The notes under the pieces: model-generated
Databases searched by the model: none
The model's input: only the letters and a program-made list of their open reading frames with translations
Told to the model about the DNA's origin: nothing
Assembly (NCBI GenBank): GCA_018434685.1
Contig: JAHDOV010000012.1
Coordinates: 1,590-65,589, forward strand
DNA length: 64,000 nt
Origin: Deltaproteobacteria bacterium
GTDB taxonomy: Bacteria > Desulfobacterota > Desulfomonilia > UBA1062
Direction of reading: 5' to 3'
Shown here: piece after piece, positions 1 through 64,000 of the stretch
Layout of the letters: every line of letters starts with the position of its first letter
Numbering within the stretch: the stretch's first letter is position 1
Translations under genes and position numbers: made by a program

Positions 1-3
1 TCG

Positions 4-393
4 TTGTCAGCAGTGGACACGTTCAAGGGGGTATTCTGGTATCTCCTCCTCGGTGCAGGGATAGGGGCGTTCATCTATGGCTTTTTCCCGCAGGACCTCG
101 TGGTCCGCTTGGCAGGCCCCGGCAACCCATGGTCAATCCCCATTGCGGCGATCATCGGTGTCCCCATGTACATCCGGGCTGAAACGATCATTCCCATAAG
201 CGCAGCCCTCGTGGGGAAAGGCATGGGCGTGGGAACGGTCCTTGCCCTCATCATAGGCGGGGCCGGCGCCAGTATCCCCGAGCTGCTGATCCTCGGGTCC
301 ATGTTCAGGAAGAAACTGATATTCGCTTTTGTTCTCAACGTCTTTCTGGTTGCCGTTGCGGCAGGGTTCCTGGTGGATCTCCTGGTATACTGA
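4..393 (+). CDS. Predicted permease, C-terminal part (DUF318/YraQ-like multi-TM protein); 5' end lies outside the window
   Basis: The ORF runs to the window edge. The translation is hydrophobic, multi-helix and Gly-rich, typical of this permease family. It is followed 6 nt later by a small Cys-rich ORF. Confidence 0.5.
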   Translation: MSAVDTFKGVFWYLLLGAGIGAFIYGFFPQDLVVRLAGPGNPWSIPIAAIIGVPMYIRAETIIPISAALVGKGMGVGTVLALIIGGAGASIPELLILGSMFRKKLIFAFVLNVFLVAVAAGFLVDLLVY

Positions 394-398
394 CGGAG

Positions 399-662
399 GT
401 GACCATGACCACACCATTAAGCATTGGTCAGGCACGAAATATCGTGGAAAAGCTCAGGAACTCGATGATCAGAGACGAGTGCCGCGGCTGCGAATGCCTG
501 CAGGGGGTACTCGTGCAGATCGAGATCCATGCATCTCAAGACGTCACGGACATCACAGGCCCGCTCAAGGTGCCCCTCGGGCAGATGCACTCCTGCCTCG
601 GGTGCGATCCCTGTCCCCCGGCGGAGATCTTCGGCCGCATCTGCCGCCCGGTGAAGCTGTAG
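399..662 (+). CDS. Small cysteine-rich protein (CRGCEC ... CLGCDPC), possible redox or metal-binding partner of the permease
   Basis: The 87-aa ORF sits tightly behind the permease and has two clustered Cys motifs. No family could be recognised from sequence alone. Confidence 0.4.
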   Translation: MTMTTPLSIGQARNIVEKLRNSMIRDECRGCECLQGVLVQIEIHASQDVTDITGPLKVPLGQMHSCLGCDPCPPAEIFGRICRPVKL

Positions 663-704
663 GTTCGATCTTTTTCATCGAACAGTGTAACTTTTTGCCT
701 CCAT

Positions 705-1202
705 ATGCGTTATAGTAAGACAGTGCATGACATAGAATCCATATTCGAAGCGAACAAAGACAGGCTGTTCTCGTACATCGTCCGTATGACCGGAGACGCA
801 GACGAAGCACACGATATTCTGCAGGAGAGCATTATGCGCTACATGGAGCACTACGGAGCGGAAAATAATTCCCGCGCCCTGCTGTTCACCATAGCCCGCA
901 ATGCCCTCATCGACCATACCCGCAGGCGGCGGGTGCATCTTGTCGAGCTTGACGATGACCACGAGGACCCCTGCACAGGCCAGGAACATGCCCTGCTCGT
1001 GAAGGACAGCTACCGGCAGGTGCTCTCCGGCCTTCAGGCACTGGCCGACGACGAGCGGGACATCCTGGCGATGGTGGTGAGCAGCGACCTGTCCTATCAG
1101 GAGATTGCCGGAGTCACGGGCATGAGTGTCGCCAATGTCAAGGTGAAGGTCCACAGGGCCCGTCTTCGGCTCAGGAACCTGTTAAAAGGAGAAGAACCAT
1201 GA
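705..1202 (+). CDS. RNA polymerase ECF-type sigma-70 factor
   Basis: The 165-aa ORF has region-2 and region-4 like segments (ARNALIDHTRRRR; SYQEIAGVTGMSVANVKVKVHRARLRL). Its stop overlaps the next gene (ATGA). Confidence 0.85.
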   Translation: MRYSKTVHDIESIFEANKDRLFSYIVRMTGDADEAHDILQESIMRYMEHYGAENNSRALLFTIARNALIDHTRRRRVHLVELDDDHEDPCTGQEHALLVKDSYRQVLSGLQALADDERDILAMVVSSDLSYQEIAGVTGMSVANVKVKVHRARLRLRNLLKGEEP

Positions 1203-1759
1203 ATGACATTATCATCAGCATGTTCATCGATGACGAACTCGGCCTTGATGACAAGATCGAGTTCGTCGAAAAGGTGCATGCACGTGCGGACTTCAAGGAC
1301 GAGACCGTCTCTCTGCTGAACCAGGAGAAGCTGCTGCGTACCGATCCCGTGGAGCACTTCTCTCCGGTGGCCATACCATCGCCCAGGAGATCCAGGAAGA
1401 TGCTCCTCTTCCCCGTGGGCATAGCGGCAGCGGCCCTGGCCGTGGCAGTCGTCATACTGACCTTCTCCCTCGTGCTCCAGCAGCAGATGAGCCCCACCCC
1501 CTACCGGTTCGTGATCTACCGGCCCGACGTCACCCAGGCTGAGATCACCGGAAGCTTTACCGACTGGGAGAGGCTCCCCATGAATAAGCTCGGCCAGAGC
1601 GGCTACTGGGAGATCGATCTCGATCTGCCCCGGGGCGAACACCGGTTCGTCTATATCCTGGGAGGAGATGAGCGCGTTGCAGACCCTACGGTCCCGGCCC
1701 GCGAGGCCGATGATTTCGGCGGGGTGAACTCAATACTCAACCTGGGAGACCGGATATGA
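1199..1759 (+). CDS. Anti-sigma factor candidate with a single TM helix and a periplasmic CBM48 / AMPK-beta-like glycogen-binding (E-set) domain
   Basis: It is translationally coupled to the ECF sigma gene and has a central hydrophobic helix. The C-terminal motif is GSFTDWERLPMNK...LDLPRGEHRFVYILGGDERVADP...FGGVNSIL. Confidence 0.6.
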   Translation: MNDIIISMFIDDELGLDDKIEFVEKVHARADFKDETVSLLNQEKLLRTDPVEHFSPVAIPSPRRSRKMLLFPVGIAAAALAVAVVILTFSLVLQQQMSPTPYRFVIYRPDVTQAEITGSFTDWERLPMNKLGQSGYWEIDLDLPRGEHRFVYILGGDERVADPTVPAREADDFGGVNSILNLGDRI

Positions 1760-2079
1760 AAAGACTGCTCAGTGTCCTGATACTGAGCTCTTTACTCGCC
1801 GGCTGCACGCAGCATTACTATCGCAACGACGATGGCCTCACGACGCTGTTCCTTGAGGCCCCCGATGCAACGTCCGTCTCTTTCGCCTCGTCCCTGGACG
1901 GCTACGTACTGCATCCGGCGCAGCGCCTGAGCAGGTCAACCTGGGCGGTCAGCGTTCGTTGCGATACGCAGTTCAGCTACTTTTATGTCATTGACGGCAG
2001 CGTCTACCTGCCTGACTGCCCCTACCGTGAGCACGACGATTTCGGCTCGGAAAACTGTGTCTTTATCCCCGGGATGTAA
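1756..2079 (+). CDS. Lipoprotein with a CBM48-like domain, paralogous to the anti-sigma sensor domain
   Basis: It has a lipobox signal (LLAGC) and the shared motif FYVIDGSVYLPDCPYREHDDFGSEN, and it overlaps the upstream gene's stop. Confidence 0.5.
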   Translation: MKRLLSVLILSSLLAGCTQHYYRNDDGLTTLFLEAPDATSVSFASSLDGYVLHPAQRLSRSTWAVSVRCDTQFSYFYVIDGSVYLPDCPYREHDDFGSENCVFIPGM

Positions 2080-2136
2080 CCTTCCCTTCCCTCACGCGTT
2101 ATAAAGACAAGAACACACCGTTAAAAGGAGACACAC

Positions 2137-3249
2137 ATGAAAAAGACAGCAATCATTGTTGGCATACTCCTGATGTGCGCCAGCGCCTCTTTTGCCGACG
2201 AGGTCGATCAGGACCTTCCCAACCAGACAGCAGAGCAGCTCAAGGCAAACACCCGGGAGATGATCCGTCTCGGCATCAGCACCGACGAGGCCGTCAAGAT
2301 GACAAGGGCCATGGTGGAGAACAGGTTCCAGGTGGAAAACGCCGTTCAGGCCCAGGAAGTCGTCATGAACGCCAAGAAGCAGGGACTGCCCGCAGGGCCC
2401 GTCATGAACAAGGCACACGAGGGCATTGCCAAGAACGTACAGGCTGGCTCTATTGTTGCAGCAATGGAGAAGACCAGAGAGCGCTATGCCTATGCTTATG
2501 AAAAGGCAAAGACCCTGGGCATCGACACCAGGGAGGTCGCGCCCACCGGTGATGTTATCGCAGAGAGCATGGCAGCGGGGCTGACACGAAGAGATGCGGA
2601 TGTCATCTGCGACAGGCTGCAGACCAGAGACCGCCTAAGGACCACAGACACGGATCAGACGCCGGCTCAGGACCGACAGAGAGACCGGGAGCAGATCCAC
2701 AAGGTTGCTCAGGAGAGCTTCATGACGGTTCGTGAGATGAACCGGCTCGGGGTTCCCTCTGATGTCGCCTCAGACACCGTCTGTCAGGCACTGGAAAACG
2801 GCTATCAGGCCCGGGACATGGAACAGTTGAGAAACACCTTCATGAACAGGGCACGGCAGGGAGACCCGGCACAGCTCGCGAAGACCTATGCACATGCCAT
2901 CAGGAACGGCGCCGGGGCCCAGGATCTGGACTCTCCGGGAAGATTGGGCAAGGGCTGGTCTGATGAGGCATCCGGATCCGGCATGTCCGGCGGACCGGGA
3001 CAGGGAACCGGCTCAGGTGCAGGCAGCGGTGGTCCGGGCAGTGGCGGCAGTGATTCCGGTGAGGGTGCCGGTGGTCCGGGCAGTGGCGGCAGTGATTCCG
3101 GTGAGGGTGCCGGTGGTCCGGGCAGCGGCGGCAGTGATTCCGGTGCAGGGACCGGCGGTTCGTCCGATAGCGGTCCCGGTTCTTCCGGCAGCGGCGCTGG
3201 CGGAGATCACGGCGACGGCGGCGGTTCGGGCAGTGGCGGCAAAAAATAA
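2137..3249 (+). CDS. Secreted protein with two internal ~40-aa helical repeats and a C-terminal Gly/Ser/Asp-rich low-complexity tail
   Basis: It starts with a signal peptide (MKKTAIIVGILLMCASASFA). The motifs REMIRLG...TDEA and REMNRLG...SDVA repeat, and the C-terminus is (GGPGSGGSDSGEGAG)n. Confidence 0.6.
   Translation: MKKTAIIVGILLMCASASFADEVDQDLPNQTAEQLKANTREMIRLGISTDEAVKMTRAMVENRFQVENAVQAQEVVMNAKKQGLPAGPVMNKAHEGIAKNVQAGSIVAAMEKTRERYAYAYEKAKTLGIDTREVAPTGDVIAESMAAGLTRRDADVICDRLQTRDRLRTTDTDQTPAQDRQRDREQIHKVAQESFMTVREMNRLGVPSDVASDTVCQALENGYQARDMEQLRNTFMNRARQGDPAQLAKTYAHAIRNGAGAQDLDSPGRLGKGWSDEASGSGMSGGPGQGTGSGAGSGGPGSGGSDSGEGAGGPGSGGSDSGEGAGGPGSGGSDSGAGTGGSSDSGPGSSGSGAGGDHGDGGGSGSGGKK
3028..3153 (+). 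repeat. Three tandem copies of a 42-nt unit encoding GGPGSGGSDSGEGA
   Basis: The unit ggtggtccgggcagtggcggcagtgattccggtgagggtgcc occurs three times in a row inside the CDS. Confidence 0.7.
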
Positions 3250-3285
3250 CCCCCTTACAACAAACTCCTGTCATTCAGTACCGAA

Positions 3286-3314
3286 GGAGGGGCGCAAAGC
3301 CCCTCCCTTTTTTT
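3286..3314 (+). terminator. Rho-independent terminator after the Gly/Ser-repeat protein gene
   Basis: The hairpin ggaggggc-gcaaa-gcccctcc is followed by a T7 run. Confidence 0.6.
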
Positions 3315-3360
3315 ATCTCATTGTTTTATGAAGAACCGGACGTTCTCAACGGCTGCCCAC

Positions 3361-3401
3361 AAAAAAAGATATGCACCCCCACCTTTCAAGGGGTGCATAT
3401 C
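3361..3401 (-). terminator. Rho-independent terminator for the minus-strand HesB-like gene
   Basis: A perfect 12-bp inverted repeat, gatatgcacccc/ggggtgcatatc with a 9-nt loop, is followed on the minus strand by a T7 run. Confidence 0.55.
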
Positions 3402-3459
3402 CCGTTCTTCTCTTACACCTGCACACAGCAGGCGGATGCGTTGTTACCTGAGGTTCACC

Positions 3460-3765
3460 TCAGCAGGAACACCCGCCACCGGCGCTCGGGCATGTGCTTG
3501 CCGCCAAGCCTGTTGCAGTGACCATGAATCCGCTCGGACTGGCATCGATGTTTACCGTGCCAAGCTCCTTGAGCAGCGTCTTGTCCACTACAAAACGGAA
3601 CCCTTCAACCTCGAACACATTGTCGTTATCTCCCGGCTCATCCAGAGCCAGCATCAGCTGAAAGCCCCCTCAACCCGGTCTGCCGTAAACCCGTATGGGC
3701 GTTACATCCTTTCCACCAAAGTAGTTCTTGAATTCATCAACTGCGCTCTGTGTCAACTCAACCAT
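3460..3765 (-). CDS. HesB/IscA-like Fe-S assembly protein with an in-frame TGA (candidate selenocysteine) at the conserved first cysteine
   Basis: An ATG at 3765 follows an aaggagag RBS and opens MVELTQSAVDEFKNYFGGKDVTPIRVYGRPG. The next codon is TGA (3672..3670), and the frame continues GGFQLMLALDEPGDNDNVFEVEGFRFVVDKTLLKELGTVNIDASPSGF...GGGCSC. This aligns with IscA-type ...GGGCSGF..., with TGA at the Cys position. Confidence 0.5.
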
Positions 3766-4179
3766 GTAGCTCTCCTTTTGCTGTTCCGCGCAACGTCAAC
3801 CCACAACATCGGTCATGAAAATACGTTACCGGATAATTTATGTTTAATATAGGGTGGCGCTTTTCATTAATCCAGTATACCGGCAAATAAACTTTCGCAA
3901 AACCCCTTTTATGAAATCTTCGAGCGTACTGGGCATTCCCTGAAGATACCCGTCGATGTCCGCTATGCACACCGGGAGACACGAACGCCGTCGATTATCC
4001 AGGGGCTCCCTGCACGCAGACCCTTGAGAAATCACTGGACGCAATAAATGTCATGGACACCCTATGGAATAACCGGATTCCGTCATTAATATATAAAAAA
4101 GCCAGATACTGTGATGGGCTTTTTTCATGAAGTGTCTTTTCTGGTACGAAAACACTCGGGAGAGAAAGGAGGGTTGACT

Positions 4180-4464
4180 ATGGCTACATTCTTTCTGTTT
4201 GGAAAATATTCTGTTGAGGCATTGAAAGAACTCAGTTCCGACCGCACAAAGAAGGCCGAAGCGCTCATAGAGAAATTCGGAGGCAAGGTACATTCCATGT
4301 ATGCCCTGTTCGGGGAGAAAGACCTGGTGTTCATCATCGATTTCGCAACACCCCACGATGCCCTGAAGACCTCGATTGCCCTGACCAAGATGACCGGGAT
4401 ATCGTTTTCCACCTCGCCTGCAGTGACCGTGGCCGAGTTCGACAAGCTCATGCGTGACATATAG
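4180..4464 (+). CDS. GYD domain protein
   Basis: The translation MATFFLFGKYSVEALKELSSDRTKKAEALIEKFGGKVHSMYALFGEKDLVFIIDF follows a gagaaaggaggg RBS. Confidence 0.7.
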   Translation: MATFFLFGKYSVEALKELSSDRTKKAEALIEKFGGKVHSMYALFGEKDLVFIIDFATPHDALKTSIALTKMTGISFSTSPAVTVAEFDKLMRDI

Positions 4465-4761
4465 GCTGCGCTCACGGCAAGAGTGCATAAAATCTCGTTC
4501 TCTTCCATGCCCGTATCGATGGGTGATGGAGGAGGACACGACCGCTCGTGCCGGCCGGCTTCGACGCCCAGCCGGTACGAGGTGTGCTTTACCGCTCCCC
4601 TCCGGGTATCATCCCGCTGTGCCCGATGCATGCGGCCGGCCATTTCTTCCGCCAGGGGATACCGTCTATGCCTGGGGCCGAAAAGACCATGGCAAAGGTC
4701 GATGTGACGTGCTATGAGGCCTCAGAGAGAATCCATGACCACGCAAGAAGGAGAAACCCAG

Positions 4762-5124
4762 ATGAAAACCTATGGTCTTTCCTCAGCCGGCCCAGCTGGG
4801 CGGGCCGAGTCGATACACCGGGCTTTTTTGTGCTGCATGGCGCTCCTGATCCTTTTCTCGGCAGGATGCGCCACCGTGGGCCGGGATTTCCCGGTTGACC
4901 GGGTGAAGGACATCCGCCTGAACGAGACATCACAGGACCAGATACGTGCGATGTTCGGCTCCCCCTGGCGGGTAGGCATTGAAGACGGCCAGCCCACCTG
5001 GACCTATGGAAAGTACCGCTACCAGATGTTCGCTCCGGCGAGCACCCAGGACCTGGTCATCCGGTTTGACAAACGCGGCATCGTGGCGTCCTATACCTTC
5101 AATACGACCGAACACAGGGAGTGA
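4762..5124 (+). CDS. BamE/SmpA/OmlA-like outer-membrane lipoprotein
   Basis: A lipobox (LILFSAGC) is followed by SmpA_OmlA-like sequence (DRVKDIRLNETSQDQIRAMFGSPW...). The start codon is uncertain. Confidence 0.55.
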   Translation: MKTYGLSSAGPAGRAESIHRAFLCCMALLILFSAGCATVGRDFPVDRVKDIRLNETSQDQIRAMFGSPWRVGIEDGQPTWTYGKYRYQMFAPASTQDLVIRFDKRGIVASYTFNTTEHRE

Positions 5125-5179
5125 GCTCAATGCCCGGCAGGGGGCAGCGTCATACGCCTGCTTCCCGCTCCTGATCCCC

Positions 5180-5917
5180 ATGGTGAGAAAATCGCTCGGT
5201 TATACGGCGCTTGCCGTCATCCTCTGGTTCATCGCCGATATTGCGGTCTGCTTCGTATATCCCGATGTCTCGGTGCTGAAAAAGGAAAATCCCCGCAATA
5301 CCGCGTTCATGGAATACCGGCAGCAGCAGTGGAAGGACAGGGGGATAAAAAAGAAGATCGTACAGAAATGGGTGCCCCTTAAGAGGATATCCCCGTATCT
5401 CATCCATGCGGTCGTTATCGCCGAGGATGACAAATTCTGGAGCCACGAGGGGTTCGATCTCGACGCCATGCACGTGGCCTTCCACAAGGACCTCAAGAAA
5501 AAGACATTCAAGGCAGGCGGCTCCACCATAACCCAGCAGCTGGCAAAAAACCTCTATCTCTCCCCGGCGAAGAACCCGCTGCGCAAGATCAGGGAGGCCA
5601 TACTCACCTGGCGGCTGGAGCGCACCCTGACGAAGAAGAGAATACTGGAGCTCTATCTCAATGTGGCGCAGTGGGGAGACGGGATATTCGGCATAGAGGC
5701 CGCCGCCGAGCATTTCTTCGGAAAGACGGCCTCGACACTGAATCCCCATGAGGCTGCGAGACTTGCCACGGTCCTTCCCTCGCCGGTAAGATACAACCCC
5801 CTGGGTGAAACACGATTTATCCGCGGCCGTTCAGGAGAGTTATACCGGATCATGGTGCGCCGGGGAATCGTGGTACCGGAGTACAGAGACGATAGCCCGG
5901 CACTCACCGACCCATAG
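5180..5917 (+). CDS. mtgA: Monofunctional biosynthetic peptidoglycan transglycosylase
   Basis: It has an N-terminal TM helix and GT51 motifs (IAEDDKFWSHEGFD; GGSTITQQLAKNLYL; RKIREA). Confidence 0.85.
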   Translation: MVRKSLGYTALAVILWFIADIAVCFVYPDVSVLKKENPRNTAFMEYRQQQWKDRGIKKKIVQKWVPLKRISPYLIHAVVIAEDDKFWSHEGFDLDAMHVAFHKDLKKKTFKAGGSTITQQLAKNLYLSPAKNPLRKIREAILTWRLERTLTKKRILELYLNVAQWGDGIFGIEAAAEHFFGKTASTLNPHEAARLATVLPSPVRYNPLGETRFIRGRSGELYRIMVRRGIVVPEYRDDSPALTDP

Positions 5918-6326
5918 CTCTTTGACAACTGAGCGGGTTCGGATTACTATACCTGTATATGGTTTTTTGAGATTCTCCTGCATCGATTGAAATGGTTGTA
6001 GTGGTACCCCGCCATCGCGAGGCACAGCTGCTGCACTGTGCCGGGGGGATGAAGGGACAGATCTGACGGTTATGAACGACGCTTACCACAAGACAGTACT
6101 CTCGCAGGGATGGGCGCAACAGGACATTACGCAGCACCCACCCGGGACGGAGTGCGGCGCCTGGAACAGGTTGTTCGAACCCTTTTTCTCAGCAAGGAAG
6201 GAATTGAGGCGCAACACCGCTTCTTTATAGGCGCGAGAGTCAGGGGATCTTTCATGGAAGACAACCCGCTTTTGATACCACCTGCCGGTCATGGCCGAAT
6301 GCCGGGCACGGGCGCAGGAGGTTCTC

Positions 6327-6452
6327 ATGAACCACAAGCCGGTGATCCGCATCGCCGGGGCCGTCATTGTGGGTATCTGGGTTGCCGCAGCCGCAGCGCT
6401 CGCTGTGTGGGCATACGGCACATTCCTGCTGGCAACTGCCCAGCCCTGTTAA
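6327..6452 (+). CDS. Small (41-aa) single-TM membrane protein, absent from the ORF track
   Basis: An ATG sits 5 nt after an aggagg RBS and encodes MNHKPVIRIAGAVIVGIWVAAAAALAVWAYGTFLLATAQPC. It lies just upstream of blc. Confidence 0.35.
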   Translation: MNHKPVIRIAGAVIVGIWVAAAAALAVWAYGTFLLATAQPC

Positions 6453-6478
6453 AAGGTGTCGATGAAAAAGGAACTGTT

Positions 6479-6991
6479 ATGATGAAAAACCTGATCATTC
6501 TTGTCCCGCTGTTCCTGTCGGGGTGCATTAACATCCCGGAAGGGGTATCGCCGGTCAGGGATTTCGATCTCACGAAGTACCTGGGTACCTGGTACGAGAT
6601 AGCCAGGCCGGATCACTCCTTCGAACGCGGGCTCGAACAGGTGACCGCGCAGTACAGCCTCAGGGACGATGGCGGCATCACCGTGGTGAACAGGGGGTTT
6701 GATCCCGGGAAAAACACCTGGAAGGAGGCTGTCGGCAAGGCACACTTCGTAGACGATGCAACCACCGGAAGCCTGAAGGTATCTTTTTTCGGCCCCTTTT
6801 ACGGCAGCTACACCATCATAGCCCTTGACAGGATGGATTATTCCTATGCACTGGTATGCGGACCCAGCAAGGGATACCTGTGGATTCTGGCCAGGGAGCC
6901 GTTCCTGGAAGATTCCGTGAAATCAGGGCTGATTCAACAGGCAAAGGATTCAGGGTTTGAGACCGAAAAACTGATCCAGGTCAGCCACTGA
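6479..6991 (+). CDS. blc: Bacterial lipocalin Blc (outer-membrane lipoprotein)
   Basis: It has a lipobox (LFLSGC) and lipocalin motifs (DLTKYLGTWYEIAR; YTIIALDRMDYSYALVCGPSKGYLWILAR). Confidence 0.8.
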   Translation: MMKNLIILVPLFLSGCINIPEGVSPVRDFDLTKYLGTWYEIARPDHSFERGLEQVTAQYSLRDDGGITVVNRGFDPGKNTWKEAVGKAHFVDDATTGSLKVSFFGPFYGSYTIIALDRMDYSYALVCGPSKGYLWILAREPFLEDSVKSGLIQQAKDSGFETEKLIQVSH

Positions 6992-7038
6992 CCGGCGGGG
7001 CAAGAGGAGACCCTGTGTGTCCATCTCTCGAGGATTTG

Positions 7039-8133
7039 ATGCCTTCCCTGAAGGTGTGGCTTGTGCTTGCGGCCTGTTCAGGGCTCCTGCTCGTTGCGTC
7101 ATGCATGTCAGAGCAGGAGATCTATGAGGCAGCGGCGCATGAAAAGGAACTGCCGGAGTGGCGCATCCTTGCACGCGCCCGAGAGCAGCATGGCCCGTAC
7201 ATCAAGTGGAAAGAAGCCCTGATAAGGGAACTCGTCAATGGCAGCTCCATCATGTATACACGGTTCGGCCCGGTGGAATATACCGTCACCGGAGACAGCG
7301 GTCCGTATCTCATCGTCATGCATGGAGGCCCCGGGGGATACGATCAGACAGCAGCCCTGTTCAGCGGGCTGTTCGGCAACGGTCTTCGTGTTGTCAGCTG
7401 GTCGCGGCCGGGCTATCTGCGCACCCCCCTGCAGGATGGCAGGACCTTCCAGGAGCAGGCCGATGTTGCGGCAGCACTCATGGACAACCTGGGCATTGCC
7501 CGTGCAGCCGTGCTCGGCTATTCGGCCGGCGGCCCGCCGGCAGTGTATCTTGCAGCCGGATACCCCAAGCGCGTCTGGGCCCTCATCCTCGAGTGTGCGG
7601 TAACGCAGAAGTGGGTGATCAGCTCCGACAACCTGCTGGAAAAGATCTATTTCGGGCACCTCATGTATGAAGACCCCTTTCTCTGGGCCTCGGATGTCAC
7701 CTCACAGATCGCCCCGAGGCTTATCGGCATGTCGGCTATCGAGATGGAGAGCTCTCTCGACAGGGACGCGCAGAAAAGATTGATGGATGCCATCATGCAC
7801 GATGAACACAAAGTCGCCGTGCTCAAGAACCTGATAAAAAGCATGAGCCCCGGGGAACTCCGCAGGGACGGCATGGAAAACGACGTGGTGCAGCTCGGCA
7901 GCGTTCGGGGACTCCCCCTGAGGAACGTCGCCGCCCCCACCCTGATCATCCATGGGACCGACGACGCCGATGTCCCGGTGGCGGATGCTCACCTGGCAGC
8001 CAGGCTGATACCCGCCTCCGAGTTGTATCTCGTGCGCGGCGGTTTCCATGTCATGGCACTGACTGACAGCAGCGACGAGGTCACCTTCAGGCGCCTTGCC
8101 TTCCTCAAGGAGCATGCACCCGGTGCCGATTGA
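7039..8133 (+). CDS. Alpha/beta hydrolase (S33 / proline-iminopeptidase-like, HGGPG motif)
   Basis: Motifs present are LIVMHGGPGG, the GYSAGG nucleophile elbow and HGTDDADVP. The N-terminus is lipoprotein-like. Confidence 0.7.
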   Translation: MPSLKVWLVLAACSGLLLVASCMSEQEIYEAAAHEKELPEWRILARAREQHGPYIKWKEALIRELVNGSSIMYTRFGPVEYTVTGDSGPYLIVMHGGPGGYDQTAALFSGLFGNGLRVVSWSRPGYLRTPLQDGRTFQEQADVAAALMDNLGIARAAVLGYSAGGPPAVYLAAGYPKRVWALILECAVTQKWVISSDNLLEKIYFGHLMYEDPFLWASDVTSQIAPRLIGMSAIEMESSLDRDAQKRLMDAIMHDEHKVAVLKNLIKSMSPGELRRDGMENDVVQLGSVRGLPLRNVAAPTLIIHGTDDADVPVADAHLAARLIPASELYLVRGGFHVMALTDSSDEVTFRRLAFLKEHAPGAD

Positions 8134-8254
8134 CAGGGAAAACCCTGTCCCGGGAGACACGACGGCATATGAACAAGGGCAACGACCGGAGCACGGTTAC
8201 GGTAGGTGATGAACCGGCACCATGCCCCGATGACAACCATACAGGGAGCTTACC

Positions 8255-8494
8255 ATGACGAACAACGATATTCTGAAGAAACTCAGAATCGCGCTGGAAC
8301 TGAAAGACTCTGACATGATCGAGATCTTCGAGCTTGCAGATTTTCAGATCTCGAAACCGGAATTATCCGCCCTCTTCAGGAAAGAAGGGCACAAGAACTA
8401 TATGGAATGCGGCGACCAGATTCTCAGGAGGTTTTTAGACGGCCTGATTATCCGCAACCGGGGCAGGAGAGATACCGGGGATCCCGACCGGTAA
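8255..8494 (+). CDS. DUF1456 (YehS-like) family protein
   Basis: The translation begins MTNNDILKKLRIALELKDSDMIEIF... Confidence 0.65.
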   Translation: MTNNDILKKLRIALELKDSDMIEIFELADFQISKPELSALFRKEGHKNYMECGDQILRRFLDGLIIRNRGRRDTGDPDR

Positions 8495-8608
8495 GAATAC
8501 ACACTTCACGCGGGACTTTTTCACCCTCTCAGAAGGGATGGCCGTATCCTGCCCCCGATCGGTCTTTTATCTGAAATCATAAACCTGGGGACGAGGCAGC
8601 GCACTTGA

Positions 8609-9178
8609 TTGCACACCTCATCAAAGCCATTATTGACTGCCATGGATGAAAACAAGATCACCTGCATGCACCAGGGCAACAGGACGGTTATCCATACCCC
8701 CGTACAGGCCGAGAGCCTGGAAAAGTTCAAGCAGGATTTGCTGGAGAAAGGCTTTACCATCATCAGGGACAGGGCGTTCAGAAAATCCGACCTGCTGAAA
8801 AACGATTGGCCCATCCAGATCACCTTCAGCGCGCAGGAGGGATTCTTTGAACTGACGGCCTCGATGTATATACCCCTGGGCTGGCTCATCTTCCATGCCC
8901 TGGCCGTGATACTGGTCCCCCCTGCCCTGTGGTTTCTGCTGCTGCCCATGAAGCTGGGGGTATTTCTCGATTTTGCCCTGCTCTACCTCCTGATAATGGC
9001 CCTGCCCCTGATTGTCCTCGTGCAGAGAAAGGGCGCCAGGCCGAAACAGGTGTTCGATCTGTCGCCAAAAGACTCCTGGCAGCATGTCCCGAGGCTGAAA
9101 TGGAATACCATCATAAAGAATCTCCTCGAGAACAATTTCGAGGTTATGGTTGATGAAATCGAGTCTGAACCTGTATAA
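8609..9178 (+). CDS. Hypothetical membrane protein
   Basis: A 189-aa ORF with two or three hydrophobic helices. The start is uncertain; MDENK at 8642 is an alternative. Confidence 0.4.
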   Translation: MHTSSKPLLTAMDENKITCMHQGNRTVIHTPVQAESLEKFKQDLLEKGFTIIRDRAFRKSDLLKNDWPIQITFSAQEGFFELTASMYIPLGWLIFHALAVILVPPALWFLLLPMKLGVFLDFALLYLLIMALPLIVLVQRKGARPKQVFDLSPKDSWQHVPRLKWNTIIKNLLENNFEVMVDEIESEPV

Positions 9179-9253
9179 TATCCCCCAACTCGCCGGGAAG
9201 GGACAGCTCACACTCTCAGCCTTCCCGTTGCACCATGCGCAAGGAGATACAGC

Positions 9254-9733
9254 ATGATACTTGAGTATACGCCTATCGGGGTGATCCATTCGCCACATAC
9301 CCGGCTGGAAGGCATGCCCATTCAGCCGTCAGGGGCCGCAGGGATAAAAGGCACGGTCGAGGTCTTTCAGGAGTATGAGCCTGGTCTCAAGGACCTCGAC
9401 GGTTTTTCGCACCTGTTCCTCCTCTATCACTTTCACCGCAACTCGGGATTCAGTCTCGAGGTCACCCCGTTCCTCGACACGGAGAAACGGGGGGTGTTCG
9501 CAACCCGGGCACCGAAACGCCCCAATTCCATCGGCCTTTCCGTGGTCAGGCTCACGGGCGTGGAGGGCAGGATTCTCCAGATCGAGGACGTGGACATTCT
9601 CGACGGCACGCCACTGCTCGACATCAAGCCGTATGTGCCGGCGTTTGACGTAAGACAGTCCGTGCGCACCGGGTGGATCGAGGCCTCTTCCGACAGGGTC
9701 TCCTCTCACAGGTCGGACAAGCGGTTCACCTGA
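9254..9733 (+). CDS. trmO: tRNA (adenine37-N6)-methyltransferase TrmO (YaeB/TsaA family)
   Basis: Family motifs are GFSHLFLLYHFH, NSIGLSVVRL, DGTPLLDIKPYVP. Confidence 0.8.
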   Translation: MILEYTPIGVIHSPHTRLEGMPIQPSGAAGIKGTVEVFQEYEPGLKDLDGFSHLFLLYHFHRNSGFSLEVTPFLDTEKRGVFATRAPKRPNSIGLSVVRLTGVEGRILQIEDVDILDGTPLLDIKPYVPAFDVRQSVRTGWIEASSDRVSSHRSDKRFT

Positions 9734-9983
9734 GCCGGGATGGACCGGGCACGCAGTGTTGAGGGCAGCCGATTCGGCCAGGGCCGTGCTCATCTTCCCT
9801 CTTTCAAAAAAGCCGGGCACGTCTTATAGTCGATCTTTCAATCCGTCTTCGCGTCCGCTACGCCGGACGAGGAGCTTGGGTTAGATTCCCCGCAGCTTGC
9901 TACGGAACGTGGGGCAGGGCTTGCCCTGGGGTTCATACCATTGATTGAACATGCAGTGAAGACAGTTGCAAAGGAGGTAATCC

Positions 9984-10781
9984 GTGTCTGATGATGTAGT
10001 CCTCATGGAAAAGAAGGGGCATGTTGCCACCATCATTCTCAACCGTCCGGAAAAACGAAACTCACTGAACCCGGAAATGCTATTGAAAATGGCGACCCTG
10101 TTTCAAGAACTTGCGCTCAGCGATGACATCCGCACCGTGGTGATCCGCGGACAGGGAGACAGGTCGTTTTCCTCCGGCTATGATCTCTCCGAGATCCCGA
10201 CCGATGTTCCGCCGGAACTCACAGAGGAACTCACAAGGAAAAACCCCCTGGAAATCGGGTTTGAGGCCCTCGAGCGCTATCCTTACCCGGTCATTGCCAT
10301 GATCGACGGCTATGCCTATGGCGCAGGCTGTGAACTGGCCATGACCTGCGATCTGCGGATAGCCTCCGATACCTCGAAAATGGGCATCCCCCCTTCCCGG
10401 CTGGGGCTCGTCTACCGCCCCGAAGGCATACAGAAATTCATCAACATCATGGGCGTGGCACATGCCAAAGAGGCGTTCTTCACCGGGAGGTTTTACGACA
10501 TCCACCAGGCCCGCGAGATGGGGATGGTCAATCATGTTGTCCCGAAGACCGACCTGCATGCCTTCACCTACACCCTGGCCGAAGAGATTGCCGACAACGC
10601 GCCGCTGGCAGTCAAGGGACATAAACGCATCTTCAACTGCCTTCACCATCACCAGGGGATCAGGCCCGAAGACCGGGAGGAGATCAAGAACATAATCCTC
10701 ACATCGCTGAACAGCGAAGACCTCAAGGAAGGGACCCTCGCCTTTCTCGGCAAGAGAAAGGCCCGGTTCAAGGGCAGGTAG
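9984..10781 (+). CDS. Enoyl-CoA hydratase / crotonase family protein
   Basis: A GTG start follows an aaggagg RBS. Crotonase-fold motifs are GYAYGAGCELAMTCDLRIAS. Confidence 0.8.
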   Translation: MSDDVVLMEKKGHVATIILNRPEKRNSLNPEMLLKMATLFQELALSDDIRTVVIRGQGDRSFSSGYDLSEIPTDVPPELTEELTRKNPLEIGFEALERYPYPVIAMIDGYAYGAGCELAMTCDLRIASDTSKMGIPPSRLGLVYRPEGIQKFINIMGVAHAKEAFFTGRFYDIHQAREMGMVNHVVPKTDLHAFTYTLAEEIADNAPLAVKGHKRIFNCLHHHQGIRPEDREEIKNIILTSLNSEDLKEGTLAFLGKRKARFKGR

Positions 10782-10790
10782 CTCGAAGAC

Positions 10791-11684
10791 ATGAAAGCAT
10801 CCAGCCACGAGATACCGCACCTGAGCGGCCTGCACTACCGGCAGGTCGATGTCTTCTCCCAGGGTCCGCTGACCGGCAACGGGCTTGCCGTGTTCTGGGA
10901 GAGCAGCGGCCTTTCTTCAGACCTCATGCACGGCCTCACCCGGGAGCTGCGCCAGTTCGAGTCGATCTTCCTGAGCGCGACCGGGAGGGACAATGCCTTT
11001 GGCGCGCGCATCTTCACGTATGAAGAAGAACTCGACTTTGCCGGGCACCCCATCCTTGGGGCGGCCGCCGTACTCCACGAGCACCATGGAACCGGCCCTG
11101 CAGCTCAGTGGACTTTCGTTTTGAACCGCAAGGATGTCGGGGTGGCCACTACCAGGATCGATGACGGCTACGAAGCGGTCATGGACCAGGGCCGCCCGGA
11201 GTTCGGCCCGCCCTTGAGCCCGGAGCATGCCCTGCCCTTTTTAGAGGCTCTCAATGTATCTCCCCGGCATCGCTCCCGTGACTGCCCGCTCCAGGTCGTC
11301 TCCACAGGGTTGCCGTACCTGATCGTGCCGGTCAGCGGCGGCCTGGAACACACCGGGGTCGTTCGTGCCGGGCTGCAATCCCTGCTGGCAGCGGTCGGTG
11401 CGAAATTCGCCTATGTGCTTGATGTCGATGCCCGGGAGGGGCGGACCTGGGACAACGAGGGCCGTGTGGAAGACATTGCCACGGGCAGTGCTGCAGGGCC
11501 TGCAGGGGCCTATTTATGCAGGCACGGCCGGGCGGTTTGCGCCGAAACCATCGTGCTGCACCAGGGTCGTTTCATGGGAAGGCCGAGCCGCATGGACGTA
11601 CGGGTTGCCGGCAATGCCTCTGAGGTGAACCGGGTTCACGTCAGCGGCCACGTGAACATGATCGCCACGGGCGTTTTCGATTGA
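10791..11684 (+). CDS. PhzF-family isomerase
   Basis: Family motifs are RQVDVFSQGPLTGNGLAVF and the overall PhzF layout. Confidence 0.8.
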   Translation: MKASSHEIPHLSGLHYRQVDVFSQGPLTGNGLAVFWESSGLSSDLMHGLTRELRQFESIFLSATGRDNAFGARIFTYEEELDFAGHPILGAAAVLHEHHGTGPAAQWTFVLNRKDVGVATTRIDDGYEAVMDQGRPEFGPPLSPEHALPFLEALNVSPRHRSRDCPLQVVSTGLPYLIVPVSGGLEHTGVVRAGLQSLLAAVGAKFAYVLDVDAREGRTWDNEGRVEDIATGSAAGPAGAYLCRHGRAVCAETIVLHQGRFMGRPSRMDVRVAGNASEVNRVHVSGHVNMIATGVFD

Positions 11685-12490
11685 GACCGTCGAGAATGCA
11701 GCTGAAAAACCCGAGAACCTACGGGAAGCCCCCCTTCACCGTGGTCCTCGTCCACGGGGGCCCCGGTGCGGGAGGAGAGATGGCCCCGGTAGCGCGCGAA
11801 CTCGCATCCGAGCGCGGCATCCTGGAACCCATTCAGACAAAGGCATCGCTTGCCGGCCAGATCGAAGAGCTCAGGGGCGCCATCGAGACCGCCGGCAGCC
11901 TTCCGGTCACCGTGGTGGGCTTTTCCTGGGGGGCGTGGCTCGGTCTTCTCTGCGCCGCCAGGTATCCCGAACTGGTGAAGAAACTGATCCTCGTCTCGAG
12001 CGGACCCTATGAAGCACGCTATGCATCACAGATACTTCAGACCCGGCTTGAACGTCTGAGTGAAGACGACAAGGCCGAGCTCGTCAAAGCCATGGACCTC
12101 CTGAACAGCCCCAGCGCAGGAGACAAAGACGCGGCGTTTGCCCGGTTCGGGGCCATCTTCACCAGGGCGGATGCCTATGATCCGATCTCGGGCGAATCAG
12201 AAGCGGTCCATCATTCCTATGCCATCTATCGGGGCGTGTGGAAGGATGCCGAGAACCTGAGAAAGAGCGGGGAGCTCCTGGAACTGGCAAAACAGGTCAG
12301 GTGCCCGGTGGTGGCCCTGCACGGCGATTACGATCCGCATCCGGCAGAAGGAGTCTGCACACCGCTGTCCGCTGTCGTACCGGACTTCCGGTTCATCCTC
12401 CTGGAAAAGTGCGGTCACATGCCCTGGATCGAACGACAGGCCCGGCAGTCGTTCTACACCGTCCTGAGGCACGAACTGTCCGGGGACTAG
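11681..12490 (+). CDS. Alpha/beta hydrolase (S33-like, VLVHGGPGAGG)
   Basis: It has the HGGPG motif and a GFSWGAW nucleophile elbow, and it overlaps the stop of PhzF. Confidence 0.75.
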   Translation: MRPSRMQLKNPRTYGKPPFTVVLVHGGPGAGGEMAPVARELASERGILEPIQTKASLAGQIEELRGAIETAGSLPVTVVGFSWGAWLGLLCAARYPELVKKLILVSSGPYEARYASQILQTRLERLSEDDKAELVKAMDLLNSPSAGDKDAAFARFGAIFTRADAYDPISGESEAVHHSYAIYRGVWKDAENLRKSGELLELAKQVRCPVVALHGDYDPHPAEGVCTPLSAVVPDFRFILLEKCGHMPWIERQARQSFYTVLRHELSGD

Positions 12491-12721
12491 AAAGACCCTC
12501 TCACGTCTGGCCGGACAACCGCCCGGCCATCATTCAAACTGTTCCTTATATGAAATAACCCCGCCCCGGGCAAAGACAATATCACTGCCCCCCTGTCCGA
12601 AGCAGCCCGCACCCCTTTCCCGGGAGGCAGATGGGCAGCCTGCATCCACCGAGGCAAACAAAATATTTCTGTCGAGGCCTGCCCGGGCAATGTGCTATGC
12701 TCGGTCACACAGGCTATCGGA

Positions 12722-13243
12722 ATGAGGATAAAAAAGCGCACATGGGGTCTCATCATACTCTGCACGATCATCGCGACAGGGTATCTCCTGCCCGAGCAAC
12801 TCATCATTCCCGTTGCCGGCGCGACACCGTCCGACTGGAACCACAAGACCTTCTGGTATGAGCCCTGGGGTTCTTCCAGGGTGCACAAGGGCATCGACAT
12901 CTTTGCGAAAAGAGACACCCCGGTGCTGTCCGCATCGATGGGCATCGTCGTGTTCAATGGCCAGCGGACAAAGGGTGGAAATGTTGTCGCCGTACTGGGC
13001 CCCCGGTGGAGAATCCACTACTATTCCCACCTCGCAAGGTCGACAACACGTCTGTTGACCCCGGTCCTGCCAGGTTCGACGATCGGCGAGGTTGGGGACA
13101 GCGGCAATGCAAAGGGCAAGCCGACCCACCTCCATTACGGCATCATCACGGCGATTCCCTATCCCTGGCGGTGGGACAGCAGCACCCTGGGATGGAAAAA
13201 GATGTTCTTCCTCGATCCCGGCGAACGGCTCCTCAACAGGTAA
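12722..13243 (+). CDS. M23 family metallopeptidase
   Basis: M23 motifs are HKGIDIFA, GNVVAV and THLHYGI, with an N-terminal TM helix. Confidence 0.7.
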   Translation: MRIKKRTWGLIILCTIIATGYLLPEQLIIPVAGATPSDWNHKTFWYEPWGSSRVHKGIDIFAKRDTPVLSASMGIVVFNGQRTKGGNVVAVLGPRWRIHYYSHLARSTTRLLTPVLPGSTIGEVGDSGNAKGKPTHLHYGIITAIPYPWRWDSSTLGWKKMFFLDPGERLLNR

Positions 13244-13389
13244 ACCCCTTCTCAAGCACTCCTGCAGTGTGTTTTCCCCCGGTGCCCGGGCTGATCTTGC
13301 CTTTTGCTTTTTCCGATCCCGTGGGGTACAATCACGGCTCGTTCCCGATCGTGTCCGGTCGGGTCACGAACAATGAAGGTGGCGTGGCG

Positions 13390-14088
13390 ATGAAGTCATA
13401 CAGGTTCCGCATCGTCCTTGTCTGCGCGGTCATGCTCGTCTGTGCGCTGAGGGCACCTGTCCTGGCCGAGAGCGAGTGGGAGCAGCACACTGCGGTACAG
13501 GTCATGCTCGGCGCCTCCCGGTACGACGACCTGGCCTTTGAATTCGCAAGCAGAGAAGACCCTGACGTGGTTGCCATCTCGGAGTTCACCTGGGTGCCCC
13601 TCCTGGGGATAGGCGGACAGTTGCCCTTCAGGAAGGGTGATATCGACATGGGGCTCGAGGGAGGGGTGCTGTTTGGCTGGCGAAGTGAGCGCATAAGCGC
13701 CTACGCCACGAACACGAGCATCTCGGTGCACATCAGGAGCTCCCTGTTCCTGACAGACCTCTTCATGGGTCCGTATGCGAGCGCCAGACTAGGCCGGCAT
13801 TCACGGATCTATGCCGGCATCGGGCCCCTGCTGCTGTTTGGCCAGTATGACCGAAAAAGCGACGGAAACTCGGACACGGCACCCTACCATGAGCATGCCG
13901 ACGAGACATCCTCGGCCTTTGGCGTGGGGGTTTATGCCCGCACGGGCATCGAATTCCGGCTGCCCGACGATTCCTGGATGGGAATCGGCCTGCGGGTGTT
14001 TACCTCGGATCTGGATTTTGACACGGTACCGGGGACGACAACACTCAGGGGTATCCAGGGTATGATTACGTATACCGTGGGGCTCTGA
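13390..14088 (+). CDS. Hypothetical outer-membrane beta-barrel-like protein
   Basis: It has a signal peptide (MKSYRFRIVLVCAVMLVCALRAPVLA), alternating hydrophobic strands, and C-terminal ...ITYTVGL. Confidence 0.5.
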   Translation: MKSYRFRIVLVCAVMLVCALRAPVLAESEWEQHTAVQVMLGASRYDDLAFEFASREDPDVVAISEFTWVPLLGIGGQLPFRKGDIDMGLEGGVLFGWRSERISAYATNTSISVHIRSSLFLTDLFMGPYASARLGRHSRIYAGIGPLLLFGQYDRKSDGNSDTAPYHEHADETSSAFGVGVYARTGIEFRLPDDSWMGIGLRVFTSDLDFDTVPGTTTLRGIQGMITYTVGL

Positions 14089-14341
14089 GGATAAGGTCGT
14101 CCCCGGGGAATCAGCCTTGTCCGGTAACGCAGGCATCACTTAGACCAGGGAGCACCCCTGCCTGCTGATGAAGATTTCCTGCCGTGGTCATGAATACCCC
14201 CGCAGGGAGATCTTTCCTTAAGGATTTGAATTATTATAATGTAACGAAGCGCCCCAAAGAGCATGGCCGGCATCCGGTCCCTTCACGAAGACACAGCACC
14301 TGCAGTGTACGCAGTATCACTCCACCCGGGGTTTTGGAGGT

Positions 14342-15253
14342 ATGCCTATAATGGACTATGATTTCAGAGAACTCGTCGAGAACATATACGACGGGTTGTA
14401 TATCACCGATGCGGACAGGAGGATAACCTTCTGGAACAAGGCAGCGCAGAGAATCACCGGCTATGCCGCAGAGGAGGTTGTCGGGTCGCGCTGCTGTGAC
14501 AACATACTCATCCATGTCGACAGCAGGGGAAACAACCTTTGCCGGGACATGTGCCCGCTGGCGGAAACCATACAGGACGGCATCTCCCGGGAGCTGGAGG
14601 TGTATCTTCACCACAAGGATGGTTACCGGGTGCCGGTGTGGATCCGGATCACCCCGCAGATGGACGCACACGGAAAGATCATGGGCGCCGTGCAGCTGTT
14701 CACCGACATCAGCTCACGGGACGCCTCGCTCCTGAGAATCAAGGAACTCGAAGCCCTTGCCTTCCTGGACCATCTGACACAGCTCGGCAACAGACGCTAC
14801 ATAGAACTGGAGCTCGAGGGCAGGTTTGCAGAGATGAATCGCTATGGCCTGTCGTTCGGGATCCTGTTCATGGATATCGATCTTTTCAAGACGATTAACG
14901 ATACCCATGGTCATGATGTCGGAGACAAGGTGCTCATGACCGTGAGCCGGACCATGATACACACCGCACGGCCGTTTGACCTGTTCGGCCGATGGGGCGG
15001 CGACGAGTTCATCGCGATTATCCGCAACGTGGACAGCTCGACCCTTTCAGAAGTGGGAGAACGGGTGCGTTTTCTCGTGGAGAAGACCCAGGTGCAGACA
15101 GGGGACAAGACGCTCACTGTGACCATGTCGCTGGGTGCTACGATGGCTGGTGCCACCGACACCGGGGAATCTCTCATCAAACGGGCCGACACGCTCATGT
15201 ACCGGAGCAAGGAGAACGGCCGGAACCGGCTGACCACGGACCGGCGGTCCTGA
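14342..15253 (+). CDS. PAS-domain diguanylate cyclase (GGDEF)
   Basis: An N-terminal PAS domain is followed by a GGDEF domain containing RWGGDEF. Confidence 0.85.
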   Translation: MPIMDYDFRELVENIYDGLYITDADRRITFWNKAAQRITGYAAEEVVGSRCCDNILIHVDSRGNNLCRDMCPLAETIQDGISRELEVYLHHKDGYRVPVWIRITPQMDAHGKIMGAVQLFTDISSRDASLLRIKELEALAFLDHLTQLGNRRYIELELEGRFAEMNRYGLSFGILFMDIDLFKTINDTHGHDVGDKVLMTVSRTMIHTARPFDLFGRWGGDEFIAIIRNVDSSTLSEVGERVRFLVEKTQVQTGDKTLTVTMSLGATMAGATDTGESLIKRADTLMYRSKENGRNRLTTDRRS

Positions 15254-15361
15254 TGCCCCGGTCTCTCGCCCGAGACCCAAACCCGATTGAAATCAGGGAG
15301 GAATCTGTCGCGTGGTTGGTGTATAGAGAGATAACCATATGCACTGATTCTACTGGAAGGA

Positions 15362-15574
15362 GTGAACATGAAGGAAGATACCATTAGCGAAAAAGACCGT
15401 AAAATGGCGCAGAGGTGCGTGGAGTGCCCGGTGTGCCGCAGGGCGAGAATCAGCCAGAAAGGCTTTGCCTTCTGGTTTGTCAAGACCATCGAAGACGGGC
15501 TGTGCCCCTACTGCAGGGCGTATGAGCGGGTCTACGGCCGCAAGGCTCACGAGACCGTGCCGGCCGGCCGGTAA
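15362..15574 (+). CDS. Small zinc-ribbon-like protein (CVECPVC ... CPYC)
   Basis: A 70-aa ORF follows a ggaaggag RBS and has two CxxC pairs. Confidence 0.45.
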   Translation: MNMKEDTISEKDRKMAQRCVECPVCRRARISQKGFAFWFVKTIEDGLCPYCRAYERVYGRKAHETVPAGR

Positions 15575-15597
15575 CGAGAGAGGACAGTCAGCATACT

Positions 15598-16452
15598 ATG
15601 GACATCCAGATCCTGCAGACCATGGCAGCGGAGCTCCAGGCCTTCACGCCGACCGACTTCATTTCCATCGGCACCCTCGCAATACTGGAGGGGATCCTCT
15701 CGGTGGACAACTCCCTCGTGCTGGCAATCCTCGTTCGTTCGCTGCCGAAAGCACAGCAGAAAAAGGCGCTCACCTACGGCATTGTCGGGGCCTTCATCTT
15801 CCGCCTGATAGCGCTCATCTTTGCGGTACACCTGATACAGTTCGTCATATTCAAGATAATCGGCGGGTTGTACCTCGTCTACCTCGCCATGAAGCACATG
15901 TTCTTCTTCTACAAGGAGGATGCCCATCAGGCCAGACCAAAGGTGGCGAGCAGCTTCTGGAAGACAGTCGTGGTCGTCGAGCTCACCGACATCGCCTTCT
16001 CCATCGACAGCATCACCACGGCCGTGGCCATGAGCAACAAGCTGCTGATCATCTGGCTCGGCGGCATCATGGGTATCATATTCCTGCGCTTTGCCGCGTC
16101 GTTCTTCATCCGCATCCTGGAGTTCCTGCCCAAGCTGGAAGACCTTGCCTACCAGCTCATCTTCTTTATCGGGACGAAACTGCTCCTGGAAGGATTCCAT
16201 ATCGAGATCGCGCATTCGATCTTCTGGATGATGATGGGCGTGATCGTTGTCCTCGGTTCGGCCCTGGTCTGGCGCGACTACTACCAGAAGAAGAGCAGCA
16301 CCAGCCACCATAACCGCCTGCTGGAGCAGCTCAGGGCGGGAGAGATCTCTGTTGAGGACGTGCTCGCCATGGAATACGTGCCGAGAGACATCATCGCCTA
16401 TCTGCGGGCCGAGAGGTTCATAACGATCCAGGCGCCCGATCCGGGGAGATGA
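15598..16452 (+). CDS. TerC family integral membrane protein
   Basis: It has multiple TM helices and a TerC-like GILSVDNSLVLAIL motif. Confidence 0.8.
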   Translation: MDIQILQTMAAELQAFTPTDFISIGTLAILEGILSVDNSLVLAILVRSLPKAQQKKALTYGIVGAFIFRLIALIFAVHLIQFVIFKIIGGLYLVYLAMKHMFFFYKEDAHQARPKVASSFWKTVVVVELTDIAFSIDSITTAVAMSNKLLIIWLGGIMGIIFLRFAASFFIRILEFLPKLEDLAYQLIFFIGTKLLLEGFHIEIAHSIFWMMMGVIVVLGSALVWRDYYQKKSSTSHHNRLLEQLRAGEISVEDVLAMEYVPRDIIAYLRAERFITIQAPDPGR

Positions 16453-16564
16453 TCGTCCGGGACTTCACCGGCCGGGATCAACCGCAACTGCGGTGGGCAA
16501 GAGCCCCCAGGGGCTGATCCGCCTGTATTCTTGTCTTCACGATTGTGCTATATCTGTTGAGGTT

Positions 16565-17182
16565 ATGCTGCAAAGGGTGAGAAAAATATTGCTGTTCGAC
16601 GAGCACGTATGCCCCTGGTGGCTTGGGTACTTCTTCGACAACCCTCTTCGCAGACTCTTCCACAAGCCGGATGCACTCTTCAGGCCCTACCTGGGCCCCG
16701 GCATGACCGCCGTTGACATAGGCTGCGGCATGGGGTTCTCCACCATCGCCATGGCAGCGATCGTCGGGGCAGCAGGCAGGGTCATCGCCGCGGACCTCCA
16801 GCCCCAGATGCTCTCCATAGTGCACAGGCGGGCCACAAAGGCAGGGGTTGCCGACAGGATAGAGCTCCATCAGTGCCTGAGCGACCGCCTCGGCATTACC
16901 GCCACGGCAGACTTCGCGCTCACGTTCTGGATGGCCCATGAGGTGCCCCATCTTGAGGCGTTCATGGAAGAGATCCATTCCCTCCTCAAACCCGGGGGGA
17001 GCTACCTGCTCGTGGAGCCTGCAGTTCATGTGGGTGCCAGGCGCTTCGAAGAGATATCCGGACATGCGCTCCAGGCAGGGTTCGTGCCTGCAGCCAGGCC
17101 GGAGATAGCCTTCAGCCGGGCTGTGGCATTCGAGAAACCAGGCATAATCCATTCTGCAGCGGCGCACCACACTGATCGATGA
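16565..17182 (+). CDS. Class I SAM-dependent methyltransferase
   Basis: Motif I is VDIGCGMGFSTIAMA. Confidence 0.7.
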   Translation: MLQRVRKILLFDEHVCPWWLGYFFDNPLRRLFHKPDALFRPYLGPGMTAVDIGCGMGFSTIAMAAIVGAAGRVIAADLQPQMLSIVHRRATKAGVADRIELHQCLSDRLGITATADFALTFWMAHEVPHLEAFMEEIHSLLKPGGSYLLVEPAVHVGARRFEEISGHALQAGFVPAARPEIAFSRAVAFEKPGIIHSAAAHHTDR

Positions 17183-18066
17183 AGGACCAGTCCAGGGCAT
17201 ATCTCTTCGGCATCGCTACCGTGCTGCTGTGGTCCACCGTTGCATCGGCCTTCAAGCTCTCGCTGAACTATCTCGCCCCGATCCAGCTCCTGCTCTATTC
17301 CTGTGTCACCTCGATCCTCGTACTGAGCGCCATCCTCGTCATCCAGGGCAGATTTTCCTCGATCTTTTCCTATACGCGCCGGCAATATGTGCATTCGCTC
17401 GTGCTCGGATTCATCAATCCCTTTCTCTACTACCTCGTCCTGTTCAAGGCATACGACCTGCTGCCCGCGCAGGTGGCGCAACCCCTCAATTACACCTGGG
17501 CGCTCACCCTTGCCTTCCTGTCCATCCCCTTGTTGAAGCAGACAATCGGGGTCCGCGAGATCTGTGCCGGGCTCGTATGCTACTGCGGGGTGGTCATTAT
17601 CTCCACGCACGGAGACATCGGCAACCTCACGGCGTCCGACCCGCTGGGCGTTGCCCTGGCGCTCGGGAGCACCGTGATCTGGTCCCTGTACTGGATCTAC
17701 AACACCCGGGATGCCAGGGATCCGGTGGCGAGCCTCCTGCTCAATTTCCTCTTCGCCCTGCCCTTTATTGCCCTGTACTGCCTGGTCTTCTCAGATCTCA
17801 GGGTGAGCAGCCTCCAGGGCCTGCTCGGCGCGGCATACGTGGGGCTGTTCGAGATGGGCATCACCTTCGTGCTGTGGCTCAACGCGCTGAGGCTCTCGGA
17901 AAACACGGCAAAAGTCGGCTACCTGATCTTCTTCTCGCCGTTTCTCTCGCTCATCTTCATCCACGTTCTCGTGGGAGAAGACATCATGAAATCCACGTTC
18001 ATCGGGCTGGTGCTCATCGTGGGCGGCCTCATCATCCAGCAGATCAGACCTGCCCGCCGGGCCTGA
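17179..18066 (+). CDS. EamA/DMT family transporter
   Basis: Ten TM helices in duplicated EamA arrangement. It overlaps the stop of the upstream gene. Confidence 0.8.
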   Translation: MKDQSRAYLFGIATVLLWSTVASAFKLSLNYLAPIQLLLYSCVTSILVLSAILVIQGRFSSIFSYTRRQYVHSLVLGFINPFLYYLVLFKAYDLLPAQVAQPLNYTWALTLAFLSIPLLKQTIGVREICAGLVCYCGVVIISTHGDIGNLTASDPLGVALALGSTVIWSLYWIYNTRDARDPVASLLLNFLFALPFIALYCLVFSDLRVSSLQGLLGAAYVGLFEMGITFVLWLNALRLSENTAKVGYLIFFSPFLSLIFIHVLVGEDIMKSTFIGLVLIVGGLIIQQIRPARRA

Positions 18067-18104
18067 GCGCCCGGTGGCCAGAGCAGTGATTTCTCAGCCC
18101 CGGC

Positions 18105-18821
18105 TCAGAACATCTTCACCTTACCGAGAAACTTATGGAAGCCCTCCCGCTCGCACCGGAGTGCCTCGTCCAGGCTGACCCGGTTCTTTGTCTCGATCAA
18201 TGCCTTGATCTCGAGCATGATGTCCTGGTTCACCGCACATATGTCCAGGGCAATCTCCCGGGCCCGGGGGATCAGGTCCGCAGGTGGCACCACCTCGTTC
18301 ACCAGCCCGCACCGCAGCGCATCCTGGGCTGCCAGGGGTTTGCAGGTAAACGACAGCTGCTTTGCCATTCTCTGTCCGACGGCCTGCTGCAGCAACTGGG
18401 TCATCCCCCATCCCGGATGGATGCCCACCTTTGCATGGGAATCTATAAACCGGGCATTTTCCGAGGCGATGAGGAAATCACAGTTCAGCGCGAGCTCAAA
18501 TCCGCCGGTGATGGCATTGCCGTTGATCGCCCCGATGATGGGTTTTGTGCAGGCCTGAAAGACATCCGGCATATCCTTCCCGTCACCCCGCGGATCGAGC
18601 AGATTATCCTTGCCGAGAACAGCCAGATCGATCCCGGAGCAGAAGGACCTGCCGTTGCCGGTTATGATGGCAACCTTGATCTCACTGTTCCCCGCCACTT
18701 CATCGATATAATCATAGAGATGAATAAGGAGGTCCTGGCAGATGGAATTATGCCTCTCAGTACGGTTCAGGGTGATCAGTGCTACTGAATCCTGCACTTC
18801 AAACAATACGGTCTTCTCCAC
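18105..18821 (-). CDS. Enoyl-CoA hydratase / isomerase family protein
   Basis: Crotonase-fold motifs are ITGNGRSFCSGIDL and GGFELALNCDFLIAS. Confidence 0.8.
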   Translation of the reverse strand: MEKTVLFEVQDSVALITLNRTERHNSICQDLLIHLYDYIDEVAGNSEIKVAIITGNGRSFCSGIDLAVLGKDNLLDPRGDGKDMPDVFQACTKPIIGAINGNAITGGFELALNCDFLIASENARFIDSHAKVGIHPGWGMTQLLQQAVGQRMAKQLSFTCKPLAAQDALRCGLVNEVVPPADLIPRAREIALDICAVNQDIMLEIKALIETKNRVSLDEALRCEREGFHKFLGKVKMF

Positions 18822-19148
18822 GGCAGCTCTCCTTTCTTATGAAAAATGTAATCAACAAACCTATGGCACCCTTATAACTCTTTTTATTCCTTAGAGGAAA
18901 TTTATTATCCAGGATTCTGCCCCTTAAGGGGATACAACCCGTTCCAAGGGATGAAGATGGCGGCCTGAGAAGCCGGGGCGTATCCCGGGTCAGTGCCCGG
19001 CAGGTCTGGCGTGTCCCCGGGTTCATCGAGGGGGAGGCAGCGGCAGATTGAGACTTGAAAGATTCGCATATCCTGCTATTAAGCTAAGAGGTCATTTATC
19101 CGAAAGGTAGTGTATGAACAAGACTGAAGCCTCCGAGGACCGTAACCC

Positions 19149-19487
19149 ATGAAAAGAGAACATGACCCGATAGAGGACCGGAGACGGACTCCCCGGAAAA
19201 AGATCGTCATTAATGTTCAACTCAAGGTGGGGATCCATCTCAAAGGAATCGGCTACACCAGTGATATCAGCGAGCATGGCATCCTGGTAAAGACCCCTGA
19301 AATATTCAGCTTCTTCAGACCCGAACTGGCGCACGTCTTCGAGGATGCCGACCTGGACATCTATTTCCCCAACGAAGATGTCGCGATCCAGGGCAAGGTG
19401 ACCAGGATCGATGCCGTCAAAGAGGAACTGGCCATCAGAATAATCGGGAAATCGAGCGAACTGAAGTGGAAAGAGATCTGCGGGTGA
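19149..19487 (+). CDS. PilZ-domain protein (c-di-GMP receptor)
   Basis: It has RRRTPRKK followed by DISEHGILV, which are RxxxR and DxSxxG-like PilZ motifs. Confidence 0.7.
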   Translation: MKREHDPIEDRRRTPRKKIVINVQLKVGIHLKGIGYTSDISEHGILVKTPEIFSFFRPELAHVFEDADLDIYFPNEDVAIQGKVTRIDAVKEELAIRIIGKSSELKWKEICG

Positions 19488-19799
19488 TGCGTCACCCGGC
19501 CGAGCCCAAAGCACGACCCTGAAATCCCCTCCTTCCCGAAGGCGCTCTACCGCGCCTCATGAACAGCCCCACACATCTTGAAAACCAGTTCAAGAATCCC
19601 AAGCGCCCGGTTTACCCCAAATCCTGCACCTCAAAAAATAGCCACCGCTCAGACAGCACCACTTGATCTCGATCTGCAGGAGCAATTTCAAACTCGACAA
19701 AGGTTTTATGTGTTCCTCAAGCCCGGTCGCAGCTGCAGACCGTTCATGCCCGGGTACCACCCTGCGAGACACACAATCCAGGGTTGATGCGGAAATACA

Positions 19800-19852
19800 C
19801 TGCCCGGTGAAAGGGGGCATTCAGGGTGACTCCTTGCACCGGGCAGTTTTTT
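19800..19852 (+). terminator. Intrinsic terminator / attenuator hairpin 70 nt upstream of the first paralog gene
   Basis: The pair ctgcccggtg ... caccgggcag forms a perfect 10-bp stem with a 27-nt loop and is followed by a T6 run. Confidence 0.5.
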
Positions 19853-19919
19853 GCTTATTATTTGTTATGAGAGGAGTTTCAGTACAAGTTTGAATGAAAA
19901 CCATGTTCCGAAGGGAGGG

Positions 19920-20372
19920 ATGATGATTTCTTCAAAACTGGTTGAACTGATCGAGAACAATGCAGACGAATTGGCCAGAAGGTTGTGCAAGGATCTGCTC
20001 AGCAGAGAGGAGACCAAGGGCTACCGAACTCTTTCCGAGGATCTGGTCTACAAACGCGTGCACGATGTTTACAGCAATCTCGGCGCGTGGCTCGGAAAGG
20101 ACAAGTACACCTCGGGAGAGATCAGGAAAGTCTATACCGAACTCGGGAAGAAGCGCTACCGCGAAGGGATCCCTCTCCACGAGGTGATCCTGGCATTCAT
20201 GCTCATCAAGAGACACCTCTGGCTCTATGTGCGGGAGAAGCAGTTCTTTGATTCCGCCTACGAGCTCTACCAGGCACTCGAACTGAACAACAACGTCGTC
20301 CTGTTCTTCGACCGGGTGATCTACTTCGTGTCCATAGGGTATGAGGAGGAACTCCGCAAAGACAAGGGATAA
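19920..20372 (+). CDS. Hypothetical ~150-aa protein, paralog A of a tandem pair
   Basis: An ATG follows an aagggaggg RBS. About 45% identical to the next gene, sharing GIPLxEVxxxFMLIKRHLWL and LELNNxVVxFFDRxIY. Confidence 0.6.
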   Translation: MMISSKLVELIENNADELARRLCKDLLSREETKGYRTLSEDLVYKRVHDVYSNLGAWLGKDKYTSGEIRKVYTELGKKRYREGIPLHEVILAFMLIKRHLWLYVREKQFFDSAYELYQALELNNNVVLFFDRVIYFVSIGYEEELRKDKG

Positions 20373-20469
20373 GGCAGGCCTCTGACGGCCTTGTCACGGT
20401 CGCGACGGTTCGCGCGATGCACCACGATTCCTCACCTGTCGTCTTATCCCCTTGAACTCTGGAGGGCAT

Positions 20470-20922
20470 ATGATCGCACAGAAACTGATCGGGATAATCG
20501 AGCGCAGCGGCGAGGAACTGACGCAGCGTCTCATGAAAGATCTCCTGGTGCGGGACGAGACCAGACATCTGCGCGATCTCCGGCAGAACAGGGTGTATGC
20601 GCAGGTATACGACGTCTACAGCATGCTGATTTCCTGGCTGAGCGGAGAAAAGACAAAGGGAAAGATCATAGAGCACTACATCGAGCTCGGCAGGCAGAGG
20701 TATAACGAGGGTATTCCGCTCTCTGAAGTGCTCATGGTCTTCATGCTCATAAAGAGGCATCTCTGGCTGTTCGCCATAGAGAAGAAGGTCATCGATCCGT
20801 CATACGAGCTCCAGCAGGTCCTTGAGCTGAACAATCGCGTCGTATTCTTTTTCGACCGGATCATCTACTGCACAGCCGTCGGATATGAGCGGGAACAGAA
20901 GGAAGACTCCCATGGATTATAA
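20470..20922 (+). CDS. Hypothetical ~150-aa protein, paralog B of the tandem pair
   Basis: It follows a ggaggg RBS and is collinear with paralog A over its whole length. Confidence 0.6.
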   Translation: MIAQKLIGIIERSGEELTQRLMKDLLVRDETRHLRDLRQNRVYAQVYDVYSMLISWLSGEKTKGKIIEHYIELGRQRYNEGIPLSEVLMVFMLIKRHLWLFAIEKKVIDPSYELQQVLELNNRVVFFFDRIIYCTAVGYEREQKEDSHGL

Positions 20923-21106
20923 CGCGGAGCACCTCCGGAAGCGCCCATGCCGGCGCGGCCATGAACAGTACGGACGGGCAGATCGCTGCCCGTCACCGGC
21001 ACACCAGCGAGGGGGTCTCACCGAAGAATCACGAATACACCGGGCATAGAAACCAGCCACGGGTTGAGCCCTGGCAGGCACATCCGAGAATCGGGGGAGG
21101 ACATGC

Positions 21107-21415
21107 ATGGAGAATGTGATCACCCGGATCGTGGAGGTGGAAAAACAGTGCGCCCAGGAGGTTGACACGGCCGAGCGGGAGTCCAGGATGACGATCGAGG
21201 CGCACAGGGAAACCCTCGAGGAAAAGAAGGCCCGTGAATTCGCCCTGATCGACAAAGCCGGCCATGAGAGACTCTCGAGCGCACTGGAGGAGGCGAAACG
21301 GTCATCGGAGGCCGAAACCCGTGCCGTCTCCGGCGAATATGGACGTCTCTACCAGGACCCCGAACTCACCGAGACCATACAGAAGAAGGTGCTCTCCCTT
21401 CTTCTTGCGAGTTGA
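21107..21415 (+). CDS. V/A-type ATPase small coiled-coil stator subunit (H/G-like)
   Basis: A 102-aa charged helical protein occupying the first position of the V-ATPase operon. Confidence 0.55.
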   Translation: MENVITRIVEVEKQCAQEVDTAERESRMTIEAHRETLEEKKAREFALIDKAGHERLSSALEEAKRSSEAETRAVSGEYGRLYQDPELTETIQKKVLSLLLAS

Positions 21416-21421
21416 GGTGTC

Positions 21422-22372
21422 ATGAGATACTACGCGGATGAAGTCAACCTCCATGCCAGGATATATGCCATGCGGAGCCGTCTCCTCATGCTCAGGGACT
21501 ACACCGCGATCGTCAGGGACAACAATGCCTTTTCCGAAACCATAACCGGCGCAGATGAATACGCCCGGGCCAGGGAAACTGTCTTCACCGAACAGATCCA
21601 GGCCGTGATCCGCCTCGCCGAGGCAACACAGACCTATGCCCCGCTCTTTCTCGCCTTCCTCCGTCAGTACGAGGCCAACAACCTCAAGCTCCTCCTGGCC
21701 AGGGCATTCGGCAGGCAGTGCCTGGAACAGTGGTACGATATCGGTCACTACGCCACCCTCGACAGGGGGCTGCTCAAGAAAGAACCCGCCCTGGAGGAGA
21801 TCAGGTCCATGCTGGCCGGCACATACCTGGACGGCCTTCTCGACGATACTGCGAGCTACGAACGCCTCGAGATGCGTATCGACATCCGTGCGGCCAAAAA
21901 CCTGCATGCCTCTTCGGCTCCCTTCCTGCCCAGGTCACGCAACGACTTCCAGGAGATCATGCTCAGGCGGGTCGCGGTCCTCGCCGTGATCTGGCAGCGG
22001 AGGCTCAAGGAGAACTACCACTGGGATGACGAGCAGATACAGTCTCACCTTGAACGTCTCCCTGAGCTCTTCGACGGCTCCCCTGCGCCACAGGTGAAGA
22101 TCGTTCAGGAGGCAATGAACCGGCGTCTTGAACTGGAGAGGAAGAGCGGCGGACCATCGCCGGGCGCAGTGGATGTCGAGTACTATCTCGAGCAGTATTT
22201 CTACCGGTGGGTCTGTTCCATATTCCACAAGGATTTTCACTCGGTATACTGCGTGGTCGCCTATCTGTGGCTGCTGTTCTACCAGATAAAGAACCTGCTG
22301 CGCATCATCGACGGCAGGCACCTGGGCCTGTCGCCTGAAGCGATATTCGAAAGGATCGTATGTGAAGTGTGA
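21422..22372 (+). CDS. atpC: V/A-type ATPase subunit C (d)
   Basis: It is 316 aa and sits in the operon between the H-like and I subunits. Confidence 0.65.
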   Translation: MRYYADEVNLHARIYAMRSRLLMLRDYTAIVRDNNAFSETITGADEYARARETVFTEQIQAVIRLAEATQTYAPLFLAFLRQYEANNLKLLLARAFGRQCLEQWYDIGHYATLDRGLLKKEPALEEIRSMLAGTYLDGLLDDTASYERLEMRIDIRAAKNLHASSAPFLPRSRNDFQEIMLRRVAVLAVIWQRRLKENYHWDDEQIQSHLERLPELFDGSPAPQVKIVQEAMNRRLELERKSGGPSPGAVDVEYYLEQYFYRWVCSIFHKDFHSVYCVVAYLWLLFYQIKNLLRIIDGRHLGLSPEAIFERIVCEV

Positions 22373-22380
22373 GGCCTGCC

Positions 22381-24291
22381 ATGTTTGTGAAGTCGGATAT
22401 CAGGAGAGTCTCTGTCGTTGTTGAGAAGATCTACTACCGGGAGGTCTGCATCGCACTGGGAAGACAAGGGTTCATCCAGCTCTCCGGTTCACCGGACAGT
22501 ACGCCTGATACCTCCACGGTCACCGGGCTCAGGGACGAGGAGACACGGATCAGGGGACTCCTCTCAGGAATCGAATACATCCTCCATGCCTTCGGCATCG
22601 AACCCGGCAGCGCTGCCATACCCGAGAGGGTGCGCGACACCCCCCAGGACGAGGCCTTCGTCTCGGGGACAAAAAACACCATCGACCGTGCAGAGCGTAT
22701 CCGCTCAAAGATTCAGGAGGAATCGGCGGCCATCCGGGAGCATATATCCTGCCTCGAGATCGTGCATGAGATGGGCATCGATCCCGGTTCGATCAGGACG
22801 GCACGCCTGGTAAAGATGATCTTCGGGACCGTGGAAAACCTCGACTGGCAGGTACCGGCTCACGAGGGCTTCATGGTGGCCGGGGCGGGCAGGCATGTCA
22901 TAGGCGCGGCCCTTCCTCCGGATTTCGAAGCGATGACGAGGTTTCTCAAGGCATACGGCTTCACCGACAGGTCGGGGGACCTGGTCGAGGCATCCCCTGA
23001 AACCCTTGCACACCGTCTGGACACGCTCCGGCACCGGCAAGAGATCCTCGAGTCCTGCCTGGACCGCCTGAAGGATGACGCGGGGCAGGTCCTGCAAGAG
23101 CTGCACGGCTTCTACAGCGGCTACGAAGAGATCCTCCATGCCCTGAGGCTGTCGGCATTCTCATCCCGGGCCATGTTCCTGTCCGGATGGATAGACCTGG
23201 CCGACAAGCAGCGGCTCCTGAGCATCCTCAGGGAAATCTGCGCCGACAGGTTCATCGCCGTCGTCTCCGAGAAGAGAGAACCCGAGGCCCCGGTCCGCCT
23301 CATGAACCGGAAGCTGCTGAGGCCCTTCGAGCTCCTTGTGAAGACCATGGGCATGCCGGCCAACAGCGAGATAGACCCTACCCCGCTCACGGCACTCACC
23401 TTTGTTCTCATGTTCGGCCTCATGTTCGGCGACCTCGGCCAGGGGCTCGTCCTGGCCCTGATCGGCCTCGTGCTCGAGCGGATCGCGCACAACAGGGGTG
23501 CGTCATCCCAGGGCCTCGGACAGATCGGGAAGATCCTGATCGCCTGCGGCATCTCGGCAGCCCTGTGCGGCCTTCTCTACGGCAGCGTCTTCTCGAGCGA
23601 GCAGATCATACCTGCCCTCTGGTTCCACCCCATCGAGCACATCATGAGCCTGTTTGCCGCAACCATCCTGATCGGGGCACTGTTCATCGCCATCGGTCTT
23701 TGCGTCAACATCATCAACAGCCTCATGAACTCGCATTATACCGAGGCCTTCTTTGAAAAGAGGGGGCTCGTCGTACTCGTGCTCTATGCGGCAATCGTGC
23801 TCGGTGTCATACGGTATACTAGAACAGGAGAAGGACCTGCGCCGTGGGAGGCAGGCGTATTCATTGCCGTGCCCCTGCTCCTCTTTTCCTTGAGGGGTGT
23901 GCTCGGGCCGGCCCTGTTTTCGGAACCCGCACCGCAGAGCATAACCGAATACTGTATCGAGACGTGCGTGGAGATCCTGGAGACAGGGTTGAGCATGCTT
24001 TCAAACACCATCTCGTTCATCAGGGTGGGGGCCTTTGCGCTGTCTCACGCAGGATTGAGCATCGTGACCTACACCCTGGCCGGCATCGCCGACCCAGCGA
24101 TGCGCTCTCCGGGCGCCATCGCCATCATTATTGGCGGCAACATCTTCATTATCGGCTTCGAGGGCCTTGTCTGCTCGATCCAGTCCATGAGGCTCGAGTA
24201 CTACGAGTTCTTCAGCAAGTTCTTCAGGGGAGACGGGGTTGCCTTTACCCCTTTCATACTCAAGGGAAAAAGCGTTGGAGGTGCTCTATGA
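22381..24291 (+). CDS. atpI: V/A-type ATPase subunit I (a)
   Basis: A hydrophilic N-terminal half is followed by a multi-TM C-terminal half. A GTG at 22369, overlapping the upstream stop, is an alternative start. Confidence 0.8.
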   Translation: MFVKSDIRRVSVVVEKIYYREVCIALGRQGFIQLSGSPDSTPDTSTVTGLRDEETRIRGLLSGIEYILHAFGIEPGSAAIPERVRDTPQDEAFVSGTKNTIDRAERIRSKIQEESAAIREHISCLEIVHEMGIDPGSIRTARLVKMIFGTVENLDWQVPAHEGFMVAGAGRHVIGAALPPDFEAMTRFLKAYGFTDRSGDLVEASPETLAHRLDTLRHRQEILESCLDRLKDDAGQVLQELHGFYSGYEEILHALRLSAFSSRAMFLSGWIDLADKQRLLSILREICADRFIAVVSEKREPEAPVRLMNRKLLRPFELLVKTMGMPANSEIDPTPLTALTFVLMFGLMFGDLGQGLVLALIGLVLERIAHNRGASSQGLGQIGKILIACGISAALCGLLYGSVFSSEQIIPALWFHPIEHIMSLFAATILIGALFIAIGLCVNIINSLMNSHYTEAFFEKRGLVVLVLYAAIVLGVIRYTRTGEGPAPWEAGVFIAVPLLLFSLRGVLGPALFSEPAPQSITEYCIETCVEILETGLSMLSNTISFIRVGAFALSHAGLSIVTYTLAGIADPAMRSPGAIAIIIGGNIFIIGFEGLVCSIQSMRLEYYEFFSKFFRGDGVAFTPFILKGKSVGGAL

Positions 24292-24638
24292 CCAGGGATA
24301 ATCAGTCTTGGGCTCTTGCGGGTGTTCTCCTGCTCGCAGCAGTGATGTGCCTTTTTCCGGACGTGCTGCCTGCGGCGGCTCAGCAGGAGTCCCTCGGGAC
24401 AACCGCGAACAATCCGGGCAACAACTGGCTCGATATGGGATACATCGCTGCGGCCCTGGCCGTGGGACTAGCCTGTATCGCCAGTGCCTTCGCCGTTGCC
24501 CGTATCGGTTCGGCAGGCATTGGCGCCATGAGCGAGAAGCCGGAGCTCACGGGACGGGTCCTCATCTTCCTCGGCCTGGCCGAAGGGATCGCCATCTACG
24601 GCCTGATCATCGCGATCATGATCCTCAACAAGCTGTAG
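24288..24638 (+). CDS. atpK: V/A-type ATPase proteolipid subunit K (c)
   Basis: It has hydrophobic helices with the ion-binding Glu in GLAEGIAIYGL and overlaps the atpI stop (ATGA). Confidence 0.7.
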   Translation: MTRDNQSWALAGVLLLAAVMCLFPDVLPAAAQQESLGTTANNPGNNWLDMGYIAAALAVGLACIASAFAVARIGSAGIGAMSEKPELTGRVLIFLGLAEGIAIYGLIIAIMILNKL

Positions 24639-24640
24639 GC

Positions 24641-24946
24641 ATGAAGAAGATCTACATCATAGGCGACCTGCATACGGTGAGCGCCTGGCGTCTCGCCGGG
24701 GTGGAGGGCGTGGTCTCGGGCAAAAACAGGGCTCACTCCGACCTCGAAGAGACCATCGGCAAGGAGGATGCAGGTATCGTGATCATCACCAACGGGCTCG
24801 CCGAAGATCTCCGGGCGAGGATAACCGAGATAAACACGGGCAGCTCGAGCCCGGTAGTCATCGAGATACCGGGCATCGACGATCCGCACGGGTTTGGCAG
24901 ATCGGCCGTGGGCTACATAGCAGAGGCCCTCGGCATCGCCCTGTGA
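24641..24946 (+). CDS. atpF: V/A-type ATPase subunit F
   Basis: The translation begins MKKIYIIGDLHTVSAWRLAGVEGV. Confidence 0.8.
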   Translation: MKKIYIIGDLHTVSAWRLAGVEGVVSGKNRAHSDLEETIGKEDAGIVIITNGLAEDLRARITEINTGSSSPVVIEIPGIDDPHGFGRSAVGYIAEALGIAL

Positions 24947-24961
24947 GGAGAGGGACCGGTC

Positions 24962-25564
24962 ATGGAAACAACGCCACTGGAAACCTCCATCAGGGAAGAG
25001 TCCGAGCGCACGATACGGGCCATCAGGGAACACGAGGCCGCCGAGATCAGGCAACTCGACGAGGCCTGCACGCTCGAGATCGAAGGTTACCGGGGCAGAA
25101 CCGGGGACGAAATACAGGCGAGGATCGATCAGGAACTGAAAAGAATCGCCAGCAGGGGCATCCTCGAGCGCAGGAAGCTCATGCTGCGCACCATCGAGGA
25201 GTTCATCACCCGCACGGTGGAAAAGGCAGTGGAGGGCATGAGGTCGGATCCGCTCTACAAAGAGTTTCTCCTGCAGAGCATATGTGCTGCCACACTCGAG
25301 ATCCAGTCCGGGGCGGAGGTGCATCTCAAGGAGCAGGACCGGATCTTTGATGACGAGATCATGGCTGCCCTTAAGGACGCAGGCGTCCACAGGGATATCG
25401 TCATCAGGGATGACAGCACGATACAATGGGGCGGCTGCCTCGTCAGAGACGAAGCAGGGGGACGTATCTTCAACGGCACCATCGAGAGAATCTACTACCG
25501 AAAATCAGCGATGATACGCCGGGAGGTCCTGAGAATCCTCAAAGACAAGGGGTTCACTCTCTAG
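24962..25564 (+). CDS. atpE: V/A-type ATPase subunit E
   Basis: A 200-aa helical, charged protein in the operon's E position. Confidence 0.75.
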   Translation: METTPLETSIREESERTIRAIREHEAAEIRQLDEACTLEIEGYRGRTGDEIQARIDQELKRIASRGILERRKLMLRTIEEFITRTVEKAVEGMRSDPLYKEFLLQSICAATLEIQSGAEVHLKEQDRIFDDEIMAALKDAGVHRDIVIRDDSTIQWGGCLVRDEAGGRIFNGTIERIYYRKSAMIRREVLRILKDKGFTL

Positions 25565-25575
25565 AGAACAGGGGG

Positions 25576-27354
25576 ATGCAGGTGGAAGACATGGTGACGG
25601 GAAAGGTGATCTCTGTCAACGGCCCGATCGTGAAGGCGTCGGGGCTGGCGAGAATAAAGATGTTCGACATCGCCGAGGTTGGCCCCCACAGGCTCATCGG
25701 GGAGGTCATCCGCCTTGCCGGGGGCGTGACCGTCATCCAGGTGTACGAGGACAACACCGGCCTGAAGCCGGGCGACGAGGTGGTTTCCTCGTGCAGGCCG
25801 CTGTCGGTCCTGCTGGGTCCGGGGCTCATCGCGAACATATACGACGGCATACAGCGCCCGCTCGTGGGTATCTCCGAGGTATGCGGCAGCTATATAGAAA
25901 AGGGGATCAAGCTGCCCGCGCTCGACATGGAGAAGCGCTGGGCATTCAGTCCGCTCGTAACGGCCGGGGCCGCACTGAGAGGGGGTTGCGTGCTGGGAGA
26001 GATCCGGGAGAGTCCCCTGGTCGTGCACCGGGTCCTCCTGCCTCCCGGGGTATCCGGCACGCTCACGGGCATTGCCGCCGCCGGAGAGTACACCATTGAC
26101 GAAGAGATCTACACCCTCGATACCGCTACGGGCACCTACACGGGGAAACTCGCCGGGTACTGGCCGGTGAGGAGCCCGCGGCCGTTCAGGCTCAAGAAGA
26201 AACCCTTCATCCCGCTCATGACCGGTCAGCGGGTCATCGACACGTTTTTCCCCATAGCCAGGGGCGGTACCGCAGCAATACCCGGGGGGTTCGGAACGGG
26301 CAAGACCATGACCCAGCATGCCCTGGCCAAGTGGTGCAACGCGGACATCATCGTGTACATCGGCTGCGGCGAACGGGGCAACGAGATGACCGATGTCCTC
26401 ACTGAATTCCCGAATCTCATCGATGAACGAAACGGAAGGCCGCTCATCGAACGGACGGTCATGATCGCGAACACCTCGAACATGCCGGTGCCTGCCAGGG
26501 AGGTAAGCATCTACACCGGGGTGACCATCGCTGAATTCTATCGCGACATGGGTTACAGCGTCGCGGTGATGGCCGACTCCACCTCGCGGTGGGCCGAGGC
26601 CCTCAGGGAGCTCTCCAGCAGGCTCGGAGACATGCCTGCGGAGGAGGGATTCCCACCCTACCTGGCAACCCGCCTCGCCGAGTTCTACGAGCGGGCCGGC
26701 CTGGTGGAAACACTCTCGGGCCATGACGGCGACATCACCATCATCGGTGCGGTCTCCCCCCCGGGCGGCGACTTCTCGGAGCCGGTCACCCAGCACACGT
26801 CACGATTCGTGAGGTGCTTCTGGGCGCTCGACAAGATCCTGGCCGATGCCCGGCACTATCCCTCGATCAGCTGGACCGACAGCTACACCGAATACCTCCA
26901 CGACATCGAGGCCTGGTGGAGAACCCTCGACAGCCAGTGGCTTTCACTCAGGAACGAGGTGATGAACATCCTGCTTGACGACCACAGGCTCCAGCAGCTG
27001 GTAAAGCTCGTGGGCACCGATGCCCTGCCGCAGACCCAGCAGTTTGTCCTCTTTGCAGCCGAGATGATCAAGAACGCCTTCCTCCAGCAGAATTCCTTCG
27101 ATCCCATTGACAAATACTGCAGCCCGGAGAAGCAGCTCAAGCTCCTCAAGACGTTCCTGACCCTCTACCGAAAGGGTTCGCAGCTCGTGCATGCAGGCGT
27201 TTCTCTAAAGGAGATCAAGGCCCTCGATGTGATGTCCGAACTGGTGAGGCTCAAATCCGAGGTCCCGAACCAGGACACCGCCAGGATCGATGAGTATGGA
27301 AAGAGGCTTGCGACAGAGCTCGATTCTCTCAAAGAGCTCTTGACAGGGGTATAG
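25576..27354 (+). CDS. atpA: V/A-type ATPase catalytic subunit A
   Basis: It carries the Walker A loop GGFGTGKT and overall A-subunit architecture. Confidence 0.9.
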
Positions 27355-27356
27355 CC

Positions 27357-28760
27357 ATGGCAGTCGAGATAGAGTACACATGCCTTTCCGAGATCTCCGG
27401 ACCGCTCATCTTCGTCAGGGGAGTCAGGGGTGTCGGGTTCGGGGAGATCGTGGAGATCCGCGACGGATCATCCGCCGTACGGACAGGGCAGACGCTCGAG
27501 GTCGACGAAGACAGCGCCGTGGTGCAGGTCTTCGAAGGAACGAGCGGGCTCTCGGTGGAGGGCATGCGGGTGACCTTCGTGGGAAGGCCGCTCGAGATCC
27601 CAGTGGACCGCGACATGCTCGGACGGGTCTTCGACGGCCTGGGAAGGCCCATCGATGGCGCCCCCCAGGTGATCACGGACAACCTGAAGGACATCAACGG
27701 CCTGCCGGTGAATCCCTGGAGCAGGGAATACCCGAGGGACTTCATACAGACCGGGATTTCGGCCATCGACGGCATGAACACCCTCATCCGCGGGCAGAAG
27801 CTCCCCATATTCTCGGCCAGCGGCATGCCGCACAACCTGATCGCCGCACAGATCGCCAGGCAGGCCATGATCCTGAGCGCAAAGGAAGAGTTCACCGTCA
27901 TCTTTGCAGCCATGGGGGTGAAGTTCGACATGGCCCGGTTTTTCATCGACTCGCTCGAGGAATCGGGCGTGCTCACGCACTCGGCCATATTCCTGAGCCT
28001 GGCAGATGCCCCGTCCATCGAGCGGCTCATCACGCCACGCGTGGCGCTCACGCTCGCCGAGCACCTCGCCTTTGACGAGGGCATGCATGTGCTCGTGATC
28101 CTCACCGACATGACGAACTACTGCGAGTCGCTCCGGGAGCTCTCCAGCTCGAGAGGGGAGATCCCTTCCCGGAAGGGCTACCCCGGCTACCTCTACAGCG
28201 ACCTCGCTTCCATCTACGAGCGGGCAGGCAGATTGAAGGGTCACCGCGGCTCTATCACCCAGATGCCCATACTCACCATGCCGAGCGACGACATCTCACA
28301 CCCGGTCCCGGACCTCACCGGCTACATAACCGAGGGACAGATTGTGCTGGAGAGAGAGCTCTTCAACAAGGGCATCTACCCTCCCATTGCCGGCCTGCCC
28401 TCGCTGTCGCGGCTCATGAAGGACGGCATCGGCGAGGGGCATACCCGCAAAGACCATGCCGAGGTAGCGGCCCAGCTCTTTGCCTCCTATGCCAAGGTCA
28501 AACGCATCCGCGCCCTCGAGGCCATCGTGGGAGAAGAGGAGCTTTCCTCTCTCGACAGGGTATACCTGAAGTTCGGAACAGCGTTCGAGGAGGAGTTCCT
28601 GAGCCAGGGGCCCGAGGAGAACCGGTCCATCGAGCAGACGCTCGACCTTGGATGGCGCATGCTCTCCCTGCTTCCCCAGGAAGAGCTCTATCGCATCTGT
28701 GCAGAAGACCTGCACAAGTTCTACATTCCTTCCAAGGAGCGGGGAGAATGCCAAAGATAG
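27357..28760 (+). CDS. atpB: V/A-type ATPase subunit B
   Basis: A 467-aa non-catalytic nucleotide-binding subunit. Confidence 0.9.
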
Positions 28761-29368
28761 AGCTGCCGCCCACCAAATCATCTCTGAGAAGGCTCAAAGA
28801 TGAACTCTCCTTCGCGTACGAGGGCTACGACCTGCTCAACCAGAAACGGGAGATCCTCGCCATCGAGATCGTCAAACACATCAGCGAGATCAAGCACATC
28901 GAGGCCGAGCTGGGCACCGCCCTCCAGGAGCTCTATGCCGCGTACCGTTCAGCTGCCGTGGACATGGGTGCAGACACCATCACCAGCAAGACCAGCTCCG
29001 AGAAGCGGGGCTATTTCCTCCACGTGGAATCCACCAGGCTCATGGGCCTGGTGCTCCCCCGGTTCAGGCTCACCTTCAAACGGCCCCGGATCGCCTACCT
29101 TCATGATACGACCGCCTCCTACGACACGGCAAAGAGAAGAGCGCGAAAGGCGCTCGAGACCCTCGCCGAATATGCCACCATCACCAAGGCGATCATCATG
29201 CTCTCCAGGGAGCTCAAGAAGGTGCAGCGCCGGGTGAACGCGCTGGAGAAGATCTTCATCCCCCAGCACGAGGAGGCGAAGAAGTATATCGCAGACCGGC
29301 TCGAGGAGATGGAACGCGAAGAGGTCTTCGTGAAAAAGCTCATCCGGCAGCGCAAGTCAGGCAAGTAG
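28748..29368 (+). CDS. atpD: V/A-type ATPase subunit D
   Basis: The translation begins [30 protein letters not shown] and it overlaps the end of atpB. Confidence 0.85.
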
Positions 29369-29399
29369 GCCGACCGGGAAAATGCCGGGGGTGATGGCT

Positions 29400-29798
29400 G
29401 ATTCTGTCTGCCAAACAGGCATGGCCCGTCGGCCGCAACGAAGCATGAAACAGTGTCCGGTTTACTGAATATACCTGCCTGAATTTCTAGAGGGGTTTTA
29501 TTCTGTCTTCTGAATTCTGTCCGCGGCGGATGGATTCTGATTTCTGTCTTCTGTCTTCTGGCTTCTTTTCTCTGTCTCATCATCTTTTTCTAACAGTCTA
29601 AACGCCTACAGTCTAAAAGACTAAGACCTCAGTTTGTCTCCAGGCTTCTATCCTCATATAAACACTCAGCGCTACACAACTTTAACATTTCATTTAACAT
29701 ACTTTCACAGCAATCTGTGTCTCCATTTGTTACTACCCTGATCAGTCGACAGAATTGTTTTCTGTTCACAATCAAAGTCGAAAACAGGGAGAGTTGCC
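29400..29798 (+). promoter_or_regulatory. AT-rich ~400-nt non-coding leader with short direct repeats upstream of the radical SAM operon
   Basis: GC drops sharply here. Repeats are ttctgtcttctg (several copies) and cagtctaaa (twice). An agggagag RBS lies at its 3' end. Confidence 0.4.
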
Positions 29799-31502
29799 AT
29801 GAACAACAACAGGGTTCTTTTCTCATCGGTGTTCGGACCATACGGAATCAAGGATGAATGGGGTGAGGAACTCGGCATGCAGATGGAGCTCCTGAACAAT
29901 CAGGTCACGCGCCAGCAGGGGGTTCACTCACCGCGACAGTCATATCTCTCGTTTGCGCTCTACCTCCTGGCAGAAAATATCTCTGTTCCAAGCACGGTGC
30001 TCGATTTTCCCGGATGGGACGAATTTGTCAGCGAGCTCGATCACGGCTACACGCATGTAGCCATTTCCTTCATTGTGCCCAATGTGCTCAAGGTCAAGAG
30101 AATGGCTGAGTACATCAGGCTGCATTATCCTGAGGTGAAGATTCTCCTTGGCGGGTACGGCACCATCATTCCCGATCTTGAAAGGCTGGTTCCCCACGAT
30201 GCATGCTGCAGGGGTGAAGGGGTGAAATGGATCAGGAATTACTTCGGCGATGACCCGGAGGCGCCGATCGTGCATCCTGTCCTGAAAAATCCTGTCTACA
30301 ACTATATATACGGAATGCCCTCGACACCTCGCGGTTCGGTCATTTTCCCGGGGGTCGGCTGTGAGAACGGCTGCAGATTCTGCATTACCTCGCACATGTT
30401 CAAGAAGGAGCACATCCCCCTGCTGAAGGGAGGCCGCGAAATGTTCGATGTCTGCCAGAGGGCCCAAAGGGAACTGGGGGCACGAAACTTCATGGTGCTC
30501 GACGAGAATTTCCTCAAACACGACAAACGGGCCAGAGAGCTTCTCGATGAAATGACAACCGCCATCAGGCCTTATACCTTTGTGACGTTTTCCTCTGCGG
30601 AAAACATCCGCCGGGTCGGGACCGACTTTCTGGTCAGGGCAGGCATCACCCGCCTATGGGTAGGGGTCGAATCAAAGCTAAATCTCCATGACAAGACAAA
30701 GGGGATCGACCTGAAGGAGCTCTTCAGGGAACTGAGGTCAAAGGGAATAATCGTGCTGGCCTCAACAATCCTTTTCCATGATCATCATGACAGGGACACG
30801 TTAAAAGAAGAGATCGACTGGGTTATCGATCTTGACACGGACCTCGTGCAGTTCATGAACTATCATCCCTGGCCCGGCACTCCGCTCTACGAAGACCTTC
30901 AGCGAGAACACCGCCTGAAAAAGGTACCCTACCGCCACCAGCATGGGGCTGCCGAGCTCAGTTTCATACATCCCAATTTTCAAAGACCCGAAGATCATGA
31001 GAACCATCTCAGGCAGGCCTTCCGGCGCAATTACGAGAGGAAAGGCCCCTCCATCGTCAATATGGCGAAGACGGCATTGTCCGGTTATCTGCAGGCGGTT
31101 ACAGATTATGACCAGAGGCAGGCCCAGGGCATGACATGGAATGCGGAGCTGATGCGGTATGAAAAAACCGGCAGGCATGATATAGACCTGTACATGCTGG
31201 AGAGAATAGAGGTGATGAAGAATGAGGCCATGCGCTATTTCCCCTCGCTGCTGCCTGCCCTGGTGTTCGGTCCCAACTTAAGGTCACGCCTGAAGGTCCT
31301 CTCGGTGATGAGGCTCTACCGCAAGGCCATGGGAGGGGTGAAGGTCACGGATATCCTCAAGTCCCTGGTGCTGTCCGCAAGCGGCTTTGTTGAGTTCGGC
31401 CGGATCCTCTTCAACCGGGCACAGGGACACGAAGGGATCATCCGCCAGCCCCGGGTTCACCGGGTGGAGTACCCGGGAAACAGGTCCCTGGTGAAGACAT
31501 GA
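29799..31502 (+). CDS. B12-binding domain radical SAM protein
   Basis: An N-terminal cobalamin-binding-like domain is followed by a radical SAM CxxxCxxC motif (GCENGCRFC). Confidence 0.85.
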   Translation: MNNNRVLFSSVFGPYGIKDEWGEELGMQMELLNNQVTRQQGVHSPRQSYLSFALYLLAENISVPSTVLDFPGWDEFVSELDHGYTHVAISFIVPNVLKVKRMAEYIRLHYPEVKILLGGYGTIIPDLERLVPHDACCRGEGVKWIRNYFGDDPEAPIVHPVLKNPVYNYIYGMPSTPRGSVIFPGVGCENGCRFCITSHMFKKEHIPLLKGGREMFDVCQRAQRELGARNFMVLDENFLKHDKRARELLDEMTTAIRPYTFVTFSSAENIRRVGTDFLVRAGITRLWVGVESKLNLHDKTKGIDLKELFRELRSKGIIVLASTILFHDHHDRDTLKEEIDWVIDLDTDLVQFMNYHPWPGTPLYEDLQREHRLKKVPYRHQHGAAELSFIHPNFQRPEDHENHLRQAFRRNYERKGPSIVNMAKTALSGYLQAVTDYDQRQAQGMTWNAELMRYEKTGRHDIDLYMLERIEVMKNEAMRYFPSLLPALVFGPNLRSRLKVLSVMRLYRKAMGGVKVTDILKSLVLSASGFVEFGRILFNRAQGHEGIIRQPRVHRVEYPGNRSLVKT

Positions 31503-32593
31503 CGAACAGGAATGATCTTGTTTTCCTTGCAGGCCGCACTGCGTTTGAGCGGATTCAGGATGCAGGCCTTCAGCCCGAGGATGTCGCCGTGGTGGCAGGT
31601 GCGTCCGGTGCCGCCAAGTGGCTGATCATCTCCGAACTGGACAAGGCCATCTTCAGCCAGTGGTTGAAGGATCGAAAAACCCCTCTGCCGCTCTTCGGCA
31701 CCTCGATCGGTTCATGGAAGCTTGCCGCGGCCGCACAGGATGATCCCTCCTCTGCGTTTGAGACCCTGGCGCAGTCCTATATTCACCAGCACTACGAGGG
31801 AAAAGTCACTCCTAAGCAGGTAACGGCCGAAGGTTGGCGGATACTGGACTCCTACCTTCCCCAGGAGAAAGTGAAGGAAATCCTCTCCCATCCCGTGATG
31901 AGGTTCAACCTCTGCGCAGTGAGGTGCAAGGGATTGACTGCCACGAGGAAGATCTTCCTGCAGCTTCTCGCACTGGGTATATCATCTCTTGCCAACCGGA
32001 TCAGCCCGAGACTGCTCTCGCTGCTCTTTGAACGAACCCTCTTCCATGATTCCCGCGACCCCTCCTCGTTGTTTGACAAAAGTGAGTTTCCCCTGCAGAG
32101 GGTGCCCCTGGATGAAAAGAATTTCCGCCGTGCCTTGATGGCCTCCGGGTCCATTCCCCTGGCCATGGAAGGGGTAACGGGCATCCCGGGTGCCCATGAA
32201 GGTGTCTATCGGGACGGCGGGATCCTCGACTACCATCCTTCATCGTTCTATCCTGGTGAGGGAACAGGCATCGTGCTCTATCCGCATTTTTACAGCAGGC
32301 TGATTCCAGGCTGGTTCGACAAGTCCCTTCCCTGGCGCAGCCCCAGGCCGGAACACCTCAAGAACATGCTCCTCCTGGCCCCATCTCAGGAATTCATCTC
32401 CCGTCTTCCGTATGGAAGCATCCCTGACAGGAAGGATTTCGTGCGCTTTCACGGGCGTGATGAAGAGCGTATCGCTTTCTGGAATGAGGCGAGGCGAGAA
32501 GGGGAAAGACTGGCGGATGACTTTATGGAAAGTGTCCTGAGCGGATCGATCCGCACGAAGGTTATGCCGTTGGAAGAGCAATGGCCACAATAG
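31499..32593 (+). CDS. Patatin-like phospholipase family protein
   Basis: It has the GxSxG motif (GTSIGSW) and a catalytic DGG (YRDGGILD). It overlaps the radical SAM gene stop (ATGA). Confidence 0.8.
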   Translation: MTNRNDLVFLAGRTAFERIQDAGLQPEDVAVVAGASGAAKWLIISELDKAIFSQWLKDRKTPLPLFGTSIGSWKLAAAAQDDPSSAFETLAQSYIHQHYEGKVTPKQVTAEGWRILDSYLPQEKVKEILSHPVMRFNLCAVRCKGLTATRKIFLQLLALGISSLANRISPRLLSLLFERTLFHDSRDPSSLFDKSEFPLQRVPLDEKNFRRALMASGSIPLAMEGVTGIPGAHEGVYRDGGILDYHPSSFYPGEGTGIVLYPHFYSRLIPGWFDKSLPWRSPRPEHLKNMLLLAPSQEFISRLPYGSIPDRKDFVRFHGRDEERIAFWNEARREGERLADDFMESVLSGSIRTKVMPLEEQWPQ

Positions 32594-32788
32594 GTCAAGC
32601 TAGACCATGGGGCAGGCGCCCTGAATAAGAAGCAGCAGGTATGGCATGAGCTGCAAGAAAGAAGCTGATCCCAAGAGCGTTGTAGTGTTATCTGAAAGTT
32701 CAATATTTAGTTATTCAAGGTCTTGTCATCCGGGAAATGATCCCTATTAGTTAATTAAAAAATCAAACTCTTCATAAAGGAGCTCTAC

Positions 32789-33274
32789 ATGCCGGTGGTC
32801 GGTATCTTAATGGCACATGCACTGTTCGGCGTGCTCGGGACGCTCGCTGTGGTTGCACTGTTTTTCGATGTGCTCAACTTGTCTTCAGCAAACATAAACA
32901 GGGTCAAGAAGCTTTGTCTCGTCACGGTTGCCCTTTTCGTCCTCTCATACCTTGCAGGTGGGTACTGGTACGTTGCTCATTATGCACCTGAGAAAGCCCT
33001 GATCCTGGCCGGTCCGTGGCCGTGGGCTCATAAATATTTTATGGAGGTGAAGGAACATGTCTTCTTCCTTCTCCTGCTGCTCGCATTTTATCTGCCGATT
33101 CCGATCTTCAACGCCAAGATCCTCGAAAGTGCAGGGTTGAAAAAAATTATACTAACGGTGCTGGGCCTCATGGTTGTGCTCGGTCTCACTATGGACGGAT
33201 TCGGGGCAATCATAGCCATGGGATCAAAAGTGGCAACTTTAGCCAAGCTCGCTGCACCTGTAGCAGGAGGTTGA
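32789..33274 (+). CDS. Hypothetical membrane protein (4 TM)
   Basis: A hydrophobic ORF in a lower-GC region, with an AT-rich upstream region and a ggag RBS. Confidence 0.5.
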   Translation: MPVVGILMAHALFGVLGTLAVVALFFDVLNLSSANINRVKKLCLVTVALFVLSYLAGGYWYVAHYAPEKALILAGPWPWAHKYFMEVKEHVFFLLLLLAFYLPIPIFNAKILESAGLKKIILTVLGLMVVLGLTMDGFGAIIAMGSKVATLAKLAAPVAGG

Positions 33275-33275
33275 C

Positions 33276-33584
33276 ATGGAAAATATATCACGTTCTGACT
33301 TCATTGTGGGATTCGGATTATCTTTCCTGGTAGTGAGCATAATCAACGCCATCCTTGTTATTGAGAAAGAGGCCAATGAGGGACTGAAAAACTGGATGGC
33401 AGGTCTCCTTGGCCACCACTGGGTAACCCATGGTGTGTTCATCATCCTCCTGTTCTTTGTGCTGGGCTTAGTGTTTTCCCGCATCAGATTCAACGAGCAG
33501 TGGTATGGAGCAAGAACTGCGGCAGTTATATTGATCGGAGCAATTATCGGTGGTGGCATTATCGTGCTGTCTCCACTGTTTTAA
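33276..33584 (+). CDS. Hypothetical small membrane protein (3 TM)
   Basis: It lies immediately downstream of the previous gene. Confidence 0.5.
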   Translation: MENISRSDFIVGFGLSFLVVSIINAILVIEKEANEGLKNWMAGLLGHHWVTHGVFIILLFFVLGLVFSRIRFNEQWYGARTAAVILIGAIIGGGIIVLSPLF

Positions 33585-33623
33585 GGCAGGGATAAGGGAT
33601 TAATAATAACCACAGTCGAGTAG

Positions 33624-33833
33624 TTGTATTCAATCTGCGTTACTGCAACCAACGATCCCCAGGAGGCTTTAAGTTTTTCCATGAATGAACCGGATAAGTT
33701 CTTCTGGTTGATAACCGACCAGGTTATGCCCATGATGAACGGTCATGAGCTCTTAACAAGGGTGAGTGAGATTCAGCCGAGAAATTCTTTCAGGGCAACC
33801 GCATTATTATGTTCGATGTCTTTGGCAGAGTAG
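33624..33833 (+). pseudogene. Response-regulator receiver-domain remnant
   Basis: The fragment ...DQVMPMMNGHELLTRVSEIQP resembles the Dx(M/L)P.MDG.EL core of a REC domain but is far too short. Confidence 0.3.
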
Positions 33834-33979
33834 AGAAAGGTAACTGTCCCGTGCTTCGCATCCCGCTTCAGTCTTTCAAGGATCTCCGTCTTCTCTATCA
33901 ACTCCTGTCTGTATTTCTCCTTTGTGTATAGTCCCTCCACAACCGCTCGAACTGAACGTCTTGACGCTTGTCCGCACAT
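33773..33979 (-). pseudogene. DUF488 (YeaO-like) C-terminal fragment
   Basis: The DUF488 C-terminus TVTFLYSAKDIEHNNAVALKEFL is present. The N-terminal ~50 aa are missing and there is no RBS. Confidence 0.35.
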
Positions 33980-33985
33980 TTTATC

Positions 33986-35230
33986 TCAGGGCAAACGCGA
34001 TGTGTCTCTCTTGAAGATGTATGTGATAAGCCAGTCTGCCACGATCTGGAGTCTGTTCTTGTACCTGGGGAGCAACGCGAGCTTGAAGGCCTTCCAGATC
34101 ACCCAAGCAATAAAGCCCTGGAACTGGTGTCCATAGACCTCACACACCCCTGACATGAATCCCAGTGATGCCATATCCCCACGATAATGGAAGTGAAACG
34201 GGATGAGGGGCTTCTTTTGCATCTGTTTCGCTATATTATCAGCGACGGATCGTGCTTCCTGAACCGCAACCGAGGCCGTGGGCGGCAAAGGATTACTGTT
34301 CTGTACAAAGTGCGCAGCATCTCCGATCACGTAGACGTCGGGGTAACCTGGTATCTGAAGATAATTGTCTACCATGATACGGTTGATCGAATCCCTCTCG
34401 ATATCCTGTTTGGTATTCAGATCAAGTGCGCGTATACCACCGGTCCAGATGAGAATTCCTTTGGGCAGACGGATATCATTATTAAGACCTATCGTGTTTT
34501 CATCTACCCAATCAAGCCGGGTGTTAAATAAGAGCTCAACCCCTAATGCCTTGAGTCTTTCCATTGCGACCTGAGACAGGTATGCGGGAAAGGATGTCAG
34601 GATCTTACCGGCTGTCTCAATCATAGTGATCCGGACTTCCGGACGGGCTATCTCAGGGTAGTCCTTTTCAAGTATGATGTTGATGAATTGTGCTATTTCA
34701 GCAATCAGCTCTACCCCTGTACAACCGCCGCCCACAACATTGATCGTCAAGAGAGCCCTCCTTCTGTCTTGATTTTTTTCGAGGGCACCCTTTTCCAAGT
34801 GCTCGATGATCCTGTTTCTTATTGTGCTTCCATCACCGATGGTCTTTAAAGAAAGTGAATTTTCCTTGAGGCCGGGGATGGAATAAAAATTGGATTCACT
34901 CCCCTGGGCGAGGATGAGGTTATCGAAAGAAAACCGTCCCGATGTGGTTTCAAGCACCCTGGCCTCGAGATCAACGGCAGTCACCTCCTCACAACGTACA
35001 TGTATCTCGCCTGCATTGATAACTTTTCGGAGAGGAACTACCACATGCCTGGCATTAACGGTACCGGTTGCCATTTCATGGAGGACCGGCGTGTAGAGGA
35101 GAAAATTGTTCTTGTCGAAAAGGGTGATCTCGATCGTGCCTCCCAACCTTCTCCTCAGGGATGACACGGTGCACAGACCTGCAAATCCTCCTCCAAGTAT
35201 TCCGACACTTCTCTTCCCATTCACGTTCAT
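33986..35230 (-). CDS. NAD(P)/FAD-dependent oxidoreductase, type II NADH dehydrogenase (NDH-2) family
   Basis: Two Rossmann GxGxxG motifs (ILGGGFAG; VVGGGCTGVE) and the NDH-2 layout. The start was chosen at MNVNGK after a ggag RBS. Confidence 0.8.
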   Translation of the reverse strand: MNVNGKRSVGILGGGFAGLCTVSSLRRRLGGTIEITLFDKNNFLLYTPVLHEMATGTVNARHVVVPLRKVINAGEIHVRCEEVTAVDLEARVLETTSGRFSFDNLILAQGSESNFYSIPGLKENSLSLKTIGDGSTIRNRIIEHLEKGALEKNQDRRRALLTINVVGGGCTGVELIAEIAQFINIILEKDYPEIARPEVRITMIETAGKILTSFPAYLSQVAMERLKALGVELLFNTRLDWVDENTIGLNNDIRLPKGILIWTGGIRALDLNTKQDIERDSINRIMVDNYLQIPGYPDVYVIGDAAHFVQNSNPLPPTASVAVQEARSVADNIAKQMQKKPLIPFHFHYRGDMASLGFMSGVCEVYGHQFQGFIAWVIWKAFKLALLPRYKNRLQIVADWLITYIFKRDTSRLP

Positions 35231-35433
35231 GACTCCATACCGGTGTACCGGCCCGGATATTACCTTCGTGATCACCGATGGCCGGATCATGCACGCAACC
35301 CACCTACATAGCTCTGCATGACAGCCCAGATGGATCATCCCTTCATCACTATTCAGTTGGCCTGTGTCTGTTCCAGGATATCCACTAATAAGATACTATG
35401 GAGCTTACGAAGAACTTCTCCGCAGCAGCGCAT

Positions 35434-35895
35434 TTAATAGACGGATTTCATCCACCCTGTTTGCTTGTCAATCATGAGTTTATCTACCAGCGAACCCTCT
35501 TTCGTGACGATTTCCGCTTCAAAATATTTCTCACTATCCGTTAATTTTCCACCCTTCAGGTTGGGATTACCTAATGTGGTAAGATAATTCTCGAACAGCA
35601 CTTTTGCCTGATCCATCGTTATGGGTTGTCCGGAACGGTTGTAACTGCGACAGCCGTAGCCTGAACCGGAACCCATCATGCTCCCGGGTCCATACCCCTG
35701 TCCATATCCCATCATGCCACCATGTCCTTGCCCCATCATGCCCGGCCCCATGCCATATTGACCGGCCCACGGGCAGAACCAGCCGGAATCCTGATCAGAT
35801 GAAGGGTCACTCTCATCATCGGCTAAACAGATCTGGACGACACCAAGCGCCAGGGTAACCAAGAGAACCAGACCAACCATTTTTGTTGTCTTCAT
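35434..35895 (-). CDS. Secreted Met/Gly-rich protein with a C-terminal PepSY-like domain
   Basis: It has a signal peptide and a low-complexity GMGPGMMGQGHGGMMGYGQGYGPGSMMGSGSGYG region. The C-terminus is PepSY-like: GGKLTDSEKYFEAEIVTKEGSLVDKLMIDKQTGWM. Confidence 0.6.
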   Translation of the reverse strand: MKTTKMVGLVLLVTLALGVVQICLADDESDPSSDQDSGWFCPWAGQYGMGPGMMGQGHGGMMGYGQGYGPGSMMGSGSGYGCRSYNRSGQPITMDQAKVLFENYLTTLGNPNLKGGKLTDSEKYFEAEIVTKEGSLVDKLMIDKQTGWMKSVY

Positions 35896-36266
35896 ACGTT
35901 CCTCCTTTGAAAAAGATCATTAAAAAATAGGGGCGATAACAAGAAAAGCAATCCGGCGAACTAATCAATGCTACGAACCCCAGGTCAAGCCCTGTACAAT
36001 GTTCCGCAGAAAACTGCGGAAAATGAACCCTAAGCTTCTTGTCCGGGCGGCGACGTGTCCTGCGAAGCTCATAAGCGAAGCAGGTCGTGTCCGGCATAGC
36101 AAAAACGCGAAGACGGATTGAATGGACGTCCGTGAGTTCCCCGCCACTTCAATTGCAGGGATTATCACGGACTCATCGCCTGCCTGGCAACCTCTCTGCA
36201 ATCTCATTGCCTGGAAGACATACTCATGGTAGAAACCGATAAAAACATTCGAGGAGAGGGTCGTAT

Positions 36267-36464
36267 ATGCTGACAAAAAGCGGGAAGAAGCTCGAAGAGA
36301 TCATCAAGAAGGCCATCGACGATCAGGTAATAACGAACTCCGAGTATGAGGAGATCATCGCGCTGGCGAACGAAGACGGCGTGATCGACGCCCACGAGAG
36401 GGTGCTCCTGCAGGAGCTCAACGACCTTATCTCAGACAAGTCGGTCAAGCGCATACCACGGTAG
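36267..36464 (+). CDS. Small hypothetical protein (65 aa)
   Basis: An ORF with a terminator 45 nt downstream. Confidence 0.4.
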   Translation: MLTKSGKKLEEIIKKAIDDQVITNSEYEEIIALANEDGVIDAHERVLLQELNDLISDKSVKRIPR

Positions 36465-36507
36465 CACAAGCACCAGGGCGCAGGAAGGTCCGGGCAGAAT
36501 CAAAAAG

Positions 36508-36548
36508 GGAACAGGTCGGAAAGGCACTATCACCTGTTCCCTTTTTTT
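36508..36548 (+). terminator. Rho-independent terminator
   Basis: The stem gggaacaggt ... acctgttccc is followed by a T7 run. Confidence 0.6.
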
Positions 36549-36815
36549 GTCCTTTATTATTCAGGCGACGGGCTCTTTTGCGGGGAGGAATTCAGGGGCG
36601 GGTTCACGTTTCACTGTCCCCAATTCACCAAAGGCCTGTTTTCTTAAGAACCCTGTGAGTCGTGCACGGATCATATTATAAAAACCATGGAGAAATCCGA
36701 TATCCTCTATCGAAGAGACTCATCAGGGTACTTCAGGCTGCAGCAATGACCGAAACGCCGTTGTGCAGCACCGGTTAAAGTATGAAAGAAACATCACCTA
36801 GAGCGAGGTACACAC

Positions 36816-38231
36816 ATGAAGAAACGTTTTTATCCGATGCTGAGTGCGTTTTTGGTCGTATCGGCACTGATCCTGGGCGCGGCAACTCTGTGGGCTTATG
36901 AAGGGAACTGCGTGTGCGCTTCCTGCAACAGGGCCTGCGGCAGCGGCCATGCATCGAACTGCCCGTACGGCGGAGGTGGCGGCGGTGACGACGGAGACTC
37001 GGGGTATTCAGGCGGTGCTTCCTTCGAGAGGGCGCCCATCTTTGTCGCACCCGTGGGAATCGTGGGAGGAGTGTTTGCGGGTGCCGTCTGGTACGGCAAA
37101 CAGATAACCGGAAATTCTTCGGATGACTTCTTCCTTGAGAGCTATAAGAACTTCCTCAAGGTCCCGGACAGCGACGAGTGGGCCGCGGGTTCATTCACCT
37201 TTGGTCTGCGTATGGGCGGTCTTCCCTGGCTGGCATTGTATGTCCCCACAGGGCCCATCAGTTATGGCGTTGCATCCGCTTACAAGGCTGCAACAAAGCC
37301 GAAGCCGAAACCGGTCGATCCCAATATCGCCGTCTATGAGCTCATAGCAAAGAATTATGCAGAGCTGAGCAAGACCACGGACGGGGAGCTCAGGAAAGCG
37401 CACGGCAACGTCGAAGCGGCCGGGATGCGCCGCACGGTGATGCTCGACAAGCACATCGAGGGAAGCCAGGAGCTTCGCGAGCTCAAGGAAAGAGAGGGAA
37501 TAGAGGCTGCCCGAGCGCGGGCGGGAAAACAGCTCGACTCATGGAGCAAAGCCCGGGCAGAAAAGAAGAAGCTCGCCATGGCGTTAACACAGAGCATCCG
37601 AGAAAAGGACGCCGCGATCAAGGACGCAATCGACAATGCCAACCCCGCGAGCTTCCTGGTGGATCTCAATCTGTCCAAGACAGAGACCCATCTGGAGAAC
37701 GTGCTTCAGGACAAGACCCTGCCGCAGGGCGTGCAGGATTCCCTGAAGCGGGAGCTGAAGGTCTCCGGGCTGCTGTCAAAGGGCAAGACGGCCTATGACA
37801 TCGGCGCCAACGTGAAGGAGATCGCAGACTCGTACAAAAAGGCCGAGGCAGAGGGCAAGGATGCCGCACAGTGGATCGAAGACCGCGAGGCCCGCGAAAA
37901 GGTATGGCGGCTCAAGATCAAGATGCTGTCGGTTCCGCTGTCCGGCGGTGCAGGCACTGCTGTCGGTGCAGCCGAAACCGCCACGGACATTGCCTATGCA
38001 GCCACGGCCGGCGTGCTCCTGAGCAGTCAGATCGACGCCGAGATGGCGACGCTCGAGAAGCTGCAGACCGCTCAGGTCTTCCACGATGCCATGGCAGACG
38101 ACTGGGACGAGGTAAACATCGCCATCAAGGCCGCCCGGGCAAACGAAGAGACCATCCGCTTAAGGGGCGAGCAGTACAAGAAAATGCAGAAGGAGAATGA
38201 AGGCTATGCAACAGTACTTCGCTGGAAATAA
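36816..38231 (+). CDS. Secreted Cys-rich N-terminus / long coiled-coil hypothetical protein
   Basis: It has a signal peptide, the Cys cluster CVCASCNRACGSGHASNCPYGGGGGGDDGD, and about 250 aa of charged helical sequence. Confidence 0.55.
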   Translation: MKKRFYPMLSAFLVVSALILGAATLWAYEGNCVCASCNRACGSGHASNCPYGGGGGGDDGDSGYSGGASFERAPIFVAPVGIVGGVFAGAVWYGKQITGNSSDDFFLESYKNFLKVPDSDEWAAGSFTFGLRMGGLPWLALYVPTGPISYGVASAYKAATKPKPKPVDPNIAVYELIAKNYAELSKTTDGELRKAHGNVEAAGMRRTVMLDKHIEGSQELRELKEREGIEAARARAGKQLDSWSKARAEKKKLAMALTQSIREKDAAIKDAIDNANPASFLVDLNLSKTETHLENVLQDKTLPQGVQDSLKRELKVSGLLSKGKTAYDIGANVKEIADSYKKAEAEGKDAAQWIEDREAREKVWRLKIKMLSVPLSGGAGTAVGAAETATDIAYAATAGVLLSSQIDAEMATLEKLQTAQVFHDAMADDWDEVNIAIKAARANEETIRLRGEQYKKMQKENEGYATVLRWK

Positions 38232-38715
38232 TTGTATCCGTATCGTCGTCTGCCTGGCAGTGCTGGCGCTGGCCGCAGGCTGCGCCACCACCCCGAAGCA
38301 GACCGTTCCCTATCCTGCGTATTCCGACAGCGACTGCCAGGCAGCCGTCAAGGCAGGGGCCCTGGCAATGACCGACTTCAGCCGCGAGCACACGCTCGCC
38401 CAGATGGAGAACCGGCAAGCGGATTATACGAAAGCGAGGGAGAGCCTCGCCAACACCCTTGCCGTGCTCGAGCCCGGCAAGGTGAGCCCAGCAAAGCCCA
38501 AATACGAACGGATCGCCGTGTGCTTCGAGACGGCGTTGTCAGGGATCGACCATGTCGTCGCCGGCCAGAGGGCGGGAGACCAGGGAGAGGAAGCGCTGGG
38601 CTGGGAGATATTCGACCAGTCTGCAGGCGAGCTTCTGCTCGTGCTCGAGCCGCATGCAAACACTGCTGCACAAGGCCCGGTGCAATCCGACAGCCGGCGC
38701 AGGCCTCAGCCGTAA
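38206..38715 (+). CDS. Hypothetical lipoprotein
   Basis: It has a lipobox (LALAAGC) and overlaps the end of the coiled-coil gene. Confidence 0.5.
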   Translation: MQQYFAGNNCIRIVVCLAVLALAAGCATTPKQTVPYPAYSDSDCQAAVKAGALAMTDFSREHTLAQMENRQADYTKARESLANTLAVLEPGKVSPAKPKYERIAVCFETALSGIDHVVAGQRAGDQGEEALGWEIFDQSAGELLLVLEPHANTAAQGPVQSDSRRRPQP

Positions 38716-38746
38716 ATGCTCAACGAGATCTCAAGGGGAGGATTAC

Positions 38747-40009
38747 ATGGGAAGAACCTGTACATTGGGCGTTTGGACAAAAGTATTTGCCGTGGTGTTT
38801 TTCTCGCTCGGCCTGTCTCTGGCTGCCCGTGCCGACATGGGCAGAGTCTATGTCAGCCTTGATCCGGTCACGGTGAGCGAGGACTCGCAGAAGGCCATCA
38901 TCCTGCACAATCTCGCTGAAGAGGTCCTGATCCTGGGCACCGACCTCAGGGCCTCGAAGAAGACCGGGGTCATCAGGTTCATCCCCTTCCCTGCCGAGCC
39001 TGCTGTCGACCTGGCGCCCGAGGGCGCCTTCGAGAAGGCAGCGGCCATGATCAAGAAATACGGATTGAAATATCAGTATCTTCACTATACGAAAGGCGGC
39101 CCTGCCGATGCGGAAACGCAGGGAGTCGAGCTTCGCCTGAACAAGAAGCTAGGTGCCCATGACCTGACGATCATCAAGGTCAACGACGTCTCGCAGTTCA
39201 GGCAGTGGGTGAACGAATACTTCAAGGCGAGGGGGCTTCCCGCGAAAGAGCAGTATCCCGAGGAAGAGGCCGTGGTGGATGACTATGTGAAACGGGGGCT
39301 CATCTACTTTGTCCTCGATTATGTCGAGGTCTCCGACGAGCCGCGCTTCATCGAGCCCGTCGCATACCGGTTCACAAGCAAAGAGCTGTACTATCCGCTG
39401 AAAACATCGAACACCTTCGGCGGTCAGGGCAGCATCGAGCTGATCATCATCGCGCCCACCACCTTGTGTTTTGCCGGCAACGAGCCCCTCGACCCCTACA
39501 GCGGAGCGCTCTACAAGGAAGAGCACCCTCAAGCGCAGAGGCCCTACGGCCAGAGGCCGCTGTGCCTGAACATCCCCGTCATAGCGAGCACCTCGGCGCT
39601 TCTCGTAAAGAAAGATAAGGACCTGGACGGGATTTATCCCGGTGGAGAGGATTTCTTCAAAGACCAGAAGGCATTCATCCAGGTGGTGAGCTATACGGGC
39701 AACTACTTCTTCAATGACGATATCTTCGTCGATGTCTCCACAGGCATGCCGGCCGAGGCAGGGGTGTATGAAGAGGAAAAGGATGACCGCTATGGCGAGG
39801 TATTTACTTCTCTCGCCGACCCCGCAAAAAAAAGATGCTCTCTGAAGCCGGACCCGGGGCCGTGCAAGGCCCTGTTCGAACGGTATTACTACGACCCTGT
39901 CAGCAAGACCTGCAAGGCATTCTTCTGGGGCGGCTGTGGCGGGGTCGTGCCCTTCGAGACAGAAGAGGAATGCAAGAAATGCCTTGAAGACGGAGGAACA
40001 AGCAAATGA
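38747..40009 (+). CDS. Secreted protein with a C-terminal Kunitz/BPTI serine-protease-inhibitor domain
   Basis: An ATG follows an aggggagg RBS and a signal peptide follows. The last ~55 aa, CSLKPDPGPCKALFERYYYDPVSKTCKAFFWGGCGGVVPFETEEECKKC, match the Kunitz six-Cys spacing and the GPC...RYYY...C..F.YGGC...EEC..C signature. Confidence 0.7.
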   Translation: MGRTCTLGVWTKVFAVVFFSLGLSLAARADMGRVYVSLDPVTVSEDSQKAIILHNLAEEVLILGTDLRASKKTGVIRFIPFPAEPAVDLAPEGAFEKAAAMIKKYGLKYQYLHYTKGGPADAETQGVELRLNKKLGAHDLTIIKVNDVSQFRQWVNEYFKARGLPAKEQYPEEEAVVDDYVKRGLIYFVLDYVEVSDEPRFIEPVAYRFTSKELYYPLKTSNTFGGQGSIELIIIAPTTLCFAGNEPLDPYSGALYKEEHPQAQRPYGQRPLCLNIPVIASTSALLVKKDKDLDGIYPGGEDFFKDQKAFIQVVSYTGNYFFNDDIFVDVSTGMPAEAGVYEEEKDDRYGEVFTSLADPAKKRCSLKPDPGPCKALFERYYYDPVSKTCKAFFWGGCGGVVPFETEEECKKCLEDGGTSK

Positions 40010-42348
40010 AAGGCAAACACACCCTTGCACTGATCCTTGCCATCCTGCCGGCATTGCTGTTTTCTCCAGCGGCCATGTGTACGGAGATCATGCCGCCTCC
40101 GGATAACCCGCTCCTCGAGGCCGTGAAAAAGGGCGATGTCGAAGAGGTGAACTCGATCCTCACAACACTTGAGGCCCGCAAGGGAGGGAACGGCCAAGGC
40201 ACTGATTCCGCAAAGCCTCTTGCGGGTTACGGCAGCGATGAGATAAACGAGAGAGGGAACTACGGCTACACCCCGCTGGCAACCGCTGCCAAAAACGGAA
40301 ACCTCGAGATCGTCCGGCTGCTTGCAGAGCACGGCGCGGCAATCGACGGGGTCGAGGGGGACAACGACAGAACGCCGCTCATGGAGGCAGCCTCGTACGG
40401 GCATGTGGAAGTAGTGACATACCTCATCTCCAAGGGCGCGGATGTGAACGTCAGGCGCAAAGGCCTCACGCCTCTGCTCGTGGCCTGCGACCACTTTTCG
40501 GTTCTGTCGGGCATGACCGGGGATAAGAAACAAACAGTCTCCCTCCTGCTCGAAAAAGGCGCCGACGTGAATGTGCAGGACGAATCATGGCTGAAATCCG
40601 GCATGACGCCGCTCATGTTCGCGGTGGCACAGGGAGACGCGGCACTGGTCCAGGCCATGATCGCCAGGGGCGCAAACCTGCAAACAAAGAACAGCACGGG
40701 AGACACCGCCCTGTCGCTCGCGAAGAGAGAAGGCCTGGAATATATCTCCGGACTGCTCGAAACGGCCGCAAGCACCCCTGACGGATCACGGCAGCAGGCA
40801 ACGGCCTCGCCCGATCCGCTCATCGAAGCCATAAAGCAGGGCAGCCTCGATGAGGTAACAGCCCTGGTGTCAAAAGGCGCAGACGTGAATGCCCGGACAA
40901 GCAGCGGCAGCACGCCGCTCATGTATGCCGCAAACAGGAACAGGCCCGACATCGTGGAATTCCTGCTCGGCAGGGGGGCCGAGGTAAACGCGAAGAACGG
41001 CACCAACGACACGGCCTTGATCCATGCCTCGGCAAAGGGATCTATGAAAGTTGCGGACATGCTTCTGCAAGGCAAAGCAGATCCGAACATCAAGAATATC
41101 AGCGGCGGAGATGCCCTCATCTACGCAGTCATGAATAAACACCTCGAGATGGTGGAACTCCTGCTCGCCTGCGGCGCGGAGATCGATGAACGCTACGACG
41201 ACGAAAAGACGGCCCTGATCATGGCCATCGAAGAAGGGGCTTTCAAGATCGCACTGACGCTGCTTGCCAAAGGTGCCGATGCAAATGCCCGGGATAATGA
41301 GCAGATGACCGCCCTGATCTATGCCTGCGACAAAGGAGATATCGCGACCGTGAAAGCCCTGGTCGCACAAGGCGCCCGCATAGACGCCAAATCGAAATAC
41401 AACAACACGGCCCTCGATACGGCGATCTCGAACAGGCATGTCGCGGTTGCGCGTTTCCTCATCGAGAACGGGGCGGATTTCAAATCCACTGGCGCGCTGT
41501 CATCCGCGGTCATTACGGGCAGCGTTGACATGGTGAAGTCTCTGGTGGAAAAAGGCGCGGATGTCAACGAGAAGGGCTCGGACGGCAGGACCCCTCTCAT
41601 CTATGCCGCAGCCGGCGAGCCGGGCATGGTGAAGTATCTCATTGCACAAGGAGCAGACGTCAACGCAAAGGACAACGAGGGGAAGACGGCCCTGATGGCT
41701 GCGGTGGAGTCGTTCGAGGAGTCGAAGCTGCAGACGGTCAAGCTCCTCCTGGAGCACGGCGCGGACTGCAATGCAGTGGGCGACAAGGGCGAGACAGCCC
41801 TCATCATGGCAGCGAAATGGGGCGACATTGAAACCGTGCAGATGCTCCTCGAAAAGGGAAGCAACGTTGCTGCACAGGACGAACAGTCAAAGACAGCCTG
41901 GACCTATGCCTTCGAGGGCGCTCACAGCGCCGTCACCGGCCTCCTGGAGAAAAAAGGCTCGCCGAAAGCCTACGACGGCGTCACCTGGGAGGGAAATTCC
42001 TCCAATCAGGAAGAAGAGTTCATCAAGGTGGTCGGAACAAAACAGGAGTGGGCCAATCTCTGGACGCGCGCATTCGATAAGCCTGCCCCTGATATGGATT
42101 TCGAGCACTATGCGGTTGCCTGCGTCTTCCTCGGACATTCCGCCTCCTGGCTCTATTCCATTGAACTCGGCAAGCCGGACGTGCGCGACAATCGCCTGGT
42201 CATCCCCTATGTGCTGATCGATGTCATGCTGAGGCTGAGCGGCCCGTTCAGGGCTGGCGGACAATACAGGATGACGGTCTTCGAAAAGAGACAAGGACTC
42301 GACATGATCCTCGAAAATACCACGGACCACTTCAGGATGGGCACATGA
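40006..42348 (+). CDS. Secreted ankyrin-repeat protein (~17 ANK repeats) with a unique ~130-aa C-terminal domain
   Basis: It has a signal peptide and repeated TPLMxAAxxGHxEVVxLLLxxGADVNA units. It overlaps the Kunitz gene stop (ATGA). Confidence 0.85.
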   Translation: MKGKHTLALILAILPALLFSPAAMCTEIMPPPDNPLLEAVKKGDVEEVNSILTTLEARKGGNGQGTDSAKPLAGYGSDEINERGNYGYTPLATAAKNGNLEIVRLLAEHGAAIDGVEGDNDRTPLMEAASYGHVEVVTYLISKGADVNVRRKGLTPLLVACDHFSVLSGMTGDKKQTVSLLLEKGADVNVQDESWLKSGMTPLMFAVAQGDAALVQAMIARGANLQTKNSTGDTALSLAKREGLEYISGLLETAASTPDGSRQQATASPDPLIEAIKQGSLDEVTALVSKGADVNARTSSGSTPLMYAANRNRPDIVEFLLGRGAEVNAKNGTNDTALIHASAKGSMKVADMLLQGKADPNIKNISGGDALIYAVMNKHLEMVELLLACGAEIDERYDDEKTALIMAIEEGAFKIALTLLAKGADANARDNEQMTALIYACDKGDIATVKALVAQGARIDAKSKYNNTALDTAISNRHVAVARFLIENGADFKSTGALSSAVITGSVDMVKSLVEKGADVNEKGSDGRTPLIYAAAGEPGMVKYLIAQGADVNAKDNEGKTALMAAVESFEESKLQTVKLLLEHGADCNAVGDKGETALIMAAKWGDIETVQMLLEKGSNVAAQDEQSKTAWTYAFEGAHSAVTGLLEKKGSPKAYDGVTWEGNSSNQEEEFIKVVGTKQEWANLWTRAFDKPAPDMDFEHYAVACVFLGHSASWLYSIELGKPDVRDNRLVIPYVLIDVMLRLSGPFRAGGQYRMTVFEKRQGLDMILENTTDHFRMGT

Positions 42349-42860
42349 GAGAGATAGCCTATACAACGCTGGGAAAAAACGCCCTGTCAACAGGGCTGGT
42401 CAGCCATATCACTGCCCTCCTCGCAGGCATGATGACCGTTTCCGGCGCCCAGACCTTCTTCTGCGCGGCATATGGTTTCGCCTGCCTGGCATTTGCCCTC
42501 GGCGCGTATGCAGAGCTGAAAGACAGAGGGTCTGCGCCGCTCAAGAGCTTGAGCTTCTATGCTGCCGCTGCCGCCTCAGTGCTGCCTCTCATCGGGCCCA
42601 TCGCCGCGCTGCTGATGCTTTATGCAGCCCAGGGCAACAGGAAGCAAGAGCCGTTCACGTTGTGGGGCATGCTCGCCGCCATTCCAAGACTGAAGGTGAA
42701 CTCCCTGGTTCTGTTTATCTTTCTGGCAATCCTTTTCATCTTTTTCGCGCTGTCAAACCGTCAGCACGACCCCTACTTCAACAAGATGAAAAACCAGACA
42801 AGGGGACATATTGATATTCAGGAAACAGTCAATAATAAAGCTGCCCAATTTCTTGCCTGA
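42345..42860 (+). CDS. Hypothetical 4-TM membrane protein, translationally coupled to the ankyrin gene
   Basis: It overlaps the ankyrin gene stop (ATGA) and is hydrophobic. Confidence 0.6.
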   Translation: MREIAYTTLGKNALSTGLVSHITALLAGMMTVSGAQTFFCAAYGFACLAFALGAYAELKDRGSAPLKSLSFYAAAAASVLPLIGPIAALLMLYAAQGNRKQEPFTLWGMLAAIPRLKVNSLVLFIFLAILFIFFALSNRQHDPYFNKMKNQTRGHIDIQETVNNKAAQFLA

Positions 42861-43198
42861 TATGGTTGCGTTAGGTCTGCAGAGATAATACAGCCGGTTA
42901 CCGCTTGCTGTCCTGGCCCCATCTCATTACCGCAGGGGGTTTGGTACCGGACAACAGAGGCCCTGCCGCCGTCTTACAGCCTGTCATGCCGCAACGAAAA
43001 GATAAATCACGATCAGAGCATCAAAGACTTGACTTGATTTCAAGACTACACTAGTATTTCAGAAATACACTATCCTGCTATGAGACCGTGATTTTACCTT
43101 GAACTAAGCATCTTGATATATTGGGCGACTCATTTGTGTGACAGAAGCACTGATGATTATATCAGTGATCTGAAACAGTCATATAAGGAGGAGGGTTT

Positions 43199-43909
43199 AT
43201 GAAACTAGTCAGGATGTTATTGGTACTCGGCATCTTAGCAGGGATGACCCTGGCCACGACTGGATGCTCATTCGATTTCCATAATCCCAGAGCGGATGAG
43301 TATGATGTCCAGATCGTAGGCGATTCGGTGTTTGATTTATCCGGAGATATCCACGATGTCTTAAAGATATTATCCGGCAAAAGCTACAAAGACAGGTCGG
43401 TGAGCGGTGCCAAGATTGCCGCCATCGAGAGTCAGCTGAACACAGCACTCACCAGGACGACGCTGAAGACGGTCATCGCCGACGGCGGCGCCAATGACAT
43501 CCTTCAGGGAACCGCAGACTGCGATTCAGATCCGTTGACCCTGGGATGCATCGATGTCCTCGACTACCTCGGCGACAGGATGGAGGTCATGATCAACAAC
43601 ATGTACAACAAGTCGCCCAACGACTGCACGTGGCTCGGCTATTATCATGTGAAGGGCTCCGAGATAGAAAAGAACGAGGCCATCGACTATGCCTACGACT
43701 GGATCTATCCGGGAATCTTCCCCTCCTACTTGTCCACGTACCCCACCGTCTACATCGGCACCGATTACAAGGCCCTCCTCATAGACTCGAGGCCTGACAT
43801 CCTGCCCATTCACATAAAATCGGACGATATCCATCCCACGTATGACGGCTCGGTGATTCTGGCCAACCTCATCTGGGATGCAATGGTAGAAGGATCAATG
43901 TATCGCTGA
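43199..43909 (+). CDS. SGNH/GDSL hydrolase family lipoprotein
   Basis: It has a lipobox (LATTGC), GDS block I (IVGDSVFD), block III (GGAND) and block V (DDIHPT). It follows a aggaggag RBS. Confidence 0.75.
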   Translation: MKLVRMLLVLGILAGMTLATTGCSFDFHNPRADEYDVQIVGDSVFDLSGDIHDVLKILSGKSYKDRSVSGAKIAAIESQLNTALTRTTLKTVIADGGANDILQGTADCDSDPLTLGCIDVLDYLGDRMEVMINNMYNKSPNDCTWLGYYHVKGSEIEKNEAIDYAYDWIYPGIFPSYLSTYPTVYIGTDYKALLIDSRPDILPIHIKSDDIHPTYDGSVILANLIWDAMVEGSMYR

Positions 43910-44078
43910 GGTGATGAGACTCCCGGCTTGAGGGTGGGGCAGCGCTTCCTTTCCCCGGGAGCGTTGCCCCCCAGGCCGTCCCGTTCCCCGGGGCCGCCTG
44001 GGCGGTTCGTGGCGTACGCGATGACAGGGTTCACGGGGACGGCACTACCAGGGTGATGACATCGAACAGACACGAGCA

Positions 44079-44747
44079 ATGAGCAAAAAGACTATCCTGC
44101 TTATCCTGACCGGCGTTGTGCTGCTCGTCAGCGGGTTTTATTTTTTTATCTCAGAGGGACCGGAGCCTTCTCCCATTGTCAAAGAGCGGCCTGCGCCGCC
44201 GCCGACCGCTTGGCACAAGAAAGCCCTGCCCCCAAGAGAGGTCGTCGTTCCCGAGGACCAGGTTGAACCCGAGTATCAGGAGATAGAGAGTGAACCGGAA
44301 GCCATAGTCGAGCCTCCGACAGACATTGAAGAAATCAAGAAACAGATCTACGAGCTCGAGATCGAGTATGTGGAAGATCTCTCGCTGCTCGACGGAGTGG
44401 TCCAGACCGGAGACGCACCCACGGAAGATTTCTGGCTGGGCGGCTGGGTGAGCGTGGATGACTGGAAAGAGGAGACCAACGGCTTCAACCTGGAGCCCCA
44501 GGACGACGGCACCTACATCTTCTACCCGGACGAGGCAACCACCAGGACCTATACCTTCTTCGAGACCCCGAAGACCTACCAGTACGACCCTGAGAAGAAG
44601 GTATTTTACTGGGAAATAGATTATTACGGCAAGACCATCTCCCACGTAGCCCGCTTTATCAACGACAATGTCCTTGCCACCATGCTCATCAGCGGTGACA
44701 AGGTGACGCTGGATATCTACCGGAAGCAAGCTGCCAAGAGCGAGTAA
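44079..44747 (+). CDS. Hypothetical membrane-anchored protein with an acidic Pro/Glu-rich linker
   Basis: An N-terminal TM helix and a PEP-rich segment are followed by a globular C-terminal part. Confidence 0.55.
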   Translation: MSKKTILLILTGVVLLVSGFYFFISEGPEPSPIVKERPAPPPTAWHKKALPPREVVVPEDQVEPEYQEIESEPEAIVEPPTDIEEIKKQIYELEIEYVEDLSLLDGVVQTGDAPTEDFWLGGWVSVDDWKEETNGFNLEPQDDGTYIFYPDEATTRTYTFFETPKTYQYDPEKKVFYWEIDYYGKTISHVARFINDNVLATMLISGDKVTLDIYRKQAAKSE

Positions 44748-44749
44748 TC

Positions 44750-45526
44750 CTACCCGTCGGTCAACTTGCCCTGCACGCGGATCATGAACTGCGGCCGGGC
44801 CGGGTTGTCTGTCTGCACATAGATGGTATCCCGAATCACCCCGGCCTCTTTCCTCGTGTTCTTTGCCCAGATGAGGTATCCCTTCTTGTCATCCTGCGTT
44901 ATCTCCCGGTATCCGTACGTGATGAAGATCCCCCTCTTGGCCTTGAGGGCGGTTATCTGAAACGGATACTCAGCAACAGGAATGACGACTGATGAGCCCT
45001 CGATTTCAGTGCGCCACGGCCCGCTCAACATGATGGTGTGCTCCGAGATATCGGCGAATTTCTTCACGAAGCAGGAGATGTCGATTGTCCATTCCGGGTG
45101 CTCGGGATCATTGGTCATCGCGCGGATGGTGCCCCGTATCTCCTCCCCGCCGCGGCGGTTGGTCAGGAGCACCGTCTTGATGACGCCCTCCTTCCCGGCA
45201 GGTATCATCTGGCTATAAGATTCCACCAGGCTACCGCAGCATGCCTCTACCTTTTTCAGCTCGAGCACGGTGTCCAAGGTGTTCCGGACAATGAAATCGT
45301 GCCTGACCATATCGAACTGCAGGACCGGTTCAAATTCATAGGAGCTCTCCGGTGCATCTACCACAGATTTTGAATACACAGGCTTTTCAGGGATGCCGAA
45401 ATAGAAGGGGTCTTCTTTCATTTCTTTAGCCGGGTAGTTATCAGTGATTGCGCACCAGCCCCATGAAAGAATGATCACTCCTGCCACGCCCAACAATAGA
45501 GATATAAGGACTACCCTTTTTTTCAT
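44750..45526 (-). CDS. DUF1573 domain-containing protein
   Basis: It has a signal/TM helix, a DUF1573-like core (YEFEPVLQFDMVRHDFIVRNT...CCGS) and a second similar repeat. Confidence 0.6.
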   Translation of the reverse strand: MKKRVVLISLLLGVAGVIILSWGWCAITDNYPAKEMKEDPFYFGIPEKPVYSKSVVDAPESSYEFEPVLQFDMVRHDFIVRNTLDTVLELKKVEACCGSLVESYSQMIPAGKEGVIKTVLLTNRRGGEEIRGTIRAMTNDPEHPEWTIDISCFVKKFADISEHTIMLSGPWRTEIEGSSVVIPVAEYPFQITALKAKRGIFITYGYREITQDDKKGYLIWAKNTRKEAGVIRDTIYVQTDNPARPQFMIRVQGKLTDG

Positions 45527-45779
45527 GACACCCCCCTTTCCAATCAGGAAAACACAACAATCAAAAAACTCACTTTATGACAAAAAGTATGTCTCCATAT
45601 TTACTACAACGGAATAAGTATTTCAACGTGCCATGAGTTCAAAGATAGAGGCGGGAGGGGATACCTGAGAAGGCTGCCACGCATATTCCATACTGTCTCC
45701 TGCCCCATCCACCCGGAAAAACAATCACCGCAGCAAGGGTTATCCGGAATGCCTATGTCATGCCCGCCCGGTAGACAGT

Positions 45780-45995
45780 CGTATAATCCTTTGACAAGAC
45801 AAGAAAACAGCGCTAGATATCAGCTACATACACCTTCTGGAATTTCCGCACCTGTGATTTTTTACCTGGATAACCATGATGAACTGTTTGATGAGTGCAC
45901 ACACAATACCCATCTGCACCCCTGATGCACGGAGTGCGTGTTTTTTCAGGCGCTAGGCTCTCGGCGCTGGGTTGAAGGAACAACTCCATTGCCCT
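45780..45995 (+). repeat. Copy A of a ~210-bp repeat carrying an outward-facing sigma70 promoter
   Basis: It is about 93% identical to 49268..49490. Confidence 0.75.
45791..45819 (+). promoter_or_regulatory. Pc-like sigma70 promoter, copy A (TTGACA-17-TAGATA) facing the cassette ORFs
   Basis: A consensus -35 TTGACA at 45791 is followed by a 17-nt spacer and a TAGATA -10 element. A perfect TATAAT lies just upstream at 45783. Confidence 0.45.
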
Positions 45996-46133
45996 GCAGA
46001 AGGGAAAGGAAGTCATTTGGAATATAATATTGGTTTAATATAGTTGTAATTGCTTGCCTGATAGCCTGTTCGCCTACAGGATTTAGGTATAGTAATTGTT
46101 ATAAGCCCATATCTAATTTGATAGGAGTCAAAT

Positions 46134-46607
46134 ATGAGGTTATCGATCAATCTTATTGATGATGAGGTGGAAAAAGCAAAAATCGGTTATAAGACTGCTA
46201 CAAGCATGATTAAAATACTGGGTCAAGAAATTTACAGTAGGTTTAATGCAATGCTTATGGCAAACAGCATCATTATAGCAGTATATGGGTTTATTTTTTC
46301 AGAAAAAACCAACTTGCCAGACTTTTTTAAAATATTGTTACCTATCTTTGGAATCGTACTATGCTTTTTATGGTTTGTGTTTATTAACAATGGGATTCAC
46401 CGACACAGACAATATAGGAAAGAAGCTGAAAGATTAGAAGAAACATATTTCAATTCCACCTTTCACTTGTTTCGGATCAATTATGCAAACGATCCATGTC
46501 TTCTGAAGTGTTTCAGATTCAGACGTTTATCGATATTTGTGATAGATATTTTCGTGCTTTTGCATTTATCTGTACTTCTCTATAGTTGTCATAAACTTCT
46601 ACTTTAA
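46134..46607 (+). CDS. Cassette ORF: hypothetical membrane protein (157 aa)
   Basis: A low-GC ORF followed by an attC-like site. Confidence 0.5.
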   Translation: MRLSINLIDDEVEKAKIGYKTATSMIKILGQEIYSRFNAMLMANSIIIAVYGFIFSEKTNLPDFFKILLPIFGIVLCFLWFVFINNGIHRHRQYRKEAERLEETYFNSTFHLFRINYANDPCLLKCFRFRRLSIFVIDIFVLLHLSVLLYSCHKLLL

Positions 46608-46611
46608 AGAG

Positions 46612-46672
46612 CTTATAACAAGCCACTTCAGCCGACGGCCTACGGCCGCGGCTGACCGGCACGTTATGCGTT
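46612..46672 (+). repeat. attC-like recombination site
   Basis: The sequence TATAACaagccacttcagccgacggcctacggccgcggctgaccggcacGTTATgc has complementary ends and internal imperfect inverted repeats. Confidence 0.55.
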
Positions 46673-46680
46673 AATGGAGT

Positions 46681-47256
46681 ATGAATAATATGCAAAAGAA
46701 TATACTGAGCATTCTTTTCATTTTTGTTTTGTTATTAGTGATCGCAGTCTCAGTAATTCAAAATGATTCCTTATCAGTTTCTGATGCTATTTACGCCCTC
46801 ACCGCATTGATAATTCTTTGGTATTCATACGAGACGGCAATAATGCGTAACGAGATGATTAAACAGAATAGAATGTTAATGAGGCCGGTCTTAAATATAA
46901 AATTGGATAATAATAATGTTTTTTATAATAACGATGGTTCGGGACCTGCTCTCAATATTAAAGTTACTGACTTCAAGCCGACTATTAAAACTTCCACAGA
47001 TAATACTTATTACGAAATACAACCAGTCTCATATATTCCTCAGGGTGGTAGTGATAAAATCATCATTCATAGTGGTAATTCTGAAACCGGGGCAAAAGGT
47101 ACTGTTCCAGAAACTGACATGTTTTTTGGAGTTGGGAAGCAAGTTCAAATTACTATCGTATATGAGGATATGGAAGGCACTGAATACGAAACCAAGATCA
47201 CAACTAATTCAGGTAACGTTAATAGTGTTTCATTCAAAAGGTTAAAAAGCGCATAA
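46681..47256 (+). CDS. Cassette ORF: hypothetical membrane-anchored protein (191 aa)
   Basis: A low-GC ORF bounded by attC-like sites. Confidence 0.5.
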   Translation: MNNMQKNILSILFIFVLLLVIAVSVIQNDSLSVSDAIYALTALIILWYSYETAIMRNEMIKQNRMLMRPVLNIKLDNNNVFYNNDGSGPALNIKVTDFKPTIKTSTDNTYYEIQPVSYIPQGGSDKIIIHSGNSETGAKGTVPETDMFFGVGKQVQITIVYEDMEGTEYETKITTNSGNVNSVSFKRLKSA

Positions 47257-47310
47257 CCAGGTCATCCACCGGACGGCTTATAGCCGCCGGTGATGCCCAC
47301 GTTATGAAGA
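47252..47310 (+). repeat. attC-like recombination site
   Basis: The sequence cATAACcaggtcatccaccggacggcttatagccgccggtgatgcccacGTTATga has a caccggacggc/gccgccggtg stem with unpaired bases. Confidence 0.55.
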
Positions 47311-47343
47311 CAATTATCTCAGCTGTACTTTTGAAAGTGATAA

Positions 47344-48201
47344 ATGAACTCCTTCAGTACTAGAGAAATAGCCGTTTCGTTCTGGACCATCGCCTTTTTT
47401 GGATTGGCTCTCTCCACAAAGGGTGTGCGGGAGAACGCTTTGGCACTGGTTAGGCAAGCTTTCCTCTCTAAGCTAATTTTAGTATGGTTGTCATTAGCTT
47501 TATATTCTGTGATCTTGGTTCTCTGTTTTCGAGAACTGGGCTTTTGGACAATCGGCCTTCTTAAAGACACACTAATCTGGTTTGTATTTTGCGCCTTAAC
47601 GTATCCTTTTCAGTTCCACGACCCACAGAAAACACCCCGAGTACTCAGGATACTCATACGCGACAGCTTGTCCGTACTCATTGTTGTTGAAATCCTTGTG
47701 GAAACGTATACGTTCTCATTGCCGATCGAATTAATTATTGTTCCTACCGCTACTTTTATCGCGACGATGGGTGCGGTAGCCGAGATGCGAGAGGATCACA
47801 AGCCAGTCGCCAAAATACTTGGCAATATTCAAGCGATCTTAGGATTCGTCCTCATCGCGATTGTGGTTAGACGGGCAGCAACAGATCCATACCACAGTTT
47901 TGTTGCGGCACTTTTATCTTCGTTGATTGTTGTGGTTCTAAGCCTCTCGACATGGCCCTATATTTGCTCTCTGCGGTTTGTTTTCGCATATGAAGGAATG
48001 TTGTGGCGGATTGGCTGGAAGAAAAACGTATCCAGGGTATTCAAACACTTTGCGGTATTTCGCATCATGCGGCACCTTAAGTACCGGTCGACGGCGGTTG
48101 CACCTTTCATTCGCAGGAACGCCTTCAAGCTAAATGATGTTGTCGATAAGAATAGTCTTGAAGCACTTTTGAGTGAGGACCGGAATAGGGCAAGTGAATA
48201 A
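47344..48201 (+). CDS. Cassette ORF: hypothetical polytopic membrane protein (285 aa)
   Basis: A low-GC ORF. Confidence 0.5.
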   Translation: MNSFSTREIAVSFWTIAFFGLALSTKGVRENALALVRQAFLSKLILVWLSLALYSVILVLCFRELGFWTIGLLKDTLIWFVFCALTYPFQFHDPQKTPRVLRILIRDSLSVLIVVEILVETYTFSLPIELIIVPTATFIATMGAVAEMREDHKPVAKILGNIQAILGFVLIAIVVRRAATDPYHSFVAALLSSLIVVVLSLSTWPYICSLRFVFAYEGMLWRIGWKKNVSRVFKHFAVFRIMRHLKYRSTAVAPFIRRNAFKLNDVVDKNSLEALLSEDRNRASE

Positions 48202-48204
48202 ATA

Positions 48205-48345
48205 ATCGGGGTAAATAAATGGGGTCGGCATAAATAAATGGGGACGAGAAACTGGGAGTCAGGTCTTGCATTATAACATTTTCATCACCCCTGTTTATTA
48301 ATGTGGCACTGCAAAACCTGAGCCCATCTTTTTAGGAGGTTTTAT
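48205..48345 (+). repeat. Composite element: MITE-TIR footprints (aaataaatggggtcgg, two copies) plus a long attC-like palindrome
   Basis: A 14-bp inverted repeat, gtcaggtcttgca ... tgcaa(a/g)acctga(g/c)cc, flanks a ~40-nt spacer at a cassette boundary. Confidence 0.45.
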
Positions 48346-48346
48346 T

Positions 48347-49078
48347 ATGGTTGCTCTATTAATTATTTCTGCATTTATTATACAGTTTTTAATTTTATTT
48401 TTGTTTAAAGAAGCTAATACAATCAAAAGGGCATTTATTAATATTATTATTAACACATGCATACTTATAATTACTCTATCTTTTATAGAAAACCATGATA
48501 CTAAAGGTGCAATAGTAATAATATGTGTGTTTTCTTATTTTTTTAGCGGCATATTAATTTATTTCGGATTAATATCTAACACAGAATCTCAAGCTAATAA
48601 TGCGATACCTGACCAAACAAACAAAACAAATCGTAATTATGCTAAAGCTTACCCGTCTAAATTATTTCCTGACTATCCTATAAGACCTCAAAATATTTTC
48701 ATTTTAGATGAACCGATTTGGGACCAGAGTTTGGCCAACATAAGTATGATAGGTCTTTGCATCACCAATGAATTCCAAGTGTGGAAGAATAGCGTCGGTA
48801 ATTATAAGTGGCCATCTTATGCTAATGAAGAACTTTCAGCGCTGATTAATGCATATCATCAAATGCAAGCGAAAGTGCCAAATGGAATAACTCATACCGT
48901 AAATGTTCAGGAGGTGAGAAAGTTAGCTATGTCTTATATAAATCTCTTAAGGAATGATGATGTTCTTTACAGTGAATTTATGGCAGGGCAAATAACCTTG
49001 TTCAATTTATCACTTGACTTTGCAAATACCATAGCTTGCGGTGGAACATTACAAACCAGTTTAGAATGGTATGGCTAA
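48347..49078 (+). CDS. Cassette ORF: hypothetical membrane protein (243 aa)
   Basis: A low-GC ORF (~30% GC) following a taggagg RBS. Confidence 0.5.
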   Translation: MVALLIISAFIIQFLILFLFKEANTIKRAFINIIINTCILIITLSFIENHDTKGAIVIICVFSYFFSGILIYFGLISNTESQANNAIPDQTNKTNRNYAKAYPSKLFPDYPIRPQNIFILDEPIWDQSLANISMIGLCITNEFQVWKNSVGNYKWPSYANEELSALINAYHQMQAKVPNGITHTVNVQEVRKLAMSYINLLRNDDVLYSEFMAGQITLFNLSLDFANTIACGGTLQTSLEWYG

Positions 49079-49099
49079 TTTACAAGATACACAATTGGA

Positions 49100-49185
49100 A
49101 CCCGGGCTTATGGGGTCAGGTCTTGCATTATAACATTTTTATCATCCCTGCTTATAAATGTGGCATTGCAAGACCTGACCCCACC
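49100..49185 (+). repeat. Long palindromic attC-like element
   Basis: The structure is ggggtcaggtcttgca-N40-tgcaagacctgacccc. Related copies occur at 48265 and 58160. Confidence 0.45.
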
Positions 49186-49267
49186 TTTCCAAGGAATACA
49201 GTAATATAAGGGAGAAACAGGGGACGTCCCCTACATGCACCACGGACGTCCCCTACATCCCCGACTG

Positions 49268-49490
49268 ACAGCCGCATAATCCTTTGACAAAACAGGAAAA
49301 CAGCGCTAGATATTAGCTACATACACCTTCTGGAATTTCCGCACCTGTGATTTTTTACCTGGATAACCATGATGAACTGTTTGATGAGTGCACACACAAT
49401 ACCCGTCTGCACCCCTGATGCACGGAGTGTGTGTTTTTGAGGCGCTGGGCACCAGGCGCCGGGTTGAGGGAATCGCTCCATTGCCTGGCA
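49268..49490 (+). repeat. Copy B of the ~210-bp promoter-bearing repeat, lying 3' of the IntI remnant
   Basis: Near-identical to 45780..45995. TTGACA is at 49284 and TAGATA at 49307. Confidence 0.75.
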
Positions 49491-49541
49491 GAATCGCTGT
49501 AGGAGCGGCTTCAGCCGCGACAATCCGAGAACTATGCAGTT

Positions 49542-49763
49542 CCCCCTGTTCATGACATGGGTGTAGATCATGGTGGTGTTCACGCTCTTGTAGCCGAGCA
49601 GTCCCTGCACTCTACGGATGTCATACCCGTCTTCCAGCAGCCTCGTGGCAAAGCTGTGGCGGAAGGTGTAGCAAGCGATGGGTTTATGGATCGTGGCTTT
49701 TTTCGCAGCTGATTCTACCGCCTTTTGAAGGCTGCCTGCATCTATGTGATGACGCAATGTGCA
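49542..49763 (-). pseudogene. intI: Integron-integrase-like tyrosine recombinase, C-terminal catalytic fragment only (5'-truncated)
   Basis: The fragment [64 protein letters not shown] carries the box II HxxR...Y region, closely matching the IntI/XerD consensus RHSFAT.LL.(S/E)[20 protein letters not shown]. The N-terminal ~250 aa are absent. Confidence 0.6.
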
Positions 49764-49879
49764 TTTTTTAAAATACGGTTTCATTCCGTAAAATGTAATA
49801 TATATCACAAAATACGGAATGGTTCCGTATAGTAATTGTTGGCCTTATGAACCACAGTTTGATTTGAAGGAGGCTCCTC

Positions 49880-51283
49880 GTGGAAATTCCATTAAGTGCT
49901 TTATTTGAAAATGTTGGATTAATCGCAAATGGGAAACCTGTTTTAAAGAATATTCGTAGAATTACTCCAACTCGAATTATAGATTTATGTGATCAAGCTT
50001 CTGAGATAACCTTTTATGAAAATCTTATTAATTCCAAGTCAATTTTTTCACATGCTGCCTCTGCATCAATTGGTGTTGATCGATCACCTTGTGAATGCCT
50101 TGAATGTCGTTTAAACAAAGCTTATGAATTAGCCCAGTTTGCAGCACTATACAGTGATAAAGTGTATATTAGAAATTTTTTTAATGATTACAGAAGTCCA
50201 AGCTATATTAGTAATTTCAAAAAGACTGATTTAACTGAGTCGCTAAAAAATGATTTAATTATATACACCGCACTTCTTCCTCTATTGGAAGCAGGTAAAG
50301 TTGAAATGGTATCATTTGGCGACATATGCCCGCATTGTTTGAGCATAAGAGCACTACATGAAAATTCCAAAATAGAATATGAAAAAGCGTCCAAAGAACT
50401 TGAAAGGAGGTTTTATAAAGAAGTTACTTTTTCATTGCATTATGAAGATGGTGAAGTTGCAATATCTGCCTCCGGGCCAGATTTTTTATTACCCCATGGG
50501 ACACTGTTCTTGGTTTACAGAAATCCGACCGACATCTTACCACAGAATCCTAAACTGATTGAAAAAGCAAAAGCTTCTGGTGAGATTAAGTTAACTTCAA
50601 ACCAAGCTAAAGAAATTAAAGCTGCAGCAAAATTTTCAAGCAGGATTACTGATAGTGTTGCTTTTGAGTTGGGCGGTGCAAATTTCCTTAATTCTTATTA
50701 CCTGTCTGATAGTGAGCTTGAAATAGATTTTATTTGTAGTTTAACAAGAGATCCTTTTGCACGTAGGCGTACTTCTCTTATGGGGAGATACCTTACTTGT
50801 CTAGTCCCCTTTATTGACTCTGTTAATATTATAGATTTATTGACTCTTAGAGAAAGAGAGCAGGAAGCTTTTATATTATTTAGAACAGCTTTGTCTAAAG
50901 CCATAGATGAATACAAAACTCAGGGTAAATCATTTACCGAAAGGGATGCCCAGGCAGTTTACTCTGATATTATACAACCAAGATTGGCGGAACTTGACCT
51001 TAGAATCCGCAAAGCTAAAACTTCATTTAGAAAAAGTGGCTATCGCAAATTAGTTGGTTGGGCAGGAGCTATATCAGTTGGACTTTATACTGGTATCTTT
51101 ACAGCAAATCCTTTAGCTGGTGTTGCAGCCTTCAGTGCTGCTAAATTAGGATCTGAAGTGATAGAAGATACTATGTCAAAGAGTGATGTAACAGAAGAAA
51201 TTAAGGGAGATAATATGTTTTTTTTGTGGAAGGTAAAGGAGCTTTCAAAAACATCGTCTATCAACGGACCAGTATTTAATTAA
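49880..51283 (+). CDS. Cassette ORF: hypothetical 467-aa protein with Cys motifs (CECLECR; CPHC) and a C-terminal hydrophobic helix
   Basis: It is the first ORF after the IntI remnant, follows a aggagg RBS, and is low in GC. Confidence 0.55.
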   Translation: MEIPLSALFENVGLIANGKPVLKNIRRITPTRIIDLCDQASEITFYENLINSKSIFSHAASASIGVDRSPCECLECRLNKAYELAQFAALYSDKVYIRNFFNDYRSPSYISNFKKTDLTESLKNDLIIYTALLPLLEAGKVEMVSFGDICPHCLSIRALHENSKIEYEKASKELERRFYKEVTFSLHYEDGEVAISASGPDFLLPHGTLFLVYRNPTDILPQNPKLIEKAKASGEIKLTSNQAKEIKAAAKFSSRITDSVAFELGGANFLNSYYLSDSELEIDFICSLTRDPFARRRTSLMGRYLTCLVPFIDSVNIIDLLTLREREQEAFILFRTALSKAIDEYKTQGKSFTERDAQAVYSDIIQPRLAELDLRIRKAKTSFRKSGYRKLVGWAGAISVGLYTGIFTANPLAGVAAFSAAKLGSEVIEDTMSKSDVTEEIKGDNMFFLWKVKELSKTSSINGPVFN

Positions 51284-51287
51284 GAAA

Positions 51288-51350
51288 TAGTCAACAAAAG
51301 GTTGCATCCGACGCGCTTTGTGCGCGGCTGACCCTTATCGTTATCTGTAA
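51288..51350 (+). repeat. attC-like site
   Basis: The sequence aacaaaaggttgcatccgacgcgctttgtgcgcggctgacccttatcgtt contains an imperfect palindrome. Confidence 0.45.
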
Positions 51351-51366
51351 AGGAAGATGCATATAG

Positions 51367-51975
51367 ATGAGAACAAATAGTCGTTTGATCTTGACAACAT
51401 GTTTATTAATCGTGCTCTCGTTAATAGTTTATTCCTCAATAGGTTATTCATTTATTTTCAATTGTCCCGAAGTCATTATTGTTGATAGAAGTGCAAATGA
51501 AAGGGATCTATTCTCTCTTTTGCAAGTTATTGTTGGTGGTTCAATTGGAATTATTGGTAGTGTCATTGGTGCTGTTATAGTCTCCTTATTAAGATCACGA
51601 AATGAAAGAAGAACCTTTCTACGATCTAAGTCAGAGGAAATACTCTATCTCGCTTATCAATGCGATGAGTGGCTTGATAAGTTGATTCTTGGCTATCTAA
51701 TCCAAGGAGATATTGATACAATATTTAAGAAATATCCTGTTAACAGGCTTAAGGTTCTTCAAACGAAATATTTCCCAACTCTTAAAGATGATGTAGACTC
51801 TCTCCTTGCTTCTGTAAAAGAATTTCGGACAGCTATCATATCAGAACGAAATGATTTCATTAAAGTCAAAGAATATAGCCCAGAATTTAAAAAGAAATAT
51901 GATCCATTACAATCTAATGTCTTGAAATCGATTGCAGAGATCGAGAAGAAAGTTGCTTTATTAAAATATGTTTGA
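51367..51975 (+). CDS. Cassette ORF: hypothetical protein with 2 TM and a cytoplasmic domain (202 aa)
   Basis: A low-GC ORF. Confidence 0.5.
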   Translation: MRTNSRLILTTCLLIVLSLIVYSSIGYSFIFNCPEVIIVDRSANERDLFSLLQVIVGGSIGIIGSVIGAVIVSLLRSRNERRTFLRSKSEEILYLAYQCDEWLDKLILGYLIQGDIDTIFKKYPVNRLKVLQTKYFPTLKDDVDSLLASVKEFRTAIISERNDFIKVKEYSPEFKKKYDPLQSNVLKSIAEIEKKVALLKYV

Positions 51976-51998
51976 CCAAACAATAAGCAAGGAAACAG

Positions 51999-52055
51999 AT
52001 AACCAAAGAATGCACCGGACGGCTTTCAGCCGCCGGTGATCCTTGGCGTTATGCA
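51999..52055 (+). repeat. attC-like site
   Basis: The sequence gATAACcaaagaatgcaccggacggctttcagccgccggtgatccttggcGTTATgc. Confidence 0.55.
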
Positions 52056-52124
52056 TCACTGCTGATGACATATTAACCTTGAGAATGACTGAACATGGTG
52101 AACATTGAAGGAGGAATACTAATG

Positions 52125-52826
52125 AAATATTCTCCAATGTTTATAATTTTATTCTTATCAATTTTTGCCACATCTTGGGCTGCTGAAAAAAAAGAAACAT
52201 CGCATTATGAGGTCGTAGACGAATATATAAGGTCACTTGGAACGACCTATAATTTACAGCAGGTGGCAAAAAAGGATATAGAAGTTGATAATAAATCTGA
52301 TGATCCTGCCATTGCGGGTTTGATGTCTGGCATCCGTAACAGCACACGAGTAAAACTGGAACTCAATTATAGCATTCAAAAACTCAAAGGAATGAACCTC
52401 AATAATCCTTTTGACACCTTGCTTCCTACAACTATTGATTTCTACAAAAATAAACATGAACTTCATGATGATTTAATCAAAATAGCAACAAATCTTTTAT
52501 CAGGTCCCAAACCTGGAGTTGATTACGGAAAAATGGCTGCGATAATGCCACAGATAACGGCTCAAGTTGAATATATCGATGAATCTATCTTCCAATTAAT
52601 GCCTATGGTGTTTGCTCTACTAATAGATACGAAACCAGACAGTGAAGGGCACATGAGTCATCTGAACATAAGCACTGCACAGAAACTAAAACTTATTGAT
52701 AGTATAAATGGGTATTTCGGTGAGAGCTTGGATCAGAAGGATAAGAACTGGACTGTGAGTTCTGCTGCTGTGCTAAAAGCATATTTATTAAAGGATTATA
52801 AATGTACTGATGAATGGCATAAATAA
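52125..52826 (+). CDS. Cassette ORF: hypothetical secreted protein
   Basis: It has a signal peptide (MKYSPMFIILFLSIFATSWA). Confidence 0.5.
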   Translation, partial: KYSPMFIILFLSIFATSWAAEKKETSHYEVVDEYIRSLGTTYNLQQVAKKDIEVDNKSDDPAIAGLMSGIRNSTRVKLELNYSIQKLKGMNLNNPFDTLLPTTIDFYKNKHELHDDLIKIATNLLSGPKPGVDYGKMAAIMPQITAQVEYIDESIFQLMPMVFALLIDTKPDSEGHMSHLNISTAQKLKLIDSINGYFGESLDQKDKNWTVSSAAVLKAYLLKDYKCTDEWHK

Positions 52827-52842
52827 AAAACTGCATAACAAA

Positions 52843-52900
52843 AGGATGCACCGGACGGCTATCAGCCGCCGGTGATCCTTGCCGTTATGAGGTAATCTAC
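52843..52900 (+). repeat. attC-like site with two extrahelical bases
   Basis: The sequence cATAACaaaaggatgcaccggacggctatcagccgccggtgatccttgccGTTATga. The ends ATAAC and GTTAT are complementary, and ggatGcaccggAcggc pairs with gccgccggtgatcc with two unpaired bases. Confidence 0.6.
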
Positions 52901-52916
52901 AATAAAGACAATTCAA

Positions 52917-53459
52917 ATGAATCAATTTGAGAAACGAAATGAAGTAGCAATATATTGGTTCAATAAGTCATCTGACTTAAGAGGATCTGCTGCTGACCTA
53001 TGGACAAGTCAAGAGGAGAAACAATCAGAATCAATAGTGCAAAAGTGTGGACTTGGGCAAGGTTTTATTATGGCTGCGGCAGTGGGATCGGTATTTTGGA
53101 TGCTTTGTGGGATGTCTTTAGAGTTACAATATAAAGCCATTATTGTTGCAAAAGGTGAAAGAGCAGTACATTCTCATGACCTTGTTAAGTTGGCTAAATT
53201 GGTTGGATTACATGTTGATAAGAAGACAGAAACTGTTCTGAAGATATTGACCGAATCAATAATCTGGTATGGTCGATATCCAGTACCCAAAACTCAAGAG
53301 CCTATGGAAAACCTTCATGATCTCTTAGATGATTTTTTTTATGATGATGCACCACCAGGTAAGTTCAAAATTCGAAAAAGGAATGTTTCTCTCAGTTGGA
53401 ATTTATTTAATAGGTTATGGTTAGATGGAAGCAAAATTTACTGGGAATACACCTCATAA
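52917..53459 (+). CDS. Cassette ORF: hypothetical protein (180 aa)
   Basis: A low-GC ORF. Confidence 0.5.
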   Translation: MNQFEKRNEVAIYWFNKSSDLRGSAADLWTSQEEKQSESIVQKCGLGQGFIMAAAVGSVFWMLCGMSLELQYKAIIVAKGERAVHSHDLVKLAKLVGLHVDKKTETVLKILTESIIWYGRYPVPKTQEPMENLHDLLDDFFYDDAPPGKFKIRKRNVSLSWNLFNRLWLDGSKIYWEYTS

Positions 53460-53514
53460 CCAGCGCATCCAGGCGGACGGCTTGCAGCCGCCGCTGATGC
53501 ACAAGCGTTGTGCG
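53453..53514 (+). repeat. attC-like site
   Basis: The sequence CATAACcagcgcatccaggcggacggcttgcagccgccgctgatgcacaagcGTTGTgc. Confidence 0.5.
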
Positions 53515-53523
53515 AAAACTCAT

Positions 53524-54156
53524 ATGAAAATAGATACGATAAAAAATAATGCCCGATTAGTTTGGCGTTACCTTATTTCACGTGACTTGTCCTTCTGGTC
53601 AGTTGTGGCAACGCTTCTCCTTGTACTCATCACCCTGGCTTTAGCCGTCACCACCAAACAAATGGCTGATGTAATGTCAAGAGACTATATGGTTCGCACA
53701 ATGCCAGTTTTCCGAACGACAACGCCGCAGGTGACGACTACGGATAATGAGACAATTTTAACCTTCATGGTCGCAAACGTAAGCCAAGGCATCGCTAAGG
53801 GTACAGTTCATAATGTTTATATTGAAGACACTATTGGCAATATAGTTCCTGTGCAAAATGTAGTTGTCGGAAAGGGCACTTGGGCGAAGAAGCTGAATGA
53901 GATACCAATAGACTATGTTTCAGGTACAAAGGAGATTATCAAGCTGACTTGGCCGTTGAATTCGGTATCGCCACAAAAAATAGAGACGGTCGTTATTGTG
54001 TTGGAATTCACGACACTTTTCGACGAAAAACTACACAGATACATTGAAGGCTTTATTTATGAACCTGATCACAATAACCTTGATCCAATGACGCAGGATA
54101 GGCTTTCGCTTGTTCTTGAAAAAATCGAGAAGAAGACCGGAAGGAAGATTAATTAG
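53524..54156 (+). CDS. Cassette ORF: hypothetical membrane-anchored protein
   Basis: An N-terminal TM helix (FWSVVATLLLVLITLALAV). Confidence 0.5.
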   Translation: MKIDTIKNNARLVWRYLISRDLSFWSVVATLLLVLITLALAVTTKQMADVMSRDYMVRTMPVFRTTTPQVTTTDNETILTFMVANVSQGIAKGTVHNVYIEDTIGNIVPVQNVVVGKGTWAKKLNEIPIDYVSGTKEIIKLTWPLNSVSPQKIETVVIVLEFTTLFDEKLHRYIEGFIYEPDHNNLDPMTQDRLSLVLEKIEKKTGRKIN

Positions 54157-54159
54157 TGA

Positions 54160-54230
54160 GAAAACGCACAACCTCAGCATCCAGGTGGACGCGGGCTTTC
54201 GCCCGCGCCACTGATGCTGGCCGTTCGACG
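54160..54230 (+). repeat. attC-like site
   Basis: The sequence acaacctcagcatccaggtggacgcgggctttcgcccgcgccactgatgctggccGTTCGAC. Confidence 0.5.
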
Positions 54231-54242
54231 GAATTTTAACTT

Positions 54243-54770
54243 ATGAGTGATTTTACAGACAGATATATCATAGATGGGAAATTTGATATTTGCCGCCTGA
54301 TCAATGACGATTTTGTTCTAGCAATAAAGGAAACATGGAATAAGAAGCATTATACTTCATGTTTAAAATTACTTGTTTCCTTCATTGATACTATGGCTTT
54401 TGTTGAAAATGGTGATAGCTCAAGTGCTTTCTTTAAAAAGTGGGTAAGTACGTATGTTGATTTGGCTCCCATAGGTATTTCTCCTGATGAGTTATGGGAA
54501 CACAGGAATGCTCTTCTTCATATGTCTACGTATGATTCTCGCAAGGTATTGTCTGGGGCTATCACGCGATTAGTTCCCTATGTTGGTTCCTCGGAGCCTT
54601 CAATAAACGAAAATACTGCAAAGTATTATTCACTGTATTCGCTAATTATGGCTGTCATGCAAGGCTTGGGTAAGTATATTTTGATCATGGAAAATAATAA
54701 TGCCATGCGGCAACGCTTCTGTGACAATTATGAAAAAACAATATCTGATTCTCATTTTATCATACCATGA
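54243..54770 (+). CDS. Cassette ORF: hypothetical protein (175 aa)
   Basis: A low-GC ORF. Confidence 0.5.
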   Translation: MSDFTDRYIIDGKFDICRLINDDFVLAIKETWNKKHYTSCLKLLVSFIDTMAFVENGDSSSAFFKKWVSTYVDLAPIGISPDELWEHRNALLHMSTYDSRKVLSGAITRLVPYVGSSEPSINENTAKYYSLYSLIMAVMQGLGKYILIMENNNAMRQRFCDNYEKTISDSHFIIP

Positions 54771-54771
54771 A

Positions 54772-54832
54772 GCGCCGAACCAGCCACTGCAGCCGACGCG
54801 TTACCCGCGCGGCTGACCGGCACGTTGGATTC
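54772..54832 (+). repeat. attC-like site
   Basis: The sequence ccgaaccagccactgcagccgacgcgttacccgcgcggctgaccggcacGTTGGat. Confidence 0.5.
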
Positions 54833-54934
54833 ATTTAGATAAATATGAGTGAGAAAGGAGGTTGTATTATGAAAGAAATATTTTATGAGGGTTATAAAAT
54901 TACCGCATCACCTGATCAATTAGCAGAGTATAAT

Positions 54935-55168
54935 AAATGGGGTCGGACCAAGATAACTAATTGAAATGATGTTTAAAAGTGCTTTAAATTGGCCTTTTTT
55001 TGACCTTAGAGCCGCCATTTCAGGCCCGAAAAAGTGGTTTTAAGCTTTACCCCAACTTCTTACAGTGCCCATTTTGACACCGAAAAGCATGTTCTAAGCC
55101 CTGAAAATACCTGTTTTTGGAACATAAATAAAGATATATCAACAAGTTGACTTGGTCCGACCCCATTT
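54935..55168 (+). mobile_element. MITE-like non-autonomous element (~234 bp) with 19-bp perfect terminal inverted repeats
   Basis: The TIRs are TAAATGGGGTCGGACCAAG and CTTGGTCCGACCCCATTTA. It has no ORF and contains internal duplications. Confidence 0.6.
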
Positions 55169-55260
55169 AGTTAGATTTTGGGGTCACCCATTTTCATTTT
55201 CTGCATTCCTGAGCTTTGACGCGAGATGGCGAAAACATGGTTAGAACGGAGGGATACATT

Positions 55261-55680
55261 ATGCCAGCAGAAATAATAAATGATGCGTTATTAGATCAAT
55301 TGAACACCAAGGTGACCGAATACCTGACTGTATCTGGAAATTGCGCACAAACCAGTTTTTTGACACTCCAGGAAGGATTCAACCTGGAAGGTGGAGCAAT
55401 TCTGAAAGCACTTACCCCTTTCCCTGGCATTGGTTTACGCGGTGAAACCTGCGGTGCTGTCATTGGATCGCTCATGGCACTCGGGCTGGTGTATGGACGT
55501 GGTCGAGATCAGCTTGGGGATTGGTCTGCTTTTTACGCGTCACTTCGACCGGCGAGACGATTTTGTCGAGCATTTGAAAAAGAATATGGCAGCACAATGT
55601 GTGGCGATATAGTAGAGGCACAATTTGGGAAGCGTTACAATCTGGCTGATCCTGCAGAATCAATGGAATGGTACACTTGA
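55261..55680 (+). CDS. C_GCAxxG_C_C family protein (putative redox-active cassette ORF)
   Basis: It has the GNCAQTSFLTL signature and downstream CG and C residues. Confidence 0.5.
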   Translation: MPAEIINDALLDQLNTKVTEYLTVSGNCAQTSFLTLQEGFNLEGGAILKALTPFPGIGLRGETCGAVIGSLMALGLVYGRGRDQLGDWSAFYASLRPARRFCRAFEKEYGSTMCGDIVEAQFGKRYNLADPAESMEWYT

Positions 55681-55682
55681 GG

Positions 55683-55795
55683 GAAAACAGGGGACGTCCA
55701 TGAAATATGGACATTTAAAAACGGAACCCTTCAGAATAGACATGATACCCATATCAAATGTCACAATTTCATGGACGTCCCTTAAATGCTCCCAC
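55683..55795 (+). repeat. Inverted-repeat element at a cassette boundary
   Basis: The structure is ggggacgtccatgaaat - ~75 nt - atttcatggacgtccc. The head motif gggaaaacaggggacgtcc recurs at 49209, 59636 and 62324. Confidence 0.45.
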
Positions 55796-56164
55796 GCCAG
55801 TTGCAGTACGCTCTGATAAACTTTTTGAAAATTGCCTTTAGATCCAATTTTTTGGCATAGATGCCTTCTTTTGTATAATTTCTAAATTATTTCGCCTGCC
55901 TCCCGGTAAACCAGTGCACTATTTCAAATATCCCGGCGTATTTCTTGCTTGAGACTTGACATACAACCTGATGTCTGAAATACAAGAGGTCATTAAAAGC
56001 AATGTACTATTCCTTTCTATATTGCTTTTGCGAGTCTGTAAGAAACATCTTTTGGGTCAATAAAAATAGAGATAATGGGTAATAGTGGGCCGCTGTTTCC
56101 TGTTTTATTCGGGTAGGACTTACTTAGGGTATTAATTTCCGATTCTATACTTATCACCAGGAGA

Positions 56165-58135
56165 ATGCAAATGAAGAAAAGGTTATTGATCACATGTTTG
56201 TCTCTTGTTGTTCTGATTATGAATGCAGGGTGCGGTGGAAACGATGGCAAGACGGTTGACGATACCACCCCCATTGCCAACACCGCTCCCATTGCCGATG
56301 CCGGTTCAGATCAGGAAGTCTCGACGGGCGCTCTGGTGACGCTTGATGGCAGCGCAAGCAGTGACGCAGATGGGGACGCGCTCACGTATGTGTGGTCTTT
56401 GACTTCCGCACCATCTGGAAGTTCAACCGTTTTGACGGCCGCCGATACTGCCGGGCCGACCTTCACTCCCGATTTTGATGGGGAATACGTCCTGAGCCTG
56501 GTTGTCAACGACGGCACGATTGCCAGTCCGGCGGATACCATGACGGTTTCCGCATCCACTGCGAATTCAGCGCCTGTGGCCGATGCCGGTTCAGACCAAA
56601 CGCTTGTATTCGGCACGCCTGCCACGCTCGACGGCAGTGCGAGCAGTGATACGGATAGCGACTCGCTCACCTATACCTGGAGTTTTGTGTCCGTGCCGGC
56701 GGGGAGTGCGCTGACCCAGCTGACGGATGGCGCCACTGTTGCGCCAAGCTTTACGCCCGATGTAATGGGCGCATATGTCGTCCAGCTGATCGTCAGTGAC
56801 GGGCTGATCGAGAGTCCTGCCGATGCCTTGACGGTCAGGGCGGTGTCTCCGTTCATCGCAGGGATCGCGACGACCCCCCAGCAGGTTGATGGAGATCTCT
56901 TCAGTTCAATAGATGAACCCCAGGTGGCAATTAACGACTCAGGGGACATTGTAGCCGTGTGGATTACCGACGATGGGGGCGAAGAGGAAAGTGTCTACGG
57001 CAATCGCTACGATGCCGTCGGCGGAACCTGGACGACTCCGACGCTGCTGGAGACCAACGATGTTGCCTACCCGGAATCACTTGAGCTGGCCATTGACGCC
57101 TCGGGCAATGCGGTTGCTGTCTGGCGCATGTATAATTACTACGGAATTAACCACATTTACGCCAACCGTTACGATGCCGGAGACGATGCATGGGGAACCG
57201 CCGTGGTTCTCGATACGACCACGCAAGACACCTCATATCCGGATGTCGGCATGGACAGCGCGGGGAACGCCATCGCGGTTTGGCTGGAAACCCTGCCAAG
57301 TGGCAATGAGGCCATTATATCCAGGCGGTATGACGTCAATTCCGACACCTGGGTTGCGTCAGAGTCGTTGGACTACCAGACGGTCAATCAATGGGAGCCG
57401 CGTGTGGCGGTCAACGCCTCCGGTAGCGCGATCGCGGTGTGGAGCCAGCAGTATGGCCCTCTGGGGAACGAAATAGACGTTTACGCCCAACTCTATGATC
57501 CGGACACCGGTTGGGGTGCGGGTCAGCGCCTCGATGCCCTGCCGGGGGATGCTATGCATCCAGCTCAGCCGGCCATCGATGCTGCGGGAAATGCCGTGGT
57601 GATCTGGAAACAGAACGACGACGACAACACCCCAATGACAGAGAGCCTGTATGCCAATTTTTACACCGCCGGAGACGGCCTCTGGGGAGGCAGCGTGCTT
57701 CTGGAGACCCTTTCCGACCGAGTGGAATCGGCGCCTCAGGTGGCCATGGACGGCAACGGGAACGCCATGACCGTCTGGACCCACTATAATTTCACCCTGG
57801 ATCGGGATGTTTATGCCAGCCGCTACGATGCGGCGGACGGCTGGGGAACTCCCGTACTCCTCGAGACGGATACGGCGGCCGCCTATAATGCGGAGGTGGT
57901 GATGGATGGCAGCGGCAATGCGCTTGCCCACTGGGAGCACCATCTTGGCGCCTATTCCAGCGCCCCGGCAGTCCCCGTTATCAATCGTTATGACGCGGCC
58001 ACGGACAGTTGGGGAGGCATGGAGCAACTGGACGATCGGGGCAATGAATCCGCCATAGCTGCCAACGCATCCGGCCAGGCGGTGATCATTTGGGTAAAAG
58101 ATTATGATTACGTTTATTCAAGCCGGTTAGAATAA
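56165..58135 (+). CDS. Lipoprotein with two PKD-like domains and a 7-repeat (beta-propeller-like) C-terminal region
   Basis: It has a lipobox (MNAGC) and two IADAGSDQ...LDGSASSD.DGD.LTY.WS units. Seven repeats of ~45 aa each contain (D/N)xxGNA(V/I)AVW. Confidence 0.7.
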   Translation: MQMKKRLLITCLSLVVLIMNAGCGGNDGKTVDDTTPIANTAPIADAGSDQEVSTGALVTLDGSASSDADGDALTYVWSLTSAPSGSSTVLTAADTAGPTFTPDFDGEYVLSLVVNDGTIASPADTMTVSASTANSAPVADAGSDQTLVFGTPATLDGSASSDTDSDSLTYTWSFVSVPAGSALTQLTDGATVAPSFTPDVMGAYVVQLIVSDGLIESPADALTVRAVSPFIAGIATTPQQVDGDLFSSIDEPQVAINDSGDIVAVWITDDGGEEESVYGNRYDAVGGTWTTPTLLETNDVAYPESLELAIDASGNAVAVWRMYNYYGINHIYANRYDAGDDAWGTAVVLDTTTQDTSYPDVGMDSAGNAIAVWLETLPSGNEAIISRRYDVNSDTWVASESLDYQTVNQWEPRVAVNASGSAIAVWSQQYGPLGNEIDVYAQLYDPDTGWGAGQRLDALPGDAMHPAQPAIDAAGNAVVIWKQNDDDNTPMTESLYANFYTAGDGLWGGSVLLETLSDRVESAPQVAMDGNGNAMTVWTHYNFTLDRDVYASRYDAADGWGTPVLLETDTAAAYNAEVVMDGSGNALAHWEHHLGAYSSAPAVPVINRYDAATDSWGGMEQLDDRGNESAIAANASGQAVIIWVKDYDYVYSSRLE

Positions 58136-58159
58136 AGGGTGAAAGCAGGGTCAAGGCAG

Positions 58160-58275
58160 GGTCAAGGGGTCAGGTCTCAACAATCAATAACTATATTCAA
58201 TTTGTCAAATGTTGAGACGCGACCCCTATTTACTACGACCCCTATTTACTATTTACTACGACCCCTATTTACTAT
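58160..58275 (+). repeat. attC-like palindrome followed by 3.5 tandem copies of a 16-nt unit
   Basis: The palindrome is gggtcaggtctcaaca ... tgttgagacgcgaccc. The tandem unit is cgacccctatttacta. Confidence 0.45.
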
Positions 58276-58420
58276 TCATGCGAAAAAGCACCGCATACAA
58301 TTGTAGGCCGGGGTGGTGACTAAGTCGGCTCCCTGATATCCTGCAAAGACTCTGGATTCCCGCCTGTTCGCGGGAATGACTGATGTGCCCTTTTTGATGG
58401 TATAACTGGGGTCGTATAAC

Positions 58421-58612
58421 TGGGGTCGGACCAAGATAACCAATTGATATAATGTTTAAAAGTGATTAAAAAGGGCCTTTTTTTGCCCTTAGAACCAGCA
58501 TTTTAGGCCCAAAACAGTGGCTCTAAGCTTTGAAAACACTTTTTCCGGCACATAAATATCAACATATCTGCAAGCTACCTTGATCTTACTCCAAAAAACA
58601 GTATTGGGACGT
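58421..58612 (+). mobile_element. Second, degenerate copy of the MITE-like element
   Basis: It has a left TIR TAACTGGGGTCGGACCAAG with a duplicated head, a shared core ...aagggcctttttttgccc..., and an eroded right end. Confidence 0.45.
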
Positions 58613-58720
58613 TTCTATTTTTCAAATTATTATTAAGTCGGCTATACATGGTCCGACAGGGACTGCGGCCTTTTCGGCCAGTGAGCCACGCACGTTGCAT
58701 GCAATGCTGTCCAAGGAGCC

Positions 58721-59590
58721 ATGTACAGGAAAGTGAACAGGAGATACCAAATGTTTGACCAGCTAGAAAAAATCAATATTCCCCCCGAACCATTCGAGTT
58801 CTATACGGCCAGTGACTTGTGGACGGACGAGTATACATCTAAGCAGATGCTGAAGTTCCACCTGAACGAGGAAATCGATGTTTCATCCCGTAATGCTGCT
58901 TTTATCGACCGGTCTGTAGACTGGATAACTTCGCACTTCAACATCGGAGCCGGAAAGAAGATTGCCGACTTCGGCTGCGGTCCGGGATTATATGCCACAA
59001 GACTGGCTCGAAGGCATGCGGAAGTGACCGGTATAGACTTCTCGAAGAGGTCGATTCAATATGCACGAGAGGTCGCAGCAAGGGAAGGACTCACCATTCA
59101 TTATATAAACCGGAACTATCTGGATTTTGATACTGATGATCGGTTTTCTCTCATCATGATGATCATGTGCGATTTTTGTGCCCTCAGTCCCACCCAGAGG
59201 AGACAAATGCTCTCCAGGTTTCATACGTTCCTGGAGCCCTGCGGTTCTGTTCTTCTCGATGTGTATTCTCTGAAAGCCTTCAGCGAACGGGAAGAGAAAG
59301 CACTCTATGAAGTCAATCTGCTTAATGGCTTCTGGTCCCCGAATAAATACTACGGCTTTCTCAATACCTTCAAATACCAGAAGGAGAACGTGGTTCTTGA
59401 TAAATACACTATCATCGAAGCGGCACGATCACGAACAGTCTATAACTGGCTGCAATATTTCAGTCCTGAAGGCTTGGAGAGTGAGTTCCAGCAGTGCGGT
59501 TTTACCATTGAAGGCTATTATTCAGATGTCGCCGGAACCCCATTTACACCGGAAGGCAGAGAATTTGCCGTTGTTGCAAAGAAGCTATAG
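58721..59590 (+). CDS. Class I SAM-dependent methyltransferase
   Basis: Motif I is IADFGCGPGLYA. M at 58751 is an alternative start. Confidence 0.7.
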   Translation: MYRKVNRRYQMFDQLEKINIPPEPFEFYTASDLWTDEYTSKQMLKFHLNEEIDVSSRNAAFIDRSVDWITSHFNIGAGKKIADFGCGPGLYATRLARRHAEVTGIDFSKRSIQYAREVAAREGLTIHYINRNYLDFDTDDRFSLIMMIMCDFCALSPTQRRQMLSRFHTFLEPCGSVLLDVYSLKAFSEREEKALYEVNLLNGFWSPNKYYGFLNTFKYQKENVVLDKYTIIEAARSRTVYNWLQYFSPEGLESEFQQCGFTIEGYYSDVAGTPFTPEGREFAVVAKKL

Positions 59591-59786
59591 CAAGCACAGA
59601 ACAACAGCATCAGCGGACAACGTTCGCCATCTATAGGGAACCAGGGGACATCCACCAGCTCCCCTACTTATGCCTTCCCTGGAATACTCCTCGTAAATCA
59701 CGTCGGGTAAGCTGACTCCTTCCGGGGGGACACCTTCTCCCCGTCCCCTATGAAAACCTCTTAATCTCTTAAGACTTCAAAACCCC

Positions 59787-59856
59787 GAAAAACCCTCCGG
59801 GCGGTAAACTTTCATCTGCCCATTTCCAGCAAGTCTTATCTCGCCCATTGACAGAC
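59787..59856 (+). repeat. Copy 1 of a ~70-bp repeat (second copy at 62358..62427) flanking the cytochrome/rhodanese pair
   Basis: Copy 1 is gaaaaaccctccgggcggtaaactttcatctgcccatttccagcaagtcttatctcgcccattgacagac. Copy 2 is gaaaaaccctccgggtggtaaccttttatttgcccattcctggtaagttttatctctcccatgaacagag. Confidence 0.6.
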
Positions 59857-60081
59857 TTGTCGCCTAGTCTCCCTTCCGTCCTGCCCCCTCTTCCGTCGTG
59901 GCAGGCCTATTGTCTTTTTTCAATTTCCTCCTATTTTAATAACAGGAATCATACTTATGCATCATCATAGTATTTTTGAGCGCAAGCTGCGGGAGAATGA
60001 TACATGCGGCCGGACGGCCCACTCCTGCATCCCACGTGAAGAGTGGGGCTATGCAATCGAGGACAAGGGGGATGAGGTGAT

Positions 60082-61326
60082 ATGAAGTATTGGCCTTTAT
60101 TTCTGTTTCTGACGGTTATGGTGCTCATTCCAGTGCCTGACTACGCCCCGTTGGCTGATTCCAACACCTGCGTCACCTGCCATACGGACGATTCCAAGCT
60201 GAAGGCTCTGGTCAAACCGCCCCAGATCGGAGGCGAGGGGGAAGGCTGAGCAGGCGCGCCTCCGCCGGTCCGGGCGGAAGACTACTACAAGGGCTACCTG
60301 ATCGATGCCGGGCTCCTCACCAAGGACCCCCACCTCAGCATGGGATGCCCCACCTGCCACCAGGGCAATGTCGATGCGCAGGATAAGGATGAGGCCCATA
60401 AAGGGATGATAAAACGTCCTTCCGACGATCTGAAATCCAGCTGCGGAACGTGCCACAGCACGATCACCGGCACCTATGGCAAGTCTTTGCACTACACCAC
60501 CCAGGGGCAGCGCCAGGGGGTCATCGGGAGATTCTCGAAGGCAGAGACGTCCACGTTCGACAAGAAGGTATTCGAGCAGTCATGCCGCAGCTGCCACGCA
60601 TCGTGCGGGGACTGCCATGTCAAGTCGCCTCCGGTCTCGGGAATCAGCGTGGGGCTCATCGCCGGCCACAAATTCGTGAAAAAGGACGAGGGCAAGACCT
60701 GCGCCTTCTGCCACGGCGGACGCGTCTACCCTGAGTTTACCGGTGAATACGGGGGATCTACGGATGTCCACTACCAGAAGGGCATGATGTGTGTGGACTG
60801 CCACCAAAAGGTCGAGCTGCACGGCGACGGCCAGAGCTATATGACCAAGCAGGACGTTCCACAGCGGCCCAAGTGTACCAACTGCCACGACGCCTACAAC
60901 TCGGACAAGGTACGCACACAGGTCGCCCATGATGTCCACAAGGACAGGGTGAGCTGCTATGGCTGTCATGCTGCAGGCCAATACCGAGACTGCTCCAGCT
61001 GTCATCTGGGTAAAGGCGCCACATCCAAGGCCGCCTTCACGCTGGGAAGGAACCCGCGCAACGTAAAGGAGGTCACCACATTGAGGCTCGTCCCTACGGT
61101 GCGGGAAACCTTTGCCAAGGCCGGCATCAAAATGGAAAACTTTGACGCACTTCCCAATTACTGGAATACGCCTGCCCACACTATCCGCAAGCGCACGGAC
61201 CGCACCCGTAACTGCGATTCCTGCCATGTGGATCGCAAGCATTTTTTAACAAAGGAAATGCTCATCAAGAACGGCTCCAAGGCTAATGAAGGACTGATCA
61301 TGGCACCGAAACCAATTACACAATAG
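60082..61326 (+). CDS. Periplasmic multiheme cytochrome c (11 CxxCH) with an in-frame TGA at 60247..60249 (candidate selenocysteine)
   Basis: An ATG follows a gggggatgaggtga RBS. The first segment is signal peptide MKYWPLFLFLTVMVLIPVP plus heme 1 CVTCH ...GGEGEG. TGA follows, and the same frame continues AGAPPPV... with 10 further CxxCH motifs. A stem (tccgcc-ggtccg-ggcgga) lies 11 nt downstream of the TGA. The downstream part alone (60340..) would lack any signal peptide. Confidence 0.5.
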
Positions 61327-61337
61327 GAGGGATAAAG

Positions 61338-62264
61338 ATGAGACGATTCGAATTATTGAGAGTATTGCTGGTGTTCCTGTTGATTGTAATGCCGGCAGCG
61401 GTTTTGGCCCAGGGGCTCAGTCCGATTACCTCAACCGATGAACTGTCAAAAAGCCTGAACGATCCCACTGTGGTTGTTCTCGATATCCGCAAGGTAGAGA
61501 ATTATAAGGCCGGCCACATTCCAGGCGCCATCGGGATTTTTTATAACAGCCTGGCGCCGGGTAAAGGAGACATGCAGAATCAGCTGCCCGAGGATGATGA
61601 TCTGATCGACCTGCTTTCCGAGAGCGGCATTCAGCCGGATTCACAGGTCGTGGTCTACGGCACGACAGGCACAGGGGCCGACCGGGTCAATGTCACCCGT
61701 GTGGCCTGGACACTGAAGTACGCCGGCCTTCAGAAAGTCTCTGTCTTGAGCGGCGGCATGGAAAAATGGTCGGTACGTGAGGAAAGAGAACTTTCCACGG
61801 AAACCGTAAAACCCAAAAGCAAGGACTATGAAGGCACGTTTAACAAAGGCGTGTTGGCCACAAAGGACTATGTAAAGGCTCAGATCGGCAAGTCCATCAT
61901 TGTTGATACACGTGAGCCCGCGTTTTTCAGCGGTGAGCAGAAACTTCCATTCGTGGCGAAAGCGGGCAGAATCAAGGGTGCGGTCAACCTGCCGACCATC
62001 CAGGTTTTCGACAAATATCCCCCCGGCGAACATATGGAGCAATGCTGCTGGACATACAAAGATGTCGATGCGCTCAAAAATATGGCCACCGGTGTTGTCG
62101 GCAACGACCTGACCAAAGAGATCATCGTATATTGCGACTCCGGCCGTGTAGCCAGCACCTGGTGGTTTATTTTAAGCGAAGTGTTGGGCTACAAAAATGT
62201 GAAGAACTACGACGGCTCGATGGAAGAATGGTCAAAGGATGAAACGGCTCCGATAGAGCCATAA
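61338..62264 (+). CDS. Periplasmic tandem-rhodanese sulfurtransferase
   Basis: It has a signal peptide, two rhodanese domains and the active-site loop IVYCDSGRVAS. Confidence 0.8.
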   Translation: MRRFELLRVLLVFLLIVMPAAVLAQGLSPITSTDELSKSLNDPTVVVLDIRKVENYKAGHIPGAIGIFYNSLAPGKGDMQNQLPEDDDLIDLLSESGIQPDSQVVVYGTTGTGADRVNVTRVAWTLKYAGLQKVSVLSGGMEKWSVREERELSTETVKPKSKDYEGTFNKGVLATKDYVKAQIGKSIIVDTREPAFFSGEQKLPFVAKAGRIKGAVNLPTIQVFDKYPPGEHMEQCCWTYKDVDALKNMATGVVGNDLTKEIIVYCDSGRVASTWWFILSEVLGYKNVKNYDGSMEEWSKDETAPIEP

Positions 62265-62272
62265 ATACAATT

Positions 62273-62314
62273 CACCGTCGGGGTTCTCCCTATTGAGAGG
62301 GAATCCCGACGGTG
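62273..62314 (+). terminator. Long perfect hairpin after the rhodanese gene (terminator-like, weak U tract)
   Basis: The stem caccgtcggg is followed by an inner stem ctccct/agaggg, then cccgacggtg. Confidence 0.45.
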
Positions 62315-62357
62315 CTTTACTTGATGGGGAAAAACAGGACATACCCCGAATGCTCCT

Positions 62358-62427
62358 GAAAAACCCTCCGGGTGGTAACCTTTTATTTGCCCATTCCTGG
62401 TAAGTTTTATCTCTCCCATGAACAGAG
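62358..62427 (+). repeat. Copy 2 of the ~70-bp repeat
   Basis: See 59787..59856. Confidence 0.6.
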
Positions 62428-62645
62428 CGGGCTTGAGGTGTGTTACCGGTTTTTTGTCGCGGCTGAAGCCGCTCCTCCAGCTCAGGGAGCACTATGGTAT
62501 CTCTTGTTCAGGACATTGCACGGTTCGGGATATCGGTGCTCGCGGCTGAAGCCGCTCCTACAGAGGCCGGATGTGGTTTTGAGAGAGTGGGCGATTCAGG
62601 TTTCGGATCTCGAGCGATCAGGTCCGGAATTACCGGTGAAAGGAA

Positions 62646-63473
62646 TCAGTTTCCGGGACCATCCGGGGATTGCCTGAGGAGAAATCTCTCGACCAGCTGG
62701 CGTGTCGCCTGCTCCAGGCCGATCTCCTCTATGCCCAGGCTGTTGAGGAACCCGCGGTAGAGCAGCCGCTCGCCGGGCTCAATCCCCGGTATGTGCTGCC
62801 GGGGATAGTCTTTGATCAGGCCGAGCACCCCCTGCGAGCAGAGCGTTGTCATGCCGTCTTCGATGACGACCACGCTGTCCGCGCACTCGAGATCGTCGAG
62901 CCTGTGGGATATGTGGATGATCGTCTTGCCGTATTTCCGGTTGAGTTCCCTGACCGTGTCCAGCAGGGTGAACCTGCTCAGGGGGTCGAGCATCACGGTT
63001 CCTTCGTCGAGCACGAGCACATCCACATCGAGTGCCAGCTGCCCGGCAAAGACGACCTTTGCGAGTTCGCCGCCGGAGATCGCGGAGGTGAGTTCACGCC
63101 GGAGATATTCCCCGTGGATGGCACCGAGCGACGAGTCGATCCGCTCGTTGATCTCAGCGCTGGGTAATGCCATGTTCTCCGGTCCGAAGGCGATATCCTC
63201 CTCGACGACAAGGCTCACCACCTGGTTTGCAGGGTTGGCCAGGACCAGTCCTACCCTCAGGCCGTGAGTATCGATGCTTCCCTGGTGAGGGGTGAGGATG
63301 CCGGTGATGAGGTAGGCAAGGGTGGTCTTTCCCGAACCGTTGCGCCCGACCACGCCAAAGTACGAACCTTTAGGCACCTCGAGATCGATGTTCCGGATAA
63401 TGGTTCGGTTTTCAAAAGAGAAGGCTACCCCCGACAAGGTTATTGCGGGAGGCAGCCCCTCTTTTTCGGTCAA
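62646..63473 (-). CDS. ecfA: ECF-transporter / ABC ATP-binding protein (EcfA-like)
   Basis: It has Walker A GRNGSGKTT, the ABC signature LSGGE, Walker B VLVLDE, and the conserved rplQ-ecfA gene order. The start is uncertain: the ORF-track ATG at 63515 overlaps rplQ, so a TTG near 63473 is used here. Confidence 0.7.
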   Translation of the reverse strand: MTEKEGLPPAITLSGVAFSFENRTIIRNIDLEVPKGSYFGVVGRNGSGKTTLAYLITGILTPHQGSIDTHGLRVGLVLANPANQVVSLVVEEDIAFGPENMALPSAEINERIDSSLGAIHGEYLRRELTSAISGGELAKVVFAGQLALDVDVLVLDEGTVMLDPLSRFTLLDTVRELNRKYGKTIIHISHRLDDLECADSVVVIEDGMTTLCSQGVLGLIKDYPRQHIPGIEPGERLLYRGFLNSLGIEEIGLEQATRQLVERFLLRQSPDGPGN

Positions 63474-63856
63474 GACTGTTTCTCGGTAGGTTTTTCGGTA
63501 AGCGGTCCGACCCACTCGATGATGACCATGGGTGCCCCGTCTCCCTTGCGGTTTTTGTGATGAATAATCCTGGTGTATCCACCGTCTCTGCCAACGAATC
63601 TGGGGCCGAGTTCCTTCATGAGTTTCCCGAGCGCCTCTTTGGTCTGGACGGTTTTGCCTGCACGCCGAACAGCTGCGAGATCTCCCTTCTTGCCCAGGGT
63701 GATCATCCGCTCTGCGAGTTTGCGGAGTTCCTTGGCCTTGGCCTCAGTCGTCTCAAGCTTCTCATGGAGGATCAGGGAGGTTACCAGATTCTTCATCATT
63801 GCCTCTTTATGATCCGTTGTGCGTCCGAGTTTTCTTCCTGCTATCTGATGATACAT
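63470..63856 (-). CDS. rplQ: 50S ribosomal protein L17
   Basis: The N-terminus MYHQIAGRKLGRTTDHKEAMMKNLVTSLILHEKLETTEAKAKELR is the canonical L17 N-terminus. Confidence 0.9.
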   Translation of the reverse strand: MYHQIAGRKLGRTTDHKEAMMKNLVTSLILHEKLETTEAKAKELRKLAERMITLGKKGDLAAVRRAGKTVQTKEALGKLMKELGPRFVGRDGGYTRIIHHKNRKGDGAPMVIIEWVGPLTEKPTEKQS

Positions 63857-63871
63857 CTCTTCACCCCAATT

Positions 63872-64000
63872 CTACTTGCTTTCCTCTTCTTCCATTCTCC
63901 GACGTCTCTCTTCGATCTCATCAGAAGAAGGCAGATCGGTAATGTTCATGCCGATGTGAAGCCCCATCTTCGCGAGCTTTTCCTTGATCTCCTCGAGTGA
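63872..64000 (-). CDS. rpoA: DNA-directed RNA polymerase alpha subunit, C-terminal end (partial; continues beyond the window)
   Basis: The minus-strand translation ...SLEEIKEKLAKMGLHIGMNITDLPSSDEIEERRRRMEEEESK* is rpoA-like and lies immediately upstream of rplQ. Confidence 0.7.
   Translation of the reverse strand, partial: SLEEIKEKLAKMGLHIGMNITDLPSSDEIEERRRRMEEEESK

Follow-up and report, generated by a model that had tools for sequence, protein, structure and literature searches.

HesB-like proteins have been listed among the prokaryotic selenoprotein families since the mid-2000s (about 2005; PMC1088965, and the Zhang and Gladyshev surveys, PMC1794560), and the family described by TIGR01911 carries the motif UxGP (PMC13188914, Table 1). 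Selenium incorporation into a HesB-like member was found by 75Se labelling in Methanococcus maripaludis, according to work cited in PMC11097638. A disruption mutant of the HesB-like gene of M. maripaludis fixed nitrogen normally (PMC11097638). The bacterial SECIS element, which marks a UGA codon for selenocysteine (Sec), is a stem-loop within the coding sequence just 3' of the UGA, with a small apical loop that contains G (PMC1088965, PMC9312934).

The locus described here lies on the minus strand of a 64-kb stretch of DNA, referred to as the window. An ATG at 3765 opens a frame of 101 codons (3765..3460) with an in-frame TGA at codon 32 (3672..3670). Its translation reads MVELTQSAVDEFKNYFGGKDVTPIRVYGRPG (31 sense codons) up to the internal TGA, and GGFQLMLALDEPGDNDNVFEVEGFRFVVDKTLLKELGTVNIDASPSGFMVTATGLAASTCPSAGGGCSC (69 sense codons) from there to the final stop, TGA 3462..3460; the C-terminal end is ...TCPSAGGGCSC. 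The initial annotation had proposed a HesB/IscA-like selenoprotein gene starting at an ATG with a good ribosome-binding site, and had noted that HesB-like selenoproteins were already reported. Both statements are correct: the Shine-Dalgarno sequence AGGAG (3772..3776) lies 6 nt 5' of the ATG, and such proteins are described in PMC1794560 and PMC13188914. The complete coding sequence (3460..3765, minus strand; 100 standard codons and one Sec codon, before the TGA stop) is very probably an intact, free-standing gene for a 101-residue selenoprotein of the HesB/IscA fold, with Sec at UGA-32.

The gene is a monocistronic, free-standing unit. The sequence around the Shine-Dalgarno element, AAAAGGAGA, is kept in L001, L023, L103 and L104, and the ribosome-binding region of the leader as a whole (GCGGAACA-AAAAGGAGA) is conserved. 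Further upstream, positional conservation points to a possible promoter, TGGATT-17 nt-TATATT (3846..3874), where ACTGGAWW-N-CCCTAnATA is kept in position in L001, L023 and L104; this promoter was not called by the consensus scan, and its -35 hexamer has 3/6 matches. Downstream, an intrinsic terminator (3359..3403) with a 15-bp stem followed by a T-run is located about 57 nt past the stop, at a terminator-like site (3403..3366) with its T tract, and its stem (ATGCACCCC/GGGGTGCAT) is kept in L001 and L023. The 5' leader also holds a short upstream ORF on the minus strand (3796..3816), encoding MTDVVG and ending in TGA. Its start, ATGAC(C/T)GATGTTGTG, is common to the window, L001 and the contig of the database protein P0001, and is not present in L023 or L104; this ORF could be a leader peptide or chance.

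On its 3' side, the selenoprotein gene faces a convergent plus-strand operon (705..3249) that encodes an ECF sigma factor and unknown proteins; BamE and a transglycosylase are encoded further along on the 5' side. The neighbours differ among the orthologous loci, with the exception of a divergent gene for a GYD-domain protein (4180..4464, plus strand, ORF open from 4111; PF08734, 51.6 bits). It stands head to head with the selenoprotein gene here, in L001/L020/L021 and in L104. As a neighbour it is conserved only inside this subclade: a tblastn search with the GYD protein matched L001, L020, L021 and L104 alone, and in L104 the annotation calls it as a GYD gene. Over the GYD region (4162..4463), nucleotide identity was 83% to L001 and 76% to L104, compared with 73% to L001 for the selenoprotein gene, and conservation with L001 was far above anything else in the flanks. 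The conserved neighbourhood was rejected as a clue to function, since the one gene in common is that for GYD, a domain which has no known function.

Automated gene calls miss the 5' part of the gene, as had been anticipated from the ORF track. The mechanical ORF list contains only 3460..3654 (64 aa), and the sole exact database protein is the corresponding 64-aa fragment P0002 (NCBI record). The one 'full-length' protein in the databases, P0001, reads W at each of the two TGAs, which suggests a code-4 gene call and hence another TGA form. In L104, the annotation gives a 31-aa ORF directly followed by a 64-aa ORF. Gene callers end the frame at UGA-32 and begin again at Met38, yielding the 64-aa fragment. 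That the databases hold this fragment alone is probably because the clade scores under the cutoff of the relevant family model, NF038090 (79 vs 85 bits).

Fold, ligand positions and conservation of UGA-32

With Cys substituted for UGA, the protein aligned end to end with the NCBIfam model NF038090 (IscA_HesB_Se; 1-101 of 101, 79.2 bits, E = 2.3e-22). Neither this score nor that of the sister sequence L001 (77.2 bits) reaches the cutoff of 85 bits, which other Sec clades do pass (121 bits for the L003 type, 109 for the L041 type and 114 for the Sec paralogue of L007). TIGR01911 (HesB_rel_seleno) gave 29.1 bits, below its cutoff of 66.35. Pfam PF01521 (Fe-S_biosyn), queried with C for U, matched over profile positions 3-90 of 110 with 25.0 bits (E = 2.3e-5; gathering threshold 26.3), and every equivalog cutoff lies above the score of this protein. 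On the NF038090 scores, we treat the clade of the window as a divergent sister clade to NF038090 and, by the NCBI criterion, as a near miss and not a member.

The best matches among solved structures (phmmer against PDB) were the IscA-like proteins 1NWB (Aquifex) and 2APN (Haemophilus) and E. coli IscA (1R94/1S98). Together with the end-to-end alignment to NF038090, they bear out the likeness to A-type Fe-S carriers that the initial annotation had pointed out. It had also placed the TGA at the first ligand cysteine. Indeed, column alignment puts U32 (3670..3672, minus strand) at the first cluster-ligand position of these carriers, opposite the Cys of GGCSGFQ in 1NWB, 2APN and 1R94, and C99 and C101 (C99-S-C101) aligned with the terminal CGC of 1NWB. 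The three-ligand pattern C-x(n)-C-x-C is thus present as U32, C99 and C101, the first being Sec and not Cys. The same positions are occupied in E. coli IscA by its ligands Cys35, Cys99 and Cys101. As shown by alignment, the predicted Sec32, together with Cys99 and Cys101, would stand at the three Fe-S ligating positions of IscA, SufA and ErpA. The Sec site itself reads U-G-G-F here and UAGP, UGGP or USGP in other clades; the UxGP motif of the TIGR01911 family was not found at this site. A structure model of P0001, with W at the Sec site, had a mean pLDDT of 35 and was discarded.

Scans of genome and metagenome collections yielded 99 loci, which were translated in register. An alignment with Sec and Cys homologues had been proposed in the initial annotation; in it, 14 further distinct sequences of several lineages have TGA at the identical column, far beyond what chance would give. 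These are the close orthologues L001 and L023 (~70% identity to the window), MAGs of Thermodesulfobacteriota/Desulfobacteraceae (L003, L005), Desulfonauticus (L008, L041, L042), Geobacteraceae (L009), a Bacteriovoracaceae MAG (L006), a Bacillota MAG (L011), and Sec paralogues in Desulfovibrionaceae, Halodesulfovibrio and gut metagenome contigs (L002, L007, L024, L038). Paralogues and homologues with TGC or TGT (Cys) at this column, in contexts such as GGCSGPRL and GGCSGFQY, were found in L002, L004, L007, L024-L040 and L043 onwards. No Cys orthologue was found within the subclade of the window, among its roughly 8 known sequences. At four loci, in Desulfovibrionaceae-type genomes that include human-gut contigs, a Cys form and a Sec paralogue stand in tandem, with about 500 bp between them (L002, 9465..9815 and 10001..10360; L007, 10001..10324 and 10537..10860; L024, 179..505 and 682..981; L038, 904..1230 and 1442..1762). 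Such tandem paralogues are possibly a selenium-dependent isoform switch.

Coding constraint was estimated as dN/dS by the Nei-Gojobori method among the window, L001 and L023. Codons 1-31 gave 0.18-0.29 and codons 33-101 gave 0.17-0.21, and the frame 3765..3460 contains no other lesions. With dN/dS near 0.2 before and after the TGA, the gene is not a pseudogene, and the decay that would have overturned the initial annotation was looked for without success (0.17-0.29 overall). Moreover, TGA is the ordinary stop in 20 of the 31 Pfam-supported genes of the window, indicating site-specific recoding and no code reassignment. The substitution of Sec for Cys, as first proposed, therefore gains support from 14 further TGA sequences, from the Cys homologues and from equal constraint on both halves of the gene.

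SECIS hairpin and decoding of UGA-32

A SECIS-like structure, which the initial annotation had asked for, was found in the form of a conserved hairpin with covariation, CUGGCUC-UGGAU-GAGCCGG (3633..3651, minus strand). Its stem counts 7 bp in this gene, against 6 bp in the consensus, and its 5-nt loop contains GG; the stem begins 18 nt and the loop 25 nt after UGA-32. The position 3' of the UGA and the small G-containing loop UGGAU agree with the bacterial SECIS signature. RNAalifold predicted this hairpin unprompted. Across the Sec forms, 91.4% of cells were paired, and neither the paired fraction nor the covariation score was reached by any of 500 shuffles (0/500). Compensatory changes occurred from GC to UA in 5 sequences and from GC to AU in 1. 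The fold z-score of the local RNA (-1.19) was unremarkable, and Rfam gave no match, either for the whole window at the gathering threshold or for 3300..4200 at E <= 1.

Because the hairpin coincides with codons of the conserved peptide LALDE, part of its conservation is driven by the protein. Ten Cys-form genes encoding an identical LALDE served as a protein-matched control. In the Sec forms, the codons GCU-CUG-GAU-GAG are invariant save for one GAC; the Cys forms use GCC/GCG/GCU, CUU/UUG/CUG and GAG/GAA, and always GAC. The difference between Sec and Cys forms was significant for Asp (Fisher p = 3e-6), Ala (3e-4) and Glu (1e-3), the p values being uncorrected for phylogeny. Within the four Sec/Cys paralogue pairs, whose members share a genome, the SECIS codons are kept by the Sec copy alone, and since the pairs show the same codon contrast, genome composition is ruled out as its explanation. 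When the hairpin was imposed on the Cys forms, 58.6% of cells were paired, the same as in shuffles, and folding energies were -1 to -7 kcal/mol for Cys forms versus -8 to -11 kcal/mol for Sec forms.

The hairpin named originally, UCAGC-UGAU-GCUGG, starting 8 nt after the UGA, is present here (3661..3648) and in the closest orthologues, but it is not the SECIS element. Over the 15 Sec forms, 56% of its cells (alignment columns 12-25) were paired, which equals shuffles, and it overlaps the conserved hairpin. The location of the SECIS element thus had to be revised: the supported hairpin (3651..3633) lies 11 nt downstream of the one named.

From the anatomy of the site and the established bacterial mechanism, we infer that SelB-GTP with Sec-tRNA(Sec) would be held by the hairpin 3651..3633 when the ribosome reaches UGA-32. 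Selenocysteine would then be put in at this codon instead of termination, and the second UGA (3462..3460), which has no such hairpin, would end translation. For the protein itself, there is about an even chance that it behaves like an A-type carrier, with transient binding of Fe or Fe-S at a Se/S/S site, or takes part in a selenenyl-sulfide redox or chalcogen relay. Sec, being more nucleophilic and having a lower pKa, would speed ligand exchange.

A Pfam search of about 60 ORFs revealed no selA, selB or selD in the 64-kb window, and a tRNA scan of the window returned no tRNA and hence no tRNA-Sec (selC). The machinery is also absent from the 3.9 kb beyond the window (L100, a 12-kb Logan contig reaching the ribosomal-protein/rpoA cluster). 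As this amounts to about 2% of a genome, it speaks neither for nor against Sec decoding. Relatives of the selenoprotein gene (L001, labelled Thermodesulfobacteriota) and of a cytochrome gene described below (homologues in Syntrophales) point to Thermodesulfobacteriota/Syntrophales as the source. Large selenoproteomes that include HesB-like proteins are found in this group, for example in Syntrophus aciditrophicus and Syntrophobacter fumaroxidans (PMC1794560). Because two genes with a TGA and a hairpin occur within 64 kb, a Sec-decoding organism is the economical reading.

Several other explanations of the interrupted frame were weighed. A nonsense mutation at the Cys codon of an IscA/HesB gene would leave a decaying pseudogene, and such an event requires one substitution from TGC or TGT; the fragmentary database record and the family HMM scores just under their cutoffs fit this explanation as well. 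However, the same TGA stands in the 14 other distinct sequences of several lineages, and the frame has no other lesions and a low dN/dS before and after the TGA. The ribosome-binding site, leader and terminator are conserved as well, and the hairpin that is specific to Sec forms is kept at synonymous sites. On these comparative sequence data, a pseudogene is effectively refuted already, and we assign it next to no probability. The same negligible probability applies to a chance arrangement of two small genes in one frame, the first for a peptide of 31 aa and the second for a protein of 64 aa. Locus L104 is annotated in this way, but the Cys-form homologues are continuous single proteins over both parts, and the HMM and PDB alignments cross the junction as one domain. 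Taken together, the conserved TGA, the Cys homologues, dN/dS and the ordinary use of TGA as a stop exclude both the pseudogene and the pair of mini-genes.

Somewhat more room, though still little, must be given to an intact gene that is not decoded with Sec in this organism. The machinery might have been lost recently and the gene be silent, a near-cognate tRNA might read through the UGA (inserting Trp, Cys or Arg), or translation might re-initiate at Met38 to give 64 aa. The machinery was not found within the window, a G-rich GAGGGGG is located about 12 nt before the internal ATG, and gene callers pick this internal start. Against this, the same window holds a second gene with a conserved TGA and hairpin, and the SECIS codons are intact and equal to those of other Sec forms. 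Met38 is not conserved in other clades, which have Val, Ala, Leu or Arg there, and in the 64-aa fragment the fold would have neither its N-terminal strands nor its first ligand. Furthermore, loss of a selenoprotein normally takes the form of Sec-to-Cys conversion or gene loss (PMC1794560). We consider this explanation to be very unlikely, and retain a selenoprotein decoded with Sec at UGA-32.

A second probable selenoprotein gene and other features of the window

The plus-strand ORF 60082..61326 encodes an 11-haem c-type cytochrome that is probably a second selenoprotein. A signal peptide and a first CxxCH motif are followed by TGA at codon 56 (60247..60249) and then by ten in-frame CxxCH motifs. 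The NCBI call (P0007) starts after the TGA. Read-through is required, because a c-type cytochrome without a signal peptide could not mature. The TGA and its flanks, GGEGEG-U-AGAPPPV(R), are kept in the isolate Syntrophus gentianae (L101) and in Syntrophorhabdaceae (L105-L108). A hairpin is present at about 60261..60278, and in each relative a hairpin of 6-8 bp, with a G-containing loop, begins about 11 nt past the UGA. Most of approximately 690 homologues seem to lack their N-terminal part in the annotation. Where full-length homologues have a sense codon at the TGA column, it is one for Arg (CGA), Ser (UCA), Ala or Tyr and in no case for Cys, an atypical pattern for a Sec site.

The cytochrome matches none of the NCBIfam models listed for cytochrome selenoproteins. 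Assignment to ExtKL/MccSep (NF040886) was rejected: there was no HMM hit, the protein has 11 haems and not 5, and its Sec is N-terminal and not C-terminal (PMC13510729). The gene may represent an uncatalogued selenoprotein family and may be more novel than the HesB-like gene.

Directly after the cytochrome gene follows a gene for a two-domain rhodanese (61338..62264, plus strand), and the pair is kept in S. gentianae (rhodanese gene at L101, 11094..12017) and Syntrophorhabdaceae (rhodanese gene at L105, 4050..4946). A weak similarity of the rhodanese to ExtH, from the selenite/tellurite cluster of Geobacter (75 bits against a cutoff of 200), suggests sulfur or selenium chemistry.

Two other TGA codons were considered and rejected as Sec sites. 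The ORF 55216..55680 (plus strand) encodes a protein with a C-GCAxxG-C-C pattern that matches TIGR01909 with 47.9 bits (cutoff 47.4), a family with selenoprotein members. As a third selenoprotein, with Sec at TGA 55678, it was discarded: the HMM match stops well short of the TGA and none of the conserved Cys residues is missing, which makes this copy a Cys form whose TGA is a genuine stop. The NDH-2 gene (33986..35338) is followed by 70 in-frame codons past its TGA, but the NDH2_C match reaches the end of the ORF and, by inspection only, the downstream sequence is unlike a continuation.

Among the remaining genes of the window, the region 38552..42348 (plus strand) encodes a protein of 485 aa whose C-terminal part is a Kunitz/BPTI domain, an unusual feature for bacteria, and directly after it a 780-aa protein that consists almost entirely of ankyrin repeats and has a signal-like N-terminus. 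The region of about 46600..54800 may be a mobile or foreign island; it contains an integrase fragment (49317..49808, minus strand) amid some eight ORFs without Pfam match. A V/A-type ATPase operon (21422..28760, plus strand) encodes subunits C/AC39, I, A and B, in a bacterium whose relatives place it in Thermodesulfobacteriota.

Comparison with known families

The gene 3765..3460 is a real selenoprotein gene and a divergent addition to the already known HesB-like kind. Its omission from databases points to a systematic annotation error, since the subclade falls 6-8 bits under the NF038090 cutoff that triggers selenoprotein annotation, and every database copy found of the subclade is a 64-aa stump or a code-4 artefact. 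A lower NF038090 cutoff or an added model for the subclade would recover these genes. Sec and Cys paralogues with the same LALDE side by side in one genome constitute an unusually clean natural control for SECIS function, and a clade with the complete IscA triad, with Sec first, is a good candidate for testing Se as an Fe-S ligand in vivo. A bolder reading would make the subclade obligately Sec-containing A-type carriers, with Se directly ligating Fe or Fe-S, that form a two-gene module with the divergent, more strongly conserved GYD protein and are functionally distinct from IscA and the catalogued HesB-like proteins; we regard this as unlikely.

The closest relatives are the members of NF038090. 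They share with the window protein the column of Sec and, in the clades that pass the model, the SECIS hairpin encoded by LALDE, and their taxonomic range is likewise centred on Thermodesulfobacteriota and Desulfovibrionaceae. The window clade differs in its more IscA-like motif GRPG-U-GGFQL, which has F where the others have P, and in the invariant C-terminus TCPSAGGGCSC that ends the protein. It also has the divergent GYD gene, and no Cys orthologue was found for it.

The HesB-like family of TIGR01911 has the same small HesB/IscA fold with Sec in place of the first conserved Cys, has Cys homologues, and occurs, as here, mainly in anaerobic Deltaproteobacteria and in Clostridia. The window protein, however, has UGGF and not UxGP and scores 29.1 against 66.35 bits. 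In TIGR01911-like sequences (L009, L011) the C-terminal end is a single or double Cys, whereas the window protein keeps the full C-x-C of true A-type carriers. With IscA, SufA and ErpA (PF01521), the protein shares the fold family, according to the HMM, and the occupation of all three ligand positions. Unlike in these carriers, the first ligand is predicted to be Sec instead of Cys, and the gene is found outside any isc, suf or nif operon, among unrelated genes.

Follow-up and report, generated by a model that had tools for sequence, protein, structure and literature searches.

A radical SAM protein of class B architecture and a divergent patatin-like protein encoded by overlapping genes in a Deltaproteobacteria bacterium

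Class B radical SAM enzymes are responsible for some of the most demanding C-H chemistry performed without oxygen. HpnJ, HpnR, the ladderane radical SAM protein and GrsA/GrsB each target unactivated carbons in lipid chains. Auxiliary clusters are present in Tes and Gms, rubredoxin-type cysteine ligands being among the features by which Tes is recognized. Few lipid-modifying members of class B are known, among which GrsA and GrsB are described as having the architecture of the protein reported here, and an auxiliary-cluster mechanism has been postulated for Mss (PMC13459092). Mss and Tes are radical SAM enzymes of anaerobes that act on lipid tails and have a patchy spread that includes Asgard archaea (PMC13159169). 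Homologues of Mss, for which the criterion was E<=1e-50 with no less than 30% identity to either WP_129545148.1 or Tmari_0825, have been reported from Spirochaetes, deltaproteobacteria, candidate phyla, Elusimicrobia and Asgard archaea (PMC13159169). A literature search for radical SAM proteins together with patatins found no relevant paper.

The 64,000-nucleotide stretch of Deltaproteobacteria DNA analyzed here (the window) contains a radical SAM gene followed by a patatin-like gene, the pair being flanked by an operon for a V-type ATPase and by genes for small membrane proteins. An ORF check of the window confirmed the coordinates of both genes (Table 1). The ATG of the patatin-like gene (31499-31501) and the TGA stop of the radical SAM gene (31500-31502) share an ATGA, bearing out the translational coupling originally predicted for this locus. 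Each protein has more than 1500 homologues and both are therefore real genes. A Shine-Dalgarno-like sequence, GGGAGAG, is located at 29787-29793, 5 nt before the radical SAM ATG, whilst a scan of the + strand for promoters and terminators produced nothing exceeding shuffled expectation and no convincing sigma-70 promoter. A two-gene operon is the best explanation of this arrangement. Comparison of the low-GC island ORFs with one another revealed no paralogy.

Table 1. Coordinates in the window of the radical SAM and patatin-like genes and of their predicted features
Feature	Position	Strand	Basis
Non-coding leader, presumed promoter region, 430 nt	29369..29798	+	between V-type ATPase operon and radical SAM gene
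Radical SAM protein, class B (B12-type) architecture, 567 aa	29799..31502	+	homologues, Pfam, AlphaFold, Foldseek
Residues 13-52, family-specific near-invariant insertion, GPYG...LNNQ.TR.QG.HSPRQSY.SF	29835..29954	+	invariant alignment columns
CxxxCxxC (C188, C192, C195), predicted radical SAM [4Fe-4S] cluster site	30360..30383	+	100% conserved, 75 sequences
Residues 397-541, all-helical C-terminal domain specific to core family	30987..31421	+	model secondary structure
ATGA start/stop overlap, translational coupling	31499..31502	+	sequence
Divergent patatin-like acyl hydrolase (predicted), 364 aa	31499..32593	+	Pfam, homologue alignment, AlphaFold, Foldseek
Gly-rich oxyanion-hole motif G34-A-S-G37-A-A-K40	31598..31618	+	A35, G37, K40 invariant
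Nucleophile elbow G-T-S69-I-G	31697..31711	+	G67, S69 invariant
D239-G-G, catalytic Asp of predicted Ser-Asp dyad	32213..32221	+	R238, D239, G240, G241 invariant

To characterize the radical SAM protein, its sequence and AlphaFold model (pLDDT 82.5) were compared with those of known enzymes. The three cluster cysteines lie within GVGCENGCRFC and were also invariant in an alignment of radical SAM homologues (27 and 28 homologues were aligned for the two proteins). In the 75-sequence alignment only C137 and C219 were conserved in addition, indicating that the protein has no auxiliary-cluster motif. Assignment to the radical SAM superfamily follows from this invariant CxxxCxxC and from a barrel that superposes on many radical SAM structures, whilst a Rossmann-like B12-type domain N-terminal to the radical SAM core corresponds to class B. 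Pfam matches to Radical_SAM (PF04055; 25.9 bits, E=1.3e-5) and B12-binding (PF02310; 21.4 bits, E=2.3e-4) were both under their gathering cut-offs, PF02310 also being present among the precomputed Pfam matches of many homologues. Since the Pfam match of the patatin-like protein is likewise under its gathering cut-off, the domain assignments of both proteins rest mainly on structure and on that basis agree with those first made from the sequence. Structural searching matched the radical SAM model to the class B enzymes CysS, TsrM, TokK and MgmA and to AprD4 (E=4e-10), all of which have the same three-part architecture (Foldseek E-values 1e-9 to 1e-11). However, identity to these proteins is only 14-16%, a search of the PDB with the family profile at E<=1 found zero radical SAM chains, and the family has its own 40-residue invariant insertion and its own C-terminal domain. 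The insertion follows the first Rossmann-domain strand, is modelled with pLDDT <50 over residues 14-48 and is partly retained in paralogues at 29-31% identity. Distant paralogues carry another C-terminal part, most of them matching only profile positions ~1-435. AprD4 does not use cobalamin, so the fold is able to function in its absence, and to our knowledge no sequence motif diagnostic of cobalamin binding or use exists.

Placement of the radical SAM protein among named families was examined using NCBIfam equivalog models. HpnJ, HpnR and the ladderane radical SAM protein are among the nearest named models, the best being HpnJ, but similarity is weak: scores against equivalog cut-offs were 46/578 bits for HpnJ and 22/360 bits for the ladderane protein, approximately ten-fold too low, and the non-lipid BchE (42/481) and PhpK (28/600) scored alike. 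The HpnR model (cut-off 650 bits) did not match the window protein. Relatives of the protein also scored far under these cut-offs, and membership in the named radical SAM equivalogs was rejected. Hopanoid, ladderane and GDGT genes are absent near the radical SAM gene. On comparison with NCBIfam models and, by family profile, with PDB sequences, the protein lies outside every characterized clade covered. The original prediction had named a clade of known non-lipid function as a placement that would count against it; these searches placed the protein neither in such a clade nor in one of established lipid function. The family is large, with 346 clusters (50% identity) at E<=1e-30, and its members are still about 50% identical between phyla, Lokiarchaeia included. 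Its hosts are overwhelmingly bacteria, the archaeal members among those found being three Lokiarchaeia sequences only, and a sister clade is abundant in Acidobacteria metagenome-assembled genomes (MAGs). A metagenome scan with a single protein as query returned only 3 loci, 2 of which were too short to inform.

The patatin-like protein contains the predicted catalytic motifs LFGTSIGSW (Ser69) and YRDGGILDY (Asp239); within these and GVGCENGCRFC the original prediction had picked out GTSIGS, DGG and CENGCRFC, and the key residues proved invariant in the homologue alignments. The match to Pfam Patatin (PF01734) scored 20.7 bits against a gathering threshold of 27.7, and neither NCBIfam nor PADLOC produced a match. 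The AlphaFold model (pLDDT 92.3) matched CapV, PlpD, CapE and cPLA2 with Foldseek probability 1.0, although with TM-scores of only 0.4-0.5. Fold, Gly-rich oxyanion motif, GxSxG serine and DG[AG] aspartate are those of patatin-like proteins and are shared, the aspartate as DGG, with PlpD, ExoU, CapV/CapE, cPLA2 and patatin, in contrast to which the window protein has approximately 110 extra C-terminal residues. These data identify it as a predicted patatin-fold acyl hydrolase with a Ser69/Asp239 dyad. No signal peptide was evident.

Conservation of the gene pair was assessed in a context survey of about 86-87 distinct related loci or genomes with the radical SAM family. The pair was present in 8 of ~87 distinct genomes, which all belong to a single family branch and between them carry two types of patatin. 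In two or three lineages the radical SAM gene is flanked by a window-type patatin gene, which adjoins it in the closest relatives (L006 and L098-L101; about 89% identity), whose flanks are otherwise unrelated, and lies 5' of it once, in L094 (homologue 73% identical). In the closest relative the patatin-like gene carries an in-frame TAG and in one assembly is also frameshifted, suggesting that the patatin may be dispensable there. A second type, a canonical Pfam patatin, is located directly downstream in five Spirochaetota/Leptospirales genomes that form a sister clade, at -4 to +47 nt from the radical SAM gene, the 4-nt overlap recurring in L012, L015 and L056; BLAST detected no similarity between it and the window patatin. 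In approximately 90% of radical SAM family loci no patatin gene is adjacent, which applies to close relatives at 76-81% identity as well, and contexts are heterogeneous and mostly monocistronic. The patatin family is itself mostly unlinked to any radical SAM gene. Conservation of the pairing, on which the original prediction depended, appears not to be general, but the association does recur within one major branch.

Among co-directional close neighbours Patatin was the commonest Pfam family (7/36), followed by TetR (5), and it was not among the families matching at least 2 of 131 control ORFs located two or three genes away. Fisher's test gives p = 0.014 for patatin enrichment if 0/131 controls are patatins and 0.06 if 1/131 is, but these statistics are modest, since no more than two or three evolutionary events underlie the associations. 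No third gene is conserved across the family and, patatin and TetR apart, each neighbour cluster is confined to a few loci. Recurrence with two mutually dissimilar patatin subfamilies and in both gene orders nevertheless argues for a real but facultative functional link and, with the neighbour frequency and the fusions of distant paralogues described below, for an association beyond chance. Lipid- or acyl-related neighbours of the radical SAM gene are scattered among loci: acyl-CoA ligases occur, one locus has PlsC and a 4HBT thioesterase as neighbours, and in L081 a 1474-aa PlsA/Ger-like protein is encoded 68 nt downstream.

A possible function, held tentatively, is that the patatin-like protein acts as an acyl hydrolase in an accessory role, coupled to a radical enzyme whose substrate is a hydrophobic chain. 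The radical SAM product would be a cytoplasmic enzyme in which a Rossmann-like B12-type domain precedes a partial TIM barrel with one [4Fe-4S] cluster, followed by a helical C-terminal domain. It may generate a 5'-deoxyadenosyl radical and thereby functionalize one of the unactivated carbons in a lipid-like substrate, a hydrophobic acyl or alkyl chain, by methylation or, if cobalamin is bound, possibly by another C-C or C-H transformation. The ATGA overlap would cause the patatin-like product to be made in fixed ratio with this enzyme; it may free the chain from a glycerolipid ester ahead of the radical step or, alternatively, remove or exchange the chain after it. Lipid substrate, cobalamin use, chemistry and order of steps are thus all put forward conditionally, whilst gene structure, folds, catalytic motifs, recurrent patatin partners and the lack of a characterized close relative are shown by the analysis. 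The support for the lipid modification or remodelling step originally suggested is contextual, coming from patatin, TetR, acyl-CoA ligase and PlsA/Ger-like neighbours and from two paralogues of the 29-31% identity class, P0443, which is fused to an SCP2 lipid-binding domain, and P0475, which is fused to a haloalkane-dehalogenase-like alpha/beta hydrolase. Because the radical SAM protein is in no clade of known function, however, such a step can still only be proposed, and as the pairing recurs only in one family branch a lipid-related role is plausible but unproven.

Alternatively, the radical SAM enzyme could act on its own as a housekeeping enzyme that modifies a conserved target other than lipid (protein, RNA or cofactor), with adjacency to patatin arising by chance or operon shuffling. 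Most radical SAM loci are indeed solo with unrelated neighbours, the Acidobacteria sister family sits in a phoH-ybeY-corC/DEAD-helicase housekeeping cluster, the patatin partner is decaying in the nearest relative and the protein methylase MgmA is among the solved class B structural neighbours. The extreme cross-phylum conservation would also fit a protein or RNA substrate, and the disordered invariant loop would suit macromolecule recognition. This interpretation is nevertheless somewhat unlikely, given recruitment of two dissimilar patatin subfamilies to the same position in sister clades, recurrence of the 4-nt overlap, occurrence of both gene orders, the SCP2 and haloalkane-dehalogenase-like fusions of paralogues and the absence of Patatin from families matching at least two control-position ORFs.

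A catabolic role appears quite improbable. Here the patatin would release the acyl chains of exogenous or necromass lipids, and these the radical SAM enzyme would activate or rearrange without oxygen for degradation by fatty-acid-oxidizing anaerobes. Syntrophales-like, Leptospirales and Hydrogenedentota hosts are known users of lipids and fatty acids, and such a role is consistent with genes for a TPP-dependent enzyme, an Fe-alcohol dehydrogenase and an acetyl-CoA hydrolase/transferase beside the patatin-linked Spirochaetota loci, with acyl-CoA ligases upstream of the radical SAM gene in L002 and L048 and with TetR regulators directly upstream of it in Hydrogenedentota. However, beta-oxidation genes are not consistently linked, the pair in the window lies among genes for a V-type ATPase and for small membrane proteins, and we know of no anaerobic lipid-catabolic radical SAM enzyme with such an architecture.

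The taxonomic spread of Mss homologues (PMC13159169) resembles that of the radical SAM family, as would be expected of a bacterial membrane-spanning-lipid synthase performing Mss- or Tes-like tail-to-tail coupling, with the patatin trimming its products. We consider this very improbable since the solved Tes structure was found neither by the family profile nor among the top 50 Foldseek matches of the radical SAM model, the conserved cysteines are the three cluster ligands and two others only, so that auxiliary-cluster cysteines are missing, and Mss was not reported in the cultured Acidobacteria screened (PMC13159169) whereas the sister clade is abundant in Acidobacteria MAGs. Identity as Tes/GDGT-MAS was rejected on the same profile, structural and cysteine evidence. 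A role in anti-phage defence, with the patatin as effector in the style of CBASS CapV/CapE, the best structural matches of the patatin model, is extremely improbable and was rejected, as PADLOC models matched neither the radical SAM protein nor either patatin type, no cyclase or sensor gene is present in the neighbourhood and both families are chromosomal, widespread and mostly solo.

Returning to the coupled acyl hydrolase and chain-modifying radical enzyme, a broader and unlikely extension is that the radical SAM protein is the first representative of a new family of class B enzymes that modify lipid chains, for example mid-chain C-methylases or cyclases of ester-bound acyl chains. Such a family would be widespread in anaerobic bacteria of more than 10 phyla and transferred into Lokiarchaeia, with patatin, SCP2 and dehalogenase-like modules as interchangeable substrate-handling accessories. 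In either case the locus draws attention to a large, strongly conserved radical SAM family without assigned function. If the lipid role is false, attention shifts to a conserved non-lipid target; if true, it would provide a new enzyme for bacterial lipid biochemistry and for interpretation of sedimentary lipid biomarkers, and a new lipid-modifying family could be the source of some orphan branched or cyclized bacterial lipid biomarkers.

The radical SAM and patatin-like genes of the window overlap by ATGA, in agreement with the original prediction, which had read this coupling of a B12-binding radical SAM enzyme to a patatin lipase as hinting at lipid modification or remodelling. Directly upstream lies a V/A-type ATPase operon, recognized from translations, with ORFs resembling subunits I, K, E, A, B and D; this flank is not common to the pair's closest relative. 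Downstream are two small membrane ORFs, neither with informative domains, and an NDH-2-type oxidoreductase gene on the opposite strand. Elsewhere in the window, a Pfam scan of a 153-aa ORF produced no matches, and a low-GC stretch, possibly a horizontally acquired island, contains approximately ten mostly co-directional ORFs; one of nine scanned against Pfam gave a match (8xMP membrane protein) and no paralogy was found among nine compared pairwise.

Coordinates of features in the window and in loci of other genomes (L-numbers)
Feature	Position	Strand	Remarks
Radical SAM ORF	29799-31502	+	567 aa
Patatin-like ORF	31499-32593	+	364 aa; co-directional with radical SAM ORF
ATGA overlap	TGA 31500-31502; ATG 31499-31501		radical SAM stop; patatin start
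GGGAGAG ribosome-binding sequence	5 nt ahead of radical SAM ATG		
Non-coding gap	between upstream V-type ATPase operon and pair		430 nt
ATPase ORF run	22369-29368		co-directional
153-aa ORF	35434-35895	-	hydrophobic N-terminal segment, Gly/Met-rich repeat region (GMGPGMMGQGHGGMMGYGQGYGPGSMMG)
Low-GC stretch	46000-56000		35-41% GC versus 55-60% elsewhere
TAG-bearing patatin-like genes	L006:3258-4355; L099:7686-8786; L101:4228-5328; L098:9700-10802		
Lokiarchaeia members	L058; L059; L060:9998-11947		
Acidobacteria sister gene setting	L095:5105-11032 (also L096, L097)		
BcrAD_BadFG/DUF2229 gene	L081:2212-6636		

Approximately 86 distinct loci carrying a radical SAM family member were compared, with both patatin types sought by tblastn and HMMs and all neighbouring ORFs clustered. 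The pairing is not generally conserved, most loci being solo with unrelated and frequently opposite-strand neighbours, but it does recur within one major branch. Relatives of the window protein at 76-81% identity (L008, L010, L092, L093 and the P0003 contig) lack an adjoining patatin gene, and across the compared loci the window-type patatin adjoins the radical SAM gene in three lineages only. Besides the window, it is present in the closest relatives (approximately 89% identity; L006, L098-L101), where the surroundings of the pair are otherwise all different, and in L094 (73% identity) it lies upstream, 77 nt ahead of the radical SAM gene. This patatin family is mostly unlinked, with three homologues (49-64% identity) in unrelated contexts. 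A second type, a canonical Pfam patatin of approximately 284 aa with no similarity to the window patatin detected by BLAST, lies immediately 3' of the radical SAM gene in five Spirochaetota/Leptospirales genomes (gaps of -4, -4, -4, +2 and +47 nt), whose radical SAM proteins (approximately 63% identity) belong to a sister clade. In a neighbour-joining tree every patatin-linked radical SAM gene falls in one major branch, the five Spirochaetota members forming a clade and the window-type cases being interspersed with unlinked ones. No description of the pairing was found in the literature searched.

The patatin-like gene of the closest relative carries an in-frame amber TAG exactly at window Tyr251 (SSF*PVEK versus SSFYPGEG), seen in all three translated loci (L006, L099, L101); gene calls in L100 are likewise divided into 250 + 76 aa, and L098 has a frameshift in addition. 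Beyond the TAG the frame is kept, with approximately 80% identity as far as the normal stop, and the gene is either a recent pseudogene or subject to amber read-through.

Among 36 co-directional ORFs within 150 nt of radical SAM genes, Patatin was the commonest Pfam family (7), followed by TetR (5), and in a control set of 131 ORFs at a distance of two or three genes Patatin was not one of the families matching at least two ORFs. Fisher's test for patatin enrichment gave p=0.014 assuming zero control patatins and p=0.06 assuming one, raw statistics that are modest because the associations collapse to two or three independent events. The stronger argument for a link is qualitative, namely two patatin types of no detected sequence similarity in the same position, recurrence of the same overlap and both gene orders. 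An absence of functional link, with a radical SAM enzyme acting on a non-lipid target, would fit the majority of solo loci, the premature TAG in the closest relative's partner gene and the housekeeping surroundings of the gene in the Acidobacteria sister family; we regard this as a serious rival, though less likely than not. The TetR-family genes lie 14-38 nt upstream on the same strand in L019, L023, L025, L066 and L067, from Hydrogenedentota and Nitrospirales.

Pfam scores for Radical_SAM (25.9 bits), B12-binding (21.4 bits) and Patatin (20.7 bits) were all under gathering thresholds, and folds were therefore checked by structure models. The radical SAM AlphaFold model (27 homologues, pLDDT 82.5) predicts a Rossmann-like domain at the N-terminus, followed by a partial TIM barrel and, at the C-terminus, a helical domain, and its best PDB matches include the cobalamin-dependent enzymes CysS, TsrM, TokK and MgmA. 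The model and these matches support the originally proposed B12-type N-domain architecture, which does not itself imply cobalamin use; AprD4, also within the best matches, is known to work without cobalamin. The patatin-like model (pLDDT 92.3) matches CapV, PlpD, CapE, cPLA2 and patatin itself, with a Foldseek probability of 1.0 for the best matches yet TM-scores of just 0.4-0.5; together with invariant S69 and D239 these matches uphold assignment to the patatin family, with predicted hydrolase activity. Also invariant in alignments are G34/G37/K40 of this protein and C188/C192/C195 of the radical SAM protein. Across the radical SAM family just two further cysteines (C137 and C219) show conservation, so that a SPASM- or Tes-like auxiliary-cluster motif is absent from its conserved cysteines.

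Both proteins are members of known superfamilies, and the uncharacterised radical SAM family is set apart by an invariant insertion and a C-terminal domain of its own. It gave more than 1500 matches at E<=1e-5, and when 1.84 billion representative proteins were searched with a profile, 346 clusters scored E<=1e-30. Identity between phyla is unusually high at approximately 50%, and residues 13-52 are near-invariant and unplaced by the model (pLDDT below 50). No member bears an informative name, NCBIfam matches were weak alone (HpnJ 46 bits, cut-off 578; BchE 42 bits, cut-off 481), the family profile retrieved no radical SAM chains from the PDB, and the 50 best structural matches did not include Tes, a lipid synthase of solved structure. 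Nearly all hosts are genomes of uncultured organisms, from Desulfobacterota/Syntrophales-like, Spirochaetota/Leptospirales, Hydrogenedentota, Aminicenantes, Myxococcota, Nitrospirales, Elusimicrobia and Kiritimatiellia, lineages generally held to be anaerobic. Three Lokiarchaeia members (Candidatus Lokiarchaeum ossiferum, Promethearchaeum), 49% identical to bacterial proteins, are the sole archaeal members among 80 loci, which suggests that the gene moved from bacteria into Asgard archaea. A Bacillota sister clade (approximately 38% identity) shares 65-69% identity with a highly abundant Acidobacteria protein group, whose gene has a phoH-ybeY-corC cluster on one side and a DEAD-box helicase gene on the other, a housekeeping-type setting unlike that of the window.

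The N-terminal motif and core recur in two paralogues (29-31% identity, E=2e-50 to 4e-61), P0443 being fused C-terminally to an SCP2 lipid-binding domain and P0475 to a haloalkane-dehalogenase-like alpha/beta hydrolase (164 bits to NF002938; HGNPTWSYLYR and QDWGG motifs). L002 and L048 have acyl-CoA ligase genes upstream, genes for a PlsC-type acyltransferase, 4HBT thioesterase and enoyl-CoA hydratase lie near L093, an activase and HGD-D protein adjoin L008, and in three Spirochaetota loci the gene after the patatin encodes a TPP-dependent enzyme. In L081, a locus of the Bacillota sister clade, a 1474-aa protein with two BcrAD_BadFG domains and DUF2229, the architecture of the ether-lipid enzymes PlsA/Ger (PMC13159169), is encoded 68 nt downstream on the same strand. 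Each is infrequent; jointly, these contexts and fusions consistently point to alkyl/acyl substrates rather than proteins or nucleic acids. A tail-coupling role like that of Mss, a membrane-spanning lipid synthase, is suggested by a similar taxonomic spread (PMC13159169) but disfavoured, as the auxiliary-cluster ligands (PMC13459092) are missing in the family, Mss being compared by description only. A defence role for the pair was rejected, neither protein nor the second patatin type having matched a PADLOC model.

For a pair acting on lipids, the radical SAM enzyme would act on a lipid-like chain by taking hydrogen from an unactivated carbon, the default chemistry of the architecture, if cobalamin is bound, being methyl transfer or a C-C reaction assisted by cobalamin, and the co-translated patatin-like hydrolase would free or strip the ester-bound chain. 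The role may be membrane remodelling or catabolism; the genes next to the Spirochaetota pairs tilt towards catabolism and the window context is neutral. The pair is real, and in the window's lineage a functional link is probable, though facultative; for experiments, the whole family makes a better target than the radical SAM-patatin pair.

Follow-up and report, generated by a model that had tools for sequence, protein, structure and literature searches.

A low-GC island of short genes on one strand

A composition scan of the window (the whole 64-kb stretch of DNA analysed here) shows GC falling from 0.55-0.60 outside to 0.34-0.45 inside an island that spans about 45.6-56.0 kb, and the ORF listing gives eleven consecutive plus-strand ORFs across it. 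The original prediction had described a sharp GC drop from about 45.5 kb and at least eleven same-strand ORFs in a row, both of which are confirmed. It had also taken most of the products for membrane or secreted proteins, which agrees, as far as a crude hydropathy scan goes, with at least one hydrophobic 19-mer in 8 of the 11 ORFs. Of the cassettes in the island, mostly of unknown function, eight are complete and two partial; the earlier count of at least 12 is too high, as it would need eleven or more attC sites and eight are present. Cassette units are 565-1502 bp long, with one ORF each behind a 5' leader of 16-73 nt, and all lie on the plus strand.

In the first block, cassette A (46099-46663, 565 bp) carries ORF1 (46134-46607, 157 aa), an 8xMP membrane protein (Pfam PF24838, 50 bits), and attC1 (46613-46669). 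Cassette B (46664-47301, 638 bp) carries ORF2 (46681-47256, 191 aa), which has a hydrophobic segment at its N-terminus and its stop codon inside the R'' box of attC2 (47251-47307). The partial cassette that follows (47302-48205) holds ORF3 (47344-48201, 285 aa, about 6 hydrophobic segments in the hydropathy scan), which starts 42 nt past the G^TT of attC2 and has no attC on its 3' side: the covariance model R1 (see below), run with filters off, has no match from 47310 to 51284.

The second block begins with cassette C (49839-51340, 1502 bp; ORF5, 49880-51283, 467 aa; attC3, 51289-51346), whose product belongs to a conserved uncharacterised family of which 56 homologues were found, none with a Pfam domain. 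It continues with cassettes D (51341-52048, 708 bp; ORF6, 51367-51975, 202 aa; attC4, 51997-52054), E (52049-52884, 836 bp; ORF7, 52122-52826, 234 aa; attC5, 52833-52890), F (52885-53507, 623 bp; ORF8, 52917-53459, 180 aa, its stop codon inside the R'' box of attC6, 53454-53513), G (53508-54223, 716 bp; ORF9, 53524-54156, 210 aa; attC7, 54166-54229) and H (54224-54824, 601 bp; ORF10, 54243-54770, 175 aa; attC8, 54774-54830). Only the start of a ninth cassette is present (54825-54933), in which a small ORF from 54869 runs into a repeat element at 54934, with no attC downstream by R1. Relatives of ORF5, ORF8 and ORF10 occur in unrelated contexts; in a Coralloluteibacterium integron (L048) a distant relative of ORF8 is encoded between intI and the attC closest to it, and ORF10 has a relative in another array locus (L085). 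The suggestion that the cassettes encode defence or toxin-immunity systems found no support, since PADLOC gave no significant match, and no toxin-antitoxin cassette was recognised in the array by profile searches including Pfam and PADLOC.

Several elements in and near the array are not of integron type. The insert at 48206-49251 (plus strand) contains TAAATAAATGGGGTCGG in tandem (48212-48247), the orphan ORF4 (48347-49078, 243 aa) with a 73-77-nt palindrome on either side (48255-48331 and 49112-49188; fold of -24.8 kcal/mol, z -6.9), and GGACGTCCCCTACAT twice (49222-49265). ORF4 has no attC by R1 and matched only itself in the database search, and the repeat motifs of the insert recur beyond the island at 58140-58560. 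The distal array end is interrupted by a 236-nt miniature inverted-repeat element (54934-55169) with 34-nt terminal inverted repeats, a second, partial copy of which lies outside the island (58405-58560). The next gene, of the C_GCAxxG_C_C family (55261-55680, plus strand; Pfam PF09719, 65 bits), is followed by a 91-nt hairpin (55691-55781). Although it had been listed among the cassettes, R1 finds no attC on either side of it and its GC is 0.47 against 0.32-0.37 for most cassettes; it lies inside the low-GC island and is not demonstrably a cassette. These several non-attC repeat elements interrupting the array were missed by the original prediction, as were the surviving attI and the tandem duplication of the platform described below.

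attC sites and the footprint of circular cassettes

The covariance model R1 was trained on 123 attC sites of other genomes and on no window sequence. Its seed pattern came from five window sites, which makes it partly dependent on the window, a dependence mitigated by the class 1 and IntI-selected controls. With filters off, R1 matches exactly eight sites in the 64-kb window, all on one strand and in one orientation, at 42.5-70.9 bits (E <= 1.7e-8): 63.4, 63.8, 49.0, 70.9, 68.5, 59.7, 42.5 and 52.5 bits for attC1 to attC8. Three of them (attC3, attC7 and attC8) fall outside the seed pattern. Bottom strands score some 35-50 bits above top strands, and R1 finds no further attC in the window, where the next-best bottom-strand match reaches 9.6 bits. 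As a positive control, R1 was run on two class 1 integrons, where textbook attC sites (those of aadA2, a gcu cassette, blaOXA-2 and aac(6')-Ib) score 25-48 bits; they lie on the intI1 strand, upstream of intI1, in the same geometry as the second block of the window. As an independent control, R1 gave 44 matches in 27 of 80 metagenome loci picked by IntI similarity alone. Conversely, among 120 loci picked by attC pattern, 16 encode an IntI that includes the IntI-specific domain, and many show same-strand arrays.

The sites are 57-64 nt long, with AAC...GTT ends and imperfect inverted repeats, and the fold of each bottom strand begins with an R-box stem, followed by a small internal loop and then a long stem. 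The two predicted extrahelical bases are present: a bulged T occurs in all eight sites, and the second bulge is G in 3, C in 4 and A in 1. The sites had also been called highly similar to one another, of the sedentary type, which does not hold. Their pairwise identity averages 69% (range 59-92), and 7 of the 8 are nearer to a site in another genome's array than to any in their own; attC2 shares 96% identity with one from a Syntrophaceae MAG (L056).

The cassette boundaries can be read from the sequence following each G^TT, which is the reverse complement of the R'' box of the next attC, that is, of the same cassette. The match extends over 9 nt for attC1, 8 for attC2, 9 for attC4, 8 for attC5, 10 for attC6, 8 for attC7 and 5 for attC8, each a unique maximum in its own row; the junction of attI-2 with attC3 is a 4-nt tie. 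Such pairing with the cassette's own R'' is the footprint of circular cassettes. Together with the unrelated contexts in which ORF5, ORF8 and ORF10 relatives occur, it identifies the ORFs as independent cassettes and not as one operon.

An integrase remnant beside the second block

On the minus strand at 49527-49757 lies an intI pseudogene, the C-terminal ~77 codons including box II and the catalytic tyrosine region. It lacks a start codon, its 3' end is decayed, and it retains the motifs RHSFAT ... TTMIYTHV, the latter as predicted for an opposite-strand recombinase fragment. The stub scores 108.9 bits with the integron integrase model TIGR02249 (positions 233-309 of 315), against 72.8 for XerD and 64.8 for XerC, and 59.9 bits with Pfam PF00589; 108.9 bits is below the 265-bit cut-off that the IntI model sets for full-length proteins. 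In its closest relatives the IntI-specific stretch sits just N-terminal of the point where the fragment starts. Its best plasmid matches are all annotated as integron integrase, and over 71 residues it shares 54.9% identity with IntI1. By relative scores and nearest relatives the stub is thus an IntI remnant, with the region of the IntI-specific domain missing. Among the metagenomic IntI proteins closest to it, the opposite, co-oriented arrangement prevails (41 of 44 attC matches), a point against the divergent layout proposed below, and a 77-aa stub is assignable to neither group.

These scores also bear on the reading that the attC-like repeats are generic palindromes, REP-like or terminators, in an acquired low-GC island and that the stub is an unrelated phage or XerC/D-type remnant. 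The GC of the island is indeed unlike that of the host, and palindromic repeats other than attC exist in it (the 73-77-nt and 91-nt hairpins and the miniature inverted-repeat element). However, the eight sites fit a structure-aware model trained on IntI-adjacent sites that picks up class 1 attC as well, their strand asymmetry and bulged bases are those of attC, and the R''/R' complementarity within each cassette is explained only by G^TT recombination of circles. With the stub favouring the IntI model over XerD by 36 bits, we regard this reading as almost certainly wrong; the stub scores, the R''/R' footprint, the R1 matches and the class 1 control refute it as far as sequence allows.

Two copies of the integron platform

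The second block is preceded by an apparently complete attI of 68 nt (attI-2, 49771-49838, plus strand), with the crossover after G 49838 and two TACGG-N7-CCGTA palindromes (49774-49790 and 49813-49829). It is identical at 55 of 68 positions (81%) to the spacer that separates the intI start codon from the first divergent gene of contig L002, the locus of the closest IntI relative, and the homology ends at ATTG^TTGG. That contig and L003 are in turn identical at 120 of 121 positions left of the G^TT and at 23 of 60 right of it, the first cassette after this crossover differing between the two samples. The intI gene is therefore not truncated where the first cassette begins, as had been claimed, since ~80 nt with the conserved attI lie in between.

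A putative attI-1 remnant, TTAGGTATAGTAATTG^TT (46083-46100, plus strand), comprises the last 14-18 nt of attI, with the crossover after G 46098, and the sequence following its G^TT is the 9-nt complement of the attC1 R'' noted above. The 14-mer GTATAGTAATTGTT occurs twice in the window, in attI-1 and at 49827, and this 14-18-nt identity is the basis of the assignment. Between 46002 and 46086 there is no homology to copy 2. Further upstream, platform flank D (45752-46001) is homologous to the DNA directly past the 3' end of the intI remnant (D', 49252-49493), with 160 of 168 positions identical and then 48 of 60; neither strand of D gives an RNA structure signal (z about 0). Independent contigs confirm the duplication; one of them, Logan contig L211 (100% identical to the window from 45882 to 49328), has variants specific to each copy and by these joins copy 1 to ORF1-4 and on to copy 2. 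Judged by these comparisons, the integron platform is duplicated in tandem and copy 1 has lost intI entirely.

Alternatively, copy 2 could be the single platform and the first block a set of cassettes inserted at a secondary chromosomal site resembling an attI core. Cury et al. 2016 (PMC4889954) cite documented insertions of this kind and a preprint (bioRxiv 10.1101/2022.09.11.507474) reports them, and the two copies share only 14-18 nt of attI, with 85 unrelated nucleotides upstream. Against this, a 14-nt identity ending at the crossover far exceeds the GTT-level need of secondary sites, and the 250-bp flank D is duplicated too (94% over 168 nt), its orientation and its side of the crossover being shared by both copies; a secondary site used by chance would come without this flank. 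We thus consider such an insertion improbable and retain the duplicated platform.

The proposed promoter facing the cassettes fared less well. TTGACA-17-TAGATA is present, in fact twice (45791-45819 in copy 1 and 49284-49312 in copy 2), but it is not a consensus promoter: its -10 hexamer agrees with the consensus at only 3 of 6 positions, the final T not among them, and the promoter scan does not list it. Nor is it Pc-like in position, lying beyond the intI 3' end and ~530 nt from attI, with a terminator-like hairpin (45925-45946) downstream of the copy 1 site. Promoter-like sites in the region number 24 against 33 +/- 6 in shuffles, that is, without enrichment.

Proposed history and present state

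Taken together, the low-GC island very probably represents the remains of a chromosomal integron of canonical divergent layout, its platform decayed and in two tandem copies. R1, the stub scores and the R'' footprint all bear out the degenerate integron with IntI remnant and attC-bounded cassettes of the original prediction. An IntI tyrosine recombinase would once have captured circular promoterless cassettes by recombining the folded attC bottom strand with attI at G^TT, and repeated capture would have placed them head to tail on the plus strand. Copy 2 (49252-49838) retains its flank, the last ~77 intI codons and an attI of full length, whereas the rest of intI and the promoter region were presumably lost in a deletion of some 760 bp; it leads into six complete cassettes and a seventh cut by the miniature repeat element. 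Copy 1 (45752-46100) retains its flank and only the last 14-18 nt of attI, followed by two complete cassettes, one cassette without attC and the non-integron insert. The attC identity, the cassette boundaries, the affinity of the stub to IntI, the attI homology and the duplication follow from the tool results or from the sequence itself. We infer the order of these decay events and the deletion size, as we do any cassette expression and present-day mobility.

As no integrase is encoded at the locus, the array is unable to rearrange by itself, so that the predicted immobilisation of the platform applies in cis only. The eight attC sites look intact, and an IntI acting in trans could still recombine them. 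The array may be alive, as one of several attC clusters whose cassettes an intact IntI elsewhere in the genome still excises, shuffles and exchanges, and the locus would then be a working cassette store and not a fossil. In keeping with this, the eight attC fold properly and score at or above functional class 1 sites, attI-2 is conserved along its full length, the greater nearness of 7 of the 8 attC to sites of other genomes fits exchange with a shared pool, and about half of the integrase-less attC clusters occur in IntI-encoding replicons, for which mobilisation in trans has been argued (Cury et al. 2016, PMC4889954). On the other hand, the 64-kb window contains no other tyrosine-recombinase motif, the sole other assembly of the organism has an identical cassette order, and the repeat invasion together with one cassette lacking attC suggests relaxed maintenance. 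We therefore treat a living array as a tentative and rather unlikely possibility beside the decayed integron.

Comparison with known integrons

The island is an attC cluster without integrase (CALIN) plus an intI pseudogene, a well-known type of element and not a new one. The term CALIN denotes attC clusters without an integron-integrase of their own, as defined by Cury et al. 2016 (Nucleic Acids Res 44:4539; PMC4889954). The recognisable intI pseudogene lies <10 kb from the attC cluster, and the attC2-attC3 gap of 3.97 kb is just below the 4-kb clustering threshold of that survey, so the sites would probably count as one cluster there. Since an intI pseudogene was detectable in 15 of its 279 CALIN (PMC4889954), the island belongs to the minority showing origin by integrase loss. 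It differs in that its stub does not include the part to which the IntI-specific profile applies, and in the surviving attI and the tandem-duplicated platform, neither of which features in the survey's classification (PMC4889954).

Class 1 integrons such as intI1-dfrA12-gcuF-aadA2 on pNDM-T2 (NZ_MN335919.1) share the divergent layout, in which the array lies on the 5' side of intI and the strand that encodes intI is also the attC bottom strand, and an equal attC architecture detected by the same model. In contrast, the island appears chromosomal, has neither resistance genes nor a Tn402/3'-CS context, and its integrase is destroyed; none of its cassettes matches one known from mobile integrons. 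In sedentary integrons intI is intact and the attC sites, which number tens to hundreds, closely resemble one another. Homogeneity of their attC sites was also noted by Cury et al. 2016 (PMC4889954). With the Vibrio cholerae superintegron the island shares an apparently chromosomal location, cassettes of unknown function, many small membrane-type proteins and a GC unlike that of the host, whereas it is small (8 attC) and heterogeneous, with a mean identity of 69%.

The closest IntI relative (P0001) shares 74% identity with the stub, and its integron (contigs L002, L003 and L004) has the orthologous attI (81% over 68 nt) with the same crossover and a divergent layout, and its intI is broken as well, into 132-aa and 82-aa pieces, although most of the gene is still there. 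It differs in its host flank, which consists of trehalose synthesis genes with no counterpart of segment D, and in its cassettes, one of which has a weak ThsB/TIR-like Pfam match.

A decayed chromosomal integron in the low-GC island

The composition of the window changes sharply from about 45.5 kb, as had been noted before: the GC content, mostly 0.55-0.60 along the window, falls to 0.34-0.45 in an island at ~45.6-56.0 kb and is back at 0.54-0.60 at 56-58 kb. The plus strand of the island carries 11 consecutive ORFs of 139-467 aa, eight of which contain at least one hydrophobic 19-mer in a crude hydropathy scan. Repeat finding and alignment revealed eight related elements of 57-64 nt between the ORFs, with AAC at the start and GTT at the end. 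Judged from its sequence, the island is a genuine decayed chromosomal integron, a well-known kind of element, and the core of the original prediction was right.

Support for the intergenic elements as attC sites came from other genomes. Five window sites provided a seed pattern (TAAC-N12-13-CSGACGSS-N5-SSCGCSGSTGA-N7-9-GTT), which has five matches in the window versus none in 100 shuffles. In a 596-Gb genome collection, for which its information content predicts ~0.3 chance matches, the pattern matched at least 120 places across many phyla. These external sites have features outside the pattern, such as the full GCCTAAC...GTTAGGC boxes present in many of them. At stem positions that the pattern leaves unspecified, 84.9% of cells are paired versus 28-38% with a slid partner column; double-sided changes occur in 421 cells versus 183 in shuffles, a strong covariation. 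An IntI with the IntI-specific domain is also encoded in 16 of 120 listed stretches (each up to 8 kb), and same-strand attC arrays are common among the external stretches, with at least 13 sites at one locus (L105) and 10 at another (L068).

It had been suggested that the region be scored with an attC covariance model. As a substitute we used a model, R1, made from 123 external bottom strands without any window sequence and run on the whole window with filters off. R1 returned exactly eight strong sites in the 64 kb (42.5-70.9 bits), all on the minus strand, the cassettes being read on the plus strand; three of the eight lie outside the seed-pattern matches. The same eight positions score 10-28 bits on the top strand, the bottom strand being higher by about 35-50 bits, and beyond the eight sites the best unrelated match in the whole window reaches only 9.6 bits. 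As a positive control, R1 found the attC sites of aadA2, a gcu cassette, blaOXA-2 and aac(6')-Ib at 24.7-48.3 bits; these control sites, from two class 1 integrons, are all on the intI1 strand, upstream of intI1. It also gave 44 matches in 27 of 80 metagenome loci picked solely by similarity to the intI stub of the window. An Rfam scan of 45000-56500 at E <= 1 returned no match to an attC family, and plasmids searched by blastn with an attC site yielded only chance-level matches.

The structure of the eight sites is that of attC elements. Their end boxes agree with the 7-mer consensus RYYYAAC / GTTRRRY at 5-6 of 7 positions in R'' and 5-7 of 7 in R', and the R-box stem is present in the minimum-energy fold of six. 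In folds calculated with DNA parameters, the bottom strands have a 6-7-bp terminal stem and a long stem with a small internal loop between them, at energies of -10 to -23 kcal/mol (z <= -3.99 in five of the eight). Extrahelical G and T bases had been expected in these folds. The bulged T is present on the long stem of every site, while the second bulge, 6-8 nt further out, is a G in only three, a C in four and an A in one; these bases match those of the external set (C in 57, G in 50, A in 13 and T in 3 sites). Altogether, the elements show complementary boxes, a bottom-strand hairpin with extrahelical bases, strand asymmetry, a covariance match and cassette structure, all features of attC sites.

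Cassette boundaries

Circular cassettes are opened at G^TT, so the bases found after it in an array come from the downstream cassette and should pair with its own R'', not with the R'' of the site in which they now lie. At seven junctions these bases match the R'' of the next attC without interruption over 9, 8, 9, 8, 10, 8 and 5 nt, in each case the single highest value in the row; matches to other sites, which come from the shared core, span 3-7 nt. The eighth junction, from attI-2 to attC3, is a 4-nt tie. Since the matches to their own R'' set the boundaries, the array contains eight complete cassettes, rather than the 12 or more first proposed, all on the plus strand. Block 1 consists of cassettes A (46099-46663) and B (46664-47301), and block 2 of cassettes C (49839-51340, with the tied attI-2/attC3 junction), D (51341-52048), E (52049-52884), F (52885-53507), G (53508-54223) and H (54224-54824). 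They are 565-1502 bp long and have a single ORF each in one common orientation. Their leaders of 16-73 nt mostly leave no room for a promoter within the cassette itself, and in two cassettes the stop codon lies within R''.

The integrase remnant and the proposed promoter

The minus-strand stub at 49527-49757 is closer to IntI than to XerC or XerD, as predicted. It scores 108.9 bits against the NCBIfam integron-integrase model TIGR02249 (model positions 233-309 of 315) versus 72.8, 69.6 and 64.8 bits against XerD, XerA and XerC, respectively; the TIGR02249 score stays under the cut-off of 265 for full-length proteins, since about a quarter of the protein is all that remains. The stub passes Pfam PF00589 (59.9 bits, cut-off 27.1), and the catalytic C-terminus of a tyrosine recombinase can be read directly in it as RHSFAT...LLGY...MIYTHV. 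Its closest database relatives are 64-76% identical, and its best matches in the plasmid collection are all annotated as integron integrases (54.9% identity to IntI1). The 77 aa are 62-70% identical to both the canonical and the 'inverted' IntI groups, a similarity that does not tell the two apart. No other recombinase motif was found in the window.

The nearest longer relatives (P0002, P0004, P0009 and P0012) have the IntI-type stretch LERKY...WQYVFP...DPRS...RRHH directly before the point where the stub starts. This point, model position 233, is just C-terminal to the IntI-specific domain (between patches II and III), so that region has been deleted. The stub lacks a start codon and the N-terminal domain, about three quarters of the protein being gone, and after NRG its sequence no longer follows the ...V.SP.D tail conserved in the relatives; it is thus not an intact, translatable intI. 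The truncation had been placed at the start of the first cassette. However, attI-2 (49771-49838) lies in between, and comparison with L002, a metagenome contig with the closest IntI relative, places the ends of the deletion ~60 nt ahead of the start codon and at ~codon 230.

The consensus Pc promoter of the original prediction could not be upheld. The sequence TTGACA-17-TAGATA is present in both flank copies, but its -10 hexamer agrees with the consensus at three of six positions and lacks the final T, and the site is misplaced beyond the 3' end of intI, about 530 nt away from attI-2. The cassettes after copy 1 are moreover separated from the TTGACA site by a terminator-like hairpin (45925-45946). 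A promoter scan did not list TTGACA-17-TAGATA and found fewer promoter-like sites than in shuffles. Weak promoter-like sites overlap attI-2, for example at 49804-49833; these are consensus matches only, and their role as Pc is putative. With a stub integrase and a poor proposed Pc, the island falls short of a complete integron, which has a functional integrase and a Pc.

An attI family and two tandem platforms

The 14-mer GTATAGTAATTGTT is present only twice in the window, in each case ending at the G^TT of the first cassette of a block (46098 and 49838). In block 2 it closes attI-2. L002 carries the closest IntI relative, P0001 (74% identical to the stub), and the spacer that separates its intI start codon from the first divergent gene is identical to attI-2 at 55 of 68 positions. 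To the right of ATTG^TTGG, the identity between the window and L002 falls to 20/60. A contig with the same intI from a second sample, L003, is identical to L002 at 120 of 121 positions left of the crossover and at 23 of 60 right of it, and this collapse of identity indicates different first cassettes at the same attI. The two contigs are natural evidence of cassette turnover at a shared attI. That the homology between attI-2 and L002 stops at G^TT, where L002 and L003 also diverge, argues that attI-2 is, by alignment, a bona fide member of the attI family. The family so defined, with its natural first-cassette variation in L002 and L003, could be used experimentally. A search of L002 for attC sites found none.

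Both contigs contain the same broken intI, in pieces of 132 and 82 aa, together with an identical attI (L002 531-664 and L003 91-224), and the 124-aa product of the first cassette of L002 has a weak ThsB/TIR-like match in Pfam. Two TACGG-N7-CCGTA palindromes are found in attI-2, at 49774-49790 and 49813-49829, 39 bp apart; the attI of L002 and L003 retains them in part. They could be repeats bound by the integrase in this attI family, or the operator of a regulator.

In block 1, only the last 14-18 nt of attI are present (attI-1). The 250 bp past the 3' end of intI (49252-49493, segment D) are repeated at 45752-46001, with identities of 160/168 and then 48/60, and in copy 1 segment D is followed by 85 unrelated nt and then by the 14-18-nt attI core. 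The repeated flank and the attI core in copy 1 show that the platform is present twice in tandem, the two copies having decayed to different degrees: one has an intI stub and a whole attI, the other no intI and only the attI core. The arrangement of two platforms is not an assembly artefact: independent Logan contigs agree with the window at 100% identity and have the variants specific to each copy, and one of them, L211, reaches from copy 1 across ORF1-4 into copy 2.

Segment D was also considered as a small RNA gene, on account of a promoter-like site, a length of ~125 nt and a terminator-like hairpin, and this was rejected as no structure signal was seen (z from -0.4 to +0.5 on both strands of both copies). 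A conserved 22-mer of segment D was not found in the metagenome collection, and none of the external loci compared has a match to the segment.

Relation to known integrons

As a type of element the island is ordinary: chromosomal integrons in decay and attC clusters that lack an integrase are common and have been well described. It corresponds to a CALIN, an attC cluster lacking an integron-integrase, with an adjoining intI pseudogene (Cury et al. 2016, PMC4889954). In that study, 15 of 279 such clusters had a neighbouring intI pseudogene, and the island is thus among the minority in which the loss of the integrase can still be read in the sequence. It is a clear, fully dissected example of an integron part-way through decay.

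The attC sites had been described as highly similar to one another, as in sedentary integrons. A sedentary superintegron has a large array with highly homogeneous attC sites, whereas the window has eight sites with a mean pairwise identity of 69% (range 59-92), seven of which are closer to sites in other arrays (84-96% identical) than to those in their own, and this comparison does not hold. The arrays with these closer relatives are from Desulfomonilia, Syntrophaceae and other 'deltaproteobacterial' MAGs; the near-identical sites tie the cassette pool of a moderately GC-rich host to them.

The divergent geometry of integrase and array in block 2 is shared with class 1 integrons and is also present in 10 of 14 IntI-bearing genome loci. 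In the 80 loci of the closest metagenomic IntI relatives (L131-L210), by contrast, 41 of the 44 attC matches are 3' of intI on the opposite strand, the co-oriented 'inverted integrase' layout that most of these relatives have, unlike block 2.

Cassette content

Among the cassette proteins, ORF1 is a Pfam 8xMP membrane protein, and other arrays contain distant relatives of ORF8 and of ORF10. The array had been put forward as a reservoir of candidate novel functions, such as defence. A PADLOC scan of ten proteins gave no significant match to a defence model; ORF1 alone had a non-significant one, against a 4TM effector model (E 0.0026, 15.5 bits). A defence role of the cassette proteins is possible but unsupported.

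ORF5 (49880-51283) belongs to a conserved family of ~460 aa that matches nothing in Pfam, NCBIfam or PADLOC. Members have an N-terminal alpha/beta domain with four conserved cysteines (ORF5 positions 71, 76, 150 and 153) and C-terminal hydrophobic helices; the AlphaFold model of ORF5 (pLDDT 79) has no convincing structural neighbour. The relatives (L125, L127, L129, L214 and L215) are single genes, and no attC was found beside them. Some adjoin type I restriction-modification and GmrSD genes, some adjoin a DpnI-like nuclease with a serine recombinase or sit among toxin-antitoxin pairs, and others are in housekeeping or ambiguous contexts. We consider it rather improbable that a new stand-alone function in anti-phage defence or abortive infection is encoded by at least one uncharacterised cassette; the ORF5 family would be the best candidate for it. 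ORF5 and ORF6 might form a two-gene system across two cassettes, as the ORF5 relative is followed by a 182-aa gene in both L125 and L127; those two genes are related neither to one another nor to ORF6, and the two-gene reading was therefore rejected. As candidates for functional screens, the cassettes add a few orphan proteins and this one conserved uncharacterised family.

Other insertions and repeats

Not all of the island is made of cassettes. ORF3 begins 42 nt past the G^TT of attC2 and is without an attC. A database search for homologues of ORF4 returned only ORF4 itself. The gene is flanked by direct copies (48255-48331 and 49112-49188) of a 73-77-nt near-perfect palindrome, GGGGTCAGGTCTTGCA...TGCAAGACCTGACCCC, which folds at -24.8 kcal/mol (z -6.9) and has its arm motif again at 58165-58180. 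ORF4 and the flanking palindromes may represent a small mobile unit of another kind that entered the array.

A ninth cassette starts after attC8 and is interrupted at 54934 by a 236-nt miniature inverted-repeat element (54934-55169). This element has 34-nt terminal repeats, TAAATGGGGTCGGACCAAGATAAC..., whose start, GGGGTCGGAC, resembles that of Tn3-family terminal repeats; no target duplication was seen. A partial second copy is located outside the island at 58405-58560, and the terminal motif is also present as short tandem repeats at 48212-48247 and 58218-58280. Beyond the start of the ninth cassette, the C_GCAxxG_C_C gene (55261-55680), initially counted among the cassettes, has an attC on neither side.

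Directly after this gene there is a 91-nt hairpin (55691-55781) with 26-nt arms, GGGACGTCCATGAAAT... The only match of the Rfam scan, to the plant microRNA MIR4378 at 55688-55784, is spurious (38 bits, gathering score 90). A related motif, GGACGTCCCCTACAT, occurs twice at 49215-49265, just left of platform copy 2. Motifs of the array repeats recur outside the island at 58140-58560; the repeats belong to the dispersed repeats of the host and have invaded the array.

Upstream of the island, at 38552-42348, a gene for a 780-aa ankyrin-repeat protein adjoins one for a 420-aa Kunitz/BPTI-domain protein. The same genes are found at 3504-7105 of the external locus L001, whose precomputed Pfam list is the only source of these assignments, and the pair is unusual for a bacterium.

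Follow-up and report, generated by a model that had tools for sequence, protein, structure and literature searches.

The exported eleven-heme cytochrome and its in-frame UGA

The window, i.e. the whole 64-kb stretch of DNA that was analysed, carries on its plus strand a gene which, according to its translation and to in-frame tblastn coverage, encodes an exported eleven-heme c-type cytochrome and putative selenoprotein with a precursor of 414 residues (60082..61326). It is followed by the gene of an exported tandem-domain rhodanese sulfurtransferase of 308 amino acids (61338..62264); both genes and their features lie on the same strand. The cytochrome frame starts with ATG 60082, 5 nt behind a Shine-Dalgarno sequence (GAGGTG), reads MKYWPLFLFLTVMVLIPVPDYAPLADSNTCVTCH...GGEGEG-TGA-AGAPPPV..., goes on with ten further CxxCH motifs and ends with TAG 61324-61326, which is included in the range given. 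Re-translation agrees with the initial annotation, in which a signal peptide, CVTCH, a TGA and ten more CxxCH motifs up to 61326 had been described. The eleven CxxCH motifs begin at residues 30, 89, 121, 168, 175, 207, 237, 265, 292, 304 and 378. A Sec-type signal peptide is predicted from the sequence for residues 1 to approximately 25 (60082..60156), and the N-termini of the homologues have an equivalent hydrophobic stretch that ends with an A-x-A-like site. The first heme motif, CVTCH (residues 30-34; 60169..60183), precedes the UGA, which is codon 56 (60247..60249, context GEG-U-AGAPPPV) and is marked out by the conservation of TGA in relatives; heme motifs 2-11, from CPTCH to CDSCH, span 60346..61227.

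Gene callers divide 60082..61326 into an ORF of 55 amino acids and a second one of 306 or 328 amino acids, and GenBank annotates the family as 'cytochrome c3 family' proteins of 306-351 amino acids. Two separate genes, one for a 55-residue exported monoheme peptide and one whose internal start would give a ten-heme protein, would match these annotations, but such an arrangement is extremely unlikely. The first ATG behind the TGA lies within the heme-2 motif (MGCPTCH) and the part encoded from there lacks an export signal, a point made in the initial annotation and confirmed on the sequence; since the machinery for attachment of c-type hemes is periplasmic, a ten-heme protein without a signal peptide would have no access to it. 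The start sites predicted for truncated database proteins are scattered across positions and differ from genome to genome, indicating that there is no conserved initiation site after the TGA. In tblastn searches of related loci, query residues 1-414 or 6-414 were covered in a single frame, and in no locus were hemes 2-11 out of frame with the signal peptide and heme 1. The heme-1 motif was found in every locus with a readable N-terminus; 79 of the 80 orthologues have eleven CxxCH motifs, and Lys41, which follows the heme-1 motif, is also kept in 79 of 80. Besides, two genes would give no reason why 78 genomes should have a common frame with just one TGA in between.

A pseudogene with a recent nonsense mutation, or an error in sequencing or assembly, has the presence of a stop codon in its favour and nothing more. 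It is refuted by the comparative data and we give it practically no credence: the TGA-bearing genomes span 57-78% protein identity, both halves of the gene are under purifying selection, and an independent Logan assembly of run SRR13787007 matches the window exactly over 8,312 bp, TGA included, which confirms the codon. TGA terminates 22 of the 46 long frames of the window and, therefore, the standard genetic code is used.

Codon 56 and the hairpin behind it in related genomes

The related loci stem mostly from Syntrophales MAGs, and 79 of them are readable at codon 56. TGA was found in 78 and CGA in one; TAA or TAG never occurred. Among 42 distant full-length homologues, seven have Cys exactly at the selenocysteine (Sec) site (x-C-G-G-x-x-P-P) and about six more have a Cys at most two residues away; TGC and TGT codons at the aligned position were confirmed in the DNA. 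A homologue with only 36% identity (L084) likewise has the TGA, followed by a hairpin whose GU is at identical offsets, and a downstream rhodanese gene. In sum, Sec-type TGA dominates at site 56 and Cys is found in distant homologues; the initial annotation had suggested this comparison.

A few close relatives that lack Sec have Arg, Ser or Tyr at site 56, and two further ones have Ala, by protein alignment only; the replacement codons CGA and TCA are single-base neighbours of TGA. The initial annotation had regarded a sense codon other than Cys or Sec at this position, combined with a lack of Sec machinery in the genome, as a sign of a pseudogene. Such codons do occur in some close relatives, but they are rare derived losses, and there either residue 56 can be dispensed with or the function is altered. 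A Trp at site 56 of one database protein (a JGI entry) is a translation artefact, the DNA reading TGA; as the other residues are rare losses, W, S, A, R and Y at this site were rejected as counter-evidence to a Sec/Cys pair.

A SECIS-like hairpin was recognised by pairing and by conservation across relatives within codons 60-66 (60261..60278). Its 6-bp stem (TCCGCC/GGCGGA) starts 11 nt past the UGA, with the 5' arm UCCGCC at 60261-60266, the loop GGUCCG at 60267-60272 and the 3' arm GGCGGA at 60273-60278, which confirms stem, loop and spacing as first annotated. Across 79 distinct sequences, 94.3% of the stem cells are paired, compared to 35-62% when the partner is slid. Changes on both sides with pairing kept were found in five cells, at two stem pairs; with so little variation in the element, covariation is modest. 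The loop bases G+21 and U+22 are invariant across relatives and stay unpaired in all but one of the 80 local folds, whose median energy is -11.3 kcal/mol. When 86 conserved four-fold codons are ranked by the entropy of their third position, those of Pro+4 and Pro+5 come lowest; these two synonymous sites, the most constrained ones in the gene, fall in the 5' arm. The conserved peptide AGAPPPV could be the source of part of the nucleotide conservation. Further, the only locus with CGA at codon 56 is also the only one in which stem pair 28-43 is broken; some relatives have variants of the hairpin with a bulged 3' arm.

The fold of 81 nt of the single sequence was not more stable than shuffled versions of this G+C-rich sequence (z = +1.31) and, therefore, the significance of the hairpin comes from the relatives and not from thermodynamics. 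RNAalifold recovered only part of the stem from the alignment of 80 sequences, and pairs were counted on the named structure instead. At the gathering threshold, Rfam gave neither a SECIS nor any other family in the whole window; its collection holds no covariance model for the bacterial SECIS. Matches at a permissive E-value on 60200-60340 (mir-598 and others) were noise and included no SECIS. In bacteria, the SECIS stem-loop lies about 11 nt after the UGA, as in fdhF of Escherichia coli. The hairpin found here resembles the latter in this distance, in a loop that starts with GGUC and in a conserved unpaired G and U, and its stem of 6 bp is shorter than that of the fdhF element. G23 and U24 of fdhF (1-based), which we take to be the counterparts of G+21 and U+22, are one base off.

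Taken together, UGA-56 is almost certainly a selenocysteine codon, judged by sequence comparison; the TGA in 78 of 79 loci, the conserved hairpin and the Cys-type homologues all speak for the preference that the initial annotation had given to Sec over two genes or a nonsense mutation. Readthrough of UGA-56 without selenium, by near-cognate insertion of Trp, Cys or Arg, or a regulated termination by which the codon determines how much small monoheme product is made relative to the full protein, would turn the hairpin into a stimulator of readthrough. That the replacements CGA and TCA are one base away from TGA agrees with this, but the loop GU is at what we take to be the SelB-binding position of fdhF, Cys-type homologues exist, and a leaky stop would leave the absence of TAA and TAG in 79 loci unexplained. 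In addition, the host lineage is rich in selenoproteins: Syntrophus aciditrophicus has 19, SelD among them (PMC1794560). Selenium-free readthrough is, therefore, very unlikely. tRNA and Rfam searches revealed no tRNA-Sec or Sec machinery within the 64-kb window.

The rhodanese gene, its neighbourhood and the flanking repeats

The gene downstream of the cytochrome gene had been annotated as a double rhodanese with the loop CDSGRVAS, and indeed its product has two matches to Pfam PF00581 (E 1.5e-36). CDSGRVAS, the catalytic loop, belongs to the C-terminal domain (62133-62156), and a Cys is missing from the corresponding place of the N-terminal domain; the loop YCD[ST]G[KR] is kept in relatives. 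The protein thus is a tandem-domain rhodanese with a catalytic Cys loop in its C-terminal domain only. No NCBIfam equivalog cut-off was reached; below cut-off, 3-mercaptopyruvate sulfurtransferase scored 92 bits and ExtH 75 bits (cut-off 200).

Of 76 Sec-type loci that could be assessed, 65 have the rhodanese gene right beside the cytochrome gene, and 46 loci continue with a gene for a multiheme cytochrome of 650 amino acids. In the loci examined in detail, this cytochrome is followed by a second rhodanese and then by a cytochrome c/cytochrome b fusion; one Cys-type relative lies beside genes for a cytochrome b and a rhodanese. The rare losses of Sec without gain of Cys coincide with the absence of the first rhodanese: all four close Sec-less relatives lack it (hypergeometric probability ~0.001 by hand arithmetic, only indicative since the loci are related). 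The genome of the window has the cytochrome-rhodanese pair only, without the quinol-linked partners of the other loci. The initial annotation had suggested that the pair forms a periplasmic sulfur or selenium redox module; the conserved rhodanese and the fuller operons of the relatives fit this suggestion, and we keep it as such.

Behind the stop codon of the rhodanese gene lies a long inverted repeat (62273..62314) that is probably the end of the transcript. It was not called by the terminator scan because a T-run is missing; the region aligns at 78% with the same place in the closest relative (L023). The gene pair is bracketed by two copies of a direct repeat of 72 nt (repeat family D8), found by repeat search at 59784..59855 and 62355..62426 and 82% identical to each other; the window has no third copy, and 87 related loci have none at all. 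The repeat of ~70 bp described earlier is thus real, but base composition gives no support to a recent horizontal acquisition, which had been considered along with it: at 53-59% G+C the pair resembles the neighbouring core genes, whereas the cassette island has 34-45%.

Relation to known multiheme proteins and a proposed function

Against Pfam and NCBIfam, the cytochrome gave only generic heme-motif matches far under cut-off. A single-sequence search against the PDB yielded nothing useful, Foldseek found no match in the PDB, and the closest solved fold obtained by profile search was the octaheme tetrathionate reductase (OTR) of Shewanella oneidensis (PDB 1sp3), a sulfur-compound reductase with an unusual lysine-ligated active heme. 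OTR has eight hemes as opposed to eleven here, the alignment leaves the N-terminal segment of the cytochrome with heme 1 and Sec outside, and a profile of the N-terminal half no longer retrieved 1sp3. The family model TIGR04315 (tetrathionate reductase family octaheme cytochrome), which according to a 2026 review includes GenBank-annotated selenoproteins, gave no match at E <= 10, nor did the GSU2204 family CXXCH selenoprotein (NF041027).

Multiheme cytochrome selenoproteins were first demonstrated experimentally in 2026 with MccSep of Geobacter sulfurreducens, the long-sought polysulfide reductase of this organism, whose gene cluster includes the rhodanese ExtH (PMC13510729). MccSep/ExtKL (NCBIfam NF040886; PDB 9wt8) carries five hemes; its Sec is U325 of a C-terminal Ig-like domain, in the context D-G-U-P, and one conserved Cys ligates a heme (PMC13510729). 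Both proteins are periplasmic multiheme c-type cytochromes with one Sec from a UGA that annotation takes as a gene boundary, a SECIS-like hairpin just after it, Sec- and Cys-type relatives and a neighbourhood that encodes a rhodanese and other cytochromes, among them a b-type membrane subunit. Unlike MccSep, the cytochrome described here has eleven hemes, its Sec56 would follow heme 1 in GEG-U-AGAPPPV, and the family is found mainly in syntrophic Syntrophales, which are not known as sulfur reducers. A profile compared with the MccSep chains 9wt8/9wt9 aligned over a single heme motif of 29 residues only (E 0.03, 16 bits), and NF040886 did not match at E <= 10; a sequence relationship to MccSep is not detectable, and the cytochrome does not belong to that family. 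The same association of hemes, one Sec and a rhodanese in proteins of unrelated sequence and different architecture suggests convergent selenium-heme chemistry for chalcogen reduction.

In the Sud-Psr system of Wolinella, a periplasmic rhodanese-type sulfur carrier is encoded together with a respiratory reductase. The arrangement seen here would share with ExtH and with Sud the linkage of such a carrier gene to that of a respiratory reductase; it differs from both in that the rhodanese is a classical tandem-domain protein with one active Cys, and from Sud-Psr in that the partner is a heme selenoprotein and not a molybdoenzyme.

The single conserved frame, the TGA, the RNA hairpin, the pairing of Sec with Cys and the linkage to the rhodanese are what the sequences show directly. 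We explain them by one gene, in which Sec would be inserted at UGA-56 by means of the hairpin and whose product would be a reductase fed by the rhodanese. We consider this explanation as a whole very probable, while the insertion of Sec itself, the substrate and the hand-over by the rhodanese are inferred. The hairpin 11 nt downstream would offer its invariant loop G-U to SelB, and the ribosome would decode UGA-56 as Sec. The full product would use its own signal peptide for export and receive eleven c-type hemes during maturation, and the selenol would reside in a glycine- and proline-rich loop with heme 1 on one side and the ten-heme body on the other. It would be the protein's only free chalcogen nucleophile; a free cysteine is absent in 62 of 80 orthologues, and the family lacks a conserved heme-ligating Cys. 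The co-transcribed periplasmic rhodanese probably loads its catalytic Cys with selenium or with sulfane sulfur that stems from polysulfide, thiosulfate or a persulfide, and may pass the load on to the selenolate, giving a Se-S or Se-Se adduct that electrons from the heme chain would reduce to sulfide or selenide. In most relatives, these electrons may come from the quinone pool via the further multiheme cytochromes and the downstream cytochrome c/cytochrome b membrane fusion. On the strength of the sequence data, the cytochrome probably reduces sulfur compounds together with the rhodanese and would thus act as a periplasmic sulfane-sulfur or selenium reductase.

A different role of the residue would be that of the sixth ligand of one heme (His/selenolate) instead of a nucleophile that attacks the substrate, with the rhodanese as a separate partner; such a heme could be the catalytic one, or it could adjust the potential of a wire for electron transfer. 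To our knowledge, no natural selenolate-ligated heme is known. Eleven hemes are faced by only nine conserved histidines outside the motifs (H84, 106, 137, 196, 230, 247, 283, 286 and 366), and free Cys is missing in most orthologues. Besides histidines, the N-terminal segment offers just two conserved residues that might serve as ligands, Sec56 and Lys41. Furthermore, His/Cys-ligated hemes are recurrent in sulfur-metabolising multiheme enzymes (PMC13510729), and the mass of the cytochrome, ~3.9 kDa per heme, is in the low range in which multihemes have been described as electron carriers and not enzymes (PMC7096707). On the other hand, Arg, Ser, Tyr and Ala of the Sec-less relatives are mostly unable to ligate heme iron, and the Sec loop has a pLDDT < 50 in the structure model of the 66% identical P0002, so that we regard a ligand role as rather unlikely. 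Distinctly doubtful is a combined version, for a hitherto unrecognised family of selenoproteins, in which Sec (Cys in distant relatives) ligates or overlies one of the two hemes without a conserved His and belongs to a rhodanese-loaded, quinol-linked outlet. If true, it would be a natural heme-selenolate centre that is loaded with sulfane sulfur by a periplasmic rhodanese, and the obligate syntrophs Syntrophus and Smithella would gain an unassigned quinol-linked respiratory outlet for sulfur or selenium.

The cytochrome appears to represent a family of selenium-containing cytochromes that is split in two by databases and whose TGA is conserved in about eighty related bacterial genomes. The family is widespread in Syntrophales, which are thought to be obligate syntrophs, and a quinone-linked periplasmic reductase would be an unrecognised electron sink in these organisms. 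Hundreds of database entries of the family lack the N-terminus, and with it the signal peptide, and are listed as 'cytochrome c3 family' proteins; an annotation model made for the family would mend these entries as well as the JGI entry that reads UGA as Trp. As a separate observation, the frame listing of the window contains other frames that are split by TGA.

In-frame TGA of the eleven-heme cytochrome gene

The frame that opens at ATG 60082 (+ strand) begins with a hydrophobic signal peptide and heme motif 1, CVTCH (residues 30-34), and continues through an in-frame TGA at 60247-60249 (codon 56; ...KPPQIGGEGEG-TGA-AGAPPPVRAED...) and ten further CxxCH motifs to the TAG stop at 61324-61326. 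The first ATG 3' of the TGA lies within the second heme motif (MGCPTCH) and, therefore, the downstream part by itself has no export signal, as the initial annotation had stated; the other elements it had described, a hairpin, a rhodanese and a flanking repeat, are also real. It had left the TGA to be confirmed and, indeed, the window is matched without a difference over 8.3 kb, TGA included, by an independent assembly (run SRR13787007). TGA terminates 22 of the 46 long frames in the window, showing that the standard code applies in this genome.

Searching 5.8 billion proteins yielded 703 relatives, the best of which mostly had 340-351 residues and started a few residues past the TGA position, as expected where gene callers meet a stop; the family is entered in public databases as truncated proteins. 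Their predicted starts vary (MYKG.., MKAED.., VDAG.., VPPS..) and, thus, there is no conserved internal initiation site. The DNA set comprised 80 related loci, each species being represented by one genome; most were MAGs carrying the labels Syntrophales, Syntrophaceae, Smithella, Syntrophus or Syntrophorhabdaceae. The homologous codon was locatable in 79 of them and was TGA in 78 and CGA in one, but never TAA or TAG. Signal peptide and heme motif 1 were in frame with the ten-heme body in every case among the loci read, and all eleven heme motifs were kept in 79 of the 80 sequences. A pseudogene cannot account for a TGA, a single frame and heme motifs that are conserved across relatives, nor can a sequencing or assembly error account for this pattern of TGA and frame conservation, the independent assembly being identical. 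Two independent genes cannot account for the shared frame, the conserved TGA and the lack of a conserved internal start. Frame, TGA, SECIS-like hairpin and exported rhodanese partner are all conserved, and Cys-type relatives exist. We are highly confident that the gene encodes a selenoprotein in which UGA-56 is read as selenocysteine (Sec56).

SECIS-like hairpin and Sec/Cys alternation

The hairpin (60261-60278, + strand) starts 11 nt past the UGA and has a 6-bp stem (UCCGCC/GGCGGA) and the loop GGUCCG, in agreement with the first description. Across 79 distinct sequences its six pairs were formed in 94.3% of the cells; pairing fell to 35-62% when, as a control, the 3' partner was slid by one to three columns. 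Two-sided changes that preserve pairing were found at two pairs, 31/40 (G-C, four loci) and 30/41 (U-A, one locus), covariation being limited by the high conservation of the hairpin. G+21 and U+22 (U of UGA = 0) were invariant among the related loci and, in 79 of 80 sequences, were left unpaired by the local minimum-energy fold (median -11.3 kcal/mol). They are one base off the essential loop bases of the E. coli fdhF element, G23 and U24 (1-based), whose loop likewise begins with GGUC. Since the hairpin sits within the codons of a conserved peptide, PPPV(R/K)AE, constraint at the RNA level was separated from that at the protein level by the third-position entropy of 86 conserved four-fold-degenerate codons of the cytochrome gene. 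The median was 1.6 bits, and the two minima (0.27 and 0.53) were Pro+4 and Pro+5, whose codons form the 5' arm. Stem pair 28-43 was broken in one locus only, the sole CGA locus; two pairs were broken in a relative with Tyr at the site, and a relative with Ser (TCA) retained the stem with one G-U wobble replacing G-C. Single-sequence folding gave a stability no greater than that of shuffles, and Rfam held no model able to score the hairpin.

When 1.84 billion cluster representatives were searched with a profile, 1,038 relatives emerged, and many distant ones likewise begin directly after the Sec site. One of these, 36% identical, has an in-frame TGA upstream of its annotated start (EGEG-U-AGTPPPV), a C5/G5 hairpin carrying GU at +21/+22 and, further downstream, a rhodanese. 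Cys occupies exactly the aligned column (x-C-G-G-x-x-P-P) in 7 of 42 distant full-length members and lies at most two residues off in about six more; the codons in the DNA read were TGC and TGT. Such alternation of Sec and Cys is a classical signature of selenoprotein families. The comparison of homologues proposed initially thus gave Cys in distant members, but Arg, Ser, Tyr or Ala in rare close relatives. Full-length close relatives in the databases carry W, S, A, R or Y, a set that was considered as a contradiction of Sec/Cys pairing and rejected: W is artefactual and the remainder are true losses (CGA, TCA and TAC in DNA; Ala from protein only). The database relative P0002 (L085 51-1313, JGI metagenome 3300068096) is annotated with Trp in place of Sec, although its contig DNA has TGA, a stop that the source rendered as W; such translations can mislead searches for Sec/Cys pairs.

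Rhodanese partner, possible function and related families

The rhodanese gene (61338-62264, + strand) opens twelve bases past the cytochrome stop and encodes 308 residues with a signal peptide and two rhodanese domains (Pfam, E 1.5e-36), the second with the loop CDSGRVAS, so that the exported double rhodanese noted before was recovered. It lies directly downstream in 61 of 76 assessable TGA-containing loci and directly upstream in four more (65/76). The catalytic loop is conserved as YCD[ST]G[KR], and the N-terminal domain is inactive, like that of classical rhodaneses. In the window genome and in its closest relative, L023, the pair stands alone. In 46 loci a multiheme cytochrome of ~650 residues continues the operon, followed in the loci listed by a second rhodanese (~250 aa) and a fusion of a multiheme cytochrome with a formate-dehydrogenase gamma-type membrane cytochrome b (for example L009 5122-7086 and 7079-7825; L043 7949-9215). 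None of these additional proteins reached an NCBIfam cut-off; such a gene order points to a path leading from the quinone pool into the periplasm. The first rhodanese is missing from all four close relatives without Sec, where the next gene downstream encodes the 650-residue cytochrome (hypergeometric, by hand, ~0.001, only indicative since the loci are related). The locus of a Cys-type relative also encodes an ArsR-type regulator, a cytochrome b and a rhodanese.

In L029 the gene for the 650-residue cytochrome seems split into two pieces on the same strand, perhaps by another in-frame stop. Frequent neighbours of the selenoprotein gene (L009, L013, L015, L021, L026, L047) are a fumarate-reductase/flavocytochrome-like FAD flavoprotein of ~520 aa with a Tat signal and a ~184-aa cytochrome with several CxxCH; an NrfD-like membrane protein is sometimes found there as well.

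Only nine non-motif histidines are conserved for eleven hemes, and in the N-terminal segment no conserved residues other than Lys41 and Sec56 could serve as additional ligands; the selenol might sit at, or close to, a heme that lacks a histidine sixth ligand. Most orthologues have no cysteine beyond the heme motifs, leaving the selenol as the sole free chalcogen nucleophile. In the most economical model, which draws on rhodanese chemistry and on MccSep, a cysteine of the rhodanese would take up sulfane sulfur, or selenium, and hand it to the Sec selenolate; sulfide or selenide would then be formed as the heme chain reduces the resulting Se-S or Se-Se adduct. A function as sulfane-sulfur reductase is a tentative assignment, with no better than an even chance. 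The main alternative, in which Sec56 ligates a heme and the protein serves mainly as an electron carrier, is favoured by the low mass per heme (~3.9 kDa; one review's rule of thumb, PMC7096707), but we consider it rather improbable.

Multiheme cytochrome selenoproteins are already a known kind, with MccSep and with members of the octaheme tetrathionate reductase family that are annotated as Sec-containing. A 2026 review of prokaryotic selenoproteins (PMC13188914) names three heme-related families, ExtKL (NF040886), GSU2204 (NF041027) and TIGR04315, the octaheme tetrathionate reductase family; none matched the cytochrome at E <= 10. Pfam and NCBIfam gave generic heme-motif matches alone, far under cut-off. 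MccSep/ExtKL, which reduces polysulfide in the periplasm, carries five hemes; its U325 lies in a C-terminal Ig-like domain beside a Cys-ligated heme, and its gene is clustered with that of the rhodanese ExtH (PMC13510729). The theme of multiheme protein, Sec and rhodanese is strikingly parallel, but MccSep PDB chains matched the family profile at E 0.03 over one heme motif only, and the present family is therefore not MccSep. The eleven-heme family is marked by an N-terminal Sec, the lack of a heme-ligating cysteine, its own conserved SECIS and a tandem-rhodanese partner. The family is concentrated in syntrophic Syntrophales; it is absent from NCBIfam release 20, from the 'cytochrome' and 'heme' text matches in the review table (PMC13188914) and from the results of full-text literature searches.

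Repeats and surroundings of the gene pair

The pair is flanked by a 72-nt direct repeat (59784-59855 and 62355-62426, 82% identical), of which there are two copies only and none in related loci. The initial annotation had suggested horizontal acquisition; the flanking repeat stood, but nothing indicates recent import, G+C being 53-59% in the pair versus 55% in the genes for ribosomal proteins and RNA polymerase that follow directly and 34-45% in the cassette region (46-56 kb). The flanking genes differ even in L023, indicating that the pair moves over evolutionary time. Further long direct repeats bracket other upstream gene units (54933-55048/58416-58531, 116 nt, 85%; 45767-45945/49260-49438, 179 nt, 94%) and, therefore, repeat-bracketed units seem to be a general feature of the region, beyond the cytochrome pair; one such unit is an ORF for a 656-aa PKD-domain protein (56165-58135).

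Between short ORFs at 46617-54826 (34-45% G+C) lie two families (D3 and D4) of imperfect palindromes of 49-55 nt, ATAAC...CCGGACGGC-N-GCCGCCGG...GTTAT, which resemble the attC sites of integrons, here in a chromosomal cassette array. Shortly past the second 72-nt repeat a short REP-like element (GTCGCGGCTGAAGCCGCTCC...) is found twice (62454-62481 and 62540-62563), and a third, inverted copy lies within the cassette region (49496-49523, reverse). Further, three overlapping 77-nt units, 42 nt apart and 77-91% identical to the reference copy, are found at 3013-3173 inside the ORF 2137-3249.
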